A DNA stretch of 64,000 bases from the NCBI GenBank assembly GCA_047602405.1, contig JASGHJ010000002.1, positions 3,680,001 to 3,744,000 of the forward strand. Direction: 5' to 3'. Made by a program: the position numbers and the translations under genes. Below, piece by piece: positions 1 to 64,000 of the stretch (positions are counted from its first letter, which is position 1; each line of letters starts with the position of its first letter). Source of the stretch: Anaeromyxobacteraceae bacterium (GTDB taxonomy: Bacteria > Myxococcota > Myxococcia > Myxococcales > Anaeromyxobacteraceae). The notes below the pieces were generated by a model. It made no database searches, was not told where the DNA came from, and was given only the letters and a program-made list of their open reading frames with translations.

Positions 1-126
1 AAGTCCGTCCCCGATCTCAAGGCCGCCGGCGCGAGCCGCTACGTCCGCGATCTCGTCGCCGCGGGCGGCGCGGGCGCGCACGTCGAGCACTTCGACGACG
101 TCGAGGAAGCCACCCAGGCAGCGTGA
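1..126 (+). CDS. 3' end of a gene upstream of rsmH, possibly a STAS-domain (anti-sigma antagonist-like) protein (partial)
   Basis: Frame 1 is open from the window edge: [41 protein letters not shown]. Its TGA overlaps the rsmH GTG (GTGA). The peptide resembles STAS C-termini rather than MraZ. Confidence 0.45.
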
Positions 127-1052
127 GCGAGTTCGTCCATGAATCGGTCCTGGCAGACGAGGTCGTCCTCCTCCTGCGCCCCGCGCCCGGCGCCGTCGTG
201 CTCGACGGCACGCTCGGCGGCGGCGGGCACGCCGAGCGCCTGCTCGAGGCGGGGGCGCGCGTGATCGGCCTCGACAAGGACCCCCGCGCGCTCGCCGCGG
301 CCCGCGCCCGGCTCGCCCGCTTCGGCGAGGCGTTCCGCGCGGTGCGCTCGGACTTCCGCGACGCGCGCGGCGTCCTCACCGCGCTCGGCCTCGAGGAGGT
401 GGACGGCGCGCTCGTCGACCTCGGCGTCTCTTCGCCCCAGCTCGACGTCGCGGAGCGCGGCTTCTCGTTCTCGAGGCCCGGCCCGCTCGACATGCGCCTC
501 GGCCAGGAGGGCGAGACGCTCGCCGAGCTCCTGCGCCGCGTGGACGAGCGCGAGCTCGCCCGCCTGATCAAGGACTACGGCGAGGAGCCCTTCGCGCGGC
601 CCGTCGCCCGCGCCATCAAGGCCGCGCTCGCCGGCGGCGCGCCGATGGACACCGCCCGGCTCGCCGAGGTGGTCTCCGGCGCCATTCCGCGCAAGGCCTG
701 GCCGAAGCGGATCCACCCGGCCACCCGGACCTTCCAGGCGCTGCGCATCGCCGTGAACGACGAGCTCGGCGCGCTCGCGACCTGGCTCGACGCCCTGCCC
801 TCGCTCCTCAAGAAGGGCGGCCGCGCCGCGGCCATCTCGTTCCACTCCCTCGAGGACCGGATGGTGAAGGAGAAGTTCCGGGCCCTCACGCAGGCCTGCA
901 CCTGCCCGCCCGACCTCCCGGTCTGCGCGTGCGGGGCCCAGGCCTCGTTCGAGCGCGTGACGAAGAAGGCGGTCACGGCCTCCGAGGCCGAGGTCGCGAG
1001 GAACCCCAGGGCGCGCAGCGCGAAGCTGCGCGCGGTGGAGAAGATCCGGTGA
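123..1052 (+). CDS. rsmH: 16S rRNA m4C1402 methyltransferase RsmH (MraW)
   Basis: [57 protein letters not shown] and [10 protein letters not shown] motifs. Confidence 0.97.
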
Positions 1053-1441
1053 GCGCGCGCGCGTCGATGAGCCGTCCGGTCGTCCCCCACGTGGCCCGCG
1101 TCGCCGGGCTCGTCCTCCTCGCCGGCACGGTGGCGACCTTCCACGTCTGGGCGCGGACCCGCGTGGTCCAGGAGGGCTACCGGCTCGCGTCCGTTCAGCA
1201 GGAGCACACGCGCCTCAACTCCGAGCGCGATCGTCTGAAGCTCGAGGTCGAGGCCCTCACGACACCCCGGACGCTCGAGGTGTTCGCGAGGACGAGGCTG
1301 GGAATGGCTCCGCCGGATCCGGGTCCGGTGTGGGCGGGCAGGGCGGTGGGCGGCGTTGATCACCTGTCCGGGCCGGCGGAGCCTTCCCTTTCCACGGGCG
1401 GAGCCGTCGCGCTCCGTGCCCCGAAGGCCAGCCGGCGGTAG
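1049..1441 (+). CDS. ftsL: Cell division protein FtsL
   Basis: One TM segment, a coiled coil and an ARTRLGM..P motif; lies between rsmH and ftsI; GTG overlaps the rsmH stop. Confidence 0.85.
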
Positions 1442-1444
1442 CCC

Positions 1445-3469
1445 TTGCGCCCGGGCCCCGATCCGAGCGCGCTGCGCTGGACCGCCCTGCGCACCGGGGC
1501 CGTCGGGCTCCTGCTCGCCGCCGGCCTCGCGGTGGTGCTCGGCCGCGCCTTCCAGCTCCAGGTGCTGCAGCGGGAGGGGCTCGTCGACGAGATGGTGGAT
1601 CAGTACCGCCGCCAGCTCGTCCTGAAGCCCCGCCGCGGCGTCATCACCGACCGCGCGGGCGTCCTGCTCGCGGGCAGCGCCGACGCGAAGAGCGTCTTCG
1701 CCGACCCCCGGGTGCTCGCGCGCGACGCGCGCCGGGCCGAGGCGCTGCGGCGGCTGGGCGCCGCGGTCGGCGTCGACCAGAAGACGCTCCAGAAGAAGCT
1801 CGCGCGCGGCGGCAGCCGCTTCGCCTGGCTCGCGCGGCGGATCTCGCCGCAGCAGGCGGCCGCGGTCGAGAAGCTCATCCAGGAGACCGGCGTGCGCGGG
1901 CTCGCGCTCGTGCCGGAGACCCGCCGCTACTACCCGAAGGTCGAGCTCGCGAGCCAGCTCCTCGGCTTCGTCGGCGACGACGGCGAGGGCCAGGAGGGCC
2001 TCGAGCTCGCGCGCGACGCCGACCTGCAGGGCGAGGAGGAGCGGGTCCGCTCGCTGCGCGACGGCGCCGGCCGCATCGCGCTCGCGGACGCACCCGAGAC
2101 CGAGGCCCGCGAGGGCGCGCGCATCGAGCTCACGCTCGACCAGGGCGTGCAGCTCACCGCCGAGCGCGCCCTCTCCGCGGCGGTGCAGCGGTCGCGCGCG
2201 CTCTCCGGCGTCGCGGTCGTGCTCGACCCGACGAGCGGCGAGGTGCTCGCGATGGCGAGCTACCCGCCCTACAACCCGAACGCCGCGCGCGACCCCGCGA
2301 TCGTGCGCAACCGGGCGGTGACCGACGCCTTCGAGCCCGGCTCGACGATGAAGGTCCTCACCCTCTCCGGCGCGCTCGAGCACGGGTCCCTCGCCCCCAC
2401 CGACGCCATCGACACGGGCGACGGCAGGCTCACCGTGAACGCCCACGTCATCCACGATCACGGCGGGCTGGGCTGGGTCGGCCCCTCGAAGATCATCGCG
2501 GCCTCCTCCAACGTGGGCGCCGCGAAGGTCGGCATGAAGCTCGGCCGCCAGCGGCTCCAGGAGACGTTCCAGGCGTTCGGCCTCGGCGAGCGGACCGGGG
2601 TCGGCCTGCCCGGCGAGGCGAAGGGGGTCGTGCCCCTCCCCCGCTCCGACCTCGACCTCGCGAGCCAGAGCTTCGGCCACCACCTCCTCGCCACCCCGCT
2701 CCAGATCACCGCCGCGTTCGCCGCCATCGCGAACCAGGGCGTGCTGCTCGAGCCGCACGTCGTCCGCCGCGTCGTCGACCCGGCCACCGGCGACGTCCTC
2801 GAGGAGGCCGGCCGCCGGGTCGTGCGGCAGGTCATCTCGCAGCGGACCGCGGAGACCATGACCCGCTGGCTCGTCGGCGTCATCGAGGACCCGAAGGGCA
2901 CCGGGCACCGCGCGCGGCTCTCGGCCTGGCAGGCCGCCGGCAAGACCGGCACCGCCCGCAAGATCGACCCCGTGTCCGGCACCTACGTCGACGACCGGCA
3001 CATGTCGTCCTTCGTGGGGTTCGCCCCGGTCGGCGCCCCGCGGGTGGTCATCGGGGTGTGGCTCGACGAGCCCCGCGGCGAGGTGAACGGCGGCGACGTG
3101 GCCGCGCCCGCCTTCCGCGAGATCGCCGAGTACGCCCTCAAGATGCTGAACGTCGCCCCCGCCCCGCTGGCGCTCGCGACGCCCCCGCCGGAGCCCGAGC
3201 CGGAGGCCGCGCCCCCCGCCGAGGACGCCGAGCCGGAGCAGGAGCCCGCGGTGGAGCTCGCCGCCGAGGATGCCCGGCCGGCGGGCCGGAACGTGACCGT
3301 GCCCCCGCTCGCCGGGCTGCCGGCCCGCACCGCCATCCGCAACCTGGAGGCGCTGCAGCTCGAGGCCGTGCCCTCCGGCGCCGGACGGGTCGTCTCGCAG
3401 GAGCCGCCCGCCGGGAGGGTGGTCGCCCGCGGGACGCGAGTTCGCGTCCGGCTGGCCCCCGCGGGCTGA
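1445..3469 (+). CDS. ftsI: Peptidoglycan transpeptidase FtsI/PBP3 with C-terminal PASTA-like domain
   Basis: RGVITDR, EPGSTMK (SxxK), SSN (SxN) and GKTGT (KTG) motifs; N-terminal TM. Confidence 0.95.
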   Translation: MRPGPDPSALRWTALRTGAVGLLLAAGLAVVLGRAFQLQVLQREGLVDEMVDQYRRQLVLKPRRGVITDRAGVLLAGSADAKSVFADPRVLARDARRAEALRRLGAAVGVDQKTLQKKLARGGSRFAWLARRISPQQAAAVEKLIQETGVRGLALVPETRRYYPKVELASQLLGFVGDDGEGQEGLELARDADLQGEEERVRSLRDGAGRIALADAPETEAREGARIELTLDQGVQLTAERALSAAVQRSRALSGVAVVLDPTSGEVLAMASYPPYNPNAARDPAIVRNRAVTDAFEPGSTMKVLTLSGALEHGSLAPTDAIDTGDGRLTVNAHVIHDHGGLGWVGPSKIIAASSNVGAAKVGMKLGRQRLQETFQAFGLGERTGVGLPGEAKGVVPLPRSDLDLASQSFGHHLLATPLQITAAFAAIANQGVLLEPHVVRRVVDPATGDVLEEAGRRVVRQVISQRTAETMTRWLVGVIEDPKGTGHRARLSAWQAAGKTGTARKIDPVSGTYVDDRHMSSFVGFAPVGAPRVVIGVWLDEPRGEVNGGDVAAPAFREIAEYALKMLNVAPAPLALATPPPEPEPEAAPPAEDAEPEQEPAVELAAEDARPAGRNVTVPPLAGLPARTAIRNLEALQLEAVPSGAGRVVSQEPPAGRVVARGTRVRVRLAPAG

Positions 3470-3568
3470 TAGGATGGCGCGGCCGTGTCTCCCCGGACAC
3501 GGCGCCTCGCAAGCGGGCGTACCGGCGGCGGAAAATCTCTGGAAGGCGGCTTGCAGATCCCACGTTCG

Positions 3569-5071
3569 ATGAAGCTGTCCAGGGTCATGGAGGGCACCGG
3601 CGCCCGCGGCGAGCTCGGCTCGGATCCCGACGTCGCGCTCGTCACCGGCGACTCGCGCGAGGTCCGGCCCGGCGCCGTGTTCTTCGCGCTCCCGGGCGCG
3701 AAGCTCGACGGGCATGCGTTCGCCGCCGAGGCCGCCCGGAAGGGCGCCGTCGCGATCGTCGCGGAGCGCCCGGTGGCGTGCGCCCCCGCCCTGCTCCTCC
3801 TCGCGCCCTCCTCGCGCCGCGCGATGTCCATCGCCGCCGCGAACCACCTCGGCCGGCCCGGCGACGCGCTCCTCCTCGCCGGCGTGACCGGCACGAACGG
3901 CAAGACCACCATCGCCTGGCTCGTCGAGGCGTGCGCGCGCGAGGCGGGCCTCGCCGTCGGCCTCCTCGGCACGGTCGCGAACCGCTGGCCGGGGCACGAG
4001 GACCCCGCGGTCCTCACGACGCCGGAGTCCACCACCATCCAGCGGATGCTCGCCGACATGCGCGAGGCGGGCGCGCGCGCCTGCGTGATGGAGGTCTCCT
4101 CCCACGCGCTCGCGATGGAGCGGGTGGCGGGGCTGCGGTTCCGGGTGGCGGGCTTCACGAACCTGACCCGCGACCACCTCGACTTCCACGGCGACATGGA
4201 GCGGTACCTCGACGCGAAGCGCCGGCTCTTCACGGAGCACCTCGCGCCGGACGGCGTCGCGGTCGTGAACGTGCGCGACCCGGCCGGCGCGCGCCTCGCC
4301 GACCAGCTCGGCCCGGGCCGCGACGTCTGGCGCTACGGCACCCGCACCGACGACGCGCTCCGCGCCGAGGACGTCCGCTTCGGGCTCGACGGGATCCACG
4401 CGACGCTCCGCACGCCGGGGGGCGCGATCCCGATCGCCTCGCCGCTCGTCGGCGCGCACAACCTCGAGAACCTGCTCTGCGCGGCGGGGCTCGCGCTCGG
4501 CCTCGGCGTGCCGCCGGCCGCCATCGGCCGCGCGCTGTCCCGGAGCCCCGGCGCGCCCGGGCGGCTCGAGCGGGTGGACGGCCGCGGCGTCTCGGTCTTC
4601 GTCGACTACGCCCACACCGACGACGCGCTCCAGCGGGCGCTCGCGGCGCTCCGGGCGCTCTCGCCGCGCCGGCTCGTCTGCGTGTTCGGCTGCGGCGGCG
4701 ACCGCGATCCCGGCAAGCGCCCGCTCATGGCGAGGGCGGCCGCGGCGGGCGCCGACCTCGTGGTGGTCACGAGCGACAACCCGCGCACCGAGGACCCGCT
4801 CGCCATCGTCCGGCAGATCGTCGCCGGCTTCGAAGGCACCGGGCTCGGCCCCGCGGAGGCCGGCGCCCCCGAGGGCCGCGGCTACGTCGTCGAGCCCGAC
4901 CGCCGCGCCGCCATCCGCCTCGCCATCGCCGGCGCGCACGCGGGCGACGCCGTGCTCGTCGCCGGCAAGGGTCACGAGGACTACCAGCTCGTCGGGACCG
5001 AGAAGCGCCCGTTCTCCGACCGCGACGAGGCGCGGGCCGCGCTCGCCGCCGGAGGCCCCGCCGCCCCATGA
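3569..5071 (+). CDS. murE: UDP-N-acetylmuramoyl-dipeptide--diaminopimelate ligase MurE
   Basis: GVTGTNGKTT, MEVSSHAL, NLTRDHLDFH, DYAHT, FGCGGDRD, DNPR and AGKGHEDYQ; ATG 3569 chosen as start. Confidence 0.96.
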   Translation: MKLSRVMEGTGARGELGSDPDVALVTGDSREVRPGAVFFALPGAKLDGHAFAAEAARKGAVAIVAERPVACAPALLLLAPSSRRAMSIAAANHLGRPGDALLLAGVTGTNGKTTIAWLVEACAREAGLAVGLLGTVANRWPGHEDPAVLTTPESTTIQRMLADMREAGARACVMEVSSHALAMERVAGLRFRVAGFTNLTRDHLDFHGDMERYLDAKRRLFTEHLAPDGVAVVNVRDPAGARLADQLGPGRDVWRYGTRTDDALRAEDVRFGLDGIHATLRTPGGAIPIASPLVGAHNLENLLCAAGLALGLGVPPAAIGRALSRSPGAPGRLERVDGRGVSVFVDYAHTDDALQRALAALRALSPRRLVCVFGCGGDRDPGKRPLMARAAAAGADLVVVTSDNPRTEDPLAIVRQIVAGFEGTGLGPAEAGAPEGRGYVVEPDRRAAIRLAIAGAHAGDAVLVAGKGHEDYQLVGTEKRPFSDRDEARAALAAGGPAAP

Positions 5072-6459
5072 GCCCTCCCCGCTTCACCGCCGCCGAGCTC
5101 GCCGCCGCCACCGGCGGGCGCTGGATCGGGGCGCCGCCCGCCGAGGTCGCGGGCGTCTCGACCGACACCCGGTCCATCTCCCGGGGCTCGCTCTTCGTGG
5201 CGCTCCGGGGGGAGCGCTTCGACGCGCACGCGTTCCTCGCCGAGGCCGCCGCGGAGGGCGCAGCGGCGGCGGTCGTCTCCGAGGCCTGGGTCGCCGGCGG
5301 CGGGACGGCCCCGGTGCCCGCCCTCGCGGTGCCGGACACGCTCCCGGCGCTCGGCGCGATCGCCCGCCACCACCGCCGCCGCTTCGGGGTCCCGGTCGTG
5401 GGCGTCACCGGCTCGAACGGCAAGACCACCACCCGCGAGATGGTGGCCGCCATCCTCGCGACCCGCGGCCCGGTGCTGAAGACCGAGGGCAACCTCAACA
5501 ACGAGATCGGCGTCCCGCTCACGCTCTTCGGCCTCGGCCCGGAGCACCGCTCGGCGGTCATCGAGCTGGGCATGAGCGCCCGCGGCGAGATCGACCGGCT
5601 CGCCCGCATCGCCGGGCCGCAGGTCGGCGCCGTCACGATGGCGGGCGAGGCCCACCTCGAGACGCTGGGGTCCCTCGATGCCATCGCCGACGCGAAGGCC
5701 GAGCTCTACCTCGCCCTGCCGCCGAACGGCATCGCGGTGACGAACGCCGACGACGCGCGGATGTACGAGCGCGCCCGGGCGTCGGGGAAGAAGCTCCTCA
5801 CCTTCTCCGCGATGCCCGGCGTGGGCGACGTCACGCTCGTGCGCGTCGAGCCGACCGTCGACGACGGCCTGCGCTTCACGCTCGCGGTCGGCACGAAGGA
5901 GTTCCCGGTGCACGTGCCGGGGCTCGTCGGGGCCCACAACGCCATGAACGCGGCCTGCGCCGCCGCGTGCGCCGTCGCGCTCGGCTGCACGAACCGCGAG
6001 ATCGCGGACGGCCTCGCGAACGTGAGGCCGGTGGGGCGTCGCCTGCGCGTCGAGACCCTGCCCTCCGGGCTCGTGCTGCTCGACGACTGCTACAACGCGA
6101 ACCCCTCGTCCATGTCGGCCGCGCTCCGGGCGCTCGCCGACCTCGCGACCGCCCGGCGCCGCCGCCGGGTGGCGGTGCTCGGCGACATGCTCGAGCTCGG
6201 CGCGCTCGAGGCCGAGGGTCACGCCCGCATCGGCGCCGAGGCCGCCCGCAGCGGGCTCGCCGCGCTCGCCGCGTTCGGGCCGCGCGCCCGCGGGATCGCC
6301 GAGGCCGCCCGCGCGAACGGGCTCGACGCCTTCCACACCGAGGACCTCGCCGCGCTCGTCGACTGGGCGCGCTCCACCCTGACCCCGTCCGGCGACGCCC
6401 TCCTCGTGAAGGCGAGCCGGGGCATGAAGCTCGAGCGGCTCGTCGAGGCGCTGCGCTGA
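5068..6459 (+). CDS. murF: UDP-N-acetylmuramoyl-tripeptide--D-Ala-D-Ala ligase MurF
   Basis: TGSNGKTTT, GNLNNEIGVP, DDCYNANP, LGDMLELG and LVKASRG; ATGA overlap with murE. Confidence 0.96.
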   Translation: MSPPRFTAAELAAATGGRWIGAPPAEVAGVSTDTRSISRGSLFVALRGERFDAHAFLAEAAAEGAAAAVVSEAWVAGGGTAPVPALAVPDTLPALGAIARHHRRRFGVPVVGVTGSNGKTTTREMVAAILATRGPVLKTEGNLNNEIGVPLTLFGLGPEHRSAVIELGMSARGEIDRLARIAGPQVGAVTMAGEAHLETLGSLDAIADAKAELYLALPPNGIAVTNADDARMYERARASGKKLLTFSAMPGVGDVTLVRVEPTVDDGLRFTLAVGTKEFPVHVPGLVGAHNAMNAACAAACAVALGCTNREIADGLANVRPVGRRLRVETLPSGLVLLDDCYNANPSSMSAALRALADLATARRRRRVAVLGDMLELGALEAEGHARIGAEAARSGLAALAAFGPRARGIAEAARANGLDAFHTEDLAALVDWARSTLTPSGDALLVKASRGMKLERLVEALR

Positions 6460-6462
6460 CCG

Positions 6463-7606
6463 ATGCTCTACCTCCTGCTCTATCCCCTCTCGGATCGCAT
6501 CGGCGTCTTCAACGTCCTGCGCTACCCGTCCTTCCGCATCGTCGCGGCGGGGCTCACCGCCCTGCTCATCGGGCTCCTCGTCGGGCCGTACTTCATCGAG
6601 CGGATGCGCACGCTCCAGTACGGCGCCTCGAACGTCCGCGAGGACACGCCGGAGACGCACAAGAAGAAGACCGGCACCCCGTCGATGGGCGGCGCGCTCA
6701 TCCTGCTCGCGATCACGGTCGCGACGCTGCTCTTCGGCGACCTCAAGAACCGCTACGTCTGGGCGGCGCTCCTCGTCACGCTCGGCTACGGCGGCATCGG
6801 CTTCCTCGACGACTGGCTGAAGCTCTCCAAGCGGAACTCGAAGGGGCTCGCCGGGAAGAAGAAGCTCGTCCTGCAGCTCGCCGTGATCCTGGCCGTGTAC
6901 TACGGGCTCCTCACCGACCTCGACTTCCACGTGGGGAAGGGCTTCCCGTGGGTCACGGTGGGGAGCTACCTCGATTCTCAGGCTCACCCTCCCCTTCGTG
7001 CCGACCCGGCACTTCATGCCGGACCTCGGCTGGCTCTACGTCCCGTTCATGATCTTCGTGATCATCGGGACCTCGAACGCGGTGAACCTCACCGACGGCC
7101 TCGACGGCCTCGCCATCGGCCCGACGCTCGTCTCCTCGATGACGTTCCTCGTGCTCTCGTACGTCGCGGGCGCGACCATCGCCGGGTTCAGCCTCGCCGA
7201 GTACCTGCGCATCGCCTACATCCCGGGGGCCGAGGAGCTGGGCGTCTTCTGCTCGGCCATCTTCGGCGCCGGCCTCGCGTTCCTCTGGTTCAACACCTTC
7301 CCGGCCTCCGTGTTCATGGGCGACGTCGGCTCGCTCGCCCTCGGCGGCGCGCTCGGCACGCTCGCGGTGCTCACGAAGAACGAGGTGGCGAGCGCCATCC
7401 TCCACGGCGTGTTCCTCGCCGAGACGGTGAGCGTCATCATCCAGGTCTGGAGCTTCAAGACCACCGGCAAGCGCGTCTTCCGAATGGCGCCCATCCACCA
7501 CCACTACGAGCTCAAGGGCTGGGCCGAGCCCAAGATCATCGTCCGCTTCTGGATCATGTCGATCATGCTGGCCCTGGTGGCCCTCATGTCGCTCAAGCTG
7601 AGGTAG
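6463..7606 (+). CDS. mraY: Phospho-N-acetylmuramoyl-pentapeptide transferase MraY; frameshifted by one extra base at ~6975-6976 (probable sequencing error)
   Basis: The N-half (GTPSMGG, GFLDD) and C-half ([29 protein letters not shown]) lie in different frames. Removing one T from GATTCTC gives continuous ...[16 protein letters not shown]... Confidence 0.93.
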
Positions 7607-7612
7607 TCGAAC

Positions 7613-8998
7613 GTGCCCGTCTCCCCTCCCGTCCTCCGTGGCAAGCGCGTGTGCGTGGTCGGCCTCGCGCGGAGCGGCGTCGCCGCGGCGAAGCTGTGCG
7701 CGCGCGCGGGCGCCGAGGTCACCGTCACCGACGCCCGCGGCGCCGACGCCCTCGGCCCCGCGCTCGCCGCGCTGGACGGCGTGCCGGTGCGGCGCGCGCT
7801 CGGCGGCCACGGCGAGGCGTTCCTCGACCGGCAGGACCTCCTGGTGGTCTCCCCGGGTGTGCCGCTCGGGATCCTCCCGCTCGCCGACGCGCGCGCGAAG
7901 GGCGTCCCGATCTGGGGCGAGGTCGAGCTCGCCTACCGGTTCCTCCATGGCACCCCGGTCGTCGCGATCACCGGCACGAACGGGAAGAGCACCACCACCG
8001 CGCTGACCGGCGCGCTCCTCGCGGCCGACCGCCCCACCTTCACGGGGGGCAACCTCGGCACGCCGCTCACGGAGCACGTCCTCTCCGGGAAGGGCGCGGA
8101 CGTGGTGGTCGCCGAGCTCTCGAGCTTCCAGCTCGAGGGCATCGACCAGTTCCGCGCGAACGCCGCCGCGTTCCTGAACCTCACCCCCGACCACCTCGAC
8201 CGCTACGCCTCGGTGGACGCCTACGCGCTCGCGAAGGGGCGGCTCTTCGCCCGCCAGCAGCCCGGCGACGTCGCCGTCGCGAACGCGCGCGACCCGCTCG
8301 CGCTCGGGCTCGCCGCCGCGTCCCGCGGGCGCCTCCTCACCTTCGGCTTCGGCCCGCCCGCGCCGGACGCGGCCCGCGACGCCGCCCCGGACGCCGCCGA
8401 GGGCACGCTGGTCGTCTCCCTGGGGGGCGCCGGCGAGCGCTACCGCCTCGCGAACCGTGCGCTCCGCGGCCGGCACAACCGCGAGAACGCCATGGCCGCC
8501 ATCCTGCTCGCCCGCGCGGCCGGGGCGCCGCCCGCGGCGGTGCAGGCGGGGCTCGACGCGTTCCCCGGCCTCCCCCACCGCCTCGAGCTCGTCTCGGAGC
8601 GCGGCGGGGTGGAGTGGGTGAACGACTCGAAGGCCACGAACGTGGACTCGACCTCGGTGGCCCTGGCCGCGTTCGCGCCCGGCGCGCCGCGGCTCGTGAT
8701 CCTGATGGGCGGCCGCGGCAAGGGCGCGCCGTACGCGCCGCTCCGGGAGCTCTTCCCCGGCCGCGTGAAGGCGCTCCTCACGCTCGGCGAGGACGCGCCC
8801 GCGGTCGAGCGCGAGCTCGGCGACCTCGCGCCCACCCACGCCTGCGGCACGCTCGCGGCGGCGGTGAAGGCCGCGGCACGCCTGGTGGCCCCCGGCGACG
8901 TGGTCCTCCTCTCGCCGGCCTGCGCGAGCTACGATCAGTTCGACAACTACGAGCAGCGCGGCGCCGCGTTCCGGGCGCTCGTGGAGGGGCTGAAGTGA
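7613..8998 (+). CDS. murD: UDP-N-acetylmuramoyl-L-alanine--D-glutamate ligase MurD
   Basis: VVGLARSG, ITGTNGKSTT, ELSSFQLE, NDSKATN and LLSPACASYDQF. Confidence 0.96.
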   Translation: MPVSPPVLRGKRVCVVGLARSGVAAAKLCARAGAEVTVTDARGADALGPALAALDGVPVRRALGGHGEAFLDRQDLLVVSPGVPLGILPLADARAKGVPIWGEVELAYRFLHGTPVVAITGTNGKSTTTALTGALLAADRPTFTGGNLGTPLTEHVLSGKGADVVVAELSSFQLEGIDQFRANAAAFLNLTPDHLDRYASVDAYALAKGRLFARQQPGDVAVANARDPLALGLAAASRGRLLTFGFGPPAPDAARDAAPDAAEGTLVVSLGGAGERYRLANRALRGRHNRENAMAAILLARAAGAPPAAVQAGLDAFPGLPHRLELVSERGGVEWVNDSKATNVDSTSVALAAFAPGAPRLVILMGGRGKGAPYAPLRELFPGRVKALLTLGEDAPAVERELGDLAPTHACGTLAAAVKAAARLVAPGDVVLLSPACASYDQFDNYEQRGAAFRALVEGLK

Positions 8999-10335
8999 GC
9001 TGGCTGGGGCGCATCGCTGCCGGGGTGAGAGGGGCCGCTCACCCCGAGCGTAGGGCCCGCGCCCCTCGTCTCCGGCCCGCGGAGCGTAGCTCCGCGGAGC
9101 CTACGCTCGGGGTGAACGGGCCGGGCCTGGAGCCGAGGGAGCCCCCCTTCGACCCCGTCCTCCTCGGCGCGATCCTCTCCCTCGTCGCCCTCGGGCTCGT
9201 GATGGTCTACTCGGCGAGCGCCATCCCGGCCTCCCAGTCGAAGCGGCTCGGCCTCGACGAGTTCTACTACCTGAAGCGCCAGCTCGTCGCGGCCGGGCTC
9301 GGGCTCGTGCTGCTCGTGGCCGCGTTCAAGGTGGGCCACCGCCGGGTCCAGCTCCTCGCCTACCCGGTCCTCGCCTTCACCTTCGTGTCGCTCCTCCTCG
9401 TGCCGCTCATCGGCAAGTCGGCGGGCGGCGCGCAGCGCTGGATCCCGCTCGGCCCGGTCCAGTTCCAGCCGGCCGAGGCGGCGAAGGTCGCGCTCGTCCT
9501 CTACCTCGCCCACTCGCTCTCGAAGAAGGGCGAGGTCATCCGCACCTTCTCGATCGGGCTCCTCCCGCACGTCATCGTGACGGTCGCGCTCGTGGGGCTC
9601 TGCCTCGCCCAGAGCGACTTCGGCACCGGCGTCATCCTGTTCCTCGTGCTCTTCGCGGTGCTCTTCTCCGCCGGCGCGCGGGTCTCGTACCTCCTCGGCG
9701 CCGGGCTCGCGGCGCTGCCGGTCGCGTACTGGCTCGTGCGCTCGAAGGAGTACCGGTGGACGCGCATCATCGCGTTCCTCGACCCCGAGGCCCACCGCTA
9801 CAAGGAGGGCTTCCAGCTCTGGGAGTCGCTCCTCGGCGCCGCGCACGGCGGCTGGCTCGGCCAGGGGCTCGGCCAGGGCAAGGGCAAGCTCTACTACCTG
9901 CCGGCGGCCCACACCGACTTCATCGCCGCGGTCATCGCGGAGGAGACCGGGCTCCTCGGGATGCTGCTCCTCATCGGCCTCTTCGGCGTCGTGGTCTGGC
10001 GCGGCGTCCGGGCCGCCCTCAACGCGTCGACCCCCTTCGCCGCGTACTCCGCGCTCGGCTTCACCGCGCTCCTCGGCGCCCAGGCCATCGTGAACCTGTC
10101 CGTCGTCTTCGGCCTCGTCCCGACGAAGGGGCTCACCCTGCCCTTCGTCTCCTACGGCGGCAGCTCGCTGCTCACCCTGCTCGCCGCGTGCGGCGTGCTC
10201 CTCTCCGTGAGCGGCGACCGCGGCGGCTTCCTGCGCGGCGCGCAGGCGGCGCGCAACGGGCGGGCGACCTCGCCCCGGCTCGGCCCCTCGTCGTCGGCGG
10301 GCAACCCGCTGTCGGGCAGTGGGGTGGCGCCATGA
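8995..10335 (+). CDS. ftsW: SEDS peptidoglycan glycosyltransferase FtsW (N-terminus contains a palindromic repeat)
   Basis: [31 protein letters not shown] and [20 protein letters not shown] overlaps the murD stop; alternative in-frame GTG at 9112. Confidence 0.94.
9035..9119. repeat. REP/RPE-like palindromic element (two inverted 20-bp arms) inside the 5' end of ftsW
   Basis: CCGCTCACCCCGAGCGTAGG (9035-9054) and CCTACGCTCGGGGTGAACGG (9100-9119) are 19/20 complementary; internal hairpin CCGCGGAGC-GTA-GCTCCGCGG (9077-9097). Confidence 0.85.
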
Positions 10336-11489
10336 GGCTGCTCGTCGCCGGCGGCGGCACGGGCGGCCACGTCTTCCCCGGCATCGCGCTCGCCGAGGAG
10401 GTGGTGGGCCGCCACCCGGACAACGACGTCGTGTTCGTCGGCACCTCCCGCGGCCTCGAGGCGAAGGTGGTGCCCGAGGCCGGGTTCCCGATCGAGCTCA
10501 TCGAGGTGAAGGGGCTCAAGGGGAAGGGGCTCTCGGCCTTCCTCTCGAGCCTGCTCCTCCTCCCGCGCGCGTTCCTCCAGTCCATCCGCATCCTCAAGAA
10601 GTGGCGGCCGGACGTGGTGGTGGGCGTGGGCGGCTACGCGAGCGGCCCGGTGGTCCTCGCGGCGTGGCTACTGCGCATCCCGACCGCGGTGCAGGAGCAG
10701 AACGCCCGCGCCGGCTTCACGAACCGGGTGCTGGGGAGCTTCGTGAAGGCCGTCTTCACCGCCTTCCCCGAGGCGAACGACCAGTTCCCGCCGCGCAAGG
10801 TCCACCAGCTCGGCAACCCCATCCGCCGGACGCTGATGGAGAACTTCATGCGGCCCGACACGCCGCACCCCGAGCCGCGGGTGCTGGTGTTCGGCGGCTC
10901 GCAGGGCGCCCACGCGCTCAACATGCGGGTCATCGAGGCGCTCCCGCACCTCGCCGACCTGCGCGAACGGATCCGCTTCACGCACCAGACGGGCGCGCGG
11001 GACCGGGAGCAGGTCGAGAAGGGCTACGCGGCCTGCGGGTTCCTCCCCGACGTGCGCGAGTTCATCTCCGACATGAGCACCGCCTACGCGGAGTGCGACC
11101 TCGTCGTCTGCCGCGCGGGCGCCACCACCATCGCCGAGCTCACCGTCTGCAAGCGGGCCTCGATCCTCATCCCCTTCCCGGCGGCGGCCGACAACCACCA
11201 GGTCGTGAACGCGCGCAGCCTCGCCGACGCCGGCGCGGCCGTGATGATCGAGGAGCGCGACCTCACCGGCGAGCTCCTCGCCCGCGAGATCCGCGGCCTG
11301 CTCGCGAGCCCGGAGCGGCGCGAGCGGATGGTGCGCGCGGCGGGCCTCGTGGGCGCGCCCCAGGCCTCGTCCGAGATCGCCGCCGTCCTGTCCGACCTCG
11401 TCCGGCGGCGCTGGGGCTCCCCGGCCGGCCGCCCGCGTGCCGCCGGCGAGAAGCCGGTCCGGCCCGTCCTGCCCGGAGGCAGCCCGTGA
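10332..11489 (+). CDS. murG: Lipid II GlcNAc transferase MurG
   Basis: [37 protein letters not shown] and HQVVNA. Confidence 0.97.
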
Positions 11490-12862
11490 CCCTGTTCCGC
11501 TCCCGCCCCGCCCGCATCCACTTCGTCGGCATCGGCGGCATCGGGATGAGCGGCATCGCCGAGGTGCTGCTCAACCTCGGCTACGCCGTCACCGGCTCCG
11601 ACCTCAAGGCGAGCGACACCACCCGCCGGCTCGAGGGGCTCGGCGGCAAGGTCTTCGTCGGCCACGACGCCGCGCACGTCACCGCGGTGGACGTGGTGGT
11701 GACCTCCTCCGCGGTCCGCCGGGACAACCCGGAGGTGGTGGAGGCCCGCCGCCGGAAGATCCCGCTCATCCCGCGGGCCGAGATGCTCGCCGAGCTCATG
11801 CGGCTCAAGTACGGCGTCGCGATCGCGGGCTCGCACGGGAAGACCACCACCACCTCCATGGCCGCCCACGTGCTCGCCGCCGCCGGGCTCGACCCGACCG
11901 CGGTGGTCGGCGGCAAGGTGAACTCCTTCGGCTCGAACGCGAAGCTCGGGCGCGGCGAGTACATGGTGGTCGAGGCGGACGAGTCCGACGGCTCGTTCCT
12001 GCACATCCCGCCCACCATCGCGATCGTCACGAACGTCGACCCCGAGCACCTCGACCACTGGAAGACGGTCGAGGCGCTGCGCCGAGGCTTCGTCGACTTC
12101 GTGAACCGGGTGCCGTTCTACGGCCTCGCGATCCTCTGCATCGACCACCCGGGCGTGCAGTCGCTCATCCCGGACATCGAGAGCCGCTACGTCACCTACG
12201 GAGAGAGCCACCAGGCCGACTACCGGGCCGACCGGATCTCGGTCGAGGGGCCGTCGGTCACCTTCGACGCGTTCCACGGCGAGCAGGCGCTGGGGCGGTT
12301 CGAGGTGGCGATGGTGGGCCGCCACAACGCGCTCAACGCGCTCGCGGTCATCGCGCTCGCCGACGAGATGGGCGTGCCGGTCGACGCGACCCGCGAGGCC
12401 CTGAGGGGCTTCGGCGGCGTGCAGCGCCGCTTCACCCTGCGCGGCGAGGCGGCGGGCGTCACGGTCGTCGACGACTACGGCCACCACCCCGCCGAGGTGA
12501 AGGCCACCCTCGCCGGCGCCCACGAGGCCTACCGGCGGCGGGTCGTGTGCGTGTTCCAGCCGCACCGCTACACCCGCACCCGCGACCTCCTGGCCGACTT
12601 CGCCATCGCGTTCAACCACGCCGACGTGCTGCTCGTGACGGACGTCTACGCCGCCGGCGAGGACCCGATCCCCGGCGCGACCGCCCCGTCGCTCGTCGAC
12701 GCCATCCGCGCGAGCGGGCACAGGGACGTGCACCACGTGCCGCGCGCCGAGCTCGCGCGGGCCGCGAAGGAGCGCGTGCGCCCGGGCGACCTCGTGCTCA
12801 CGCTCGGCGCGGGCGACGTGACCGCGGTCGGGCCGGAGCTCCTGAAGCTCCTGGAGACCTAG
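11486..12862 (+). CDS. murC: UDP-N-acetylmuramate--L-alanine ligase MurC
   Basis: [39 protein letters not shown] and FQPHRYTRT. Confidence 0.97.
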
Positions 12863-12875
12863 AGAGAGCGCGCCG

Positions 12876-13820
12876 ATGGACTGGCGGGACGAGATCGAGC
12901 GGCGGGTCCGCGGGGAGCACCTGCGCGACGCCCCGCTCGCGACGCGCACCGCGGTGCGCGTGGGCGGGCCGGCGGACCTCCTCGTCCGGCCGGCCGACCC
13001 CGACGCGCTCGCCGCGCTGCTCCGCGCGGTCAGGGAGCTCGGCGTCCCGCTGCACGTGCTCGGCGGCGGCGCGAACACGCTCGTCGCCGACGCGGGCTTC
13101 CGCGGGTGCGTGCTGCGGCTCCCGACCGAGCTGGGCGGCGAGTCGGCCGACGGTGAGCGGCTCGTGCTCCCCGCCGGCGCGCCGACGACGCGGCTGTGGA
13201 CCCGGGCGCACCAGGCCGGCCTCGCGGGCATGGAGTTCATCGCGGGGATCCCCGGCACGCTCGGCGGCTGCACCGCCATGAACGCCGGGACGAAGCTCGG
13301 CGAGATGAAGGACGTGGTCGAGCGGGTGGAGCTCGCGACCGCCGACGGCGCCGGCTTCGTCGACGCCGCCGCGCTCGCGTTCCGGTACCGGTACGCGCGG
13401 CTCCCGGCCGGCGCGGTCGTGACGCGGGTCGCCTTCCGGCTCCGCCGCGCCGACGCGGCCGGGCTCGCGGAGAGCGAGCGGCTCATGCGCGAGGACCAGG
13501 AGAAGCGCCGGCGCACGCAGCCCTACGACAAGCCCACCTTCGGCTCGACCTTCACGAACCCGCCCGGCGACTTCGCCGGCCGGCTCATCGAGGCCGCGGG
13601 CCTGAAGGGCCACCGGATCGGCAACGCGGTCTGGTCGCCGGTGCACGCGAACTTCGTCTCGAACCTCGGCGGCGCGACCGCCGCGGACGTGCTCGGGCTC
13701 ATGCGCCTCGCGCGGGAGACGGTGAGGGCGCGGTTCGGGATCGACCTCGAGACCGAGGTCCGGCTCGTGGGGGCGTTCCGCCCCGGCGAGACCGCGGGGC
13801 TGGGGCATCACGGAGTCTAG
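12876..13820 (+). CDS. murB: UDP-N-acetylenolpyruvoylglucosamine reductase MurB
   Basis: RVGGPAD, GIPGTLGG..MNAG, TQP..PTFGSTF.NP, HANF and LETEV. Confidence 0.95.
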   Translation: MDWRDEIERRVRGEHLRDAPLATRTAVRVGGPADLLVRPADPDALAALLRAVRELGVPLHVLGGGANTLVADAGFRGCVLRLPTELGGESADGERLVLPAGAPTTRLWTRAHQAGLAGMEFIAGIPGTLGGCTAMNAGTKLGEMKDVVERVELATADGAGFVDAAALAFRYRYARLPAGAVVTRVAFRLRRADAAGLAESERLMREDQEKRRRTQPYDKPTFGSTFTNPPGDFAGRLIEAAGLKGHRIGNAVWSPVHANFVSNLGGATAADVLGLMRLARETVRARFGIDLETEVRLVGAFRPGETAGLGHHGV

Positions 13821-13833
13821 GAGAACGAGGCAC

Positions 13834-14760
13834 ATGGGCATCTGGAGCGGGAAGAAGGTGGCGGTGCTGTACGGCGGGCGGTCCTCCGAGCGCGAGGTCT
13901 CGCTCAAGACGGGCGCGGCGTGCGCGGAGGCGCTCGCCTCGAAGGGCTACGCGGTCGAGCTCGTGGACGTGGACCTCGACGTCGCGGCGCGCCTGCGCAC
14001 GCTCGGGATCGACGTCGCGTTCGTGGCGCTGCACGGCCGCTACGGCGAGGACGGCTGCATCCAGGGGCTCCTGGAGTCGATGGGGCTGCCGTACACCGGC
14101 TCCGGCGTCACCTCCTCCGCCCTCGGCATGGACAAGACGCTCTCGAAGCGGATGTTCGGCGCCATCGGCCTGTCGGTCATCGACTACCGGGCGTTCCCCC
14201 GCGAGCAGGCGGCCGAGATCCGCCCGCGCGACCTCCCCTTCGGCCTGCCCGCGGTCGTGAAGCCCGCCGGCGAGGGCTCGAGCGTGGGCGTCACGATCGC
14301 GAAGGACCCCGCCGCGTTCCAGGCCGCCTGCCTCGAGGCCGCGAAGTGGAAGGGCGACGTCATCGTCGAGCGCTACGTCAAGGGCACCGAGGTGAACGTC
14401 GCGGTCCTCGACGGGAAGGCCCTCGGCGCCGTCGAGATCGCCCCGGAGCGCGAGTTCTACGACTACGCCGCGAAGTACACGGCCGGCACGACGAAGTACC
14501 ACGTGCCGCCCAGGATCCCCGAGTCGCAGGTCCGGAGCGCGTGCGACGCGGCGGAGCGGGCGCACAGGGGGCTCGGGTGCAGCGGGGTGTCGCGCGTCGA
14601 CTTCATCGTCGCCGCCGACGGGACGCCGTTCATCCTCGAGGTGAACACGCTGCCCGGGATGACGGGGACGTCGCTCGTGCCGAAGATCGCGGCGGGGGCG
14701 GGGATCCCGTTCCCGGACCTGTGCGAGAGGATCCTGGACCTGGCGGGACTGAAGGCCTGA
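13834..14760 (+). CDS. ddl: D-alanine--D-alanine ligase
   Basis: GG.SSEREVS, LHGRYGEDG, GSSVG, FYDY.AKY and LEVNTLPGMT.TSL. Confidence 0.97.
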   Translation: MGIWSGKKVAVLYGGRSSEREVSLKTGAACAEALASKGYAVELVDVDLDVAARLRTLGIDVAFVALHGRYGEDGCIQGLLESMGLPYTGSGVTSSALGMDKTLSKRMFGAIGLSVIDYRAFPREQAAEIRPRDLPFGLPAVVKPAGEGSSVGVTIAKDPAAFQAACLEAAKWKGDVIVERYVKGTEVNVAVLDGKALGAVEIAPEREFYDYAAKYTAGTTKYHVPPRIPESQVRSACDAAERAHRGLGCSGVSRVDFIVAADGTPFILEVNTLPGMTGTSLVPKIAAGAGIPFPDLCERILDLAGLKA

Positions 14761-14782
14761 TCCGGACGTTGGGGGCCCCGGG

Positions 14783-15562
14783 TCAGTCGCTCATCACGCT
14801 CGACCGCCAAATCTCGCGGAGCTTCCCCTGCTCCACGAGGAAGACCTGCTCCATCGTCCACCCGCACTCGCAGCAGACCGACGCGCCGCGCAGGTAGACC
14901 CGCCCCGCGAGCCGGAACGCCACCGGCTCCTCGGAGCACGCCCGGAACGGCGCGGCGGGGCCGTCCTTGGCGAGTGCGAGCAGCGGGCCGTTCGTGCGCA
15001 GGAAGCCGTCGCCGCGGTCGTCGTCGACCGAGAAGCGCAGCAGCATCGGGCTCCGCCGCACGCCGTCCAGCTCGACCACCCGGGAGGCCTCGGCCGGCAG
15101 CTCGAGCTCGCCGAGCCCGGAGTCCTCGGCGAGGTCGCGCACGAGGCGGCGTGCCCACTCGGTCTCGCCGGGCGCCTTCGGCCGGCGGAACGTGGGCACC
15201 GGGACGAGCGGGATCCGCTCGAGCGGCTCGCGCGCGTGCACGACGGCGATCGTGCGGCGCGGGAGGTCGCAGGTGCGGCCGAGGAGCTCGGTCCCCGGCA
15301 GGGACGCCTGCCGCTCGCCCTGCGCGTGCTCGGAGGCGCCTTCGGCGTCGGGCCGCCGCCAGGTGACGCGCTTCCCGGTCGTGAGCCGGCAGCCGGGCGG
15401 CGCGCCGAGGAGGCGCACCGGTTCGCCCGAGGCGAACTCGCCGAGCACGCAGTCCACGGAGGTGCCCTCGGCCGTCTCGCACGTCGCGGGCAGCGTGAAC
15501 GCCGGCGCCGGGCGCGGACTTGCCCCGGCGAGCAGCGCGAGGGCGAGGGCGAGCGGCGGCAT
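14783..15562 (-). CDS. Hypothetical secreted Cys-rich protein inserted antisense within the dcw cluster
   Basis: ORF fills the ddl-ftsQ gap; signal-peptide-like MPPLALALALLAGA; ~8 Cys including CCECG; alternative start at 15574. Confidence 0.7.
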   Translation of the reverse strand: MPPLALALALLAGASPRPAPAFTLPATCETAEGTSVDCVLGEFASGEPVRLLGAPPGCRLTTGKRVTWRRPDAEGASEHAQGERQASLPGTELLGRTCDLPRRTIAVVHAREPLERIPLVPVPTFRRPKAPGETEWARRLVRDLAEDSGLGELELPAEASRVVELDGVRRSPMLLRFSVDDDRGDGFLRTNGPLLALAKDGPAAPFRACSEEPVAFRLAGRVYLRGASVCCECGWTMEQVFLVEQGKLREIWRSSVMSD

Positions 15563-15812
15563 GGCGGGGGCCATCCTGCCACCACCGAGGCACCGGAGGG
15601 AGACCTGCGGTCAGGCTGCCCCGGGTGGTGCGGTGTCCGGCCCCCGACCGCGGGCCGCGCGCGCGGTCGAGCGCCCGGGACGAAAGGAGGGCACCGGCCG
15701 AAAACTTGCGTCTCGCCGCTGGCGGGGGATGCTGCCATCGGGCGATAGCGCCCGCGCGTCGGGAGGTGTCGGCGCGCGGCGGCGCGAGGGTCGCAGAGGG
15801 GCGGAGGTGGCG

Positions 15813-16658
15813 GTGGCGCGGGCGGGCGGGAACCGGAGGAAGGTGGACGTGCCGCCCGGCGAGCGCCGGCGCCAGGCGCTCCGGCTGCTCGGCCTCGTGG
15901 CGCCGACGGCCACGGTGCTCGCCCTCCTCGCCGGCCTCGGCTGGCTCGGCTACGCGAAGGCGGTCGAGGGCGAGGCCCTGCGCATCCGCGAGCTCCGCAT
16001 CGAGGGCAACGAGCGCGCGCTCCGGGAGGAGCTCGTGGAGCTCTGCCCGGTGAAGCCGGGCGACCACCTCCTCCTCGCCGACACCGACCTCGTCGAGCGC
16101 GGCCTCCGCCGCCACCCGTGGGTGGCCTCGGCCGAGGTGCGCCGCGTGCTGCCGCCCGCGCTCGAGATCCGCGTGACCGAGCGCCGCGCGGTGGCGCTCG
16201 TCGAGCTCGGCGGCCTCTACCTCGTGGACGAGCGCGGCCAGGTGTTCAAGAAGGCCGCGCCCGGCGACGGCCTCGATCTCCCGCTCGTGACCGGGCTCAC
16301 CCGGCGCGACTGGCTCGACGGCGTCCCGGAGTCGTCGGTGCGCCTCGACGGCGCGCTCGCGCTCCTCGCGCGCTGGTCGGAGCAGCGGCTCGACCGGAAG
16401 TTCCCCATCTCGCAGGTGCACCTCGACCCCGACTTCGGCACCACCGTCTGGATCGGCGACGACGGCGTCGAGATCCGGCTCGGCACGGGCGACCTCCCCG
16501 AGAAGCTCGCGCGCATGGAGCGCGTCCTCGCGGCGGTGCAGGCGGAGGGCAAGAAGGCGGCGGTGGTGCACCTCGACAACCGGCGGCGCCCGGACTGGGT
16601 GGCCGTGCGGTTCGCGGATTCGCAGCTCGATGTCCCCGCTCGCCGGGGGCATCCGTAG
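15813..16658 (+). CDS. ftsQ: Cell division protein FtsQ
   Basis: GGAGG RBS before GTG 15813; TM, POTRA region (HPWVASAEVRR.LP..LEIRVTER) and LPLVTG; precedes ftsA. Confidence 0.92.
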   Translation: MARAGGNRRKVDVPPGERRRQALRLLGLVAPTATVLALLAGLGWLGYAKAVEGEALRIRELRIEGNERALREELVELCPVKPGDHLLLADTDLVERGLRRHPWVASAEVRRVLPPALEIRVTERRAVALVELGGLYLVDERGQVFKKAAPGDGLDLPLVTGLTRRDWLDGVPESSVRLDGALALLARWSEQRLDRKFPISQVHLDPDFGTTVWIGDDGVEIRLGTGDLPEKLARMERVLAAVQAEGKKAAVVHLDNRRRPDWVAVRFADSQLDVPARRGHP

Positions 16659-16662
16659 CATC

Positions 16663-16766
16663 GACGAAGGTCCGCGAAGCGGACCGGAGTCCTGAGCGTA
16701 GGCCCGCGCAGGCGGGCCGTGGTCGAAGGACGCAGCCTCCGGGCGGAGACGCTCGGGGTGGGCGGG
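16663..16766. repeat. Cluster of REP-like repeat copies in the ftsQ-ftsA spacer
   Basis: GACGAAGG-TCCGC-GAA-GCGGA-CCGGAGTC, then CCTGAGCGTAGG-CCCGC..GCGGG-CCGTGGTCGAAGGAC, then a reverse fragment ACGCTCGGGGTGGGCGGG; same family as the copies at 9035 and 21182. Confidence 0.75.
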
Positions 16767-16869
16767 TGGTGGCGAGGCGCCGGTCGGCGGCGCCGAGCCG
16801 TGGGAGGCGGTCCGAGAGGGCCGCGGTGGGGCGGAGCGCGACGGCGCCTCCCGCCCGGAGGCTGTAGAC

Positions 16870-18099
16870 ATGGCGAAGAGCGGCGACATCCTCGTCGGCC
16901 TGGACATCGGCACCACGAAGATCTGCGCGATCGTCGGCGAGGTCACCGACGAGGGCCTGGACATCATCGGCATCGGCACGCACCCCTCGAAGGGGCTGCG
17001 CAAGGGGGTGGTCGTCAACATCGACGCCACCGTCGCCTCGATCAAGCGCGCGATCGAGGAGGCCGAGCACATGGCCGGGTGCGAGATCACCACGGTCTAC
17101 ACCGGCATCGCCGGCGGCCACATCAAGGCGTTCCCGTCCCACGGCGTCGTCGCCGTGAAGGACAAGGAGGTGCGCCAGCAGGACGTCGACCGGGTCATCG
17201 ACCAGGCGAAGGCGGTCGCGATCCCGCTCGACCGCGAGGTCATCCACGTGCTCCCGCAGGAGTTCATCGTGGACGATCAGGACGGCGTGAAGGAGCCGGT
17301 GGGCATGAGCGGCGTCCGCCTCGAGGCGAAGGCGCTCATCGTGACCGGCGCGGTCTCCTCCGCCCAGAACATCGTGAAGTGCGCGCAGCGCACCGGCCTG
17401 AACGTCGCCGACATCGTGCTGCAGCCGCTCGCCTCCTCCCTCGCGACGCTCTCCGAGGACGAGAAGGAGCTCGGCGTGTGCCTCGTCGACATCGGCGGCG
17501 GCACGACCGACATCGCCATCTTCCACAACGGCGCCATCCAGCACACCGCCGTCATCTCGCTCGGCGGCAACCACCTCACGAACGACGTGGCGGTGGGCCT
17601 GCGCACCCCGACCCATGAGGCCGAGCGCATCAAGAAGCAGTACGGCTGCGCGATGGCCGCGTCGGTCGACAAGGCCGAGACCATCGAGGTCCCGAGCGTG
17701 GGCGGCGGCCAGCCGCGCGTGCTCTCCCGCCAGATCCTCGCCGAGATCATCGAGCCGCGCGTCGAGGAGATCTTCATGCTGGTCCAGCACGAGATCCAGA
17801 AGTGCGGGATGGAGGAGATCCTCGCCTCCGGCGTCGTCATCACCGGCGGCTCGACGCTCCTCTCCGGCATGCCGGAGATGGCCGAGGAGGTGCTGGGGGT
17901 CCCGGTGCGCCGCGGCCTCCCGAAGGGCATCGGCGGCCTCGTCGACGTCGTGAAGAGCCCGATGTACGCGACCGCGGTCGGCCTCGTGCTCTACGGCGGG
18001 CACCAGCAGGAGGTCCGCCCCTACTTCAAGATCCGCGACGAGAACGTCTACCGCCGGGTGAAGGACCGCATGAAGGAGTGGCTCGGGCAGGTGTTCTAG
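16870..18099 (+). CDS. ftsA: Cell division protein FtsA
   Basis: GLDIGTTKI, GLRKGVVVNI, VDIGGGTTD and GVVITGG. Confidence 0.98.
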   Translation: MAKSGDILVGLDIGTTKICAIVGEVTDEGLDIIGIGTHPSKGLRKGVVVNIDATVASIKRAIEEAEHMAGCEITTVYTGIAGGHIKAFPSHGVVAVKDKEVRQQDVDRVIDQAKAVAIPLDREVIHVLPQEFIVDDQDGVKEPVGMSGVRLEAKALIVTGAVSSAQNIVKCAQRTGLNVADIVLQPLASSLATLSEDEKELGVCLVDIGGGTTDIAIFHNGAIQHTAVISLGGNHLTNDVAVGLRTPTHEAERIKKQYGCAMAASVDKAETIEVPSVGGGQPRVLSRQILAEIIEPRVEEIFMLVQHEIQKCGMEEILASGVVITGGSTLLSGMPEMAEEVLGVPVRRGLPKGIGGLVDVVKSPMYATAVGLVLYGGHQQEVRPYFKIRDENVYRRVKDRMKEWLGQVF

Positions 18100-18117
18100 C
18101 CACCGGGAGACACCGAG

Positions 18118-19350
18118 ATGATCGAGTACACCGACAAGCAGGACTCGGCCCGGATCAAGGTCATCGGCGTGGGCGGCGGCGGTGGCAACGCCGTCAACAC
18201 GATGGTCGCGAGCCGCCTCGAGGGCGTGGAGTTCATCGCCGCCAACACCGACGTGCAGGCGCTCAACGCCAACCGCGCCGGCACGAAGATCCAGCTCGGC
18301 CGGTCCGCCTCCCGCGGCCTGGGCGCGGGCGCCAACCCGGACGTGGGCCGCACCGCCGCGCTCGAGGAGCGGGAGCAGATCCTGGCCGCGCTCGACGGCG
18401 CGGACATGGTCTTCGTGACCGCCGGCATGGGCGGCGGCACCGGCACCGGCGGCGCCCCCGTCGTGGCCGACATCGCGAAGCAGACCGGCGCGCTCACCGT
18501 CGGCGTCGTCACGAAGCCCTTCCTCTTCGAGGGCAACAAGCGCCGCAAGCAGGCCGAGGCCGGCCTCGCCGAGCTGAAGGCCGCGGTCGACACGCTGATC
18601 GTGATCCCGAACCAGCGCCTCCTCTCGGTCGCCGGCGAGAACATGTCGCTCGCCGACGCGTTCAAGCGGGCCGACGAGGTGCTGCTCAACGCGGTGCAGG
18701 GCATCTCCGACCTCATCACCGTGCACGGGCTCGTGAACGTCGACTTCGCCGACGTCCGCACCATCATGAGCGAGCAGGGCATGGCGCTCATGGGCACCGG
18801 CCGCGCCGGCGGCGACCGCCGCGCGGTCGAGGCCATGCAGGCGGCCATCTCGTCGCCGCTCCTCGAGGACGTCCAGCTCGACGGCGCGACCGGCCTCCTC
18901 GTCAACATCACCGGCGGGCCGAACCTGACGCTCCGCGAGGTCGACGAGGCGGTCTCGATGGCGCAGACGGCGGCCGACCCCGACGCCAACATCATCTTCG
19001 GCTCGGTGGTCGACGAGACGCTCGGCGACGAGATCAAGATCACCGTCATCGCGACCGGCTTCGCCCCGGCCGGTGCGCCCGCCGGCCGCGCCACCTCGCG
19101 GCTCGTGCAGGTCCCGAAGGAGGCGCCCGTCGCGCAGGTCCGCGTCGCGCGCGAGACGCCGCCGCCGCTCCCGGTCGAGAAGAAGGAGCCGCTCAAGCTC
19201 CAGACGGTCGTCCCGGCCCCGAAGCGCGAGACGGTGACCGTGAAGGCCACCCGGCGCGTCGAGACGAAGCCCTACCAGCCGTCCGACGAGGACCAGTACG
19301 ACATCCCGACCTTCCTCCGGAAGGGCGGGCCGCCGCCGTCGCAGGAGTGA
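18118..19350 (+). CDS. ftsZ: Cell division protein FtsZ
   Basis: [31 protein letters not shown] and C-terminal YDIPTFLRK. Confidence 0.99.
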
Positions 19351-19353
19351 CGG

Positions 19354-19992
19354 TCAGGCCGGGGGGATCGGCGGCACCGGCGCGTCCGGCAGGTCCGGCG
19401 CGGGCACGCCGCCGATCCCGAGCATCACCGCGATGGGCCGCTGCGCCGCGATGACGAGCGTGGCGAGCTCCGCGAGCGGCAACCCGACGAGCTCCGCGCC
19501 CTTCGTGAGGTAGCTGCGGTCCACCGACCGCGCGAAGGCCTTGTCCTTCGTCTTCTTCACGACCGACGCCGCCTCGAGGTCCAGCACCGACCGCGAGGGC
19601 CGCACGAGCGCGCAGGCGCCCACGAACCCGGTCAGCTCGTCGGCGGCCACGATTGCGCGCTCCATCGGCGACTCGGCCGGGATGCCGGTGTGAAACGCGT
19701 GCGCGCCGATGGCCCGCACGATCGGCTCCGGCCAGCCCTGCCCGCGCAGGATCTCCATGCCGCGCGCGGGGTGGTCGGCCTCGGTCGGGAACCGCTCGTA
19801 GTCGAAGTCGTGGAGGAGCCCGACGAGGCCCCACGTCTCGACCGTGTCGCCGAGGCTGCCGGCGTCCGGCACGCCCGCGCGGCGCGCGAGCGCCCGCATC
19901 GAGGCCTCGACCGCGAGGGCGTGGCGCCGGAGCGCCTGCGATGGCGTGTACGCGCAGACGAGCGCCCAGGCGGCCTCGCGCGACGGGATCAT
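19354..19992 (-). CDS. HD/HDIG-domain phosphohydrolase
   Basis: LRRHALAVEASM...GLLHDFDYE...HP..G...IGAH...AADELTGF; start overlaps the methyltransferase stop. Confidence 0.88.
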   Translation of the reverse strand: MIPSREAAWALVCAYTPSQALRRHALAVEASMRALARRAGVPDAGSLGDTVETWGLVGLLHDFDYERFPTEADHPARGMEILRGQGWPEPIVRAIGAHAFHTGIPAESPMERAIVAADELTGFVGACALVRPSRSVLDLEAASVVKKTKDKAFARSVDRSYLTKGAELVGLPLAELATLVIAAQRPIAVMLGIGGVPAPDLPDAPVPPIPPA

Positions 19993-20834
19993 GGGCTCCC
20001 CTCCTCGTGGCTCACCGGGCCCGGCCGCACGCCCTCCACCCAGGGCGCGGCGTAGCCGATGCTCGCGCCGGGCCGCTCGCCGAACGCGACGAGCGCCGCG
20101 GCGGCGGCGTCCACCTCGGCGCCGGTGACCATCCCGGTCGCCGCGATGGCCTCGCGCGCGCCGGCGAGGTTGCCCGCGAGGTTCCGGGCGAAGCCCGGGA
20201 ACGCCGGGTCGCCCTGGCAGGCGCCGAAGAAGATCCAGGTCGAGCGGCGCGGAAGTGCCCCGGCGCCCACGAGCAGCGAGGCGAGCCGCCGCCCGACGTA
20301 CGGATCGTTGCCGAGCCGGTCGTAGGTCCGCACGAACGCGTCCCAGACCGCGCGGACGCCGGGGGGCTCCGGGTGCAGGCGCAGCAGCGAGTGATCGTCG
20401 TCGCAGAGCACGACGCGCCCGCCGGGGCGGACCGCCCGCACCATCCCGGCGACCACCACCTCCGGCGCGGGCACGTGCTCGAGCACGAACCGCGCGTGGG
20501 CGAGGTCGAAGGTGCCCCACTCGTCGCCGCGCAGGGGCAGGTCGAGCGCGTCGCCCTGGCGGAGCTCGAGCGCGCCGCCGCCGGGCTCCGCCGCCCCGAG
20601 CGCGCGGGCCCGCTCGAGCTGCTCCGGGCTCCGCTCGACGCCGAGCGCTGACCGCCCCGCCGCGCGCGCCATCGCCCGGCCGAGGTGGCCGAGGCCGCAG
20701 CCGACGTCGAGGACCCGCTCGCCCGGCCGCACCGCGACCTCGCGCAGGCAGGCGCCGTTCAGGAGGTCGTTGAGGAGCGCGAGCCGCGCCTGCTCCTCGG
20801 GGGTCGTGCCGTGGATGTAGCGCGAGTCGGCCAT
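19989..20834 (-). CDS. Class I SAM-dependent methyltransferase
   Basis: YIHG...EQARL, VLDVGCGLG, FDLAHARFVLEH and VRPGG. Confidence 0.9.
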   Translation of the reverse strand: MADSRYIHGTTPEEQARLALLNDLLNGACLREVAVRPGERVLDVGCGLGHLGRAMARAAGRSALGVERSPEQLERARALGAAEPGGGALELRQGDALDLPLRGDEWGTFDLAHARFVLEHVPAPEVVVAGMVRAVRPGGRVVLCDDDHSLLRLHPEPPGVRAVWDAFVRTYDRLGNDPYVGRRLASLLVGAGALPRRSTWIFFGACQGDPAFPGFARNLAGNLAGAREAIAATGMVTGAEVDAAAAALVAFGERPGASIGYAAPWVEGVRPGPVSHEEGSP

Positions 20835-20848
20835 GGTGCGCGCGCTCC

Positions 20849-21907
20849 TCAGGGACGCAGCTTCCGCCCGAGCACCCGGAGCGAGGCCGCGTAGCGGTAG
20901 TCGATCCCCATGTGCCCGTCCTCGAACTCCTCGTGCACGACCTCGACGCCGCCAGCCCGCAGCGCCGCCACCACCATCCGGGCGCCCCAGCGCAGGTTGA
21001 ACTCGTCCCGGGTGCCGCAGTCCACGTAGCAGGTCTCGAGCGAGCGGAAGGCGTCGAGCGCGCGCGGCACGAAGCGCACCGGATCCTGCTCGAGCCAGCG
21101 GGCCCAGACCTCGTCTCGCGGGCGCGCGGTCTCGGGGTCGAACGGGAGGGCGGCCGCGAGCACGGCGCCGATCTCCTCCAGCCGCTCATCCCGAGCGTAG
21201 GCCCGCGCAGCGGGCCGGAGTCGAGGGACCGGCTCGTCCGCGTAGTTTGCCGCCATCGCGAACACGTTCACGACCGGGATGTCGTCGGGCCTCAGCTTCG
21301 CCTCCCGCGCCCGCCGCTTCATGCCCTCGAGCCAGCCCGCGAGGTCGCCGCCGGCCGCGAGCAGCGCGCCCGCCGCCTTCGGGAGATCGCCGAGGTACGC
21401 GTACTCGAAGAAGGCGTCCCCGGCGTGGCAGGCCGCGTGCGCGAAGGTGGCGGAGCGGTCGCGGACCATCGCGAGCGTGCCGTAGCCGCCGCTCGACTTC
21501 CCGAGCACGGCGCGCGCCTCGCGGCGCGGCGAGGTGCCGAGCTCGCGCTCGACGAGCCCGACCACGTCGTCGGCCACGTACGACTGGTACCGCCCCACCG
21601 CGGGCGCGTCGATCCACTGGGTGCCGCCGAGCGCGGTCCGGCCGTCGATGAAGACGCCCGCGATGGGCGGGACCTCGCCCGCGGCGACGAGCGCGTCGAG
21701 CCGCTCCGGGACGCTCGGCCCGAAGGGGCCGCCGAGGAGCCAGCCCGGGCCGCTGCCGGTGAAGCCGTGCAGGAAGTACGCGGCGGGCCGGCCGCGCGCG
21801 CCGCCGGGCGGCACGTACACGTGGACGGGGCGCCTCGAGGGATTGCCGAGCGGGTTCCCGGCGAGCGCGGCGGAGTCCACCTCGAGCGTGACGAGCGAGC
21901 CCTTCAT
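20849..21907 (-). CDS. Alpha/beta-hydrolase esterase (Fes/putative esterase family) with an in-frame repeat insertion
   Basis: NPLGNP, YVPPG, YFLHGFTG, nucleophile elbow GKSSGG, DCGTRDEF and EEFEDGH. Confidence 0.9.
   Translation of the reverse strand: MKGSLVTLEVDSAALAGNPLGNPSRRPVHVYVPPGGARGRPAAYFLHGFTGSGPGWLLGGPFGPSVPERLDALVAAGEVPPIAGVFIDGRTALGGTQWIDAPAVGRYQSYVADDVVGLVERELGTSPRREARAVLGKSSGGYGTLAMVRDRSATFAHAACHAGDAFFEYAYLGDLPKAAGALLAAGGDLAGWLEGMKRRAREAKLRPDDIPVVNVFAMAANYADEPVPRLRPAARAYARDERLEEIGAVLAAALPFDPETARPRDEVWARWLEQDPVRFVPRALDAFRSLETCYVDCGTRDEFNLRWGARMVVAALRAGGVEVVHEEFEDGHMGIDYRYAASLRVLGRKLRP
21182..21229 (+). repeat. 48-bp REP-like element within the esterase coding sequence
   Basis: CCGCTCATCCCGAGCGTAGG-CCCGC-GCA-GCGGG-CCGGAGTCGAGGGAC; read on the minus strand as VPRLRPAARAYARDER. 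Confidence 0.85.
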
Positions 21908-21925
21908 GGCCGAGAGCCTACCTCG

Positions 21926-21964
21926 AAAACGAAGGCGGCCGCCCCCGTGAGGAGCGGCCGCCTC
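21926..21964 (-). terminator. Intrinsic terminator after the beta-barrel gene
   Basis: Minus strand AGGCGGCCGC..loop..GCGGCCGCCT followed by TCGTTTT. Confidence 0.65.
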
Positions 21965-21984
21965 GAGGTGCGACGCGGTCGGGG

Positions 21985-22641
21985 CTACAGCGTGAACTGA
22001 CCGCGGACGCCGATGGTGATGAAGTTGTGCACGGCCTGCTCGTCGATCTTGCCGGACTGATCGACGCCGGCCCCGAAGCCCTCGAGCTTCCCGTTCGAGT
22101 ACTTGCCGAAGCTCATCGAGACGAACGGCCCGACCTTGAGCTGCGGGGAGGCCTTGAAGTCCGCGCCGAGCTGCAGGTCGGCGAGCTCGAAGCCGCGGTA
22201 GCTGATCTTGCCCTCGTTGGGGCCCTGCGTGACCTTCAGGCTCCCCCACTCGTACCCGAAGCCGAAGCCGATCCAGGGCACGAACTGGGGATTGAGATCC
22301 TCGAACGCGAACGTGCCCTGGACGCCGAGCCGCACGTCGCGCGCGGAGCAGTCCACGCCGCTCGTGTCGCAGAGGTCCTTGATGTCGCCACCGATCCGGC
22401 CGAAGCCGTAGGAGACGAACGCTCCGACGTTGAACTCCTTCGTGACGTTGTAGCCGACGTCGAGCTGGAGCGGGATGGCGCCCTTGAGGACGTCGGACAT
22501 CTTCGAGTCCTTCGCGGCGTCGCCGCCCGCGATGGCGTAGCCGAGGCGGGCGCCGAGGGTCAGCTTCTGGGCCTGGGCGGAGGCGGCGGCGGGGACGGCG
22601 AGCGCGACCAGCGCGGCCGCGAGGAACGAGAGCTTGCGCAT
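21985..22641 (-). CDS. Outer-membrane beta-barrel protein (OmpA/OmpW-like small barrel)
   Basis: Signal peptide, LGARLGY, alternating hydrophobic strands, Cys pair (C.TSGVDC) and C-terminal GVRGQFTL; GAAGGAGG RBS. Confidence 0.85.
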   Translation of the reverse strand: MRKLSFLAAALVALAVPAAASAQAQKLTLGARLGYAIAGGDAAKDSKMSDVLKGAIPLQLDVGYNVTKEFNVGAFVSYGFGRIGGDIKDLCDTSGVDCSARDVRLGVQGTFAFEDLNPQFVPWIGFGFGYEWGSLKVTQGPNEGKISYRGFELADLQLGADFKASPQLKVGPFVSMSFGKYSNGKLEGFGAGVDQSGKIDEQAVHNFITIGVRGQFTL

Positions 22642-22799
22642 GAGGGGTCCTCCTTCGAGTTCACTGCCAGGGCAGTCTGCCAGCCGTCCCGGGAGGGACG
22701 GCCAACCGCACCGAGAGGCTAACCCGTCGCGGGCCACCCGCAACAAACTGATCGTCGCTGCGCGGGTGCGCGCGGGCCGGGGCGCGCCCGGCCGCGGGC

Positions 22800-23402
22800 C
22801 TACGGATCGACCCGCACGCGCAGGCCGTAGTACATGAAGCCGCCCTTCGCGTTCTTGAGGTCGGTCGTGGTCACGTTCGAGTCGGCGAGCGACTGCGCGT
22901 CGTACTTCGACAGCGTGTAGGTGAGGAACGGGCCCACGCGGAAGTAGCCGAACGAGAGGTCCACGCCGACCTGGCCGTTGAAGGCCTCCATGCCGCTCGC
23001 GGTGAGGGCCTTCGCGTTCGAGCGGGCGATGCGCGCCCACTCGTAGCCGACGCCGGCGCCCACCCACGGCTTCACGATGGGCATGGGCAGCGTGAACGTG
23101 GCCTGCACGCCGGCGCGGATGATGCGGCCCGTGCAGTCGACGCCGGTCGCCGAGCAGTTCGCCGCCGCGCCGTCGACGCCGGAGGAGCCGTAGGAGCCGT
23201 AGACGCCGAGCGTGAGCCCCAGGAACAGCCGGTAGTCGAGGTCGATTCGGATCGGGACCTGGTTCGCGACGAGGTTGTCCTTCGACAGGTCCCCGAGCGC
23301 CTTCGCGTAGCCCACCCGGGCGCCGAGGCTGAGCTGGGCGTGCGAGGCGGTGGGGGCGACGAGCGCGACGGCGGCCACGGCGGCGAGAACGAACTTCTTC
23401 AT
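22800..23402 (-). CDS. Outer-membrane beta-barrel protein, paralog of the adjacent gene
   Basis: Signal peptide, LGARVGY, C.ATGVDC and PWVGAGVGYEW; GGAG RBS. Confidence 0.85.
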   Translation of the reverse strand: MKKFVLAAVAAVALVAPTASHAQLSLGARVGYAKALGDLSKDNLVANQVPIRIDLDYRLFLGLTLGVYGSYGSSGVDGAAANCSATGVDCTGRIIRAGVQATFTLPMPIVKPWVGAGVGYEWARIARSNAKALTASGMEAFNGQVGVDLSFGYFRVGPFLTYTLSKYDAQSLADSNVTTTDLKNAKGGFMYYGLRVRVDP

Positions 23403-23437
23403 CGGATTCCTCCGGTGAGGGGGGCTGCGTTGAGAGG

Positions 23438-23836
23438 TCAGCGCTCGCGCGCGAGCACGAGGCCACAGCGCGCGGCGAGCTCGCTCGTGCGGGCGAGCAG
23501 GCCCTGCGCCTCCACGTACAGCTCGGAGGCGTCGCCGCCGGCGGCGGGGTCCGGCAGCTCCTCGATGCGGGCGAGGAGGTCGGAGACGCGCAGGAGGTGC
23601 TGGTGCGCGAGCAAGAGGTCGCGCCCGAGCCGCGCGCCGCGGCGGGTGTAGATGACACCGGTCTGGAAGAGCTGCCCGAGCGCGCGGCGGTTGACCTCGT
23701 CGACCGTGCGACAGCGCTCCTGGAAGTCGCGGAGCCGGCGCGCGTCGCGCGCGTGCGCGAGATCGACGATGGCGGTCGCCCGGGCTCGCGCCCGCGGCCC
23801 CGTCGTCCGCGTCCGGCTCTGGACCCTCGTGGGCAT
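23438..23836 (-). CDS. Hypothetical helical protein
   Basis: ORF with genome-typical codon usage filling the gap after alaS; start 23836 or 23857. Confidence 0.65.
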   Translation of the reverse strand: MPTRVQSRTRTTGPRARARATAIVDLAHARDARRLRDFQERCRTVDEVNRRALGQLFQTGVIYTRRGARLGRDLLLAHQHLLRVSDLLARIEELPDPAAGGDASELYVEAQGLLARTSELAARCGLVLARER

Positions 23837-23942
23837 CGACGCCGGGATGGTAGGCACCGGCGGCGATGCGGGTCAACGGCGGCCGGGCGGGAGGATCGGC
23901 GCCCCCCGCTTGACTCCGGCCGCGCTTCTTCGATCGCGCCGT

Positions 23943-26621
<2,679 letters not shown>

Positions 26622-26678
26622 AAGAGGGGGCGTAAGATAGCGGAACCACGCCCCCCGGGCCATCCCGGAGACGGCCCG

Positions 26679-27089
26679 TCAGCCGGGCGTCACCACCCGC
26701 CAGCGGCCGCCTTCACGCACCAGCTTGACCTCGGCCGGCGGGCCGTCCGGCGCGCCCGAGACCGTCACCCCCACCACCGCCTCGTCCGCGGACTCCCGGA
26801 CGACCACGACCTTCTGGACCCGCGGCGAGCCGCCCGCGAGGTCGCCGAGCACGAGGTCCTTCCCGGACGCCGGCGCACCCGGCACCGTCGCGGCGAGCGC
26901 CTTCGCCCGGGCGTCGAACGCCGCGCGCGACCGCTCGGAGAGGTGCGACCAGACGGTGCTGGTGTCGCCGGCGCGGGCGGCGGCGGCGAAGGCGCGGTAG
27001 GTCGCCTCGGGGCCCTCGTCCTTCCTGCAGCCGGCGAGGCCGGCGGAGCACAGCGCGAGGAGCACGGCGAGCGGGAGGAAGCGGCGCAT
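26679..27089 (-). CDS. Hypothetical lipoprotein (NTF2-like fold possible)
   Basis: Lipobox LAGC; C-terminal LVREGGRWRV. Confidence 0.75.
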   Translation of the reverse strand: MRRFLPLAVLLALCSAGLAGCRKDEGPEATYRAFAAAARAGDTSTVWSHLSERSRAAFDARAKALAATVPGAPASGKDLVLGDLAGGSPRVQKVVVVRESADEAVVGVTVSGAPDGPPAEVKLVREGGRWRVVTPG

Positions 27090-27157
27090 GGCGGGAGCTT
27101 AGCGCGGCGGACGGGGTCCCGCCGACCCTCCCGTGACCCGGCGGCGGGTGGGGGCCT

Positions 27158-27185
27158 GAATCCGGATCGGCGGGTGCCCGCGTCT
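27158..27185 (+). promoter_or_regulatory. Putative ECF-sigma promoter (GAATCC-N17-CGTCT)
   Basis: -35 GAATCC at 27158-27163 and -10 CGTCT at 27181-27185, upstream of the ECF operon. Confidence 0.5.
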
Positions 27186-27233
27186 CACGGGAACAGGAAC
27201 GCGGTACACCCCGTGCCCGGAGGCCCCACAGCG

Positions 27234-27680
27234 ATGAAGAAGCTCACCACCCTGATGCTCGCCGCCGCACCCTTCGTCGCCCGCGCCGACGGCGCCGACT
27301 TCGTCGAGAAGGCGATGCCCGGCGTCGCCACCGCGATCGTCTTCTCGTCGGTTATCGCGATCGTCGCCATCGTCTACTACTCCGCGCACCGGGCCCGCTC
27401 CCTGCGCCACGCCACGGTCCGCTACGCCCTCGAGAAGGGCGTCGCCCCGCCGGTGGAGCTGCTCGAGGAGGGGCGGAGCGCGGTCGACGACGTCAAGGAC
27501 CTCCGCCGCGGGCTCACCCTGCTCGGGCTCGGCCTCGGCCTGATGCTCACGATTCTCTTCCTCCCGAACGCCGCCGCCAACGAGGCGCCGTGGAGCCTCG
27601 GCTTCATCCCGGCGCTCGTCGGCCTCGGGTACCTCGTCACCTGGTTCGTGCGCGGCCGGCCCCTCGGCGTCCGGGCGTGA
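27234..27680 (+). CDS. Membrane protein preceding the ECF sigma factor (DUF6249-like)
   Basis: GGAGG RBS; TM - RH.T...ALEKG...P - LRRG - two further TMs with GFIPALVGLG. Confidence 0.75.
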   Translation: MKKLTTLMLAAAPFVARADGADFVEKAMPGVATAIVFSSVIAIVAIVYYSAHRARSLRHATVRYALEKGVAPPVELLEEGRSAVDDVKDLRRGLTLLGLGLGLMLTILFLPNAAANEAPWSLGFIPALVGLGYLVTWFVRGRPLGVRA

Positions 27681-28585
27681 TCGACGACGCCGCCCTCGTC
27701 GCCCGGGTCCTCGCCGAGGACGACCGCCGGGCCTTCGCGGAGCTCGTCCGCCGGCACCAGTCCGCCGTGCGGACGGTGCTGCGGCGGCTCTGCGCCGGCG
27801 ACGCGGCGCGCGCCGACGACCTCGCGCAGGAGACCTTCCTGCGCGCGTACCGCAAGCTCCGCGACTGGCGGGGCGAGGGCCGGCTCTCGACCTGGCTGTA
27901 CGGGATCGCCTACCGGCTCTGGCTCAGCGACGCGCGGCTGAAGGCCCCGCGGATCGCCTCGGCGGCGGAGCTCGCCGCGGCCGGGCGCGCGGCGGCGCAG
28001 GCCGACGCGGGGCCGCACGCGGGCCTCGCCGCGCCGGCCGGCGCCGAGGCCGCGCACGCGCGAGTGGACCTCGCCCGCGCGTTCGCGGTGCTGCGCGACG
28101 AGGAGCGGGTCGCGCTCGCGCTCGCCTACGGCGAGGAGGCGACGCACGAGGAGGCGGCCCGGGTGCTCGACTGGCCGCTCGGGACGCTGAAGACGCACGT
28201 CACCCGCGGGAAGGAGAAGCTCCGCCGCTTCTTCGCCGCGGATCTCGGAGGCGCTGTCATGACCAACCCCGGTGACCCGGTGGACCCCATGGACGAGGCC
28301 CTCTCCCGCGGCCCCTACCTCGACGACGCCGGCTTCACCGCCCGCGTGATGGAGGGGCTCCCGCCGCCGCGCCGCGCCCGCGGGCGCGCGCTCGTGCCGC
28401 TCTTCGCGCTCGCCGCGGCCGGCCTCGCCGTCGCGCTCGCGCTCGGGCCGGGCGCGGGGATCCTGCCGGCGATCGTGGCGTGGCTGGGCGGCGGCGTGCA
28501 CGGCCTCTCGGCCGCGCCGGTCGCCGCGCTGGGCGCCGCGGGCGCGCTCGCCGCGGCGGGGCTGCTCGTGGCCTTCGCGGACTAA
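27677..28585 (+). CDS. ECF RNA polymerase sigma factor read in-frame into a putative membrane anti-sigma segment (internal ATG 28259)
   Basis: Region 2 DDLAQETF.RAY...TWLYGIA and region 4 HEEAA.VL.WPLGTLKTHV.RG; then GGAGG+ATG, YLDDAGFTARVM..LP and two TMs. Confidence 0.85.
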   Translation: MIDDAALVARVLAEDDRRAFAELVRRHQSAVRTVLRRLCAGDAARADDLAQETFLRAYRKLRDWRGEGRLSTWLYGIAYRLWLSDARLKAPRIASAAELAAAGRAAAQADAGPHAGLAAPAGAEAAHARVDLARAFAVLRDEERVALALAYGEEATHEEAARVLDWPLGTLKTHVTRGKEKLRRFFAADLGGAVMTNPGDPVDPMDEALSRGPYLDDAGFTARVMEGLPPPRRARGRALVPLFALAAAGLAVALALGPGAGILPAIVAWLGGGVHGLSAAPVAALGAAGALAAAGLLVAFAD

Positions 28586-29091
28586 TCCTCTTCCACGATC
28601 CGGCAGTGCTGGAGGCGGAGCTCCTCGAGGAACTTCGCCTTCAGGTCGAGGCCGCCGAAGGACGCGTCGATCGCGAACCGGTCGCCCTCGACGGAGGCGC
28701 CCTCCGATACCTCGAGCCGGCCGCCGAGCGCGACGGCGCCCTTCCCGACGCGCGCGCCGCGGGCGACCTTCACGTCGCCGCCGACCGCGACCACGTCCTC
28801 GAGCACGGTGGCGCCCGCCTCGACCCGGACGTCCCCGCCGATCGCGACCGCCTTCTCCACCACCGCGCCGCGGCGGATGGTGAGGTCGCCGTTCACGGCG
28901 ACGGCCTCCTCCACCTGGGCGTTCTCCTCGATGACGAGCGGCCCGTCCCGCGCGACCCGGTCGTTCGGACCCTGCGTGAGGGTGCACCCGTCGACGCGGA
29001 CGTGACCCGCCTTGCGGTGGTCGGCCCCGGAGGCCGAGGCGGCGAGCGGGAGGGCGGCGAGCGTCAGGGCGAGCAACCGGACGGTGGTCAT
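28582..29091 (-). CDS. Secreted beta-helix repeat (bactofilin/polymer-forming-like) protein
   Basis: Signal peptide; repeats AVAVNGDLTI, AVAIGGDVRV, VVAVGGDVKV and AVALGGRLEV, each followed by GA.V. Confidence 0.75.
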   Translation of the reverse strand: MTTVRLLALTLAALPLAASASGADHRKAGHVRVDGCTLTQGPNDRVARDGPLVIEENAQVEEAVAVNGDLTIRRGAVVEKAVAIGGDVRVEAGATVLEDVVAVGGDVKVARGARVGKGAVALGGRLEVSEGASVEGDRFAIDASFGGLDLKAKFLEELRLQHCRIVEED

Positions 29092-29229
29092 GGGATTTCC
29101 CGGGCGTGAGGCCGGCCTGCTCCTCTGCCCCGAGGAAGGGAACCGAACACTCCTGCGCCGGGCTTTACGTCCGAGCCCCTCCCCTATTTCGCGCCGGCTT
29201 CCCAGCTTTGCCCCTGGGAGGGAGCACGC

Positions 29230-30015
29230 ATGGACCTTAGGAAGCTCGCGCTCGTGGGCGCGATCGCACTGGCGGCCTGCCAGCACGGGAAGCAGACGAG
29301 GACGGTGGCCCAGGCCCCCGACAACACGTCCTCGCAGGGGACGGCGACGTCCGGCACGGCGTCCGGCACCGGCAGCACGACGGGCAGCACGTCCGGCACC
29401 GCCGGGGCGACCGGCACCGGCGACACGGCGGGGGGGACGGCGTCGACCGACGCCTACGGGCAGTCGGGCACGGGCTCGGGAGGCTCGGCGTCCGGGATGG
29501 CGCACTCCGATGACCGCGTCATCGTCGGGACCGTCAAGCAGGTGAGCCCGAAGTCCGTCGACATCCAGGACGCGGCGAGCGGGCAGTCGAAGACGCTGCA
29601 GATCGCGCCCGAGACGTTGATCGAGGCCGGGGGCGGCGCCTCCGGCCAGCTCGTGGAGGGCCAGCAGGTCCGCGCGAGCTACAACCGCAAGGACGGGAAG
29701 GACACGGCCGTCCGCATCGAGGGGATGAACACCGGCGCGACGCCGCCGCACACCGGCGGCACGGGCACCGATCCGTCGGGCACGGGCTCCTCGGGCACCG
29801 GCTCCTCGGGCACGATGGGCGAGCCGGGGACGTCCACGGGTGGCACCGGCTCGTCGGGGACCACCGGCACGCCGGACCCGACGCTGCCGCCGGGCTCGAC
29901 GAACCCGCAGTCGCCCACGCAGCCGACGCCGCCGTCGCCGCCCGTCCAGACGCCGCCGTCGAGTGGCGGGCTGGCAGAAGTAGCGGGGCTCAGCGCGCCG
30001 GGCGGCGCAGCCTGA
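29230..30015 (+). CDS. Gly/Ser/Thr-rich lipoprotein with a small central beta domain
   Basis: Lipobox LAAC; GGAG RBS; low-complexity flanks; 3' end overlaps trmB and may be extended by an indel. Confidence 0.75.
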   Translation: MDLRKLALVGAIALAACQHGKQTRTVAQAPDNTSSQGTATSGTASGTGSTTGSTSGTAGATGTGDTAGGTASTDAYGQSGTGSGGSASGMAHSDDRVIVGTVKQVSPKSVDIQDAASGQSKTLQIAPETLIEAGGGASGQLVEGQQVRASYNRKDGKDTAVRIEGMNTGATPPHTGGTGTDPSGTGSSGTGSSGTMGEPGTSTGGTGSSGTTGTPDPTLPPGSTNPQSPTQPTPPSPPVQTPPSSGGLAEVAGLSAPGGAA

Positions 30016-30601
30016 GGCGGTACACGGGCTCGTTCGCCGCGAGGTAGCGCTTCTCGCGGGTGGAGGGGAGCTCGCCGGGGGCCGGGTCGCAGAAGCGGCC
30101 CGGCCCCGCCTCGTTCACGAAGCCGCACGCCTCGAGCCGCGCGACCGCGTCGTGGCCGTAGCGGGGGACGTCGGTCCGGAAGTCGAGGAGCCCACCGGGC
30201 GCGAGGAGCCCGAGCAAGAGGAGCCCCATCCCGTCGTCGACGAGCCGGCGCCGGTGGTGCCGCCGCTTCCACCAGGGATCCGGGAAGTGGACGTGGATGG
30301 CGGCGAGGGAGCCCGCCGCGAAGAGCCGCGGCGCCATCAGCCGGGCGTCGCCCTGCAGCGCGAGGAGGTTGTCGAGGCCCCGGCGCGAGGCCTTCTCGGC
30401 GAGCGCCTGTGCGAACGACTTCCGCTGCTCGATGGCGACGAGCGCCCGGTCGGGGTGATGTCGCGCGAAGGCGAGGGCGAAGCCTCCGTGCCCGGCGCCG
30501 ATCTCGAGCTCGAGCGCGGCGGCGCGGGGGCCCAGGAGCGCGGCCCAGTCGGGGAACTCGGAGAGCGCGATGGGCGCTTCGTCCTCGGCGAGGAAGATCA
30601 T
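29990..30601 (-). CDS. trmB: tRNA (guanine-N7)-methyltransferase TrmB
   Basis: LEIGAGHG, IHVHFPDPW.KRRHHRRRLV, RTD and STRE. Confidence 0.92.
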   Translation of the reverse strand: MIFLAEDEAPIALSEFPDWAALLGPRAAALELEIGAGHGGFALAFARHHPDRALVAIEQRKSFAQALAEKASRRGLDNLLALQGDARLMAPRLFAAGSLAAIHVHFPDPWWKRRHHRRRLVDDGMGLLLLGLLAPGGLLDFRTDVPRYGHDAVARLEACGFVNEAGPGRFCDPAPGELPSTREKRYLAANEPVYRLRLRRPAR

Positions 30602-30634
30602 GAGCGGCTCTCTCTACCATGCTAGAAGTCCGGG

Positions 30635-32259
30635 GTGCCGCGCCGTGCGAAGAGGCTCTCGCCCGTCCTCGCGCCGCTGCTCCTGGCGCTCGCCGGCTGC
30701 CCGGGCGCGCGCCGGGGGCCGCCGCCGGAGCGCTTCCTCCCCGCCGACGTCCGCGCCGCGGTGGTGCTCCCCGACGCCGGGCGCGCCGCGAAGGACCTCG
30801 CCGCGCTGCACCGCACACTCTCCGGCTTCCCGGGCGTGGGCGACGCCGCGGCGCTTCGCGGCGGCATCGCGGCCCAGCTCGGCTTCGACCCGCTCGATCC
30901 GGAGGGGCTCGCCGAGGCCGGCCTCGACCCCGCCCGCGGCGCCGCGCTCGCGCTGCTCGACGGGCCGGACGAGCCGTCGCTCCTCGTCCTCCCGGTCGCC
31001 GACGTCGCGAAGGTGGAGGCGCTCCTCGCCCGGCTCGCCCGCCAGCGGCTCGGCGCCGAGCTCCGCCGCGAGGAGCGGCGCGGCGCGGCGAGCGTGGTGA
31101 CCCTGCGGCGCGCGGAGGGCGCGCCCCCCGCGCTCGCGTACGCGCTCGTCGAGCGTTACGCGCTCGTCTCGGCCGGGCCCGCCGGCCCAGCGATCGCCGG
31201 CGACGCCGCCGGGCTCGACCCCGCCCGCGCGCTCGCCGCCGCGCCCGCCTTCGCGGCGGCCCGCCGCGCGCTCGGCGACGGCGAGGCCGCGGTCGCGTTC
31301 CTCCCGCCGCGCGCCGCGGCCGCCTCGGGGCTCGCGCCGCTCCGGGACGGCGCGGCGGTGAGCCTCTCCGCCTCGGAGGGGCGCCTGCGCGTGCGCGCGG
31401 CCGTGCTCCTCGGCGACCGCGCGCCGGGCTGGCTCGCCGCGCTCGCGCCGAGGGGCGCGGGCGGCGCGCTCGCCGGACGCCTCGAGGCCGGCGCGGCGCT
31501 CGTCGCGCGGCTCGACGCCGACCCGGCCGTCCTCGGGCCGCGGCTCGCCGGGCTCGTGCCCGCGGGGCCGCGCGAGGCGCTCGCCGCGCGCGGGCTCGAC
31601 CTCGAGCGCGACGTGTTCGCCGTGCTCGGCCCGGGCGGCGCGATCGCGGCCTCGCTCTCCCCGCGCTTCTCGCTCGTGGGGCTCACCGGCGAGGTCCTGC
31701 GCGACGACCCTCCGCGCGCGTTCGAGCTCGAGGCGGTGGTGCCGGTGCGCGCGGGCGCGGCGGAGGCGGCGCTGCGCTGGGCGCGCTACGCCGACCCCGC
31801 CCGGCCGCCGAAGGCGGGGCCGGACGGGATCGTGCGGGTCCCGACACCCTCCGGCGAGATCGCGTGGAAGCTCGTCGGGGACCGGCTCGCGCTCGCCTGC
31901 GGCCGGCCCGGACGCCTCGAGCCCCTCCTCGCGCGCCTCGAGGCCGGGGCCGGCGAGGCCTGGACGCCGCCCGTCGCCGGTGCGAAGGCCGCGCTCGAGG
32001 GCGGCCCCGGCGGCCTCGTGCTCGACGTGCCGCGGCTCGCGCGGAGCGTGCGCTCGCTGCCGCCTTCGTCCTTCGGCGCCGGGCCCACCGGCTTCGTGGT
32101 GCGGTCGGTGATCGACCGGTTCGTCGCGCCCGCCGAGCGGCTCAGCGCGGTCTGGCTCCGGGCGGAGCTCCTTGGGGACGCGGTGGTCGTGACGCTCGAG
32201 GCGGCGGCGCGGCCGGCCGACGGCGAGCGCGAGCGAGCCCGGGAAGGAGCGCCGGCCCC

Positions 32260-32263
<4 letters not shown>
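30635..32263 (+). CDS. Hypothetical lipoprotein heading an ABC transporter operon
   Basis: Lipobox LAGC; translationally coupled to the ABC ATPase. Confidence 0.75.
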
Positions 32264-32933
<670 letters not shown>

Positions 32934-32937
<4 letters not shown>

Positions 32938-34211
32938 GGGCCCGGCTCTGGATCGCGCTCACCGGGCTGCGCGCCGACCGCCGCGGCACGCTCGTGAACG
33001 CGCTCGCGGCCTGCGTCGGCGCCGCGGCGCTCGTGCTTTTCCTCGCGCTCGGCCTCGGGGTCGGCCGCGCCGCCGCGCGGATGTTCCCCGCGGACGCGCG
33101 GCTCGTCGAGGTGGTGCCGCCGGCGGTCTCGCTCGGCGGCCTCCTCGGCGGCGGCCGGCTCGACGCCGGCGCGGTGGAGCGCCTGCGCGCGCTGCCCGGC
33201 GTGGAGGCCGCCCACCCGCGCCTGCCGCTCCGCGTGCCGCTCGCGATCCCGCGCCCGCCGCGCGGCCTCGACGCCCAGTGGCCGCCGGGCATGACGCTGC
33301 AGGTCCCGGCGGTCGGCGTGGACCCGGCGCTCGTCGCGGGCGATCTCCGCGGCGAGCCCTTCCTCGACCCGCCGCCGGGCCAGCCGGTGCCGGTCGTGCT
33401 CTCCCGCCGCCTGCTCGAGATCTACGACAAGACCATCGCGCCGGCGTGGGGCGTGCCGCGCCTGCCCGCCGGGCTCGTGCCCGTGGGCATCGAGGTGCCG
33501 CTGAAGGTCGGCCTCTCGATCGTGCCCGGGAAGACCGAGCCGCGCGTGGACGAGGTCCGCGCCCGGCTGGCCGGGCTCTCCGACCGGGTGCCGATTTACG
33601 TGATGGCGCTGCCGCTCGCGACCGTCGAGCGCCTCCACCGGGAGTACGGCAAGGAGGACCTGGGCTACGGGCAGGTCACGCTCGTCGCGCGCGAGGCCTC
33701 GGCCGTGCCCGGGATCGCCGCGGCGATCCGGCGGATGGGCTTCTCGGTGGACGAGTCGGAGCGCCAGGCCGCGGAGCGGGTCGGGACGATCGTGGCGGTC
33801 TCGACCGGCGCGCTCGTGGCGCTCGCGGTGCTCATGTGCGCCCTCGCCGCGCTCGCCATCGCGCAGTCGCTCTCGGCCTCCGTGCGCGGGCGCGCGAAGG
33901 AGATCGCGGTCCTGCAGGCGGTGGGCGCGTCCCCGGCGGACGTGCGGGGCGTCGTCCTCGTGCAGGGCGCCCTGCTCGGCCTCGCCGGCGGCGTCGCGGG
34001 CGCGCTCCTCGCGCGGCTCCTCGCGCTCGGCGCGGACCGCGCGGCGGCGCGGCTGCTCCCGGACTTCCCGCTCCGGCCGGAGACCTTCTTCGCGTTCCCG
34101 CCCTGGCTGCTCGTGCTCGGCGTGGCGCTGCCCGCGGCCGCGGCGGTGCTCGGCGCGCTCGGGCCGGCCGCGGCGGCGGCGCGGGTGGACCCGGCGCGGA
34201 CGCTGAGCTGA
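32934..34211 (+). CDS. ABC transporter permease (FtsX/MacB/LolE type)
   Basis: N-terminal TM, periplasmic domain, [13 protein letters not shown] and three C-terminal TMs ending AARVDP. Confidence 0.9.
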
Positions 34212-34217
34212 GTTCCA

Positions 34218-34264
34218 GGGGGCGCTCAGCGCGCCCCCTCCCCGGCGAGGCGGCTCGCCGGGGC
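34218..34264. terminator. Tandem GC hairpins between convergent genes
   Basis: GGGGGCGC..GCGCCCCC and CCCCGGCGAG..CTCGCCGGGG; no U-tract. Confidence 0.4.
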
Positions 34265-34287
34265 CCCTCCCCTGGCAGCGGGTCGCC

Positions 34288-35889
34288 TCAGCGGCTGCCG
34301 TAGGCCACGAGCTTCTCGCCGACCTGGAGCTTGCGGCTCTTCGGGTTGTGGATCCCGTTCCAGCGGCAGAGGTCGTCGAGCTCGACGCCCAGGCGCTGGG
34401 AGATTGACCAGAGCGAGTCGCCCGACCGCACCCTCACCGTCGTCCGCTCCTCCGCCGAGCGCGACACCGCGGCGGTGCGGGCGCGGACCGCAACGGCGGC
34501 CTCGGTGGTGGCGACGCCGCTGCCGATCGGGCGCGGCACGAGGAGCTCGGTGCCCACGCGCAGCTTCCTCGCGCTCTTCAGGCCGTTCATCTCGAGGATG
34601 CCCTGCGTCGGGACGCCGTAGCGGAGCGCGATGGAGGAGAGCGTGTCGCCCTTCTTCACCACGTGGCCCGCGAAGGTCATGCGCGACTTGCCCTCGAGCT
34701 TCGGCCAGGCCTCGGCGAACGGGGCGGCGCTCTCCTTCGGGATCTTGATCCGGTAGGCCCGCGGCGGCGTGCAGGCGCGGCGCAGCTCGGGGTTGAGGTC
34801 GATGATGGTCTTCTCGGAGGTCCCGGCGGCGCGGGCGACGAGGGAGAGCAGCGTCGCCTCCTTCACCGTCACCTCCTCGTACGGGACCCACGCCTCGGCG
34901 TCGATCTCCGCCTTCGCGAAGCCGAACGCCTCGGGGTGCTTCGAGATGATGGCGGCCGCCATGAGCTTCGGCACGTAGCCCTTCGTCTCGGCGCGCAGCA
35001 CCTTCTTGCCGGGCGTCGCGGCCATGTCCCAGAAGTCGTCGTAGCCGAGCCGCTTCGCCTTCGTGATCCGCCCGCCGCCCGCGTTGTAGCCGGCCCACGC
35101 GAGGCGCCAGTCCCCGTGCTGCTCGAAGAGCTCCTTCAGGTACCGGGCCGCGGCGTGCGCGGCCTTCTCCGGGTCGCGCCGCTCGTCGACCCAGAAGTCC
35201 TGGGCGAGGCCGAAGCGCTTGCCGGTCGCGCCGATGAACTGCCAGTTGCCCACCGCGCGCGCGCGGCTCTTCGCGAAGTTGCCGAAGCCCGACTCGATCA
35301 TCGCGAGGTAGACGGTGTCCTCCGGGACGCCCTCCTCGCGGAGGATCTCCTTGAACCGCGGGATGTACCGGTGGGAGCGGCCGAGCCACTTCACGAAGTG
35401 CCTGCGGGCGGCCGGCGACTGGAAGAAGCGGATGTACGAGACCACCGCCTCGTTCACGTCGATGGGGATGTCGTAGCGCGCGCGCAGCGTCGCGAGGTCG
35501 ACGTCGAGCTGCGGGAGGAGCTGGAGCTTGCCGGAGCCGGGCGTCGCCTTGTCGGCGTCGGCGGCGACGTGCGCGGCCTCCTCGGCGCGGCGCATCTCCT
35601 CGATCTCGGCCGAGTCCTTGTCGATCTCCTCGGAGATGGCGGGCTCGTCGGGAGCGTCGTCCTCGTCGTCGACCGGGCGGGCCTCGACCAGGCGCTCGGG
35701 CGCCGGGGCGGGCGCCGCGGGCTGTGGCCGCGCGGCCTTGAAGCTCGAGCCCACCGGCCGCGGCTCGGGCACCGAGGCGGCAGGCAAGGGCTCGTCCGCG
35801 ATCGCGCGGTGGGGTGGCCGCGCGCCGGCGAGGCCGGGCACGACGAGGAGCAGCAGGAGGGGGATCGGGGTCTTCAGGTTCGGCCTCAT
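34288..35889 (-). CDS. mltD: Lytic murein transglycosylase (SLT domain plus two LysM), MltD-like
   Basis: [27 protein letters not shown] and ET.GYVPK; two LysM repeats ([15 protein letters not shown]). Confidence 0.88.
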
Positions 35890-35910
35890 CGGTCCTCGAC
35901 TCGACTCTGC

Positions 35911-35939
35911 ATCGTACTTGGGACGGGCCCTGCCGCCAA
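35911..35939 (-). promoter_or_regulatory. Putative sigma70 promoter for mltD (TTGGCG-N17-TACGAT)
   Basis: Seen on the minus strand with a 17-bp spacer. Confidence 0.5.
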
Positions 35940-36185
35940 ATCCTTCGCCCGTTCGCCCGCTTGGCCGCATTCGACCGGCCGTCCGCCCGCCGCCCGGGCC
36001 GCCTTGCCGCGCGCCCAGGCCAACCTGTGCACGGGGTGGGCCCGCCCGGCAGGCCCCGAACCCGGCGAGACCACCGGGCGTTGCGGCGGCACGGCCGCCC
36101 TCTTACCAGGTACCCCCCGACCCTGGGGTCCATTCCCGGGGTTTCACCTTTCTCCCCCGGACGAGCAGCGCCCGGTGTAGACGAC

Positions 36186-37256
36186 GTGGCGAGCCCGCCC
36201 GGAGCCCCCTTGAACATCGGCCCCTACACGTTCTCCGGACGCTTCTTCCTCGCCCCGCTGGCCGGCGTCTCGGACCGCCCGTTCCGCAGCATCTGCCGCC
36301 GCATGGGCGCGAGCTTCGCCTACACCGAGATGGTCTCCGCGCACGGCCTCATGCACGGCACGCTGCAGACGCAGAGCTACCTCGACCGCGATCCCGAGGA
36401 GAACCCGTTCGCGGTGCAGATCTTCGCGGCCGAGCCGGAGGTGCTCGCGCGCGGCGCCGCGGTCGCGGTGAAGGCGGGGGCCGGCATCATCGACGTCAAC
36501 ATGGCCTGCCCGGTGAAGAAGGTGTGCGGCACGGGCGCCGGCGCCGCGTTCGGCCGCGAGCCGCGCCGGGTCGAGGAGGCGGTGCGCGCGATCCGCGGCG
36601 CCGTGGACGTGCCGGTCACCGTGAAGATCCGCGCGGGCTGGGACGACGGCGAGGTGAACTGCGTCGACGTCGCGAGGGCCGCCGAGGCCGGCGGCGCCTC
36701 CGCGGTCGCGCTGCACGGCCGCACCCGCGCGCAGATGTACTCGGGGCGCGCCCGCTGGGACCTCGTGAAGGCGATCAAGGATGCGGTCTCGATCGCGGTG
36801 CTCGGCTCCGGCGACGTGTGGACCGCCGACGACGCCCTCCGCATGCGCGCCGAGACCGGCTGTGACGCCGTGCTCGTCGCGCGCGGCGCCTGCGGGAACC
36901 CGTGGATCTTCCGGGAGCTGAGGGCCGTGGAGCGCGGCCTCCCGCGCCCGCCCCCGCCGACGCGCGAGGAGTGGATCGCGACCGTGCTCGAGCACGTGGA
37001 CCTGCAGGTCGAGCACCTGCGGCGCCAGTTCCCGGAGGAGCCGCCCGAGTCCGCCGAGCACCACGCGATCCGCGAGCTCAGGAAGCACCTCCTCTGGTAC
37101 ACGCGCGGCCGGCGCGGCGGCGTCTTCTTCCGCCGGGACGCCCCGCAGCTCAGGACGAGGGCCGACGTCGCGCGCCTCGTCGACCAGCACTTCCCGGCCG
37201 GCGGGGACGCCTTCGAGGCGGACCCCGCCCAGGCCGGCTCCGAGGACTTCGAGTGA
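36186..37256 (+). CDS. dusB: tRNA-dihydrouridine synthase DusB
   Basis: LAPLAG, TEMVS, DVNMACP, TVKIRAGW, HGRTR and GNPWIF; start GTG 36186 or TTG 36210. Confidence 0.92.
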   Translation: MASPPGAPLNIGPYTFSGRFFLAPLAGVSDRPFRSICRRMGASFAYTEMVSAHGLMHGTLQTQSYLDRDPEENPFAVQIFAAEPEVLARGAAVAVKAGAGIIDVNMACPVKKVCGTGAGAAFGREPRRVEEAVRAIRGAVDVPVTVKIRAGWDDGEVNCVDVARAAEAGGASAVALHGRTRAQMYSGRARWDLVKAIKDAVSIAVLGSGDVWTADDALRMRAETGCDAVLVARGACGNPWIFRELRAVERGLPRPPPPTREEWIATVLEHVDLQVEHLRRQFPEEPPESAEHHAIRELRKHLLWYTRGRRGGVFFRRDAPQLRTRADVARLVDQHFPAGGDAFEADPAQAGSEDFE

Positions 37257-38050
37257 CCACCGGCGGCACCCTCGCGGTCTACACCGGCGCGATCCTCGCG
37301 GGCGCGCTCGCCGGCGGGGCGCTCCCGCTCTTCGGGCGGCTGCGCCGCTCCGACCTGCTCCTCTCCTTCTCGGCCGGCGTGATGCTCGGCGCCGCCTTCC
37401 TGCACATGCTGCCGGAGGCGATCGAGGCCGCCGGGGTGAAGGCGCTCCCCTTCGTGCTGGGCGGCTTCCTCGCCCTCTACGTGCTCGAGCGGTTCGCCCT
37501 CGTGCACCTCTGCGCCGAGCCGGGCCCGAACGCGGAGCTCTCCGGCGAGGTCGCGCCGCACGTCGAGGGCGCCGGCCACCAGCACGTCGGCTGCGAGGTC
37601 CACACCATGGGGCTCGCCGCGTTCGTGGGGATGTCGCTCCACACGGTCGTCGACGGCTTCGCGCTCGCCGCCTCGAGCGTGGCCCCCGAGCTCGGGCTGC
37701 TCGTCTTCCTCGCCATCCTGGCGCACAAGGTGCCGAACGCCCTCTCGCTCTCGGCCATCCTGGTGGCGGAGGGCTACAGCCGGCGGCGCGCCCTCGCCCT
37801 CAACGCGACCTTCGCCCTCATGCTGCCGCTCGGCGTGCTGCTCTACGTGCTCCTGCGCGAGGCGGTCCACGCGGAGCGGTTCACCGGGCTCGCGCTCGCG
37901 GTCTCGGCCGGCACGTTCCTCCACCTCTCCATCTCGGACATCCTCCCGGACCTCCACCGGCGGGGAGGGTCGAAGTGGCGGATCTCGGGGGCCGTGCTCG
38001 CCGGGGTGGCGCTGATGGGGGCGCTGGGGTTCCTCCGGTACGGGCACTAG
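37253..38050 (+). CDS. ZIP-family metal transporter
   Basis: FSAGVML...HMLPEA, His-rich loop, LH..VDG, HKVP, AGTFL and DILP. Confidence 0.9.
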   Translation: MTTGGTLAVYTGAILAGALAGGALPLFGRLRRSDLLLSFSAGVMLGAAFLHMLPEAIEAAGVKALPFVLGGFLALYVLERFALVHLCAEPGPNAELSGEVAPHVEGAGHQHVGCEVHTMGLAAFVGMSLHTVVDGFALAASSVAPELGLLVFLAILAHKVPNALSLSAILVAEGYSRRRALALNATFALMLPLGVLLYVLLREAVHAERFTGLALAVSAGTFLHLSISDILPDLHRRGGSKWRISGAVLAGVALMGALGFLRYGH

Positions 38051-38170
38051 CGGTCGCGCAGGTTCCCATGTCACTTCCGGCCGCGCCCCGCCTCCGGGAA
38101 CGGGCCGCCGCGATCGTTGTTGAGAAGCTGGGGCGCCGCTAAGCTGCCTCACCCCGGAGGGAACCGCCGC

Positions 38171-39160
38171 ATGAACGCGGACATGAAGGCCATCGCCGAC
38201 GAGGTCCAGGCGCGCGCCGGCTTCGTCGAGGCGCTCGTCGCCGAGACGGGCAAGGTCATCGTCGGCCAGCGTTACCTCGTCGAGCGCGCGCTGATCGGCG
38301 TGCTCACCGGCGGCCACGTGCTGCTCGAGGGCGTGCCCGGCCTCGCGAAGACGCTCGCGGTGAAGACGATCGCCGACGCCGTCGACTGCCAGTTCAGCCG
38401 GGTGCAGTTCACGCCCGACCTCCTCCCGGCCGACGTCGTCGGGACGCAGGTGTACGACCCGCGCAGCCAGACCTTCCACGCGAAGCAGGGGCCCATCTTC
38501 GCGAACGTCGTGCTCGCCGACGAGGTGAACCGCGCGCCCGCGAAGGTCCAGTCCGCCCTCCTCGAGGCGATGCAGGAGCGGCAGGTCACCATCGGCGACC
38601 AGACCTTCCCGCTGCCGGATCCGTTCGTGGTGCTCGCCACCCAGAACCCCATCGAGCAGGAGGGCACATACCCCCTGCCCGAGGCGCAGGTCGACCGCTT
38701 CATGCTGAAGGTGAAGGTCGGGTACCCGAGCCGCGAGGAGGAGCGGGCGATCATGGACCGGATGTCGGTCCTCACCCCGCCGCGCGCGAGGGCGGTGGTG
38801 TCGCCCGCCCAGCTGAAGGAGGCGCGCGAGACGGTCCACCGCATCTACCTCGACGACCGGGTGAAGGACTACATCGTGAACGTGGTGTTCGCGACGCGCG
38901 ACCCGCGCGGCCACGGCCTGCCCGAGCTCGCCGGCTTCGTCGAGTACGGCGCCTCGCCGCGCGCGACGCTGTTCCTCGCGCTCGCCGCCCGCGCCCACGC
39001 GTTCCTCCGCCGGCGGGGGTTCACCACCCCCGAGGACGTGAAGGCGGTCGCCTACGACGTGCTCCGGCACCGGATCACGCTGACCTACGAGGCCGAGGCC
39101 GAGGAGGTCACGCCGGAGAAGGTCGTCTCGCGGGTGCTGGAAAAGATCGAGGTGCCGTGA
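38171..39160 (+). CDS. moxR: MoxR-family AAA+ ATPase
   Basis: GHVLLEGVPGLAKT, QFTPDLLP, DEVNRAPAKVQSALLEAMQE, ATQNPIEQEGTY and GASPR. Confidence 0.96.
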   Translation: MNADMKAIADEVQARAGFVEALVAETGKVIVGQRYLVERALIGVLTGGHVLLEGVPGLAKTLAVKTIADAVDCQFSRVQFTPDLLPADVVGTQVYDPRSQTFHAKQGPIFANVVLADEVNRAPAKVQSALLEAMQERQVTIGDQTFPLPDPFVVLATQNPIEQEGTYPLPEAQVDRFMLKVKVGYPSREEERAIMDRMSVLTPPRARAVVSPAQLKEARETVHRIYLDDRVKDYIVNVVFATRDPRGHGLPELAGFVEYGASPRATLFLALAARAHAFLRRRGFTTPEDVKAVAYDVLRHRITLTYEAEAEEVTPEKVVSRVLEKIEVP

Positions 39161-40080
39161 CCGTGGCTTCGGGCCTGACCGCCCGCGACCTCGTCCAGCG
39201 CGTCCGGCGGATCGAGATCGCCACGCGCCGCGCGGTCGAGGACACCCTCTCCGGCCAGTACCACTCCGTCTTCAAGGGGCGGGGCATGGCCTTCAGCGAG
39301 GTGCGCCCGTACGCCCCCGGCGACGAGGTCCGCGCCATCGACTGGAACGTCTCGGCGCGCACCGGCCAGCTCCACGTGAAGCGGTTCGTGGAGGAGCGCG
39401 AGCTCACCGTCGTGATCCTGGTGGACCTCTCCGCCTCGGCCGACTTCGGCTCGCGGGAGCGCACGAAGGCCGAGGTCGCGGCCGAGATCGCGGCGCTCGT
39501 CGCCTTCAGCGCGGTCGCGAACGGCGACCGGGTCGGCCTCGTGCTCTTCACCGACCGCGTGGAGCGCTTCGTGCCGGCCCGCAAGGGCCGGCGGCACGCG
39601 ATGCGGCTCGTCTCGGAGATCCTCCAGTTCCGCCCGGCGTCGCGGCGCACCGGCGTCGGCGCCGCGCTGCAGCTCCTCCGGAACGCGTTCAAGCGCCGCA
39701 CGATCGCCTTCGTCCTCTCCGACTTCCTCGAGCCCGCCGCGAAGGGCGAGCCCGGGGTGCCGTTCGAGCGCGCGCTCAAGGTCGCGGCGAAGAAGCACGA
39801 CCTCGTCCCGGTCCGGCTCACCGACCGGCTCGAGGCCGAGCTGCCGGCGGCGGGCCTCGCGCTCGTCGAGGACCCGGAGAGCGGCGAGGTCCTGCGGGTC
39901 GACCTCTCCGACCGCCGGCTGCGCGCCCGCTTCGCCGCCGCCGCGCGCGCGGACGACGAGCGGCTCCGGAAGCTCTTCGCGAAGCTGCAGCTCGACGCCA
40001 TCGCGGTGCGCGCCGACGACGCCGACTACGTGAAGCCGCTCCTCGCCTTCTTCGGCGCCCGCGCCAGGAGGCGCGCGTGA
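39157..40080 (+). CDS. DUF58 (vWA-like) protein of the MoxR operon
   Basis: GQYHSVFKGRGM.FSEVR.Y.PGDEVR.IDWNVSAR, EERE and SDF. Confidence 0.93.
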   Translation: MTVASGLTARDLVQRVRRIEIATRRAVEDTLSGQYHSVFKGRGMAFSEVRPYAPGDEVRAIDWNVSARTGQLHVKRFVEERELTVVILVDLSASADFGSRERTKAEVAAEIAALVAFSAVANGDRVGLVLFTDRVERFVPARKGRRHAMRLVSEILQFRPASRRTGVGAALQLLRNAFKRRTIAFVLSDFLEPAAKGEPGVPFERALKVAAKKHDLVPVRLTDRLEAELPAAGLALVEDPESGEVLRVDLSDRRLRARFAAAARADDERLRKLFAKLQLDAIAVRADDADYVKPLLAFFGARARRRA

Positions 40081-41042
40081 TCGCCGCGGCGGCCCTCGCG
40101 CTCGCGGTCGCCCTGCCGGCGCCGGCGCCGTCGGCTCCTTCCTACCCGGTCCAGTCGCGCGCGCAGAAGACCGAGGTGAAGCTCGGCGAGCCATTCGGTT
40201 ACGAGCTCGAGGTGCGCCACCCGGCCGGCCTCACGCTCGCGCTCCCGAAGGAGCTGCCGCAGGAGCCGTTCCACCTCGAGCCGGGCGCCTGCCGGCGCGA
40301 GCCCGTGGAGGGCGAGCCCGGCGAGGTGACGAGCGTGTGCAGCCTCACGGCGTCGCTCTTCGCGCTCGGCCCCCACGAGGTCCCCGCGGTGGCGCTCGAG
40401 CTCACCGGCCCGGGCGGCGCGAAGGAGACCCTGCGCGTCTCCGGGACGGCCGTCACCGGCGTCGGGCTCCTCGACCCGAAGGCGCCGCCCGAGCAGCTCC
40501 AGCTCCGCGACCTCTCGCCGCCCGCGCCGCTCATGGTGCGCTCGCTGCGGCTCGTGTGGTGGACGCTCGGCGCCCTCGGCGCCCTCGCGGTCGCGCTCCT
40601 CGCGTGGAGGGCCTGGCGCCGCCGGGCGGTGCGCGCCGCGGAGCCGCCGCCGCCGGTGCCCCCGCACGAGCGCCTCGCCCGGCGCCTCGCCGCGCTCGAG
40701 GGCGACCGGCTCGGCGAACGCGGGCACGCGCGCGAGCACTTCTACCGGCTCTCCGAGATGGTGCGCGAGTACCTCGGCGCGCTGCTCGGCGTGCCCGCGC
40801 TCGACCTCACCACCGAGGAGCTCCTCGAGCGGACCCGCGACGCCGGCGATCCGCGCCTCGATCCGGCGGACCTGAGGCCCTTCCTCGAGGACGTGGACCT
40901 CGTGAAGTTCGCCCGGGCCGAGGCCGGGCCGGGCGAGTGCGCCTCCGGCGTCGCCTGGGCGCGCGCGCTCCTCGACCGGACGCGCCCGCCGGAGCCGGCC
41001 GCGCCGCCGCCCCCGCCGGGCGCCGGGGAGGCCCGCCGGTGA
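40077..41042 (+). CDS. Bat-operon membrane protein (Ig-like ectodomain, TM, helical C-terminus)
   Basis: Signal peptide, TM, YRLSE.VREYL, TTEE and DLVKFA motifs. Confidence 0.8.
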   Translation: MIAAAALALAVALPAPAPSAPSYPVQSRAQKTEVKLGEPFGYELEVRHPAGLTLALPKELPQEPFHLEPGACRREPVEGEPGEVTSVCSLTASLFALGPHEVPAVALELTGPGGAKETLRVSGTAVTGVGLLDPKAPPEQLQLRDLSPPAPLMVRSLRLVWWTLGALGALAVALLAWRAWRRRAVRAAEPPPPVPPHERLARRLAALEGDRLGERGHAREHFYRLSEMVREYLGALLGVPALDLTTEELLERTRDAGDPRLDPADLRPFLEDVDLVKFARAEAGPGECASGVAWARALLDRTRPPEPAAPPPPPGAGEARR

Positions 41043-42043
41043 ACGGGCCCACGTTCGACCTCGCCCGGCCGTGGGCGCTCGTCCTGCTCCTCGGGCTGCC
41101 GCTCGCGATCGCCGCGTTCCGGCTCGAGCGCCGCCGCGCGCCGCGGCTGCACCACCCGCGCGCGGCCACCCTCGCCGCCGTCGGCCGGGGCCTCGCGGGC
41201 CGGCTCGCCTGGCTGCCCCAGGCGCTCCTCGTCGCCGCGCTCGGGCTCGTCGTGCTCGGGCTCGCCCGGCCCCGCTCGCACGAGCGCACCCCCGAGGCGC
41301 TCGCGGTGGAGGGCATCGACATCGTCGTCGCGCTCGACATGTCTTCCTCGATGCTCGCCGTCGACTTCAAGCCGCAGAACCGCTTCCACGTCGCGAAGGA
41401 GGTGCTGAAGCAGTTCGTCGGCCGGCGCCCGAACGACCGGATCGGCCTCGTGGTCTTCTCCGGCGAGGCGTACACGCAGTGCCCGCTCACCCTCGACGCC
41501 AACATCCTCCGCCAGCTCGTCGATCAGCTCCGGATCGGCACCATCGAGAACGGCACCGCCATCGGCAACGCGCTCGCGACCAGCGTCAACCGCCTGCGCG
41601 AGTCGGACGCGAAGTCGAAGGTCATCATCCTCATCACCGACGGCGACAACAACGCCGGCCAGGTCGCGCCCATGGAGGCCGCCGAGATCGCCCGCGGCTA
41701 CGGGATCCGGGTGTTCACGATCCTCGTCGGCAAGGGCGGCGTGGTGCCGGTGCCGGTGGGGGACGTGCCCGGCGTGTACGAGGACCAGGAGCTGCCGGTG
41801 AACCCGAAGCTGCTCCAGGAGATCGCGCGCACGACGGGCGGGACCTACGCGGTGGCGACCGACCAGGACTCGCTCGAGCACGGCCTGCAGGCGGTGCTCG
41901 ACAGGATGGAGAAGACCCGGATGTTCGAGGCGAGCGGCGGGTCGCACGCGACCGAGCTCTTCCCGGAGGCGCTCGAGCCGGCGTTCTGGCTCGCCGCGCT
42001 CGCGCTCGCGCTCTCCGCCACCCGCTTCCGCCCGTTCCCGTGA
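41039..42043 (+). CDS. batA: vWA-domain protein BatA
   Basis: LARP, MIDAS D.SSSM, DRIGLVVF, GTAIG and LITDG.NN. Confidence 0.88.
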   Translation: MNGPTFDLARPWALVLLLGLPLAIAAFRLERRRAPRLHHPRAATLAAVGRGLAGRLAWLPQALLVAALGLVVLGLARPRSHERTPEALAVEGIDIVVALDMSSSMLAVDFKPQNRFHVAKEVLKQFVGRRPNDRIGLVVFSGEAYTQCPLTLDANILRQLVDQLRIGTIENGTAIGNALATSVNRLRESDAKSKVIILITDGDNNAGQVAPMEAAEIARGYGIRVFTILVGKGGVVPVPVGDVPGVYEDQELPVNPKLLQEIARTTGGTYAVATDQDSLEHGLQAVLDRMEKTRMFEASGGSHATELFPEALEPAFWLAALALALSATRFRPFP

Positions 42044-42098
42044 TGCCGGCTCCGACCACCCACGCCACCCTCGTGAACCACCGCCCCCCATCGCGCCG

Positions 42099-43172
42099 AT
42101 GACGCCCCCAGGCCCCACCCTCCCCATCCCCTTCCTCGGCTACGCCGCCCGGCTCGCCGAGCCCCGCGCGCTGTGGCTGCTCGCGGCGGTGGCCGGCGTC
42201 GCGACGCTCGGGGCGTGGGGCGTGTGGCGCCGGCGGCGCGCGCTCGCCGCCGCGGCGGGCGCGCTCGCGCCCCGGATCGCGCCCGGGGCGAACGTCACGC
42301 GCCCGGCGGCCCGGCTCGGCCTCTCGGTCACCGGCCTCGCGCTCCTCGCGCTCGCGCTCGCCCGCCCGCAGTGCGGCTCCCGCACCGAGATCGCCCGCCG
42401 CTACGGCGCCGACCTCGTGGTGGTGCTCGACGCGTCGCGCTCGATGACCGCGCGCGACGTGAAGCCGGACCGGCTCGCCCGCGCGAAGCTCGAGCTCTCC
42501 GACCTCCTCGACCGGCTCGCCGGCGACCGGGTCGCGCTCGTCGCCTTCGCGGGCTCCGCGTTCGTGCAGTGCCCGCTCACCACCGACTACGCCGCCGCGA
42601 AGCTCTTCCTGCGCACGGTCGACCCCGAGCTCCTCCCGCAGCAGGGCACCGCGCTCGGCCCTGCGCTGCTCGCCGCGCGCGACGCGCTCGTCGCCGGCGA
42701 CCGCGCCGCGGCGCGCGCGAAGCTGGTGCTCGTGGTGTCCGACGGCGAGGACCAGGAGGGCGGCGTCGACGCCGCCGCGCGCGAGCTCGCAGAGGCGGGC
42801 ATCGTCGTGCACGCGCTCGCGATCGGCACCCGGGAGGGCGCGCCGATCCCGGTCGCGGGCGAGGACGGGGGCGTCCAGGCCTACAAGAAGGACCGCGCCG
42901 GCAACACGGTCGTGACCCGGCTCGACGACGCGTCGCTGGCCGCGGTCGTGGCGGCGGGCGGCGGACAGGTGTTCGAGCTCGGCGCACCCGGGCGCGGCGT
43001 GGACGCCTTCCGCGCGGAGCTCGACAAGGTGGCGAAGAGCGAGCTCGAGAGCCGGCTCACCGTCGTGTACGAGGACCGCTACGCGGTCGCGGCCTTCCCG
43101 GCGTTCCTGCTCCTCCTCGGGGCCCTGCTCGTGCGCGAGCGCGGCCGGACACCGGACGAGGAGGCCGCGTGA
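42099..43172 (+). CDS. batB: vWA-domain protein BatB
   Basis: LARPQ, DASRSM.A.DV.P.RL, PLTTDY, QGT, SDGED and G.PIP. Confidence 0.88.
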   Translation: MTPPGPTLPIPFLGYAARLAEPRALWLLAAVAGVATLGAWGVWRRRRALAAAAGALAPRIAPGANVTRPAARLGLSVTGLALLALALARPQCGSRTEIARRYGADLVVVLDASRSMTARDVKPDRLARAKLELSDLLDRLAGDRVALVAFAGSAFVQCPLTTDYAAAKLFLRTVDPELLPQQGTALGPALLAARDALVAGDRAAARAKLVLVVSDGEDQEGGVDAAARELAEAGIVVHALAIGTREGAPIPVAGEDGGVQAYKKDRAGNTVVTRLDDASLAAVVAAGGGQVFELGAPGRGVDAFRAELDKVAKSELESRLTVVYEDRYAVAAFPAFLLLLGALLVRERGRTPDEEAA

Positions 43173-43939
43173 CCGCGTTCGCCGCCGTCCTCGCGCTCGC
43201 GCTCGCCTTCTCGCCGCTCAAGGCGGAGGAAGAGAACGTCCGCGCGGGGAACGAGAAGCTCGTCGCGGGGGACCCGAAGGCCGCGCTCGAGCGCTACGAC
43301 GCCGCGGAGAAGAAGGTCGGCGCCCACCCGGAGATCGAGTACGACCGCGGCCACGCGGCCTACCGGGCCGGGCGGCTCGACGAGGCGGTCGAGCGGTTCA
43401 GGAAGGCCGCCGAGCAGGCGCCGGCGCCGCTCGCGTCCCGCGCGCTCCAGAACGCGGGCAACGCGCTCGCCGCGAAGGGTGACGAGCCCGGCGCGCTCGG
43501 CGCGTACCGCGACGCGCTCCGGAAGGATCCGGCCAACGAGGACGCGCGCTACGACCTCGAGGTGCTGCTCCGGCGGAAGGAGCAGCCTCCGCCGCCGAAG
43601 AGCGGGAAGGACCAGGACAAGGAGGGCCCGGCCCCGAAGCAGCAGCAGGGCGAGGGACAGCAGCAGGGGAAGCCCCCGCCGAAGCCCGACGACCAGGGGA
43701 AGGAGCAGCAGAAGCAGAGCCCGCAGCGCGAAGGTGAGCAGCAGGAGCCGCAGGGCGGGGAGCAGCAGCAGAAGCAGCCCCGGCCCGCGGAGGAGCGGCA
43801 GGGTGAGCGGGCGGGATCGCTCTCGAAGCAGGACGCGGAGCGGCTGCTCGACGCGCTCCGGGCGCGGGAGAAGAAGCTGCCGCAGGATCCGCGGCGGGGA
43901 AGGAGCTCGGGGAGGACGGATGTCGAACGGGACTGGTGA
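43169..43939 (+). CDS. batC: TPR protein with Q/E/K-rich tail, BatC-like
   Basis: TPR repeats, low-complexity tail and AERLLDAL...RDW terminus. Confidence 0.78.
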   Translation: MTAFAAVLALALAFSPLKAEEENVRAGNEKLVAGDPKAALERYDAAEKKVGAHPEIEYDRGHAAYRAGRLDEAVERFRKAAEQAPAPLASRALQNAGNALAAKGDEPGALGAYRDALRKDPANEDARYDLEVLLRRKEQPPPPKSGKDQDKEGPAPKQQQGEGQQQGKPPPKPDDQGKEQQKQSPQREGEQQEPQGGEQQQKQPRPAEERQGERAGSLSKQDAERLLDALRAREKKLPQDPRRGRSSGRTDVERDW

Positions 43940-45827
43940 GCGGGGCTGGTCCGGCGGATCGGGCCCGGGGTGCGCCTCGGCCGGGAGCCGGGCGTGGCCG
44001 CGCGCGCTCCGCGCGGTGGCCGCGGTCGCCCTCCTCGCCGCGCCGGCGCTCGCCGCCGCGCAGGCGCGCGTGACCGCGACGCTCGACGCCGCGGAGATCG
44101 CGCTCGACGAGACGGTCACGCTCACGGTGGTCGTGCAGTCCTCCGACGCGCCGCAGGACCTCCAGTTCCCGAAGGACATGCCGTTCACCGTGCTCGGGCG
44201 CAGCCAGTCGTCCGGCTCCTCGTTCTCGCTCGGCGGCGGCGCCGGCGTGCAGATCTCGCGGACGCTCACGCTCGTGCTGCAGCTCGCGCCGAAGCAGGCC
44301 GGCCGGCTCACCATCCCGCCGATCGCCGCCATCGTGGGCGGGAGGCGCTACGCGTCGGAGCCGGTCACGCTCGACGTCCTGCCGGAGGGGCAGCGCCCGA
44401 AGGCGCAGCCCGGCCCCTCGCTGCCGCAGCGGCTGCCGGGCCCGCCCGGCCCGCGCGGCGGCGGGACCTGGCGCGGCTGGGAGCGGGACCTCCGGCTCGC
44501 GGTCGAGGCCGACCGGACCGAGGTGTGGCTCGGCGAGCAGGTGGTGGTCTCGGCCTGGTTCGTCTCTCCGGTGCCGATCGTGAACGTCGAGAACTGGAAG
44601 GAACCGCAGTTCGTCGGGTTCTGGAAGGAGCTCCTCGACTCGCCGCACCGGCTCGAGGAGCAGGTGCGGGTCATCGACGGCGTCCCGCTGCGCACGTACC
44701 TCGTGAGCCGCTTCGCGCTCGTGCCGACGCGGTCGGGCGAGCTCACGGTCGATCCGTACCAGGCGCTCGTGAAGGTGCAGGCCGGGGTGAGCTCGCCGTT
44801 CGATCCGTTCCCGGACCTGCGGAGCGCCCGGCTGAAGAGCCAGCCGATCACCGTCAAGGTGCGGCCGCTCCCCGCCGGCGCGCCGCCCGGCTTCGCGAGC
44901 GTGAACGTGGGGACGCTGTCGCTCGAGGCGGCGGCCTCCGACGCGGCCGTGCCGGCCGGGCAGCCCGTGACGATCCGGGTGACCGCGAGGGGCGACGGGA
45001 ACGTGCGGGCGCTCGCGCTGCCGCCGGTGCCCGAGCTGCCCGGGACGCGGCGGTTCGAGCCGACGCAGTCGGAGAAGGTGACGACGAAGGGCGGCCGGCT
45101 CGGCGGGGCGCGGACCGTGGAGACCGTGATCGTGCCGGAGCGGGAGGGGGAGCTCGTGGTGCCCGCGCTGAGCTGGCCCGTGTTCGACCCCGCGCGGGGC
45201 GCCTACCAGACCCTCCGGACCGAGCCGATCCACATCTCCGTGAGTCCTGCAGGTGCGGTCGCGGCCCAGACGCCCATCGCAGGGGCGAACGCGCTCGGCG
45301 CCGGGCTCCGGCCGATCCGGGCGGACGGGAGCGACCTCACCCGGACCTCGCCGCCGCCGTGGCGCAGCCCCCTCTTCGTGGCCGCGCTGGCGCTGCCGGT
45401 GCTGGGCTTCGCCGGCCTGGGCCTCGGTCTACGACTCAGGGAGCATCAGGCCGCCGGCGCCGGCGCCCGCCGCACCCGGGCCGCCGGCCGGAACGCGCGG
45501 CGCCGCCTCGCCGCCGCGCGCAGGGCGCTCGGCCGCGGCGACCGTGAGTCGTTCTTCGCGGAGGTGGAGCGCGCCCTGACCGGCTACTGCGCCGACCGGC
45601 TGCGCGTCCCCGTCGGGGGACTCACCCGTGAGGCCCTCGGGAGGACTCTCGGTGGTGCAGGTGCGCACGGGCCAGCCGTGCAGGCGCTCGACGACGCGCT
45701 CGGGGCCTGCGACGCCGCGAGGTACGGGCGCGTCGGAGTGGGCGCCGAGGAGGCGCTGCTCGGCCAGGCAGAGCAGGCGATCGCGCTGCTCGACGAGGTG
45801 GACTGGTCTTCGGGGAGGGCGGCGTGA
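43920..45827 (+). CDS. batD: BatD-family protein
   Basis: GGAGG RBS; repeated Ig-like units (G.LTIPP, G.GN, FDP..GAY) and a C-terminal TM. Confidence 0.85.
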   Translation: MSNGTGERGWSGGSGPGCASAGSRAWPRALRAVAAVALLAAPALAAAQARVTATLDAAEIALDETVTLTVVVQSSDAPQDLQFPKDMPFTVLGRSQSSGSSFSLGGGAGVQISRTLTLVLQLAPKQAGRLTIPPIAAIVGGRRYASEPVTLDVLPEGQRPKAQPGPSLPQRLPGPPGPRGGGTWRGWERDLRLAVEADRTEVWLGEQVVVSAWFVSPVPIVNVENWKEPQFVGFWKELLDSPHRLEEQVRVIDGVPLRTYLVSRFALVPTRSGELTVDPYQALVKVQAGVSSPFDPFPDLRSARLKSQPITVKVRPLPAGAPPGFASVNVGTLSLEAAASDAAVPAGQPVTIRVTARGDGNVRALALPPVPELPGTRRFEPTQSEKVTTKGGRLGGARTVETVIVPEREGELVVPALSWPVFDPARGAYQTLRTEPIHISVSPAGAVAAQTPIAGANALGAGLRPIRADGSDLTRTSPPPWRSPLFVAALALPVLGFAGLGLGLRLREHQAAGAGARRTRAAGRNARRRLAAARRALGRGDRESFFAEVERALTGYCADRLRVPVGGLTREALGRTLGGAGAHGPAVQALDDALGACDAARYGRVGVGAEEALLGQAEQAIALLDEVDWSSGRAA

Positions 45828-46573
45828 ACCTCGCCATGCTCCTCGTGGCCTCCGTCACCTCCGCGGTGCAGCCGCAGCTGGAGGCGTCCGGGCCACCGGC
45901 CGCCCGCTTCGCGGCCGCCGCCGACGCCTACCTGGCCGGCGACTTCGGCACGGCCGAACGACTCTGGGACGCGCTCGTCTCCGAGGGGTATACGAGCGCG
46001 TCGCTCCACCTGAACCTGGGGAATGCGCGGCTGCGCGCGGGCCGGAGGGGCACGGCGATCGCCAGCTACGTCCGGGCGCTCCGGCTCGACCCGGGCGACC
46101 CCGACGCGCGCCACAACCTCGAGCTCGCCCGCGCGGCCAACGTCGACCGCCTGGTCGGGGGCACGGGACCGTCGCTCCTCGACCGCGTGGCCTCACGGAC
46201 GCCGAACGTCGCCGCCGCGCTCGCGTTCGCGGTGCCCTGGTGGCTGCTCTGGACGTGCCTGAGCGGCCGGCTCGTGACGGGGAGGCGCGCGCGCACCTGG
46301 CTCGGCGCGGGCGCGGCGCTCGCCACGCTCGGCGCGATCCTGGGCGGCTCGATCCTGCTCGCGCGTGACGCCGAGCAGCGCGAGGCGACCGCGATCGTGA
46401 TCGCACCCTCGACCGGCGTTCGCGAGGGCCCCGAGGAGGCGCTCCGCGCCACGACGATGCTGCACGAGGGGACCGAGCTGCGGGTCCTCGAGGCGCGCGG
46501 CCCTTCGGTGCGCGTGAAGCTCGTGAACGGGCTCGAGGGCTGGGTGTCGGCCCGCGACCTCGAGGCGATCTAG
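45824..46573 (+). CDS. batE: TPR plus SH3 protein, BatE-like
   Basis: NLGNA, ARHNL, TM segments and LHEGTE...GLEGWV. Confidence 0.82.
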   Translation: MNLAMLLVASVTSAVQPQLEASGPPAARFAAAADAYLAGDFGTAERLWDALVSEGYTSASLHLNLGNARLRAGRRGTAIASYVRALRLDPGDPDARHNLELARAANVDRLVGGTGPSLLDRVASRTPNVAAALAFAVPWWLLWTCLSGRLVTGRRARTWLGAGAALATLGAILGGSILLARDAEQREATAIVIAPSTGVREGPEEALRATTMLHEGTELRVLEARGPSVRVKLVNGLEGWVSARDLEAI

Positions 46574-46574
46574 T

Positions 46575-47468
46575 TCAGCCCGCGGGCGCACACTGGAACC
46601 CGAGCTGCACGCGCAGCTTGTAGGTCCCGGCCGGGAACGCGGTGGTGCGCAGGCCTCCCAGGAACAGGGCGAGGGCCGCCGCGTACTCCTGCCGGAAGAC
46701 GCGCAGGCGCACGAGCGCGTCGTGCCAGAGCTTGCCGTCGGTGGAGGCCGCCCGCTGCATGGACTGGCGCGGCTTCTCCTCCCCCGTGGCGCGGTCTCCC
46801 GGCTCCTGGGCCAGGACGGCCTTCAGGCCCAGGAACTTCTCGCCGGACTTTCTCACCGCCTCGATGGCCACCCGCTCGTGCTCGCGGATGCCCTTCTCGA
46901 GTGCCCGGCGAAAGTCTGCGGGCTCCTGTCCGGGCGGGACCGTGAAGGTGAGCGTCGCGCGGTCGGGCAGGGGCCCCGCCCGGCGGAAGAAGATCGGCGG
47001 GCGCTCGAAGACCATCCCCTTCCGGCCGATCGCCTCCGGGGCGGACCAGAGCCCGGGCCAGCGCTTGCTCCGCGGGATGAGCTTTGCCGCCGCCGGGTTC
47101 GCGAGCGCGTACGCGCCGTGCCCTGTGACCGCGGCCGCGTCCATGAGGTCGACCGACTGGTAGCCACCGCTCGGGAAGACGTTCTCGGAGCGGCCCCAGA
47201 GCTTGTTGAGGAAGCGGGCCAGCGTCGAGTTGAACTCCTGCATGAACGCGGGGAGCTCGCCCTTCGGGTCGGTGAGGACGAGGTGGTAGTGATTCGAGAG
47301 CACGCACGCGACGTGAAGCAGGATGCCGTGGCGCTCCGCCATGACGGCGAGCAGGAAGCCGAAGACCTGCCGCACCTCGGGGGTGGGCTTGAAGTAGAAG
47401 CGCCGCTCGAGACATCGATGCGTGATGAAGTGGGTGGTGCCCGGGAGCACCTGGCGTGGGGCCGTCAT
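46575..47468 (-). mobile_element. Solitary HUH/Y1 tyrosine transposase, RAYT-like (IS200/IS605 superfamily)
   Basis: HFITHRC, LSNHYHLV (HUH), FMQ, catalytic Y..NP (AYALANP) and W.G; no tnpB next to it. Confidence 0.85.
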
Positions 47469-47482
47469 GGCCTCGCGCCATG

Positions 47483-47498
47483 AGCACGCGGCGTGCCG
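47483..47498 (-). promoter_or_regulatory. Putative sigma54 (-24/-12) promoter of the transposase
   Basis: Minus strand CGGCACGCCGCGTGCT = GG-N10-GC with a GGCAC..TGC match, 14 bp before the ATG. Confidence 0.55.
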
Positions 47499-47612
47499 CA
47501 CGGAAACCGCTGCGGCCCAGCGACCCTCCTCCGAGCGGGGCGTCCGCGCCGCGGACCATGCGGACGCCCCGCGGACCTCTCGGTCCGCGAACGGGACTCT
47601 CGGGCGAGTCGC

Positions 47613-48980
47613 TCAGGCCACGCGCAGCTTCGCGATGAGCGCGGGCGGACCGCCGGACCGGAAGGCCTCGAGCGCCTCGTCCGCGGGCGACCGCCCGGAC
47701 TCGGCGCGCGCGCGGAGCGGCTCGAGGAACTTGCACTCGTCCTCGCCGCTGGCGGCGCAGCAGCTCTGCCGGCGCAGGCCGTCGGCCGCGGCGGCGAGCA
47801 CCTCCCCGGCGAGCGCCTGCAGCGAGCTCCCGTCCGCCGCCCGCCCCTGCAACCCGCTCCGCCCCGCGGCGTCCATGAGCGCGCGCCGCTCCTCGACCTT
47901 GAACCGCGCCACGGCCTGCCAGGCCCGCTCGCGCGCGGCCTGGTCGTAGAGGATGCCCTTCCACAGCGCGAGCAGCGCGCGGGCGTGGGCGTGGTCGCAG
48001 CCGTCGGCGGCGCGCACCTCCACGACGCCCTTCACCCGGACCTCCGGGAAGACGACCGTGAGGTGATCCTCCCAGTCGCTCTGGGTCGGCCGCTCGCCGT
48101 CGATGCCGCGGAGCATGAAGTCCCGGAACGTCGCGCCCTTCGGGTCGAGGTAGCGGTCGTGGCGCCGCACGAAGATCATCGGGACGTCGAGCGCCCACTC
48201 GACGTACGCGCGGTAAGGATCGTCGAGGAAGCCGGGCGCGAAGGCGAAGGCGAGGAGCCCGCAGCGGGCCGGATCGGTCTCGTTCCAGACCGCCGTCCGG
48301 TAGGACTTCCACCCCACCTCGCGGCCGTCGATGATCGGCGAGTTGGCGAAGAGGGCGACCACCGCGGGCTGCACGGCGAGGGCGGTCCGCAGCTTCTCCC
48401 CCATGTCGCGCGCGTCCGAGAAGTCGAACGACGCCTGCGCCGACGCGGTCATCGCCATCATGTCCTCGCCGAGCCGGCCGTGCGCGGCCAGCCAGGGGCG
48501 CATGATCTTGTAGCGATCCTTCGGCATCCAGGGGTTCGACCGGGGCGTGCCGAAGGGCCGGTAGCCGGTGGCGAGGAGCTCGACCGAGAGTTCTTCGCCG
48601 ATGTGCGCGCAGTGGTCCTCGAGGTGCTCGCGCAGCTCCTCCGCGGCCGCGTGGACGTCCGGGAACGGACGGCCGGACAGCTCGAGCTGGCCCCCCGGCT
48701 CGAGCGAGACCGTGAGTCCTTCTCGCTGCGCCGCGATGATCCGGTCCTCTTCCATGAACGGCGTGAAGCCGAAGCGCCCGAAGCCCCTCAGCATCGCGGC
48801 GACGCCGGCAGGGCCCTCCCAGGCGACCGGGTCGGTCGTGCCCGAGCGCATGAGCACGACCTCGTGCTCCAGGCCGACCTTCCAGCCCTGGCGGGGGCGC
48901 TCCCGTGCACGGAACCAGGCGACGAGGTCGTCGGGCCCGCGCACCGGCGGGGTCTCACGCGTGCGGGCGTCGAGGGACAT
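47613..48980 (-). CDS. gshA: Glutamate--cysteine ligase (GCS2/plant-like GshA)
   Basis: VGLEHE, SLEPGGQLELSG, WMPK.RY, FANSP, HLT.VFPEVR.K and EVRAAD. Confidence 0.93.
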   Translation of the reverse strand: MSLDARTRETPPVRGPDDLVAWFRARERPRQGWKVGLEHEVVLMRSGTTDPVAWEGPAGVAAMLRGFGRFGFTPFMEEDRIIAAQREGLTVSLEPGGQLELSGRPFPDVHAAAEELREHLEDHCAHIGEELSVELLATGYRPFGTPRSNPWMPKDRYKIMRPWLAAHGRLGEDMMAMTASAQASFDFSDARDMGEKLRTALAVQPAVVALFANSPIIDGREVGWKSYRTAVWNETDPARCGLLAFAFAPGFLDDPYRAYVEWALDVPMIFVRRHDRYLDPKGATFRDFMLRGIDGERPTQSDWEDHLTVVFPEVRVKGVVEVRAADGCDHAHARALLALWKGILYDQAARERAWQAVARFKVEERRALMDAAGRSGLQGRAADGSSLQALAGEVLAAAADGLRRQSCCAASGEDECKFLEPLRARAESGRSPADEALEAFRSGGPPALIAKLRVA

Positions 48981-49085
48981 GGGGACGCGGAATCTACCCG
49001 CGGGTGACGCGCTCCGCCACGGGCATGTCCGGGGTGCCCGTGCGTTCTACCCTTGAACGACTCTGGGACCTACGAGGCGATCCGG

Positions 49086-49114
49086 TTGCACGCCCCCCGG
49101 ACGCCGCCTATCCT
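49086..49114 (+). promoter_or_regulatory. Putative sigma70 promoter of the S41 peptidase (TTGCAC-N17-TATCCT)
   Basis: Directly visible, with a 17-bp spacer. Confidence 0.55.
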
Positions 49115-49191
49115 GAGCTTTTTCGGGGATTTCTCGCCCCTTGGACGTCCGAGAGTCGTTCGCCGCGCCTCCACCCCCGCAAAGAGCCACC

Positions 49192-52100
49192 ATGACCCGC
49201 CCGTTCCGGCCCCTCGCCACCATCGCCCTCGTCGCCGCGCTCGCGCTCGGCACGGGCGCGCACCTCGTCCGCGCCGAGGCGCGGCAGGAGGAGGACCGCG
49301 GGCGCACCGCCGCGGAGCTCGCCTACCGGGAGAAGGTCCCGTCCCAGGCCCGCCCCGACGCGGCGGGCGAGTACAAGCTCGACAAGCTCCAGATCCTCTC
49401 GAAGGTGATCCTGTCTCTCAAGGACTCCTACGTCGACCCGACCCGCATCGATCCGAAGGCGATGGTCGTCTCGGCGCTCGAGATGGTCGAGAAGACCGTC
49501 GCCGAGGTGATGGTCCAGGGCGACGCGAAGTCGTCGAAGCTCGTCCTCACCGTCGGCTCCGCGAGCCGCGAGCTCGACATCTCGGGCGTCGACTCCATCT
49601 GGAAGATCCGCACCGTGCTCGGCGACGCGATGGGCTTCATCCAGGAGCACCTCGTCGCGCACGACGACCTCCGGCAGATCGAGTACGCCGCCGTGAACGG
49701 CATGCTCTCGACGCTCGACCCGCACACCATCCTGCTCGAGCCGAAGGCCTACAAGGACATGAAGACCCAGACCCGCGGCGAGTTCGGCGGGCTCGGCTTC
49801 GTCATCGGCATGCGCGACGGCAACCTCACCGTGATGCGCGTGCTGCGCGGCACGCCCGCCCAGAAGGCGGGCATCAAGGCGAAGGACGTCATCACCAAGA
49901 TCGAGGAGCAGTCCACCGCCGAGATGGACGTGAACGACGCGGTCGACCGCCTCCGCGGGAAGCCCCGCACGCCGGTCGCGATCACCATCGCCCGCAACGC
50001 ACAGGACGCGAAGCGCCTCACGCTCGTCCGGGAGATGATCAGAATCGACACCGTCCCGCAGGCGAAGCTCCTCGAGGGCAACGTGGGCTACCTGAAGCTC
50101 ACCGGCTTCTCGGCGAACTCCCGCGCCGACGTCGAGCGCGTCGTCCAGGAGGAGCGCCAGCAGGCGGGCGGCAAGCTCGCCGGCCTCGTCCTCGACCTGC
50201 GCGGCAACCCAGGCGGCCTGCTCGAGCAGGCGGTCCAGGTCTCGGACCTCTTCCTCTCCTCCGGCACGATCGTGAAGACCGTCGGCGGCGGCCGCACCCT
50301 CGAGCTCAAGGAGGCGAGCGCCGACTCCGACGACCTCGCGAACCTCCCGCTCGTCGTGCTCGTCAACAACGGGTCGGCGTCCGCGAGCGAGAATCGTGGC
50401 GGGCGCGCTCAAGAACAACGGCCGCGCCCTCGTCATCGGCCGCCAGACCTTCGGCAAGGGCTCGGTGCAGGTGCTGCAGGACTTCGCCGAGCCGGGTCGC
50501 CCGGGCGAGGAGGCGGCGCTCAAGCTCACCATCGCGCAGTACCTCACCCCGGGCGACGTCTCGATCCAGGAGGTCGGCGTCACCCCCGACGTGCTGCTCC
50601 TCCCCGGCCGCGCGCTCAAGGAGCAGGTGAACTTCTTCGCCCCGCCCCGCTCGATGGGCGAGGTCGACCTCGACCGCCACCTCTCGAACCCGTCGCAGCG
50701 CGACGAGGAGCAGGAGCGCGCCGAGGCCCGCAAGCGCCGCGTCGAGAAGTCGGCGCTCGAGCTCCGCTACCTGCTCGACGAGAAGGAGGACTCGGTCGCG
50801 AAGGCGCTCAAGAAGGCCGCCACCGAGGACGCCGCCGAGAACGCCCACACCGATCTCACGCCCGAGCAGGTCGAGGACGAGGAGGCCGACGCCGACCCCG
50901 ACCGCGTGGTGGAGGACTACCAGATCAGGTTCGCGCGCGACCTCCTGCTCAAGGCCCCGTACAACGATCGCGCGCGCATGCTCGAGGGCGCGAAGACGCT
51001 CGTCGCCGAGCGCCACGAGGACGAGGAGCGGCGCCTGGAGGCCCGGCTCAAGGACATGGGCCTCGACTGGTCCGAGCCCGCGAAGACGCCCGCCGGCGCT
51101 CCGAAGGCCGTCGTCACCTTCTCTCCGCCGGCGGCGAAGGACGCGCGTGCGGGCGAGGTCTACCCGTGGACGGTGACCGTCGAGAACCGGGGCGACGCGC
51201 CGTTCCGGCGCCTGCGCGCCTGGACCTCCGCCGAGAAGAACCCGCTGCTCGATCGCCGCGAGTTCATCTTCGGCACCGTCCGCCCGGGTGAGCGCCGCTC
51301 GTGGACCGTGCCCGTGCGCATGCCCCGCAGCCTCGACAGCCGCCGCGACGAGGTGTCCCTCCGGCTCGAGGACGACTCCGGGAAGCCCATCCCGGAGGTC
51401 GCGACCTCGGTCGGCGCGGTCGAGATCCCGAAGCCGCAGTTCGCGTTCAGCGTGCAGGTCGAGGACGCCGCGGGCGGGAACGGCGACGGCCTCGCGCAGC
51501 GCGGCGAGACCTTCGCGTTCCGCGTCGACGTCCGGAACGCCGGCTCCGGCGCCTCCGGCCGCAAGACCTACGTCGCGCTCCGCAGCCTCGGGGACGACAA
51601 GCTCTTCGTGAAGAAGGGCCGCGAGGTCATCGGGACGCTGAAGCCTGGCGAGGCGAAGACCGCCCGCCTCGAGGTCGAGCTGCGCAAGGGCTCGCACGCC
51701 GAGAACGTGCCGTTCCGGCTCGCCATCGTGGACGAGAAGACCGACGAGTACCTCGTCGACAAGATCGAGTGGCCGGTCGCGAAGGACGCGACGCCGCGCA
51801 CGCCCGCCTCGGGCGCCGTCCGGCTCGACGCCGACGTCACCATCCACGGCGGGGCCTCCGAGACCTCGCCGGCCGTCGCGTCCGCGAAGAAGGGCGCCGT
51901 GCTGCCCGTCGACGCCCGCTTCGGCGACGCGTACCGGGTCGAGTGGCAGAAGGGCCGTTTCGGGTTCGTGCCGGTCGCGCAGGCGAAGCCGGTGAAGGCG
52001 CCCCGCTCCGGCGCGGTCGCGATGGCCTGGCAGCGCGAGCCGCCGCGCATCGCGCTCGCGCCTGACCCGGCGAAGGGCGCGCCCGTCGTCGAGGGCGACA

Positions 52101-52405
52101 CGATGAAGCTCTCCGGCTCCGCCACGGTGCCGGCCTCGGCGGACGACTCGACGCGGCTCCGGGACGTCTTCATCTACGTGAACGACCAGAAGGTCTTCTT
52201 CCGGGTCGTGCCGGACGAGAAGGCCTCCACCCGCCTCGACTTCCAGGCCGACCTGCCGCTCAAGCCCGGGCAGAACACGGTGACCGTCGTGGCCCGCGAG
52301 GACGAGGAGTTCCAGACTCGCCGCTCGCTCGTGGTGTTCCGGCGCGCCCCGCCGGCCGTCGCGCAGGACGGCTCGCGCGAGCCGCCCAAGGCGCAGGCGC
52401 AGTAG
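49192..52405 (+). CDS. S41/CtpA-family carboxyl-terminal protease (PDZ, peptidase, Ig-like and SH3-like tail); one extra base at ~50392-50393
   Basis: LDPH, GEFGGLG, DLRGNPGGLL and SASASE in one frame, then IVAGAL, TFGKGSVQ and KLTIAQY in the next; removing one A from GAGAATC joins them. Confidence 0.9.
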
Positions 52406-52418
52406 GCGCAGCCCGAAA

Positions 52419-52480
52419 ACGACGCACGGACCCAGGGAAGGCGCGGCGCTCCGCCCCCTCCGGGGAGTCCGTGCGCTCGT
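52419..52480 (-). terminator. Long hairpin between the peptidase and the repeat array; the short U-tract is on the minus strand
   Basis: ACGA-CGCACGGAC (52419-52431) pairs with GTCCGTGCG-C-TCGT (52467-52480); AAAA at 52416-52419 on the + strand. Confidence 0.45.
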
Positions 52481-52484
52481 CCTG

Positions 52485-52638
52485 ACGACTCTCGGTCGTC
52501 CAACATGAACGACTCTCGGTCGTGCAGCTCGCCTGACGACTCTCGGTCGTCGAAGGTCGACGACTCTCGGTCGTCGAAGGTCGGCGAACGACTCTCGGTC
52601 GTCCAAGGGCCGGGGGGCCCGGAACGACTCTCGGTCGT
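52485..52638. repeat. Array of six identical 15-bp palindromes ACGACTCTCGGTCGT with 9-21 bp spacers
   Basis: Copies start at 52485, 52509, 52536, 52560, 52588 and 52624. Confidence 0.95.
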
Positions 52639-52792
52639 CGAGGAGTGCCCGGAACCCCCCGCCGTGATCCGGCCGATACCGCCCGACACCGCCCTGGCGA
52701 GCGTGCGCTCGGCAGGTGGTATCGGCGACCTGCCTCACTCGCCCGTCCCCAAGTTCGCGAAGCGCCGGATCGCCCGGTAGAATTCCGCTCGC

Positions 52793-55700
52793 ATGGCGGA
52801 GGCTCCGAAGACCGCCTCCGTCCCATCCTCCACCTCCGGGAAGAGGACAGGGTCGGGGTTCGAGCTGCGCCTCGAGCGCGGGACGGCACACGTGCGCCTC
52901 GCGCGCGTGCCGGTCGTCGACGGCCTCGAGCTCGAGGTGCTCGACCTGCTCGTCCCGGACGTCCGCTTCCCCTTCGACGTCGCCGCGGGCTCCGGGCAGT
53001 TCCGGCACCGACTCTCGGACCTCGACGAGCTCGGCGTCGCCGCCGCGCCCGAGCTCGCGGAGCGCACGGTCGCCGCCGCGGGCCCGGAGGCGCTCGGGCT
53101 CCTCGACCTCCGGATCGCGTTCCGGGACGGCTTCGCCGAGCTCGCCGGCCGGCTCGCGGGCGGCACCCGCTTCACGCTCCGCGCCGGGCTCGTCCCCGCC
53201 GGCGACCGCGGCGTCGCGGTCGTCCTCCACGCCCCGCGCCTCTACGGCCCGGCCGCCCTCCCCGAGGGCGCCCTCGTGCACGCCGGCCGCCGCCTCCTCG
53301 CGGCGCTCGGCGAGGACGCCTTGCCCGAGGATCCCGTCTCCCGGCTCCTGCGCCGCGTGCTCGCGCCGCGCGGCTGGAAGATCCCGCGCGCCGTCGACGT
53401 CCGGCTCGCGCGCGCCGAGATCGTCGCGGGCGCCGCGCGGCTCGGCTGGTCGCGCGCGGCCGTGCCCGCGGCCGTCTCCGCCGACCCGGACCTCCTCGCG
53501 GCCGAGGAGGGCGCCCGCACCTTCGCCGCCGCCGAGGCGCTCCTCGAGCGCGGCGACCACGAGGCCGCCCGCGAGGCGTACCTCGCGACGCCCGCCGCGG
53601 CCGGCCACCCGTTCGCCGCCGAGCGGCTCCTGGGCCTGCTCGCGCTCGACGACCGCTTCCACGACGAGGCCCTCGACCTCGCCCAGGCCTGGCTCGCGCG
53701 CCGCCCCGGCTTCCCGGCCGCGCTCGGCGCCGAGGCCGCGGTGCGCATCGCCCGCGGCGAGGAAGCCCGCGCCGCCCGCGCCCTCGCGGAGCTCGCGGAG
53801 GGCGCCGCCGCACGCGGCGAGGTCTTCTCCGCGCTCGCCGCCGCCGAGACCGCGTTCGGCCTCACCGGCGCGGACGCCGCCGTCGCGCGGCGCGCCGCCG
53901 AGGTCGCCCTGCAGGTCCGCCGCGACCACGTCCCCGCCCTGCGCGCGCTGCGCGACCTCGCCCTCGCCGCCGGCGACCGCGAGGCGCTCGTGCGCGCGAG
54001 CCGCCGGCTCGTGGCGTACGACGCGGACCCCGCCCACAAGGCCCGCGCCCACGCCCAGCTCGGCGAGCTCCTCCTCGGCACCGACCCCGCCGCGGCGCGC
54101 CTCCACCTGGACCAGGCGCTCCGCCACGCGCCCGACGAGCCCCAGACCCTGCGCTCGCTCGCCCGCGCCTGCGAGGCGGCCGGCGAGCACCTCCGCGCGG
54201 TGCGCGCGCTCGACCGGCTCCGCGAGCTGCACCTCGCCCACGGCGACCGCGCGCTCGCGGCCGGCGCCGCCTACGAGGCCGGCGCGCTCTGGGACGGCCC
54301 GCTCGACCACGCCGAGAACGCGCTGCTCCGCTTCCGCGAGGCGGCGGAGCTCGCGCCCTCCGCCGAGGCCCACGAGCGCGCCGCCGGCGCCGCCACCCGC
54401 GCCGGCCAGTGGGCCGAGGCCGCCGACCACCACGCCGCGGTCCTCGCCGCGCTCGCCCGCGGGGCGCCCGGCCCGGCCGGCCTCGCCGCGCGCACCCGCG
54501 TCGCCCTCGCGGCGATCGCCGAGGAGCGCCTCGCCGACCTCCCCGCCGCGGCGGCCCACCTCGAGGCTGCGGTCGCGCTCGAGCCCGACCGCGGGGACCT
54601 GTGGCGCCGGCTCGCCGCCCTCGATCGCACCCTCGGCCGCACCGCCGCCCTCGCCGCCGCGCTGGAGCGCGTCGCCGCCCTCTCGCCGGACCTCGCCGAG
54701 CGGGCCGCCGCGCTCGCCGAGGCCGGCGAGGCCGCGCTCGCCCTCGGGCTCCCCGCCGAGGCGCGCGGCCGGTTCGTCGCGGCGCTCGCCGCCGACGAGC
54801 GGAACCGCACCGCCCTCGACGGCCTCGCGCAGCTCGCAGCCGCGCGCGGCGACGCCGCCGCCGAGCGCGACGCCCTCGCCCGCCTCCTGCCGCTCGCCGC
54901 CTCCGCCGACGAGACCGCCACCCTCCAGGACCGGCTCGCCGAGGCCTGCGAGAAGGTCGGGGACCTCGCCGGCGCGCAGCGCGCCCTCGCCGCCGCGCGC
55001 GCCGCCGCGCCGACCGCGGCCCGCCTCGAGGCCTCGCTCCGCCACGCCCGCCGCACCGGCGACGTGCCCGCCCACGCCGCGCTCCTCGCCGAGCGCGCCG
55101 CCGCCGCCGCGGCCCGCGGCGACGCGGCGCTCGCCACGACGAGCTGGCTCGAGCGGGCCCGCCTCCTCGGAGCGACCGATCCCGCCCAGGCCCAGGCGGC
55201 GCTCGCCGAGGCCCGCGCCGCCGCGCCGGGCGATCCCGAGGTGCTCCGGGCCCAGGCCGCCTTCGGCGAGGCGAACCGCGAGCCCCGGCTCGCGCTCGGC
55301 GCGCTGCGCGCGCTCCTCGCCCAGGATCCCGCCGACGCCTCCGAGCTCGAGGTCCGCGCCGGCCGCGCGGCGCTCACCGCCGGCGAGCCGACCGCCGCCC
55401 GCGAGCACGCCGAGCGCGCCCTCGGGCGCGACGCGCCCGGCGCCGGCGAGCTCCTCGCCGACATCCTCGACCGCACCGGCGACGAGGCCGGCCGCGCCGA
55501 GCTGCTCGAGCGGATCGGCCGTCCCCTCGAGGCCGCCCGCCTCCACGAGCGCCACGGTGACCGGCCCCGTGCCATCGCCGCCCTCGAGCGCGCCGCCGCC
55601 GACCCCGCCTCGGCCTCCGAGGCCCTCGGGCTGCTCGCGGAGCTCCGCCTCGCCGAGGGAGACCGCCGCGGCGCCGCCACCGCGCTCCTCGCGCTCGCGG

Positions 55701-58700
55701 CCCGCACGCCCGGCCGCGCCGGCGCGCGCCTCGCGCTGCGCGCCTTCGAGGCCGGCGGCGACGCCTCCCGGGCGCTCGACCTCGCCACCGAGCGCGACCC
55801 GACCTTCGCCCCTGCCCGCGCCCGCCGCGCCGCCCTCCGGGCCGACGACCCGCGCGGCGCGCTCGCCGACGCCGAGGCCGCGCTCGCGGGCGACGAGCTG
55901 CCCCCCGCCGAGCGGATCGGCCTCGTCGCGATCGCCGCCCGCGCCGCCGAGGCACTCGGCGACGACGACCGCGCCGGCGCGCACCTCGCCACCCTCGCGC
56001 GGGCCACCCCGGACGACGCCTCGGTCCTCCGCCGCCTCGCGGCCCTCGAGCGCCGCGCCGGGCGCGCCGAGGCGCTCGCCGCCACGCTCGAGCGGCTCGT
56101 CCCCTTCGCGACGCCCGCCGAGGGCGTCGCGCTCCGGCTCGAGCGCTCCGAGCTCCTGGCCGCCTCCGACCCGGCCCGCGCCGCCGCGCTCGCCGAGGAG
56201 GCCCTCGCCCTCGACCCCGACTCGACCCCCGCGCTCGCGGCCCTCGCGTGGCCGCCGCGGTCCGCCGGGAGCCCGCCCGCCGTTCGCGCCGACCGGCTCG
56301 GCCGCCTCGCCGCCCGGCCCGACGTCCCCGCCGCCGAGGCCGCCCGGGCCCACGGCGAGCGCGCGCGGCTCCTCGCCGGGCTCGGCGACGCCGCGGGCGC
56401 GCTCGAGGCCGTCCGCGCCGCCACCGCCGCGGGCGCCGTCGAGGACGAGCTCACGCACGCGCTCCGCGCCGACCTCGCCCGCCGCACCGGGGATCGCGCC
56501 GAGGAGGCGCGGGCCCTGCTCGCGCTCGCGCACGCGGCCCGTCGGCGCGGCGAGCCCACCGCCGGCGAGCGCCTCGCCGAGGCCGGCCTCGCCGCCCGCG
56601 CGGCCGGCGTCGACGGCGCCGAGGACGCGCTCCTCGCCGCGCGCACGGCCGGCGTCGAGAAGGAGACCGCCCGGCCGGTGCTCGAGGCGCTCGTCGAGCT
56701 CGCCCGCGCCCGCGGCGACGGCGCCGCGGAGCGCGAGGCCCTCGCCGCCCTCGTGCCCCACCTGCCCACCGGCGCGCGCCCCGAGGTGCTCGTCCGGGTG
56801 GCCCGCCTGGCGCTCGAGGCCGGCGACGCCGCCTTCGCCCGGGCGGCCGCCGACGAGGCGCGCACGCTCGCGCCGCGCGACCCCGTCGCCGTCGAGTGCG
56901 CGCGCGCCGCCGCCGCCGCGGAGGGCGACCACGCCGCGGTCGCCGAGCGCCTCGACGAGCTCGCCGCCCTCGAGCCGGCGACGGCCGGCGCCCGCCAGCT
57001 CGAGCGCGCCCGCCTGCTCGCCGCCCTCGGCCGCGCGGAGGACGCCGACCGCGCCTTCGAGGCCGCCCTCGCCGCGCTCGCCCCCGACCGCGCGCTCGCC
57101 GACGAGCAGGTCCGGCACCGCCGCGCCGCCGGCCTCGCCGACCCGGGCGCGCCGCTCGAGGCCTTCGCCCGCCGCGCCGGGGAGCCCCGCGTCGCCGCCC
57201 GCGCCCTCCGCACCGCCGCGGCCCTCGCGCTCGAGGCCGGCGACTGGGACGCCGCGCTCCGGCGCGCCCGCCGCACCGCGGCCCGCACCCAGGACGATCC
57301 TTGCTTCGCGGGCCCGCTCCTCGCGCGCATCCTCTACCTGCGGGGCTCCGCCGCCGAGGCGCTCGTGCTCCACCGGCGCCTCCTCGACGCGCCCGAGGGC
57401 GCGCTCGCCCCGGAGGACCGGGTCGCGGTCCTCTCCCAGGCCGCCGAGCTCGCCGAGGATCTCGGCGACCGCGAGCTCGCCGCGTCCGCGCTGACCCGCC
57501 TCCTCGCGCTGCGCCCCGCCGACGTCGACGCCGCCGGGCGGCGCTTCGCGGTCGACCCCGACCGCCGCCGCGCCATCGAGGGGCTCGCCGCCGCGGCCGA
57601 CCGCACCCGCAACCTGCACCGCCGCGTCGCCGCGCTCCAGAAGGCCGGCGAGGCCGCCCTCACCGAGCTCGAGGACCGCGCCCTCGCGGACCGGCTCCTC
57701 CGCCGCGCCCGCGCCGAGGCCGAGGTCGACCCGGCCCTCGCCGCCCGCACCGCCCGCGAGCGCGCGGCGGTCGTGCGCGCCGCGCTCGGCGTCGGCTCCG
57801 ACGCGTTCCTCGACGCCCTCGAGGAGTCCGCCGCCGCGGTCCAGGCGACCGGCGACCGCGCCGGCGCCCGCGCCCTCTACGCCGAGACGGCCGCCCTCCT
57901 GCGCGAGCGCGGCCAGCTCGCCGACGCCGCCCGCCTCCTCCTCCAGCTCGACGCGCTCGCCGCCGCCGACGGCGACTTCGACGGCTCCGCCGCGTACGCG
58001 CGCGAGGCGGGCCTCGCGCTCCGCGACGCCGGCCGCGCCGGCGAGGCCGCCGAGGTCCTGCGCCGCGTCGTGGCGACGAACCCGGGCGACGCCGAGGCGT
58101 TCGCGGCCCTCGAGGAGCTCCTCGCCTCCGGCGGCGACGCCGGCTCCCTCGTCGAGCTCCTCTCGCTCGCCGCGGCGAGCGCCGCGCCCGGCCCGGACCG
58201 CGCCGCGCTCCTCGTGCGGCTCGCCGAGGTCCACGCCCGCGCGGACGACCGGGTCGCCGAGGAGGGCGCGCTCCGCTCGGCCCGCGAGCAGGTGCCCGGC
58301 CACGCGGTCGCGACCGAGCGCCTGCAGGCGCTCCTCGCCGCCGAGGAGCGGTTCGGCGAGCAGGCCGAGCTCCTCCTCGAGCGCGCCGCGGCGGAGCCCT
58401 CCGCCCGCGCCGCGCTCCGCAGGGAGGCCGCGGCGCTCTACTCGCGCTCGGCCGATCCCGGCGAGCGGGCCCGCGGCCTCGACCTCCTCGTGGAGGCCGC
58501 CCGCGAGAACCCCGAGGATCTCGACGCGCTCCGCGAGGCCTCCCGCGCGCTCGTGGCCGCGGGCAGGCGCGAGGAGGCGGTGCCGTTCCTCTCGGCCATC
58601 GTGCTCGCCAACCCGGACGACGAGGCCGCCGCCGCGCTCCTCGCCGACGCCTGGGCCGACCGCCCGCTCGAGCAGGCCGGCCTCTTCCTCTCCCGCGCCG

Positions 58701-61700
58701 CCGCCGCGAAGGGCGAGCTGCGCGCCTTCCGCCTCGGCGAGGCCGCGAAGGCGCTCGCCCGCGCCGGCGAGGAGGGCCGCGCCCGGGAGACCCGGCTCCT
58801 CGCGTTCGAGGCCTGGCCCTCCGACACCGCCGGGTTCACCGCCGCGCTCCGCGAGGCCGCCGGCGACGCCGACCGGCTCGACCGCGTCCTCGCCGCCCGC
58901 GCCCGCGGCGTGCCCGCCGAGGCCGCCGCCTGCCACCGCGCCCGCGCCGACGCGCTCGTCGCGGTGGGCGCGCTCGAGCGCGCCGCGACCGCCTACGAGG
59001 AGGCGCTCGTCGCCGCCCCGGACGACCCGGTCCTGCTCGCCGCGCTCGCCGCCACGCTCGCGGCCGCCCGCGGCGACGCCGCCGCCTCCGACGCCGACCA
59101 CCGCCTCGTCGCGCTCTCGGACGCGAAGCCGGGCAGCGTGCCCCCGTCCGCGGAGTCGGCCTCCCGCTTCCGCCTCGGCATCGCCGCCTGGGCCGACGGC
59201 CGCCCCGCCGACGCCATCGGCGACCTCGAGCGCGCCCTCCTCCTCACGCCCTCCGATCCGCGCGCCGGCTCGGCCTGGACCGCGCTCGCCGACGGCCACG
59301 CCGCCCTCGGCCACGGCGAGGCCGCCCTCGCCGCCGCCCGCGGGCGGGCCGACCGCGCCGTCGCGCTCGGACTCGGCCCCGAGCGGCGCCTGGCCCTCGA
59401 GGCCGGCGCCGCGCTCGCGGCCCGCTTCGCCGACGAGGGGCCCGACGCCGCCGAGGTCCTCGACGCGCTCCTCGCGGTGCGGGTGCAGGCGGGCGATCCG
59501 CCCGAGGAGCTCGGCGAGCTCGCCCGCCGCGCGGCCGCCGCGCTCGAGCTCGCCGGCCAGCCGGTCCGGGCGAAGGTCGCCCTCGCCCGCGCCGGCCTCA
59601 CCGCCTCGGGCCCGCTCGCGGCGCCCGCCGTCCCGGCGGAGCTCGAGGTCGAGGTCGAGCCGCCCGCGCCCGCCGCCCCGGCCGCCCAGACCGCCCCGGA
59701 GCCCCTCGCCGCTTCGGCGCCGCCGGCCGCCGCCTTCGGCGCGGGCCGCGTGCAGGAGGCCGGCGAGCGCGCCCTCGCGGCGACCGAGCCGGCCGAGCGC
59801 GCCACCCGCTTCGTGGAGCTCGCCGAGGAGCTCCACCGCGCCGCCGCGCCGGACGAGGAGATCCGCTCGGCGCTCGACCTTGCCGCCGACGCCGACCCCG
59901 ACGCCCCCGGCCCGTGGCGCGCCCGCGCCCGCATCGAGGGGGAGCTCGGCGACTCGGAGGCCGCCGCGCGCGCGCACCTCGCCGTCGCGATCCGCGCCGA
60001 GGGCGAGGAGGCCACCGCCGCCGCGCTCGAGGCCGCCCGGCTCTTCGCCGAGGCGGGCGACCACGTCGACGCCGCGCGCGCCTTCCGCGCCGCCCACCAC
60101 GCCGCCCCGGAGGCCGTGCCGGTCGCGCTCGCCGAGTCCGAGGAGGCGCTCGCCGCCGGCGACGCCGCCGCGGCCGCCGAGAAGGCCCTCTCGGTGCCGC
60201 TCGAGGTGCTCCCGCCGGTCGCCCGCTCCGGCCACCTCCGCCGCCTCGCGCAGGCGCTCGACGAGGCCGGCCGCATGACGTCCTCCGACGCCGTCTACGC
60301 CGACCTCTTCCGCGAGGACCCGGCGGACGCCGTCGCCTTCACCCGCGCCGCGGACCGCGCCTTCGAGCGCGGCGGCGCCGACGCCTGGCTCGAGGCCGCC
60401 GCGACGCACGAGGCCGCCCTCGGCAGCTGGGGCGACGCCGATCGCCGCCGCGACCTGCGCTACGCCCGCGGCGAGGTGCTCGCCGCGGCCGGCCGCCTCG
60501 AGGAGGCCCGCGCCGCCTACCTCGGCGCGCTCGAGCTCGACCCCACCCACGAGCCGACCCAGACCTCGCTCGCGGCGCTCGACGCCCGCACCGACGACTG
60601 GGCCGCGCTCGCCGCCCGCGTCGCCCGGGAGGCCGCCGACGCCGGGACCGGCGACGCCGCCGGCCTGCACCTGCGCGTCGCGCGCATCCTGCACGACCGG
60701 CTCGACGACGGGGCCGGCGCGATCCTCTCCTACCGCGCCGCCGTCGAGGCCGCGCGCGAGAGCCCCGCCCCCGCCGCGCGCCGCGTCCAGGAGGAGGCCG
60801 AGGCCGCCCTCCACGCGCTCGGCGCGCCGATGAAGGCCGCCGAGCCGGCGGCCCTCGACGACTCCGAGCCCACCGCCGAACACCTGCTCGAGGCGCCCGA
60901 GGGTGACCCGGTGGCCGAGGTGCTGCGCGCCCAGGCCGACGAGGCGACCGGCGTCGCCCGCGCCGAGCTCCTCGAGCGCCTCGCCGGCCACCTCGAGCGC
61001 GCCGGCGACCGCGCCGGGGCCGCCGACACGCTCCTCCTCGCGCTCGCCGCCGACCCGCACCGCGAGCTGACCCACGCCTGGCTCTCCGGCCTCGTCGAGG
61101 ACGACCCCGAGCGCCTGGAGCGCGCCCGCGCCCTGCGCGCCGAGGCCGGCCTGCCCGAGGAGCGCGAGGAGCGCTCGACCGGAGACTTCCCGCCGGTCTT
61201 CCGGACCGACCGGACCACCGGAGACTTCACGGCCCCCGACCCCGAGGTCGAGGGCCGGGAGACGAGGACGACCGGAGACTTCCCGCCGGCGGAGGGAGGG
61301 GCGGATTCGGATCCGGAGACGGTTCCGGAGACGGATTCGGATTCGGAGACGGATTCGGAGACGGATTCGGAGACGGATTCGGAGACGGAATCGGAGACGG
61401 ATTCGGAGACGGAGACGGAGACGGATTCGGCCACGGATACGGATCCGGAAACGACTGCCGCAGCGGTTTCGGATGCCGCCCCGGACCCCACTCCCACGCC
61501 CGAGCGCTCCACCCTCGACGACTTCCCGGAGTCCGCGCTGGAGGAGGCGCTCGCGGCAGGGCTCAGCCGGTCGGCGAGGCCGAGCCCGTCTCCGATTCCG
61601 ATTCCGTCTCCGATTCCGTCTCCGATTCCGTCTCCGTCTCCGTCTCCGATTCCGTCTCCGTCTCCGTCTCCGATTCCGCCTCCGTCTCCGATTCCGCCTC

Positions 61701-64000
61701 CGTCTCCGATTCCGCCTCCGTCTCCGATTCCGTCTCCGTCTCCGATTCCGTCTCCGATTCCGATTCCGTCCCCGTCTCCCTCTCCTCCCCCCTCCCGTCC
61801 CCGCGCTCGATTCTCGATCTCGACCTCTCTCCCACTCCCGATCCCGATCTCGCTCTCGGTCCCGCTCCCGATCCCGAATTCCCCCCCCGCGAGGACCGCT
61901 CGACGCTCCACGGCTACTCCTCCCTCACCCCCGCCGACCTCCCGCCGCTCTCCCTCGAGGAGCCGCCCGAGCCCCCCGGCCCGGCGACGAAGCCGATCAC
62001 CTCCATCACCGGCCCCTTCCCGCCGCTCTCCCCCGGTGAGCTCTCCTCTGATCTCGCCTCCGACCTCGCCTCCGACCTCTCCGCCAGCGCCTCCGCCCCG
62101 GCCAGCTCGCCGGCCGACCTCGAACCCGACCCCGACCTGGCCGCCGCGCTCGACGCCTTCGACGCGCCCACGCCCGCTCCCGCCTCCGAGCCCGCGAACT
62201 CCGCGCCCCCCGTCCTCGCCCGCCCGCCCGAGCAGCGCACCACCGGCAACTGGCCGCCTCCCCAGCCCGTCGCGCCTCCGCAGCTCGCGCGGCCGCCCGC
62301 GCAGCGCACCACCGGCAGCTGGCCTCCGCCCTTGCCCACCACCGGGCCCGTCGGTCCGCTCACGCCGTCGCCCATCCCGCCCAGCGCCGACCCGCTCCTG
62401 CCGGAGTCCGAGGGCCCGATCGGCCCGCTGACGCCGTGGCCGATCCCGTCCCGCCCGACGCCGCCGCCGCCGCGCACGACGGGCGCCTTCCCGCCACCGC
62501 TCCCCGAGGGCCGGCCCACGGGCAGCTGGCCACCGCCGGTGCTGAAGCGCGCCGAGGGCCGTCCGGTGCACCCCACCGACCCCTTCACGCCCACCGCGCC
62601 GGACGACGCCACGGTGCCGCCCGCGCCGCCGCGCGCGGTCCCGCCGCGGCTCGAGCGCCGCCCGCCCGAGCTCCAGCCCCGCACGAAGACCGACGCCGCG
62701 TTCCCGCCGCCGCCGCGGCCGTCGACCGATCCCGGGCTCAAGGCGCCCGCCGCCCCGCCGCCGCTCCCGCGCGAGGAGCGCGCGACCGGTGCGTGGCCGC
62801 CGCCCCTGCCCTCGATGCGCGCCGGCCGCCCGCCGGGGCAGCTCGCCGCGGCCGGGCGCGAGGCGCTCGAGGCCGGCGAGCTCGACGAGGCGCGCCGCCT
62901 CCTCGAGGACGCGTTCCAGCGCGAGCCGACCGACCTCACGGTCGCGCGCGACCTGCAGCGGCTCGCCGAGCAGCAGGGCCGCGACGAGGACTACCTCTCG
63001 CTCGGCGAGCTCCTCGCCGACGCGCTCGCCTCGTACGACCCGGCCGCCGCCGCCGCGCGCTACCGCCACTTCGCCGAGCTCGCGCGCCAGCGGCTCGGGC
63101 GCGACGAGAAGGCCGCCGGCTACCTCGAGAAGGCCATCGCGCTCGTGCCCGACGACGCGGCCGCCCGCCGCGAGCTCCTCGAGCTGTGGGCGTCGCGCCC
63201 CGACACCGCGCCCCGCGCCCTCGCGGCGTGGCTCGAGGTCGTGCGGGCGGACCCCGGCGACGGCCAGGCCCTCGCCGCGGTGGTCTCGCTCACGAGCGGC
63301 CTCGCCGCGACCTCGACCCGGCTCGACGCCGGCCGGCTGCAGGAGCGCGGCCGGATCGCCTCCGCCCTCGGCGCGGTGGTCGCCCCCGGCCGCGTGCCGC
63401 CCGCCCGCCCCGCCCCGGTGGCGCGGGCGCTCCCGCCCGGCCTGCGCGAGAAGGTGGCGCTCCCCGGCGCCGGCGGCCCGCTCGCGCGGCTCATCGCCCT
63501 GCTCGCGCCCTGGCTCGAGACGCTCTTCCCCGCCGACCTCGCGCGGCGCGGGGCGAGCCCCGCCGACCGCATCGTCCCGCCGCGCGGGGCCGCGCTGCGC
63601 GGCGCCCTCGACGCCGCGGTGATCTCGCTCGGCGCCCGCTCCTACGCGGCGTTCCTCACCGAGCGGCCCGGCGTCGACGTGGCCATCGAGAACACCCAGC
63701 CGCCGTCGATCGTCGCGACGGCGGGCGTCGAGGGCCTGCCCGACCCGGCGCTCGCGTTCCTCGCTGCGCGGTCCATCGATCTCCTCACCCAGGGCTGGGC
63801 CCTCATCGGCAAGTTCGCGCCCCGCGACGTCGGCATCCTGCTCGAGCTCGCCTGCCGCTACGCCGGCGGCAGCCCGCCGTCGCTCGGCCTGCCCGAGCAG
63901 CGCGCCGGCGCCTTCCTGAAGGCGCTCGAGGCCTCGGTGCCCGCCGCGACGCGCGCCTCCGCCACCGCGCTCGCCGGGCCCGCCGCGGCCGAGCTCGCGA
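52793..64000 (+). CDS. Giant (>3700 aa) Ala-rich TPR-like solenoid protein with an acidic/Pro-rich linker; one-base frameshift near 61560; runs past the window end
   Basis: Frame 2 is open with TPR-like helices to ...EEALAA. Frame 1 then gives AQPVGEAEPVSDSDS..., the same RxTGx[FW]PP motifs and more TPRs, with no stop to 64000. Confidence 0.85.
61302..61453 (+). repeat. Coding minisatellite of GAGACG/GATTCG hexamers (ETDS repeats)
   Basis: Tandem GAGACGGATTCG units. Confidence 0.9.
61586..61778 (+). repeat. Coding minisatellite of CGTCTC/CGATTC/CGCCTC hexamers (SDSV/SDSA repeats in frame 1)
   Basis: Tandem TCCGATTCCGTC units; near reverse complement of the 61302 tract. Confidence 0.9.

Follow-up and report, generated by a model that had tools for sequence, protein, structure and literature searches.

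Terminal repeats of a resident HUH-Y1 transposase family as the likely source of an inverted repeat around an S41 peptidase gene

Within the window (the 64,000-nucleotide stretch of an Anaeromyxobacteraceae genome analyzed here, from contig JASGHJ010000002.1), a 28-bp inverted repeat brackets a gene for an S41 peptidase, its right arm lying in an array of related repeats. In our judgment both arms and the array are probably copies of a terminal inverted repeat (TIR), deposited and re-copied locally by the neighboring HUH-Y1 transposase. It is likely that the repeats mark where DNA has been locally rewritten and that they do not act as a control switch.

The end sequence and its transposase family

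The core of the repeated motif, GACC[CG]AGAGT, is the TIR of a TIRtron-like HUH-Y1 element family in Anaeromyxobacteraceae. The motif occurs in 26 of 37 genomes of the genus (its reversed control in none), and transposase homologs occur in 35 of the 37. The core is found within 1.5 kb at 22 of 30 transposase loci vs. 2 of 30 S41 loci, in inverted orientation and at fixed distances from the transposase ATG, about -112 to -136 and +1050 to +1200. With up to two mismatches allowed, family loci have the left end in 30 of 30 cases and the right end in 24 of 30. The end positions recur in three other genera (left end at 4 of 5 loci, right end at 4 of 5), whose loci were not used to define the end motif, while none of 12 loci outside the family shows the motif at these positions. 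Motif matches number 108 in 350 kb near transposases against 1 in 233 kb of transposase-free S41 neighborhoods; the counts come from related genomes and are not independent, and one locus (L228, six matches) was chosen because motif matches were there. In genome G013 the transposase at the same locus is 40% identical, and its own end sequence sits, independently, right after the S41 stop codon.

The window transposase gene (46575-47468, minus strand, 297 aa) lies 1.7 kb upstream and is assigned to the HUH-Y1 (RAYT/TIRYT-like) group by motifs, domain match, and predicted fold. Its catalytic motifs, His60-x-His62 and Tyr120-x-x-x-Asn-Pro, are intact; H60, H62, Y120, N124, and P125 are invariant across 42 family sequences, the Y1_Tnp domain is detected in 37 of the 42, and NF047646 matches the window protein weakly. 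Its structure model resembles TnpA-REP 4er8 and IS200/605 TnpA. For the C-terminal 150 residues, all matches are to unnamed Myxococcota clusters. No helix-turn-helix (Bac_DnaA_C, HTH_23, HTH_28) is detected in any of the 42 members at E 0.1, nor is there one among the Foldseek matches listed. The left end of the element (47576-47603, minus strand) is a pair of TIR cores, one about 110 and the other about 136 nt ahead of the ATG, in keeping with the family offsets. The usual right end is missing, since the transposase stop codon abuts a batE-like gene. Because the left end diverges from the array copies beyond the 9-nt core, the donor of those copies may be the lost right end or another element. 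The window genome has seven transposase genes, five of them without a halo of motif copies, and four cassettes at fixed loci are 98-99.8% identical. All five transposase loci checked with their flanks are also filled in the nearest relative, G010, so an active insertion sequence, which should leave empty sites, was rejected for these loci. An empty batE-gshA junction is found only in distant species such as G014.

This family resembles the TIRtrons or TIRYTs (Di Nocera, De Gregorio, Rocco 2013, PMC3733652), which the accessible part of that paper describes as a tyrosine transposase gene with flanking TIRs rather than GTAG REPs, as having TIR copies that also occur as singles, dimers, and clusters, and as never biochemically tested at that date. 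The HUH motif and catalytic tyrosine are present here, non-GTAG TIRs flank the gene at the family level (the window copy keeps its left end only), and copies are scattered singly, in pairs, or in clusters. The core departs from the GGGGWSAS consensus given in that accessible part for some, not all, TIRs; the outer part of the end consensus resembles it only loosely, on the reverse strand. Unlike the moderate-abundance TIRtron families as portrayed there, the present copies stay within a few kb of particular genes and take the place of host codons in frame. Neither the text of that paper nor four of its supplements mention Anaeromyxobacter. The available part of Quentin et al. 2018 (PMC6006769) places TnpA-Y1 class 2, subclass 2.1, prevalently in delta-proteobacteria; our family shares the NHYH and Y-x-x-x-NP signatures, the long C-terminal extension, and the lack of REP hairpins, but differs from TIRYT members of that subclass, as characterized in that part, in having a C-terminal helix-turn-helix in 0 of 42 members. 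With E. coli TnpA-REP and the REP-BIME and RAYT-REPIN systems, as far as the accessible portions of PMC3333891 and 10.1101/119735 describe them, it has in common a resident, vertically kept enzyme and repeats in doublets and locally amplified arrays, and the fold is predicted to be like that of TnpA-REP 4er8. In contrast to REPs and REPINs, the motif has no GTAG/GTGG foot and no conserved hairpin, and there are about 40 core copies, not hundreds (42 nine-base matches, 22 of them at two loci). Literature searches outside subscription journals found nothing on REP-associated tyrosine transposases in Anaeromyxobacter, on this Anaeromyxobacteraceae transposase family, or on the S41 locus tag.

The inverted repeat, the S41 leader, and the array

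The inverted repeat reported in the earlier note is real: 27 of the 28 positions of 49138-49165 match the reverse complement of 52582-52609. No third site within 5 mismatches exists across the 6.16-Mb assembly, so the pair is unique. The left arm (49138-49165, plus strand) is a TIR copy inserted in the S41 leader, as judged from sequence match, G010 alignment, and leader length; the right arm (52582-52609, minus strand) is array copy 5 with its flanks and has no counterpart in G010. The leader tract matches array copy 5 at 27 of 28 positions, the orthologous G010 leader at 25, and other local copies at 18-22. From a profile of 14 other local copies, the chance of a match of at least 27/28 is 3e-5 per copy, or 1.8e-4 over the six array copies. 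The arms thus agree beyond the local motif consensus, with identity running on both sides of the core. The closest G010 sequence to array copy 5 is the G010 leader (24/28), and the copy was found in no other genome or related contig compared. Since the match exceeds the consensus and array copy 5 is missing in G010, the comparison points to recent copying from one of the two sites to the other. Transfer from leader to array copy 5, in inverted orientation, would most simply account for this, a direction that depends on the single relative G010. A scan of genome contigs with the 15-nt core gave 120 stretches, of which the best 80 are almost all chance; the one Anaeromyxobacter record among those 80 is L056, the same locus as in G010. 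The 19-nt promoter pattern has two matches in metagenome contigs, both unrelated, which leaves the copying direction without a third lineage.

The bracketed gene (49192-52405, plus strand) is an ordinary member of the MXAN_5808 family, with TIGR03900 matching over both halves and with conserved synteny. It differs from other members only by the inserted repeats and a frameshift, where one extra base at 50392-50393 splits the reading frame. That base is missing in G010 and in contigs from four of four related sequencing runs, and the frameshift is probably an assembly error. (A similar extra base is seen in another transposase copy of the assembly.) In all 15 genomes compared, the S41 gene has the same position and orientation. 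No inversion is seen among these collinear genomes, nor is an inverted orientation present among related contigs listed from four sequencing runs, all of them of relatives of the strain (the best DNA runs share 0.18 of words); none of the runs listed is of RNA. Given this ancestral place and orientation, the gene is not cargo, and a captured cargo gene was rejected. The suggestion that the repeat could be the end of a mobilizable segment is right in part: the motif is a transposon-end sequence and both arms point inward, as element ends do, but the gene between them did not travel with it.

A predicted sigma-70-type promoter lies outside the inverted repeat (49086-49114, plus strand). Its two elements are at 49086-49091 and 49109-49114, and the ATG at 49192. 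A scan with the E. coli consensus does not call the pair, but the -35/17/-10 pattern precedes the S41 gene in 19 of 20 orthologs examined. Because the pattern is kept across orthologs, the motif copy at 49138-49165 probably sits in the S41 mRNA leader. This leader is 77-78 nt long in the window genome and G010 vs. 52-63 nt in 18 others, and only 1 of 30 orthologous loci carries the motif. With the promoter nonetheless conserved and the leader made longer by the motif, the copy is an insertion and no conserved operator.

The array itself (52485-52638, minus strand) holds six TIR copies with spacings of 24, 27, 24, 28, and 36 and with mosaic flanks. Its exact 15-nt core occurs six times genome-wide, always here; the G010 array has four copies, spaced otherwise. 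A decayed seventh copy just 3' of the S41 stop codon (52416-52432, minus strand) is intact in the G010 alignment, and another copy lies upstream of the S41 promoter (49056-49072, minus strand), pointing away from the leader copy. Copies beyond those first described are at 49057, 47576-47603, 45538, 45645, 45958, 48591, and 53008. Core copies within 7 kb of the window transposase gene number 12 vs. 0.05 expected: one on each side of the S41 promoter, six in the array, and four in frame, free of indels, in host genes. Of the 42 nine-base matches in the window genome, 12 and 10 fall within 7 kb of two transposase genes (0.05 expected near each). In spacers, motif copies add length and stutter into arrays. 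The array folds well (z -4.0), but the CGAGA-loop hairpins proposed for it are less evident than claimed, as the best fold pairs four of six copies with a neighbor. The leader, also proposed to fold, gains nothing over shuffled sequences (z -0.63; 57 of 200 do as well), and the single mismatch of its copy disrupts the second stem pair. The hairpin is not conserved; the stem has only 1-2 pairs in 76 of 108 copies and 4-5 pairs in 25 of 108.

In-frame copies in host genes

Comparison with orthologs reveals copies inside reading frames. A batD-like gene carries one with two mismatches (45538-45553, plus strand), perfect in G010, as well as a core in its rarest-codon window (45642-45653, minus strand). 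A batE-like gene carries a copy in which ortholog residues are replaced with no indel (45957-45972, minus strand), and the glutamate-cysteine ligase gene (47613-48980, minus strand) carries a core at 48580-48594 (plus strand). The core in the 5' part of a giant TPR-protein gene (53008-53019, minus strand) is the weakest case, since just one silent change is needed. Eight of 16 coding-sequence matches fall in 25 kb around two transposase genes (0.04 expected), and none of 1000 synonymous-codon shuffles attains 8 coding matches. Orthologs at the coding sites are missing the motif, with no indel. At the batE site, 11 of 15 bases differ from the G013 ortholog in one block, and the codons are of 1-2% frequency. 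Silent-site A+T is high around both transposase genes (five genes at 43169-48980 rank in the 84th-96th percentile) in comparison with 6 of 7 genes at 32260-40080 (6th-33rd percentile). The window genome and G010 both keep the leader copy as well as four coding copies. Two features are new, the way host DNA is overwritten locally and in frame, and the homogenization of four cassettes at fixed loci; their mechanism we infer as follows.

Proposed mechanism and competing explanations

In vitro, E. coli TnpA-REP is able to cleave DNA at a distance and to exchange strands, according to the accessible part of PMC3333891, which provides a working model for this family. The enzyme, left without its own right end, would act in cis on nearby end-like DNA, and nicking and strand exchange on single-stranded DNA would move the core plus a few flanking bases from site to site. 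Copied products would build up in spacers, while in genes only length-neutral, tolerated replacements would survive. The 28-bp match would be one recent transfer event, with the peptidase gene a bystander. More speculatively, and on balance doubtfully, the resident HUH transposase may be a local sequence writer that trades short stretches of single-stranded DNA over distances of several kb, puts its end sequence in place of host DNA and codons at unchanged length, and by such exchange keeps whole cassettes identical at fixed loci. If so, it would edit DNA in patches naturally and without double-strand breaks, opening a new path to altered proteins and to gene conversion at specific sites. An enzyme that writes length-neutral patches would be of interest both for how genomes evolve and as a tool for editing. 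Transposases of the TIR-flanked Y1 kind received their name in 2013, with no assay found in the literature searched; this locus offers a defined end sequence, an enzyme predicted to be intact, a 28-bp donor-recipient pair, and several in-frame replacement scars, material with which the spread of short repeats by RAYT-like enzymes becomes testable.

The sites might instead be selected binding sites of a domesticated transposase that organizes or loops local DNA, in which case ordinary point mutation and slippage, together with gene conversion by the host, would have produced them, with no writing by the enzyme. We regard this as unlikely, although the elements are vertically kept (5 of 5 loci checked are common to G010), both genomes preserve the leader copy along with four coding copies, two of the coding sites could be reached with few changes, and host recombination could likewise account for the 98-99.8% identity of the cassettes. 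The block of 11 changed bases and rare codons in batE argues otherwise, as do the differences in array copy number and spacing between the window genome and G010; a 28-bp tract is, moreover, short for host homologous recombination. Less probable is an invertible 3.4-kb segment with crossover at the two arms. Repeated flips would homogenize the arms, and a flip would silence the peptidase, since the segment includes the ATG but not the promoter. The inward arms, the identity on both sides of the core, the promoter just outside the left arm, and a downstream echo of the G010 leader variant (21 nt with one mismatch) fit such a switch; the constant orientation in 15 genomes and the related contigs listed from four runs does not, and no recombinase was detected among 36 neighboring proteins at the strict cut-off of E 1e-15. 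HUH enzymes work on one strand, and a plain inversion swaps flanks but does not, alone, make both identical.

Regulatory readings are highly improbable, whether the array is seen as sponge RNA or operators for a host factor that also recognizes the S41 leader, or as an antisense partner of that leader. They draw on the copy in the predicted leader, the well-folding array, the two copies flanking the promoter, and one before bfd-bfr. Against titration, antisense, and operator roles alike, just 1 of 30 orthologous loci has the motif in its leader despite the conserved promoter, the motif follows transposases, and the stem is not conserved; copies also lie within reading frames in both orientations, no promoter or terminator is called on the array minus strand, and Rfam gives one chance-level match (E 3.3), which lies elsewhere. 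A warning follows: arrays and leader motifs of this kind mimic sponge RNAs and operators. Scarcely credible is an assembly or polishing artifact that made the flanks of two ordinary copies identical. The assembly probably has single-base errors (at 50392 and in another transposase copy) and array copy 5 is seen nowhere else, but two short inverted arms separated by 3.4 kb that still differ at one position, and a leader copy collinear with G010, speak against it; what the motif is would be unaffected anyway.

Several other candidates were rejected. The sites are not at conserved promoters, as a host transcription-factor regulon would have them. A parS-like centromere was set aside since what we take to be the canonical parS cluster is on the other contig at ~1.055 Mb and the motif moves with transposases. 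A CsrB-like protein-titrating sRNA does not suit hairpin loops and targets that are not conserved. Four inward doublets of ~90-100 bp have, by inspection, unrelated interiors, which discounts a MITE family. Speaking against the proposed mechanism are the five transposase genes without a halo and some outlying copies: G021 and G023 each have a single strict-pattern locus more than 1 Mb from any transposase, and the lone copy ahead of bfd-bfr, whose nearest transposase is 243 kb away, is common to the window genome and G010.

The inverted repeat around the S41 peptidase gene

In a two-contig assembly of 6.16 Mb and 74% G+C (genome G000), an S41 peptidase gene (TIGR03900, the MXAN_5808-family) lies between a divergent glutamate-cysteine ligase gene (gshA) and a giant TPR-protein gene. 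It is enclosed by a 28-bp inverted repeat, whose left arm occupies its leader (window:49138-49165, plus strand) and whose right arm (window:52582-52609, minus strand) is copy 5, with flanks, of a six-copy array (window:52485-52638, minus strand). The repeat described in the earlier note is real: the two 28-mers are identical at 27 positions, and the assembly contains no third relative within 5 mismatches. The nearest relative, G010, has the same locus (L056, 96-98% protein identity to the window) and the leader copy; copy 5 is found in G000 only. The leader matches copy 5 at 27/28 positions, versus 25/28 for its own G010 orthologue and 18-22/28 for the other local copies. By chance such a match has P about 2e-4 under a profile built on 14 other copies, which catches only in part the partial, loose conservation of the copy flank in other genomes. 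The G010 sequence nearest to copy 5 is the leader (24/28), and copy 5 agrees with G000 at all three positions where the two leaders differ. The simplest reading of these sequences is copying from leader to copy 5 after the two genomes split, its direction resting on one relative. Beside the array, at window:52672-52730, a 30-bp stretch missing in G010 repeats the adjacent upstream sequence in inverted form, giving a fold-back.

The leader motif had been proposed as a hairpin-forming regulatory site: the target of a titrated factor, a place of antisense or end pairing, or a looping operator. Among 30 orthologous loci only that of G010 shares it. A -35/17/-10 promoter pattern is found at 19 of the 20 genus loci examined, and its -10 element stands 77-78 nt before the ATG in G000 and G010 and 52-63 nt before it in 18 others. 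A motif this restricted, with the promoter kept and the leader longer, is a lineage-specific insertion downstream of an old promoter. The leader folds no better than its shuffles, and the stems of 108 copies at other loci are mostly short (only 1-2 pairs in 76, 4-5 pairs in 25), so the hairpin is not the motif's conserved trait. The regulatory reading is not supported. That the arms bound an invertible segment is a minor possibility: they point inwards with the promoter just outside, and a flip would therefore silence the S41 gene, but that gene is divergent from gshA in 15/15 genomes and reads in the same direction as the TPR gene in all 14 where the latter was found, and related contigs, from runs of relatives of the strain, are collinear among the matches listed.

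One extra base (window:50392-50393), directly 3' of the catalytic-serine motif, breaks the S41 gene. It is probably an assembly error, since G010 and the contigs of all four runs lack it. A transposase copy at G000:C2:2524792 is interrupted in the same way, by a single additional base in a comparable position, and both are probably long-read errors. The orthologue in G001 (G001:C22:729059-732023) is split too, at another position. The TPR-rich protein (window:52793-62431, about 3200 aa), which towards its end contains acidic and Pro-Ser repeats of low complexity, is conserved downstream of the S41 gene throughout the genus.

The motif as a transposase end

The gene at window:46575-47468 (minus strand) encodes an HUH-Y1 transposase. 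Among 42 aligned homologues the HUH and the catalytic tyrosine are invariant, and 37 match Pfam Y1_Tnp; the predicted structure (pLDDT 87) matches TnpA-REP (4er8) and IS200/IS605 transposases over its N-terminal half only. Of 37 genus genomes, 35 encode homologues, and a relaxed motif pattern occurs, locally clustered, in at least 26 among the matches listed (reversed control, 0). In the five genomes assembled into no more than two contigs, regions within 30 kb of a transposase gene make up 3-7% of each sequence, and the motif loci that close number 11/13 (G007), 5/8 (G015), 3/4 (G000), 0/1 (G021) and 0/1 (G023). The 8-nt core is present at 22/30 transposase loci vs 2/30 S41 loci. It lies about -112 to -136 from the transposase ATG and again, in the opposite orientation, at +1050 to +1200, often as stuttered copies; the left and right end logos alike read CCCGACC[CG]AGAGT. 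In three other genera of the family, at loci outside the motif definition, left and right ends are each found at 4 of 5 loci; outside the family they are found at 0 of 12, one of which has another inverted pair. Eighteen stretches near transposases (one, with 6 matches, selected for its motif matches) hold 108 matches in 350 kb (reversed control, 2), and 12 S41 neighbourhoods without a transposase hold 1 in 233 kb. Fixed inverted end positions and enrichment near transposases together identify the motif as the terminal inverted repeat (TIR) of these elements. A more distant family member, L252 (G153:C16:484839-485732), carries another inverted pair of ends at unchanged offsets, which suggests that ends and enzyme co-vary.

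Another four transposase cassettes are found at matching loci in G000 (C2:3257133, C2:2524792, C2:582727, C1:2222263) and G010 (L219-L222). Their identity is 98.0-98.7% within G000 and 99.4-99.8% within G010, yet between genomes only 90.8-91.3%, orthologous pairs included. The cassettes stay in place while their content is exchanged, a case of concerted evolution at fixed positions; this is supportive, not decisive, because host recombination could homogenise 1.2-kb repeats. In G007 and G015, pairs of TIRs that face inwards, spaced about 90-100 bp, enclose unrelated host DNA (L225:12247-12336, L227:6756-6846, L228:16827-16915, L230:13791-13892).

Local copies and host genes

Of 42 nine-base matches in G000, 12 are no more than 7 kb from the window transposase gene and 10 equally close to a homologue at C2:3.486 Mb; the other five transposase genes have none nearby (expectation 0.05 per such stretch). 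Both clusters recur in G010 (10 and 6 of 29 matches). Both halo-bearing transposase genes lack the usual right end; in G007, however, elements that keep both ends have distant copies too. At the same position between batE and gshA, G013 encodes a transposase of 40% identity whose right end is intact, and a doublet of G013's own end sequence stands immediately after the S41 stop. The donor of that doublet is not certain, because G013 contains the 15-nt tract in common with the local left end six times. A lone motif copy in G000 (C1:1978065-1978080), common to G010 and with no transposase gene nearer than 243 kb, precedes a bfd-bacterioferritin-hemF-like gene run (named from translations by inspection).

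By gene calls made in this analysis, eight of 16 coding-sequence matches belong to the 25 kb of coding DNA around the two halo genes (expected 0.04); synonymous-codon shuffling within each gene gave a mean of 0.29 and never reached 8 in 1000 trials. Five in-frame copies, in batD-like, batE-like, gshA and TPR genes, are absent from orthologues of 4 to 14 other species, which align without indel, and their codons are rare (CGA 1.1%, ACT 0.3%, GAA 1.6%). The batE site changed as a block and the gshA site needs three changes; the TPR copy may be chance, because one change suffices there. Silent-site (four-fold degenerate) A+T is raised in genes around both halo transposases (window:43169-48980; G000:C2:3482499-3488528), declines with distance and is normal 7-15 kb upstream, a pattern suggestive of repeated repair in a zone around both.

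Mechanism and known systems

Motif identity, local enrichment, in-frame replacement and the excess identity of the two arms are established. In vitro, E. coli TnpA-REP cuts some way from the site that it binds, carries out strand exchange and can build tandem units (PMC3333891). By analogy, the enzyme would bind its own end sequence, nick single-stranded DNA nearby and move short tracts from site to site, with frame-breaking products presumably purged by selection. We regard the inverted repeat as a trace left by a TIRtron-like element that behaves unusually on a local scale. At family level the window transposase agrees with the TIRtron/TIRYT definition of PMC3733652, which does not name Anaeromyxobacter in its text or in four of its supplements. 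The signatures of TnpA-Y1 subclass 2.1 (PMC6006769) are present, but the family is not placed there because no C-terminal HTH was found. A REP/REPIN system (10.1101/119735) was rejected, since foot, hairpin and copy number all differ. In the literature outside subscription journals we found no description of the transposase family or of in-frame overwriting.

Elsewhere in G000, five palindromes resembling parS, by the pattern that we assume for it, cluster at C1:1054926-1057517, which we take to be a likely origin-region marker.

Follow-up and report, generated by a model that had tools for sequence, protein, structure and literature searches.

The six identical repeats between an S41 peptidase gene and a giant TPR-repeat gene are most likely additional copies of the end of a nearby Y1 transposase element, and not a regulatory RNA. 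They lie in a window of 64,000 nucleotides (by the window we mean the whole stretch of DNA analysed), taken from a 6.16-Mb genome that we call G000. An earlier note, made from the letters alone, had read them as a protein-titrating small RNA of the CsrB/RsmZ kind and had offered an operator array or a REP-type cluster as alternatives. The feature is real and that lead reading is wrong. The array very probably arose by local amplification of the terminal-repeat motif that belongs to the element at 46574-47612, which is a TIRYT-type Y1 transposase element, of a type that is known but barely studied; under this explanation no function of the array itself is required. The features concerned are collected in Table 1.

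Table 1. Coordinates, in the window, of the array, the Y1 element, the further motif copies and the flanking genes
Feature	Position	Strand	Remarks
In-register motif copy in batD	45538..45552	-	2 mismatches here; exact (15/15) in the close relative G010
In-register motif copy in batD, AGG ACT CTC GGT GGT	45642..45656	+	GRTLGG vs A/G-D/A-A-L-x-x in 5 outgroups
In-register motif copy in batE, GAA CGA CTC TGG GAC	45958..45972	+	W vs Y in 3 aligned outgroups
Y1/HUH tyrosine transposase gene, 297 aa, TnpA-Y1 class 2, TIRYT type	46575..47468	-	stop abuts batE stop
GGCAC-N7-GC element	47484..47497	-	16 nt before transposase start
Degenerate upstream end, CCTCTCGG (47576) and ACTCTCGG (47596)	47574..47609	+	at the family's -100 position
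In-register motif copy in gshA, GAA GAA CTC TCG GTC	48575..48591	-	S here; G in 12/15 outgroups, S in none
Satellite copy AACGACTCTGGGAC in gshA-peptidase spacer	49057..49071	+	
Satellite copy upstream of peptidase start	49145..49159	-	1 mismatch; 13 flanking bases common with array copy 5
MXAN_5808-family S41 peptidase gene, resident	49192..52405	+	frameshift near 50392 in present assembly
GC-rich hairpin 3' of peptidase stop	52416..52480	+	in G010 its 5' arm is another motif copy
Six direct copies of the Y1-element end motif ACGACTCTCGGTCGT	52485..52638	+	orientation of the element's upstream end; 5.0-5.2 kb upstream of transposase start
TPR-gene promoter-like element TTCGCG-18-TAGAAT	52754..52783	+	conserved with or without array
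Giant TPR-repeat gene, resident, 3212 aa	52793..62431	+	
Motif core in TPR gene	53008..53022	+	synonymous CGG-to-CGA; in G000 but not G010

A recount in the window bore out the six exact, same-orientation copies of ACGACTCTCGGTCGT, starting at 52485, 52509, 52536, 52560, 52588 and 52624, with the spacers of 9, 12, 9, 13 and 21 bp that had been described. The contrast between invariant repeats and differing spacers, previously taken to suggest selection on the motif, holds as a matter of counts, but the spacers are not independent of one another: they are partly duplicated, with perfect repeats of 25, 20 and 19 bp extending past the 15-mer. Array copy 5 and the inverted copy at 49145, 3.4 kb away, have 6 flanking bases in common on the 5' side and 7 on the 3' side. 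The long hairpin said to bound the array also exists, the region 52406-52485 folding at -40.1 kcal/mol, although a terminator scan makes no call on it; judged by eye, many array-less relatives have a hairpin at the peptidase stop too. In the peptidase gene itself, the contigs of relatives have one base fewer at about 50392, and the frameshift there is therefore an assembly error or a strain mutation.

The protein encoded at 46575-47468 belongs to a conserved family. In an alignment of 48 homologues H60-x-H62 and Y120-xxx-NP (N124, P125) are invariant, and the REP-associated tyrosine transposase model NF047646 matches all 48, the window's protein scoring 44.7 bits, under the 80-bit cut-off. Its structure model (pLDDT 91) retrieves TnpA-REP (4er8) at Foldseek rank 1 with an E-value of 6.8e-5, followed by IS200/IS605 transposases, while a Pfam search of the protein found no HTH at E<=1. 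The NHYH and YALANP motifs fit TnpA-Y1 subclass 2.1 or 2.3 alike. The protein was found in 14 of 151 genomes in a search of the phylum, and a related-locus search of genome contigs returned a single locus, labelled Anaeromyxobacter, with an 82%-identical copy. Relative to its closest relative the transposase gene has a dN/dS of 0.31 (neighbouring genes, 0.06-0.21) and is under purifying selection despite the decay of the element's ends: the upstream end is degenerate, and partly lost in G010, and no copy of the downstream end is left. The variant that makes up the array, with its TCGT tail, is unlike that degenerate upstream end. In 46 of 51 family genes a GGCAC-N7-G[CG] element lies 14-20 nt before the start. 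We take the window's version to resemble a sigma54 promoter, albeit a putative one; if it is of that type, the transposase would be under activator control.

We surveyed the motif in 51 regions of 20 kb, of which 40 came from homologue matches (chosen by score and contig size), 7 from G000 and 4, L053-L056, from the motif itself; these regions are related and not independent. The core ACTCT[CG]GG occurs in 41 of them and is absent from the other 10. Its orientation is strictly ordered about the gene: the 34 sites at -350 to 0 all share one direction, and the 59 at +900 to 1400 all have the opposite one. The sequence nACTCT[CG]GGTC is thus the inverted end motif of a Y1/HUH element family of the TIRtron/TIRYT type, and a position table of the 93 terminal copies reads R-(T/G)-T-ACTCT[CG]GG-TCGGG. 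Likeness among four near-identical element copies in G000 ends just outside the motif variant at both ends. In other genera, the core stands at the expected end positions in 6 of 8 loci of the same family and in none of 3 more distant loci. The 5-bp palindrome is an incidental feature of this end motif: it is complete in 12 of 201 copies, and the family consensus cannot form the hairpin of the array units.

Arrays are likewise a recurrent product of the family. The 51 regions hold 15 tandem arrays of at least three copies, distributed over 12 regions, with variable spacers and in some cases 3.4 and 6.8 kb from the gene, and loci beyond the 51 regions hold arrays of 10, 7 and 6 copies. Each locus has its own version of the motif. 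Copies within a locus agree at 6.84 of 10 variable positions, compared with 4.83 after shuffling (0 of 2000 shuffles), and satellite copies, those away from the element's ends, resemble the ends of their own gene (5.75 vs 4.94; 8 of 5000 shuffles). The association can also be approached from the DNA, using at least 79 metagenomic loci chosen solely for a tandem pair of cores. Among the pairs listed, 8 of the 12 with the full consensus adjoin a family Y1 gene, compared with 1 of the 67 others (p 1.6e-7), and the four full-consensus misses are contigs of 1.2-7 kb. A scan of metagenomes for exact tandem 15-mers found nothing.

Satellite copies concentrate within about 6-7 kb of the Y1 gene. Across the 51 regions there are 2.0-5.3 of them per 20 kb in flanking bins between -7.5 and +6.4 kb, and 0.35-0.79 per 20 kb farther out, as against 0.11 in G000 away from Y1 genes; any satellite at all is present in only 25 of 64 regions. 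G000 contains 58 core sites, 24 of them near three Y1 genes, and around the window's gene there are seven further cores between 45645 and 53011. The exact 15-mer occurs in 5 of 37 genomes of the genus. G015, G007 and G003 have one copy each, in every case at another locus and 4-5 kb from a homologous transposase gene; one exact copy in G010 (L057) has no Y1 match within 20 kb. An orphan near-exact copy, again with no Y1 gene nearby, is found in G000 at C1:1978065 (L034/L057), and the exact G010 copy sits in what is apparently the same upstream region. A second Y1 gene of G000, at C2:3481500-3487600 (L048; L110), has a halo of its own built from the variant ACTCTGGGACG. Within 8 kb on either side of C1:1420948 in G000, around a distant Y1 homologue (25% identity), another 9-mer, GTCCGGCAC, is enriched, with 22 local occurrences out of 501 genome-wide, which suggests a like halo behaviour with another motif.

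Comparison of orthologous regions separates the motif from its neighbourhood. Among 30 loci found by their flanking DNA, the exact palindrome is confined to G000 and its close relative G010. The G010 spacer has four copies where G000 has six, with other spacers and two of the copies variant; most halo sites are common to both genomes, and the last array unit of G010 matches G010's own versions of the 49057 and 49145 sites instead. Fourteen orthologous regions without a Y1 match contain a single core in 221,317 bases, only 4 of the 14 spanning the batE-gshA junction, and the motif is absent from two empty batE-gshA junctions. G013 carries an independent, 40%-identical Y1 insertion between batE and gshA, and its own variant of the motif stands both at the end of that element and in the very peptidase-TPR spacer that contains the array in G000. 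From the near-absence in Y1-less regions and this independent insertion with its motif, we conclude that the motif follows the element. The gene order batD-batE-gshA-peptidase-TPR is ancestral, being intact in four Y1-less relatives and in G013, and the intervening genes are therefore not cargo. It is also equal in G000 and G010, and the idea of an invertible segment between 49145 and 52588 found no support.

Five motif copies lie in register inside host genes, two in batD and one each in batE, gshA and the TPR gene, with no gap relative to 3-15 outgroups. Four of the five contain rare codons (GAA, CGA, CGT, AGG, ACT or GGT) in genes whose GC3 is 95.5%, and four of the five bring residue changes. 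At one batD site a Gly-to-Asn codon difference gives the perfect 15-mer in G010. For coding DNA of about 13 kb, the chance of containing four strict cores is of the order of 1e-7, a rough value whose background comes from a crude gene caller; its coding/non-coding split overcalls coding sequence and labels even the array as coding, for which reason the coding count and P value of that split are set aside. In a wider check, 9 of 95 satellite sites could be aligned to a G000 protein: six are in-frame expansions in one kinase gene pair, one is a one-residue difference and two lie at a divergent gene end. This wider test gave few usable cases, so the case for overwriting rests mainly on the window's locus. 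As an observation in its own right, the histidine-kinase gene beside the second Y1 gene (L048/L110) has in-frame motif expansions of 21-48 nt that differ between G000 and G010.

Judged by their sequence, the in-gene copies look as if they had been written over near-matches, with the transposase as the candidate agent. We put forward tentatively, as a possibility that falls somewhat short of probable, that the Y1 family is a cis-acting DNA writer, which would paste its 13-17-nt end motif over near-matches less than about 6 kb away, in register and within host coding sequence (Y to W in batE, G to S in gshA, and in batD), and would go on bringing its copies, and entire paralogous elements, into line with the version now present at the locus. 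In the literature searched, we found no description of enzyme-driven, templated, position-restricted mutagenesis by an HUH nuclease. The 1.2-kb Y1 element as a whole appears, from sequence comparison, to undergo concerted evolution in G000 and G010. Four paralogous elements (C2:3257133, C1:2221352, C2:2523920 and C2:581814 in G000; L097, L143, L092 and L144 in G010) occupy orthologous places; identity is 97-99.7% among the four of one genome, about 90% between orthologues and 91-95% in the flanks.

A mechanism for the array can be proposed by analogy with E. coli TnpA-REP. The enzyme would bind the end motif on single-stranded DNA, nick at variable CT-type sites and remain joined to the 5' end through a phosphotyrosine. 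Pieces of motif plus flank could then be added at nearby sites, mostly in cis, by strand transfer or by extending the free 3'-OH. In spacers, arrays with variable junctions would build up, ordinary slippage helping, while in genes selection would leave only in-frame insertions or in-register replacements. Several observations count against deriving the array from the element's end. The window's element has a degenerate upstream end and lacks the downstream one, and the array variant differs from what remains; part of the array, the 25-bp perfect duplication, could be plain slippage; and 10 of the 51 regions are core-less, satellites are restricted to 25 of the 64, the L057 copy has no Y1 gene, and the regions are related.

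The regulatory readings fare worse. CsrB/RsmZ sponge RNAs combine multiple short repeats, variably spaced within a single intergenic region, with GGA loops displayed to CsrA/RsmA. The array resembles them in the number, shortness and variable spacing of its repeats within such a region. A minus-strand RNA showing six CGAGA loops would fit the observations that this strand folds better than shuffles (z -4.36) and that a single unit folded alone makes a 5-bp stem. When the whole 387-nt region is folded, however, only one of the six copies has a probability above 0.5 of forming its own hairpin, whichever strand or span limit is used; the loops are CGAGA/TCTCG and not GGA, and the array is not conserved. 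Scanning the array region for sigma70-like promoters and terminators called none, in agreement with the earlier note, which had identified no promoter for such an RNA. A search for CsrA (PF02599) did not find it in the 98%-complete genome; the same search was positive in 3 of 14 control genomes. Two further checks, the Rfam scan proposed in that note and a comparison of orthologous loci, went against the RNA: Rfam gave nothing at gathering level, its six matches being weak and far under cut-off (a guanidine-II match was dropped at 15.2 bits against a cut-off of 32), and the exact palindrome was limited to 2 of the 30 orthologous loci. Because the palindrome is incidental, the six hairpins are not predicted together and CsrA was not found, the sponge RNA is unsupported, and we consider it extremely unlikely. 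Binding of a dimeric host regulator to the array, as a multi-site operator controlling the TPR gene or the peptidase, would account for a palindromic 15-mer placed 116-270 bp upstream of the TPR promoter-like element, and for single copies upstream of the peptidase as well; but the palindrome is a lineage variant (12 of the 201 copies), 16 of the 21 loci examined retain the promoter-like element, mostly in the absence of an array, and the motif tracks Y1 genes at unrelated loci. This reading is accordingly weak, and we hold it to be very unlikely. The third of the earlier readings, a REP-type cluster, came nearest. The units are, however, copies of TIRYT-type terminal repeats confined to the element's neighbourhood and not genome-wide GTAG REPs: a genome-wide search placed the exact 15-mer at one locus only, and for this reason a genome-wide REP family is rejected.

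Two other readings accept the link with the element. The end-derived copies might be kept by selection as putative binding sites of a domesticated Y1 protein, serving titration, autoregulation or local DNA organisation, the in-gene copies having arisen by point mutation and selection. The constraint on a gene whose ends have decayed, and the sharing of most halo sites by G000 and G010, count in favour of this; yet copy number (six against four), spacers and variant differ between these two close genomes, and the in-gene copies cost several non-synonymous changes and rare codons in genes of such extreme GC3, so that we rate this as improbable. Alternatively, the array could be the outer end of a former composite element with gshA and the peptidase as cargo, as its upstream-end orientation and its position beyond two genes would allow. 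The ancestral gene order largely refutes this, satellites are found in either orientation on each side and within genes, and we give it hardly any credence.

Among the closest described systems are the TIRtrons, whose RAYT-like Y1/HUH gene lies between terminal inverted repeats that have no relation to GTAG REPs (Di Nocera, De Gregorio and Rocco 2013, PMC3733652). According to the same source, copies of these repeats can form dimers or clusters and belong to moderately abundant families, and a GGGGWSAS consensus is reported for some TIRYTs, other TIRs being without it. The present family likewise has a Y1 gene with HUH and catalytic tyrosine, non-GTAG inverted repeats flanking the gene (true for the family, the window's copy keeping only its degenerate upstream end), and clusters and satellites away from the gene, though these are local rather than genome-wide. 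Its core, by eye against the table of 93 copies, is ACTCT[CG]GGTCGG and thus unlike GGGGWSAS; and the accessible text of PMC3733652 describes no few-kb confinement, variable-junction direct arrays or in-register gene copies for TIRtrons. In the TnpA-Y1 classification of Quentin et al. (2018, PMC6006769), class 2 subclasses 2.1 and 2.3 have Y-xxx-NP, an NH[YF]H-type HUH, a long C-terminal tail and several divergent copies per genome with no canonical REPs, and subclass 2.1 is prevalent in delta-proteobacteria and probably equal to TIRYT. All of these traits, Y-xxx-NP, HUH type, long tail, divergent copies and lack of canonical REPs, are found here; unlike here, the available part of that paper reports no REP-like flanks for 2.1 and 2.3 and no satellite halo. 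RAYT Group 1 is described as the most IS-like group (PMC5581495).

The E. coli REPtron supplies the chemistry for the analogy. The nicks that TnpA-REP makes in single-stranded DNA fall at CT, some way from the repeat to which it is bound, and in vitro the enzyme recombines REPs and joins them in tandem (PMC3333891); excision-integration and primer-extension models have been proposed for REPs (PMC3333891, PMC8266576). The window's array resembles REPtrons and BIMEs in the fold of the enzyme (4er8), in tandem arrays with variable linkers and in strain-variable copy number, and the nicking, strand-transfer and local-amplification model, with cleavage at CT, may apply here by the same chemistry. 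Unlike REPtrons, it lacks a GT[AG]G foot in units and consensus alike, a conserved hairpin, REP/iREP pairing within the array and a dispersed high-copy family, and the element has recent multi-copy relatives. Literature searches returned neither a distance-limited halo nor in-register copies, although figures or supplements of the cited papers may list the motif; nor did they return an Anaeromyxobacter repeat with an HUH transposase, and the motif strings matched only unrelated primer-type sequences among the matches listed.

One false sRNA candidate is removed by this analysis, and a rule follows for these genomes, namely that a Y1 gene is to be expected no more than about 7 kb from a short direct-repeat array with variable spacers. 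The way in which RAYT/TIRYT enzymes disperse and multiply their repeats is given as unresolved in the accessible part of PMC8266576. The Y1 family leaves dated, locus-specific traces, in the form of arrays, flanks common to several sites and in-register gene copies, so that a single 297-aa protein and a 15-nt motif suffice to put the question to a direct test. If overwriting were enzymatic, it would be a source of clustered amino-acid change in genes adjoining the element, and the enzyme would be a compact template-directed editor.

The peptidase-TPR spacer, compared across relatives, looks like an insertion-tolerant site. In L003, L004, L018 and L020 it holds 1.7-6.8 kb of unrelated inserted genes, and in L005 (G020) it is occupied by a low-complexity tract of GTGGAC/TTCGAC units arranged in inverted blocks.
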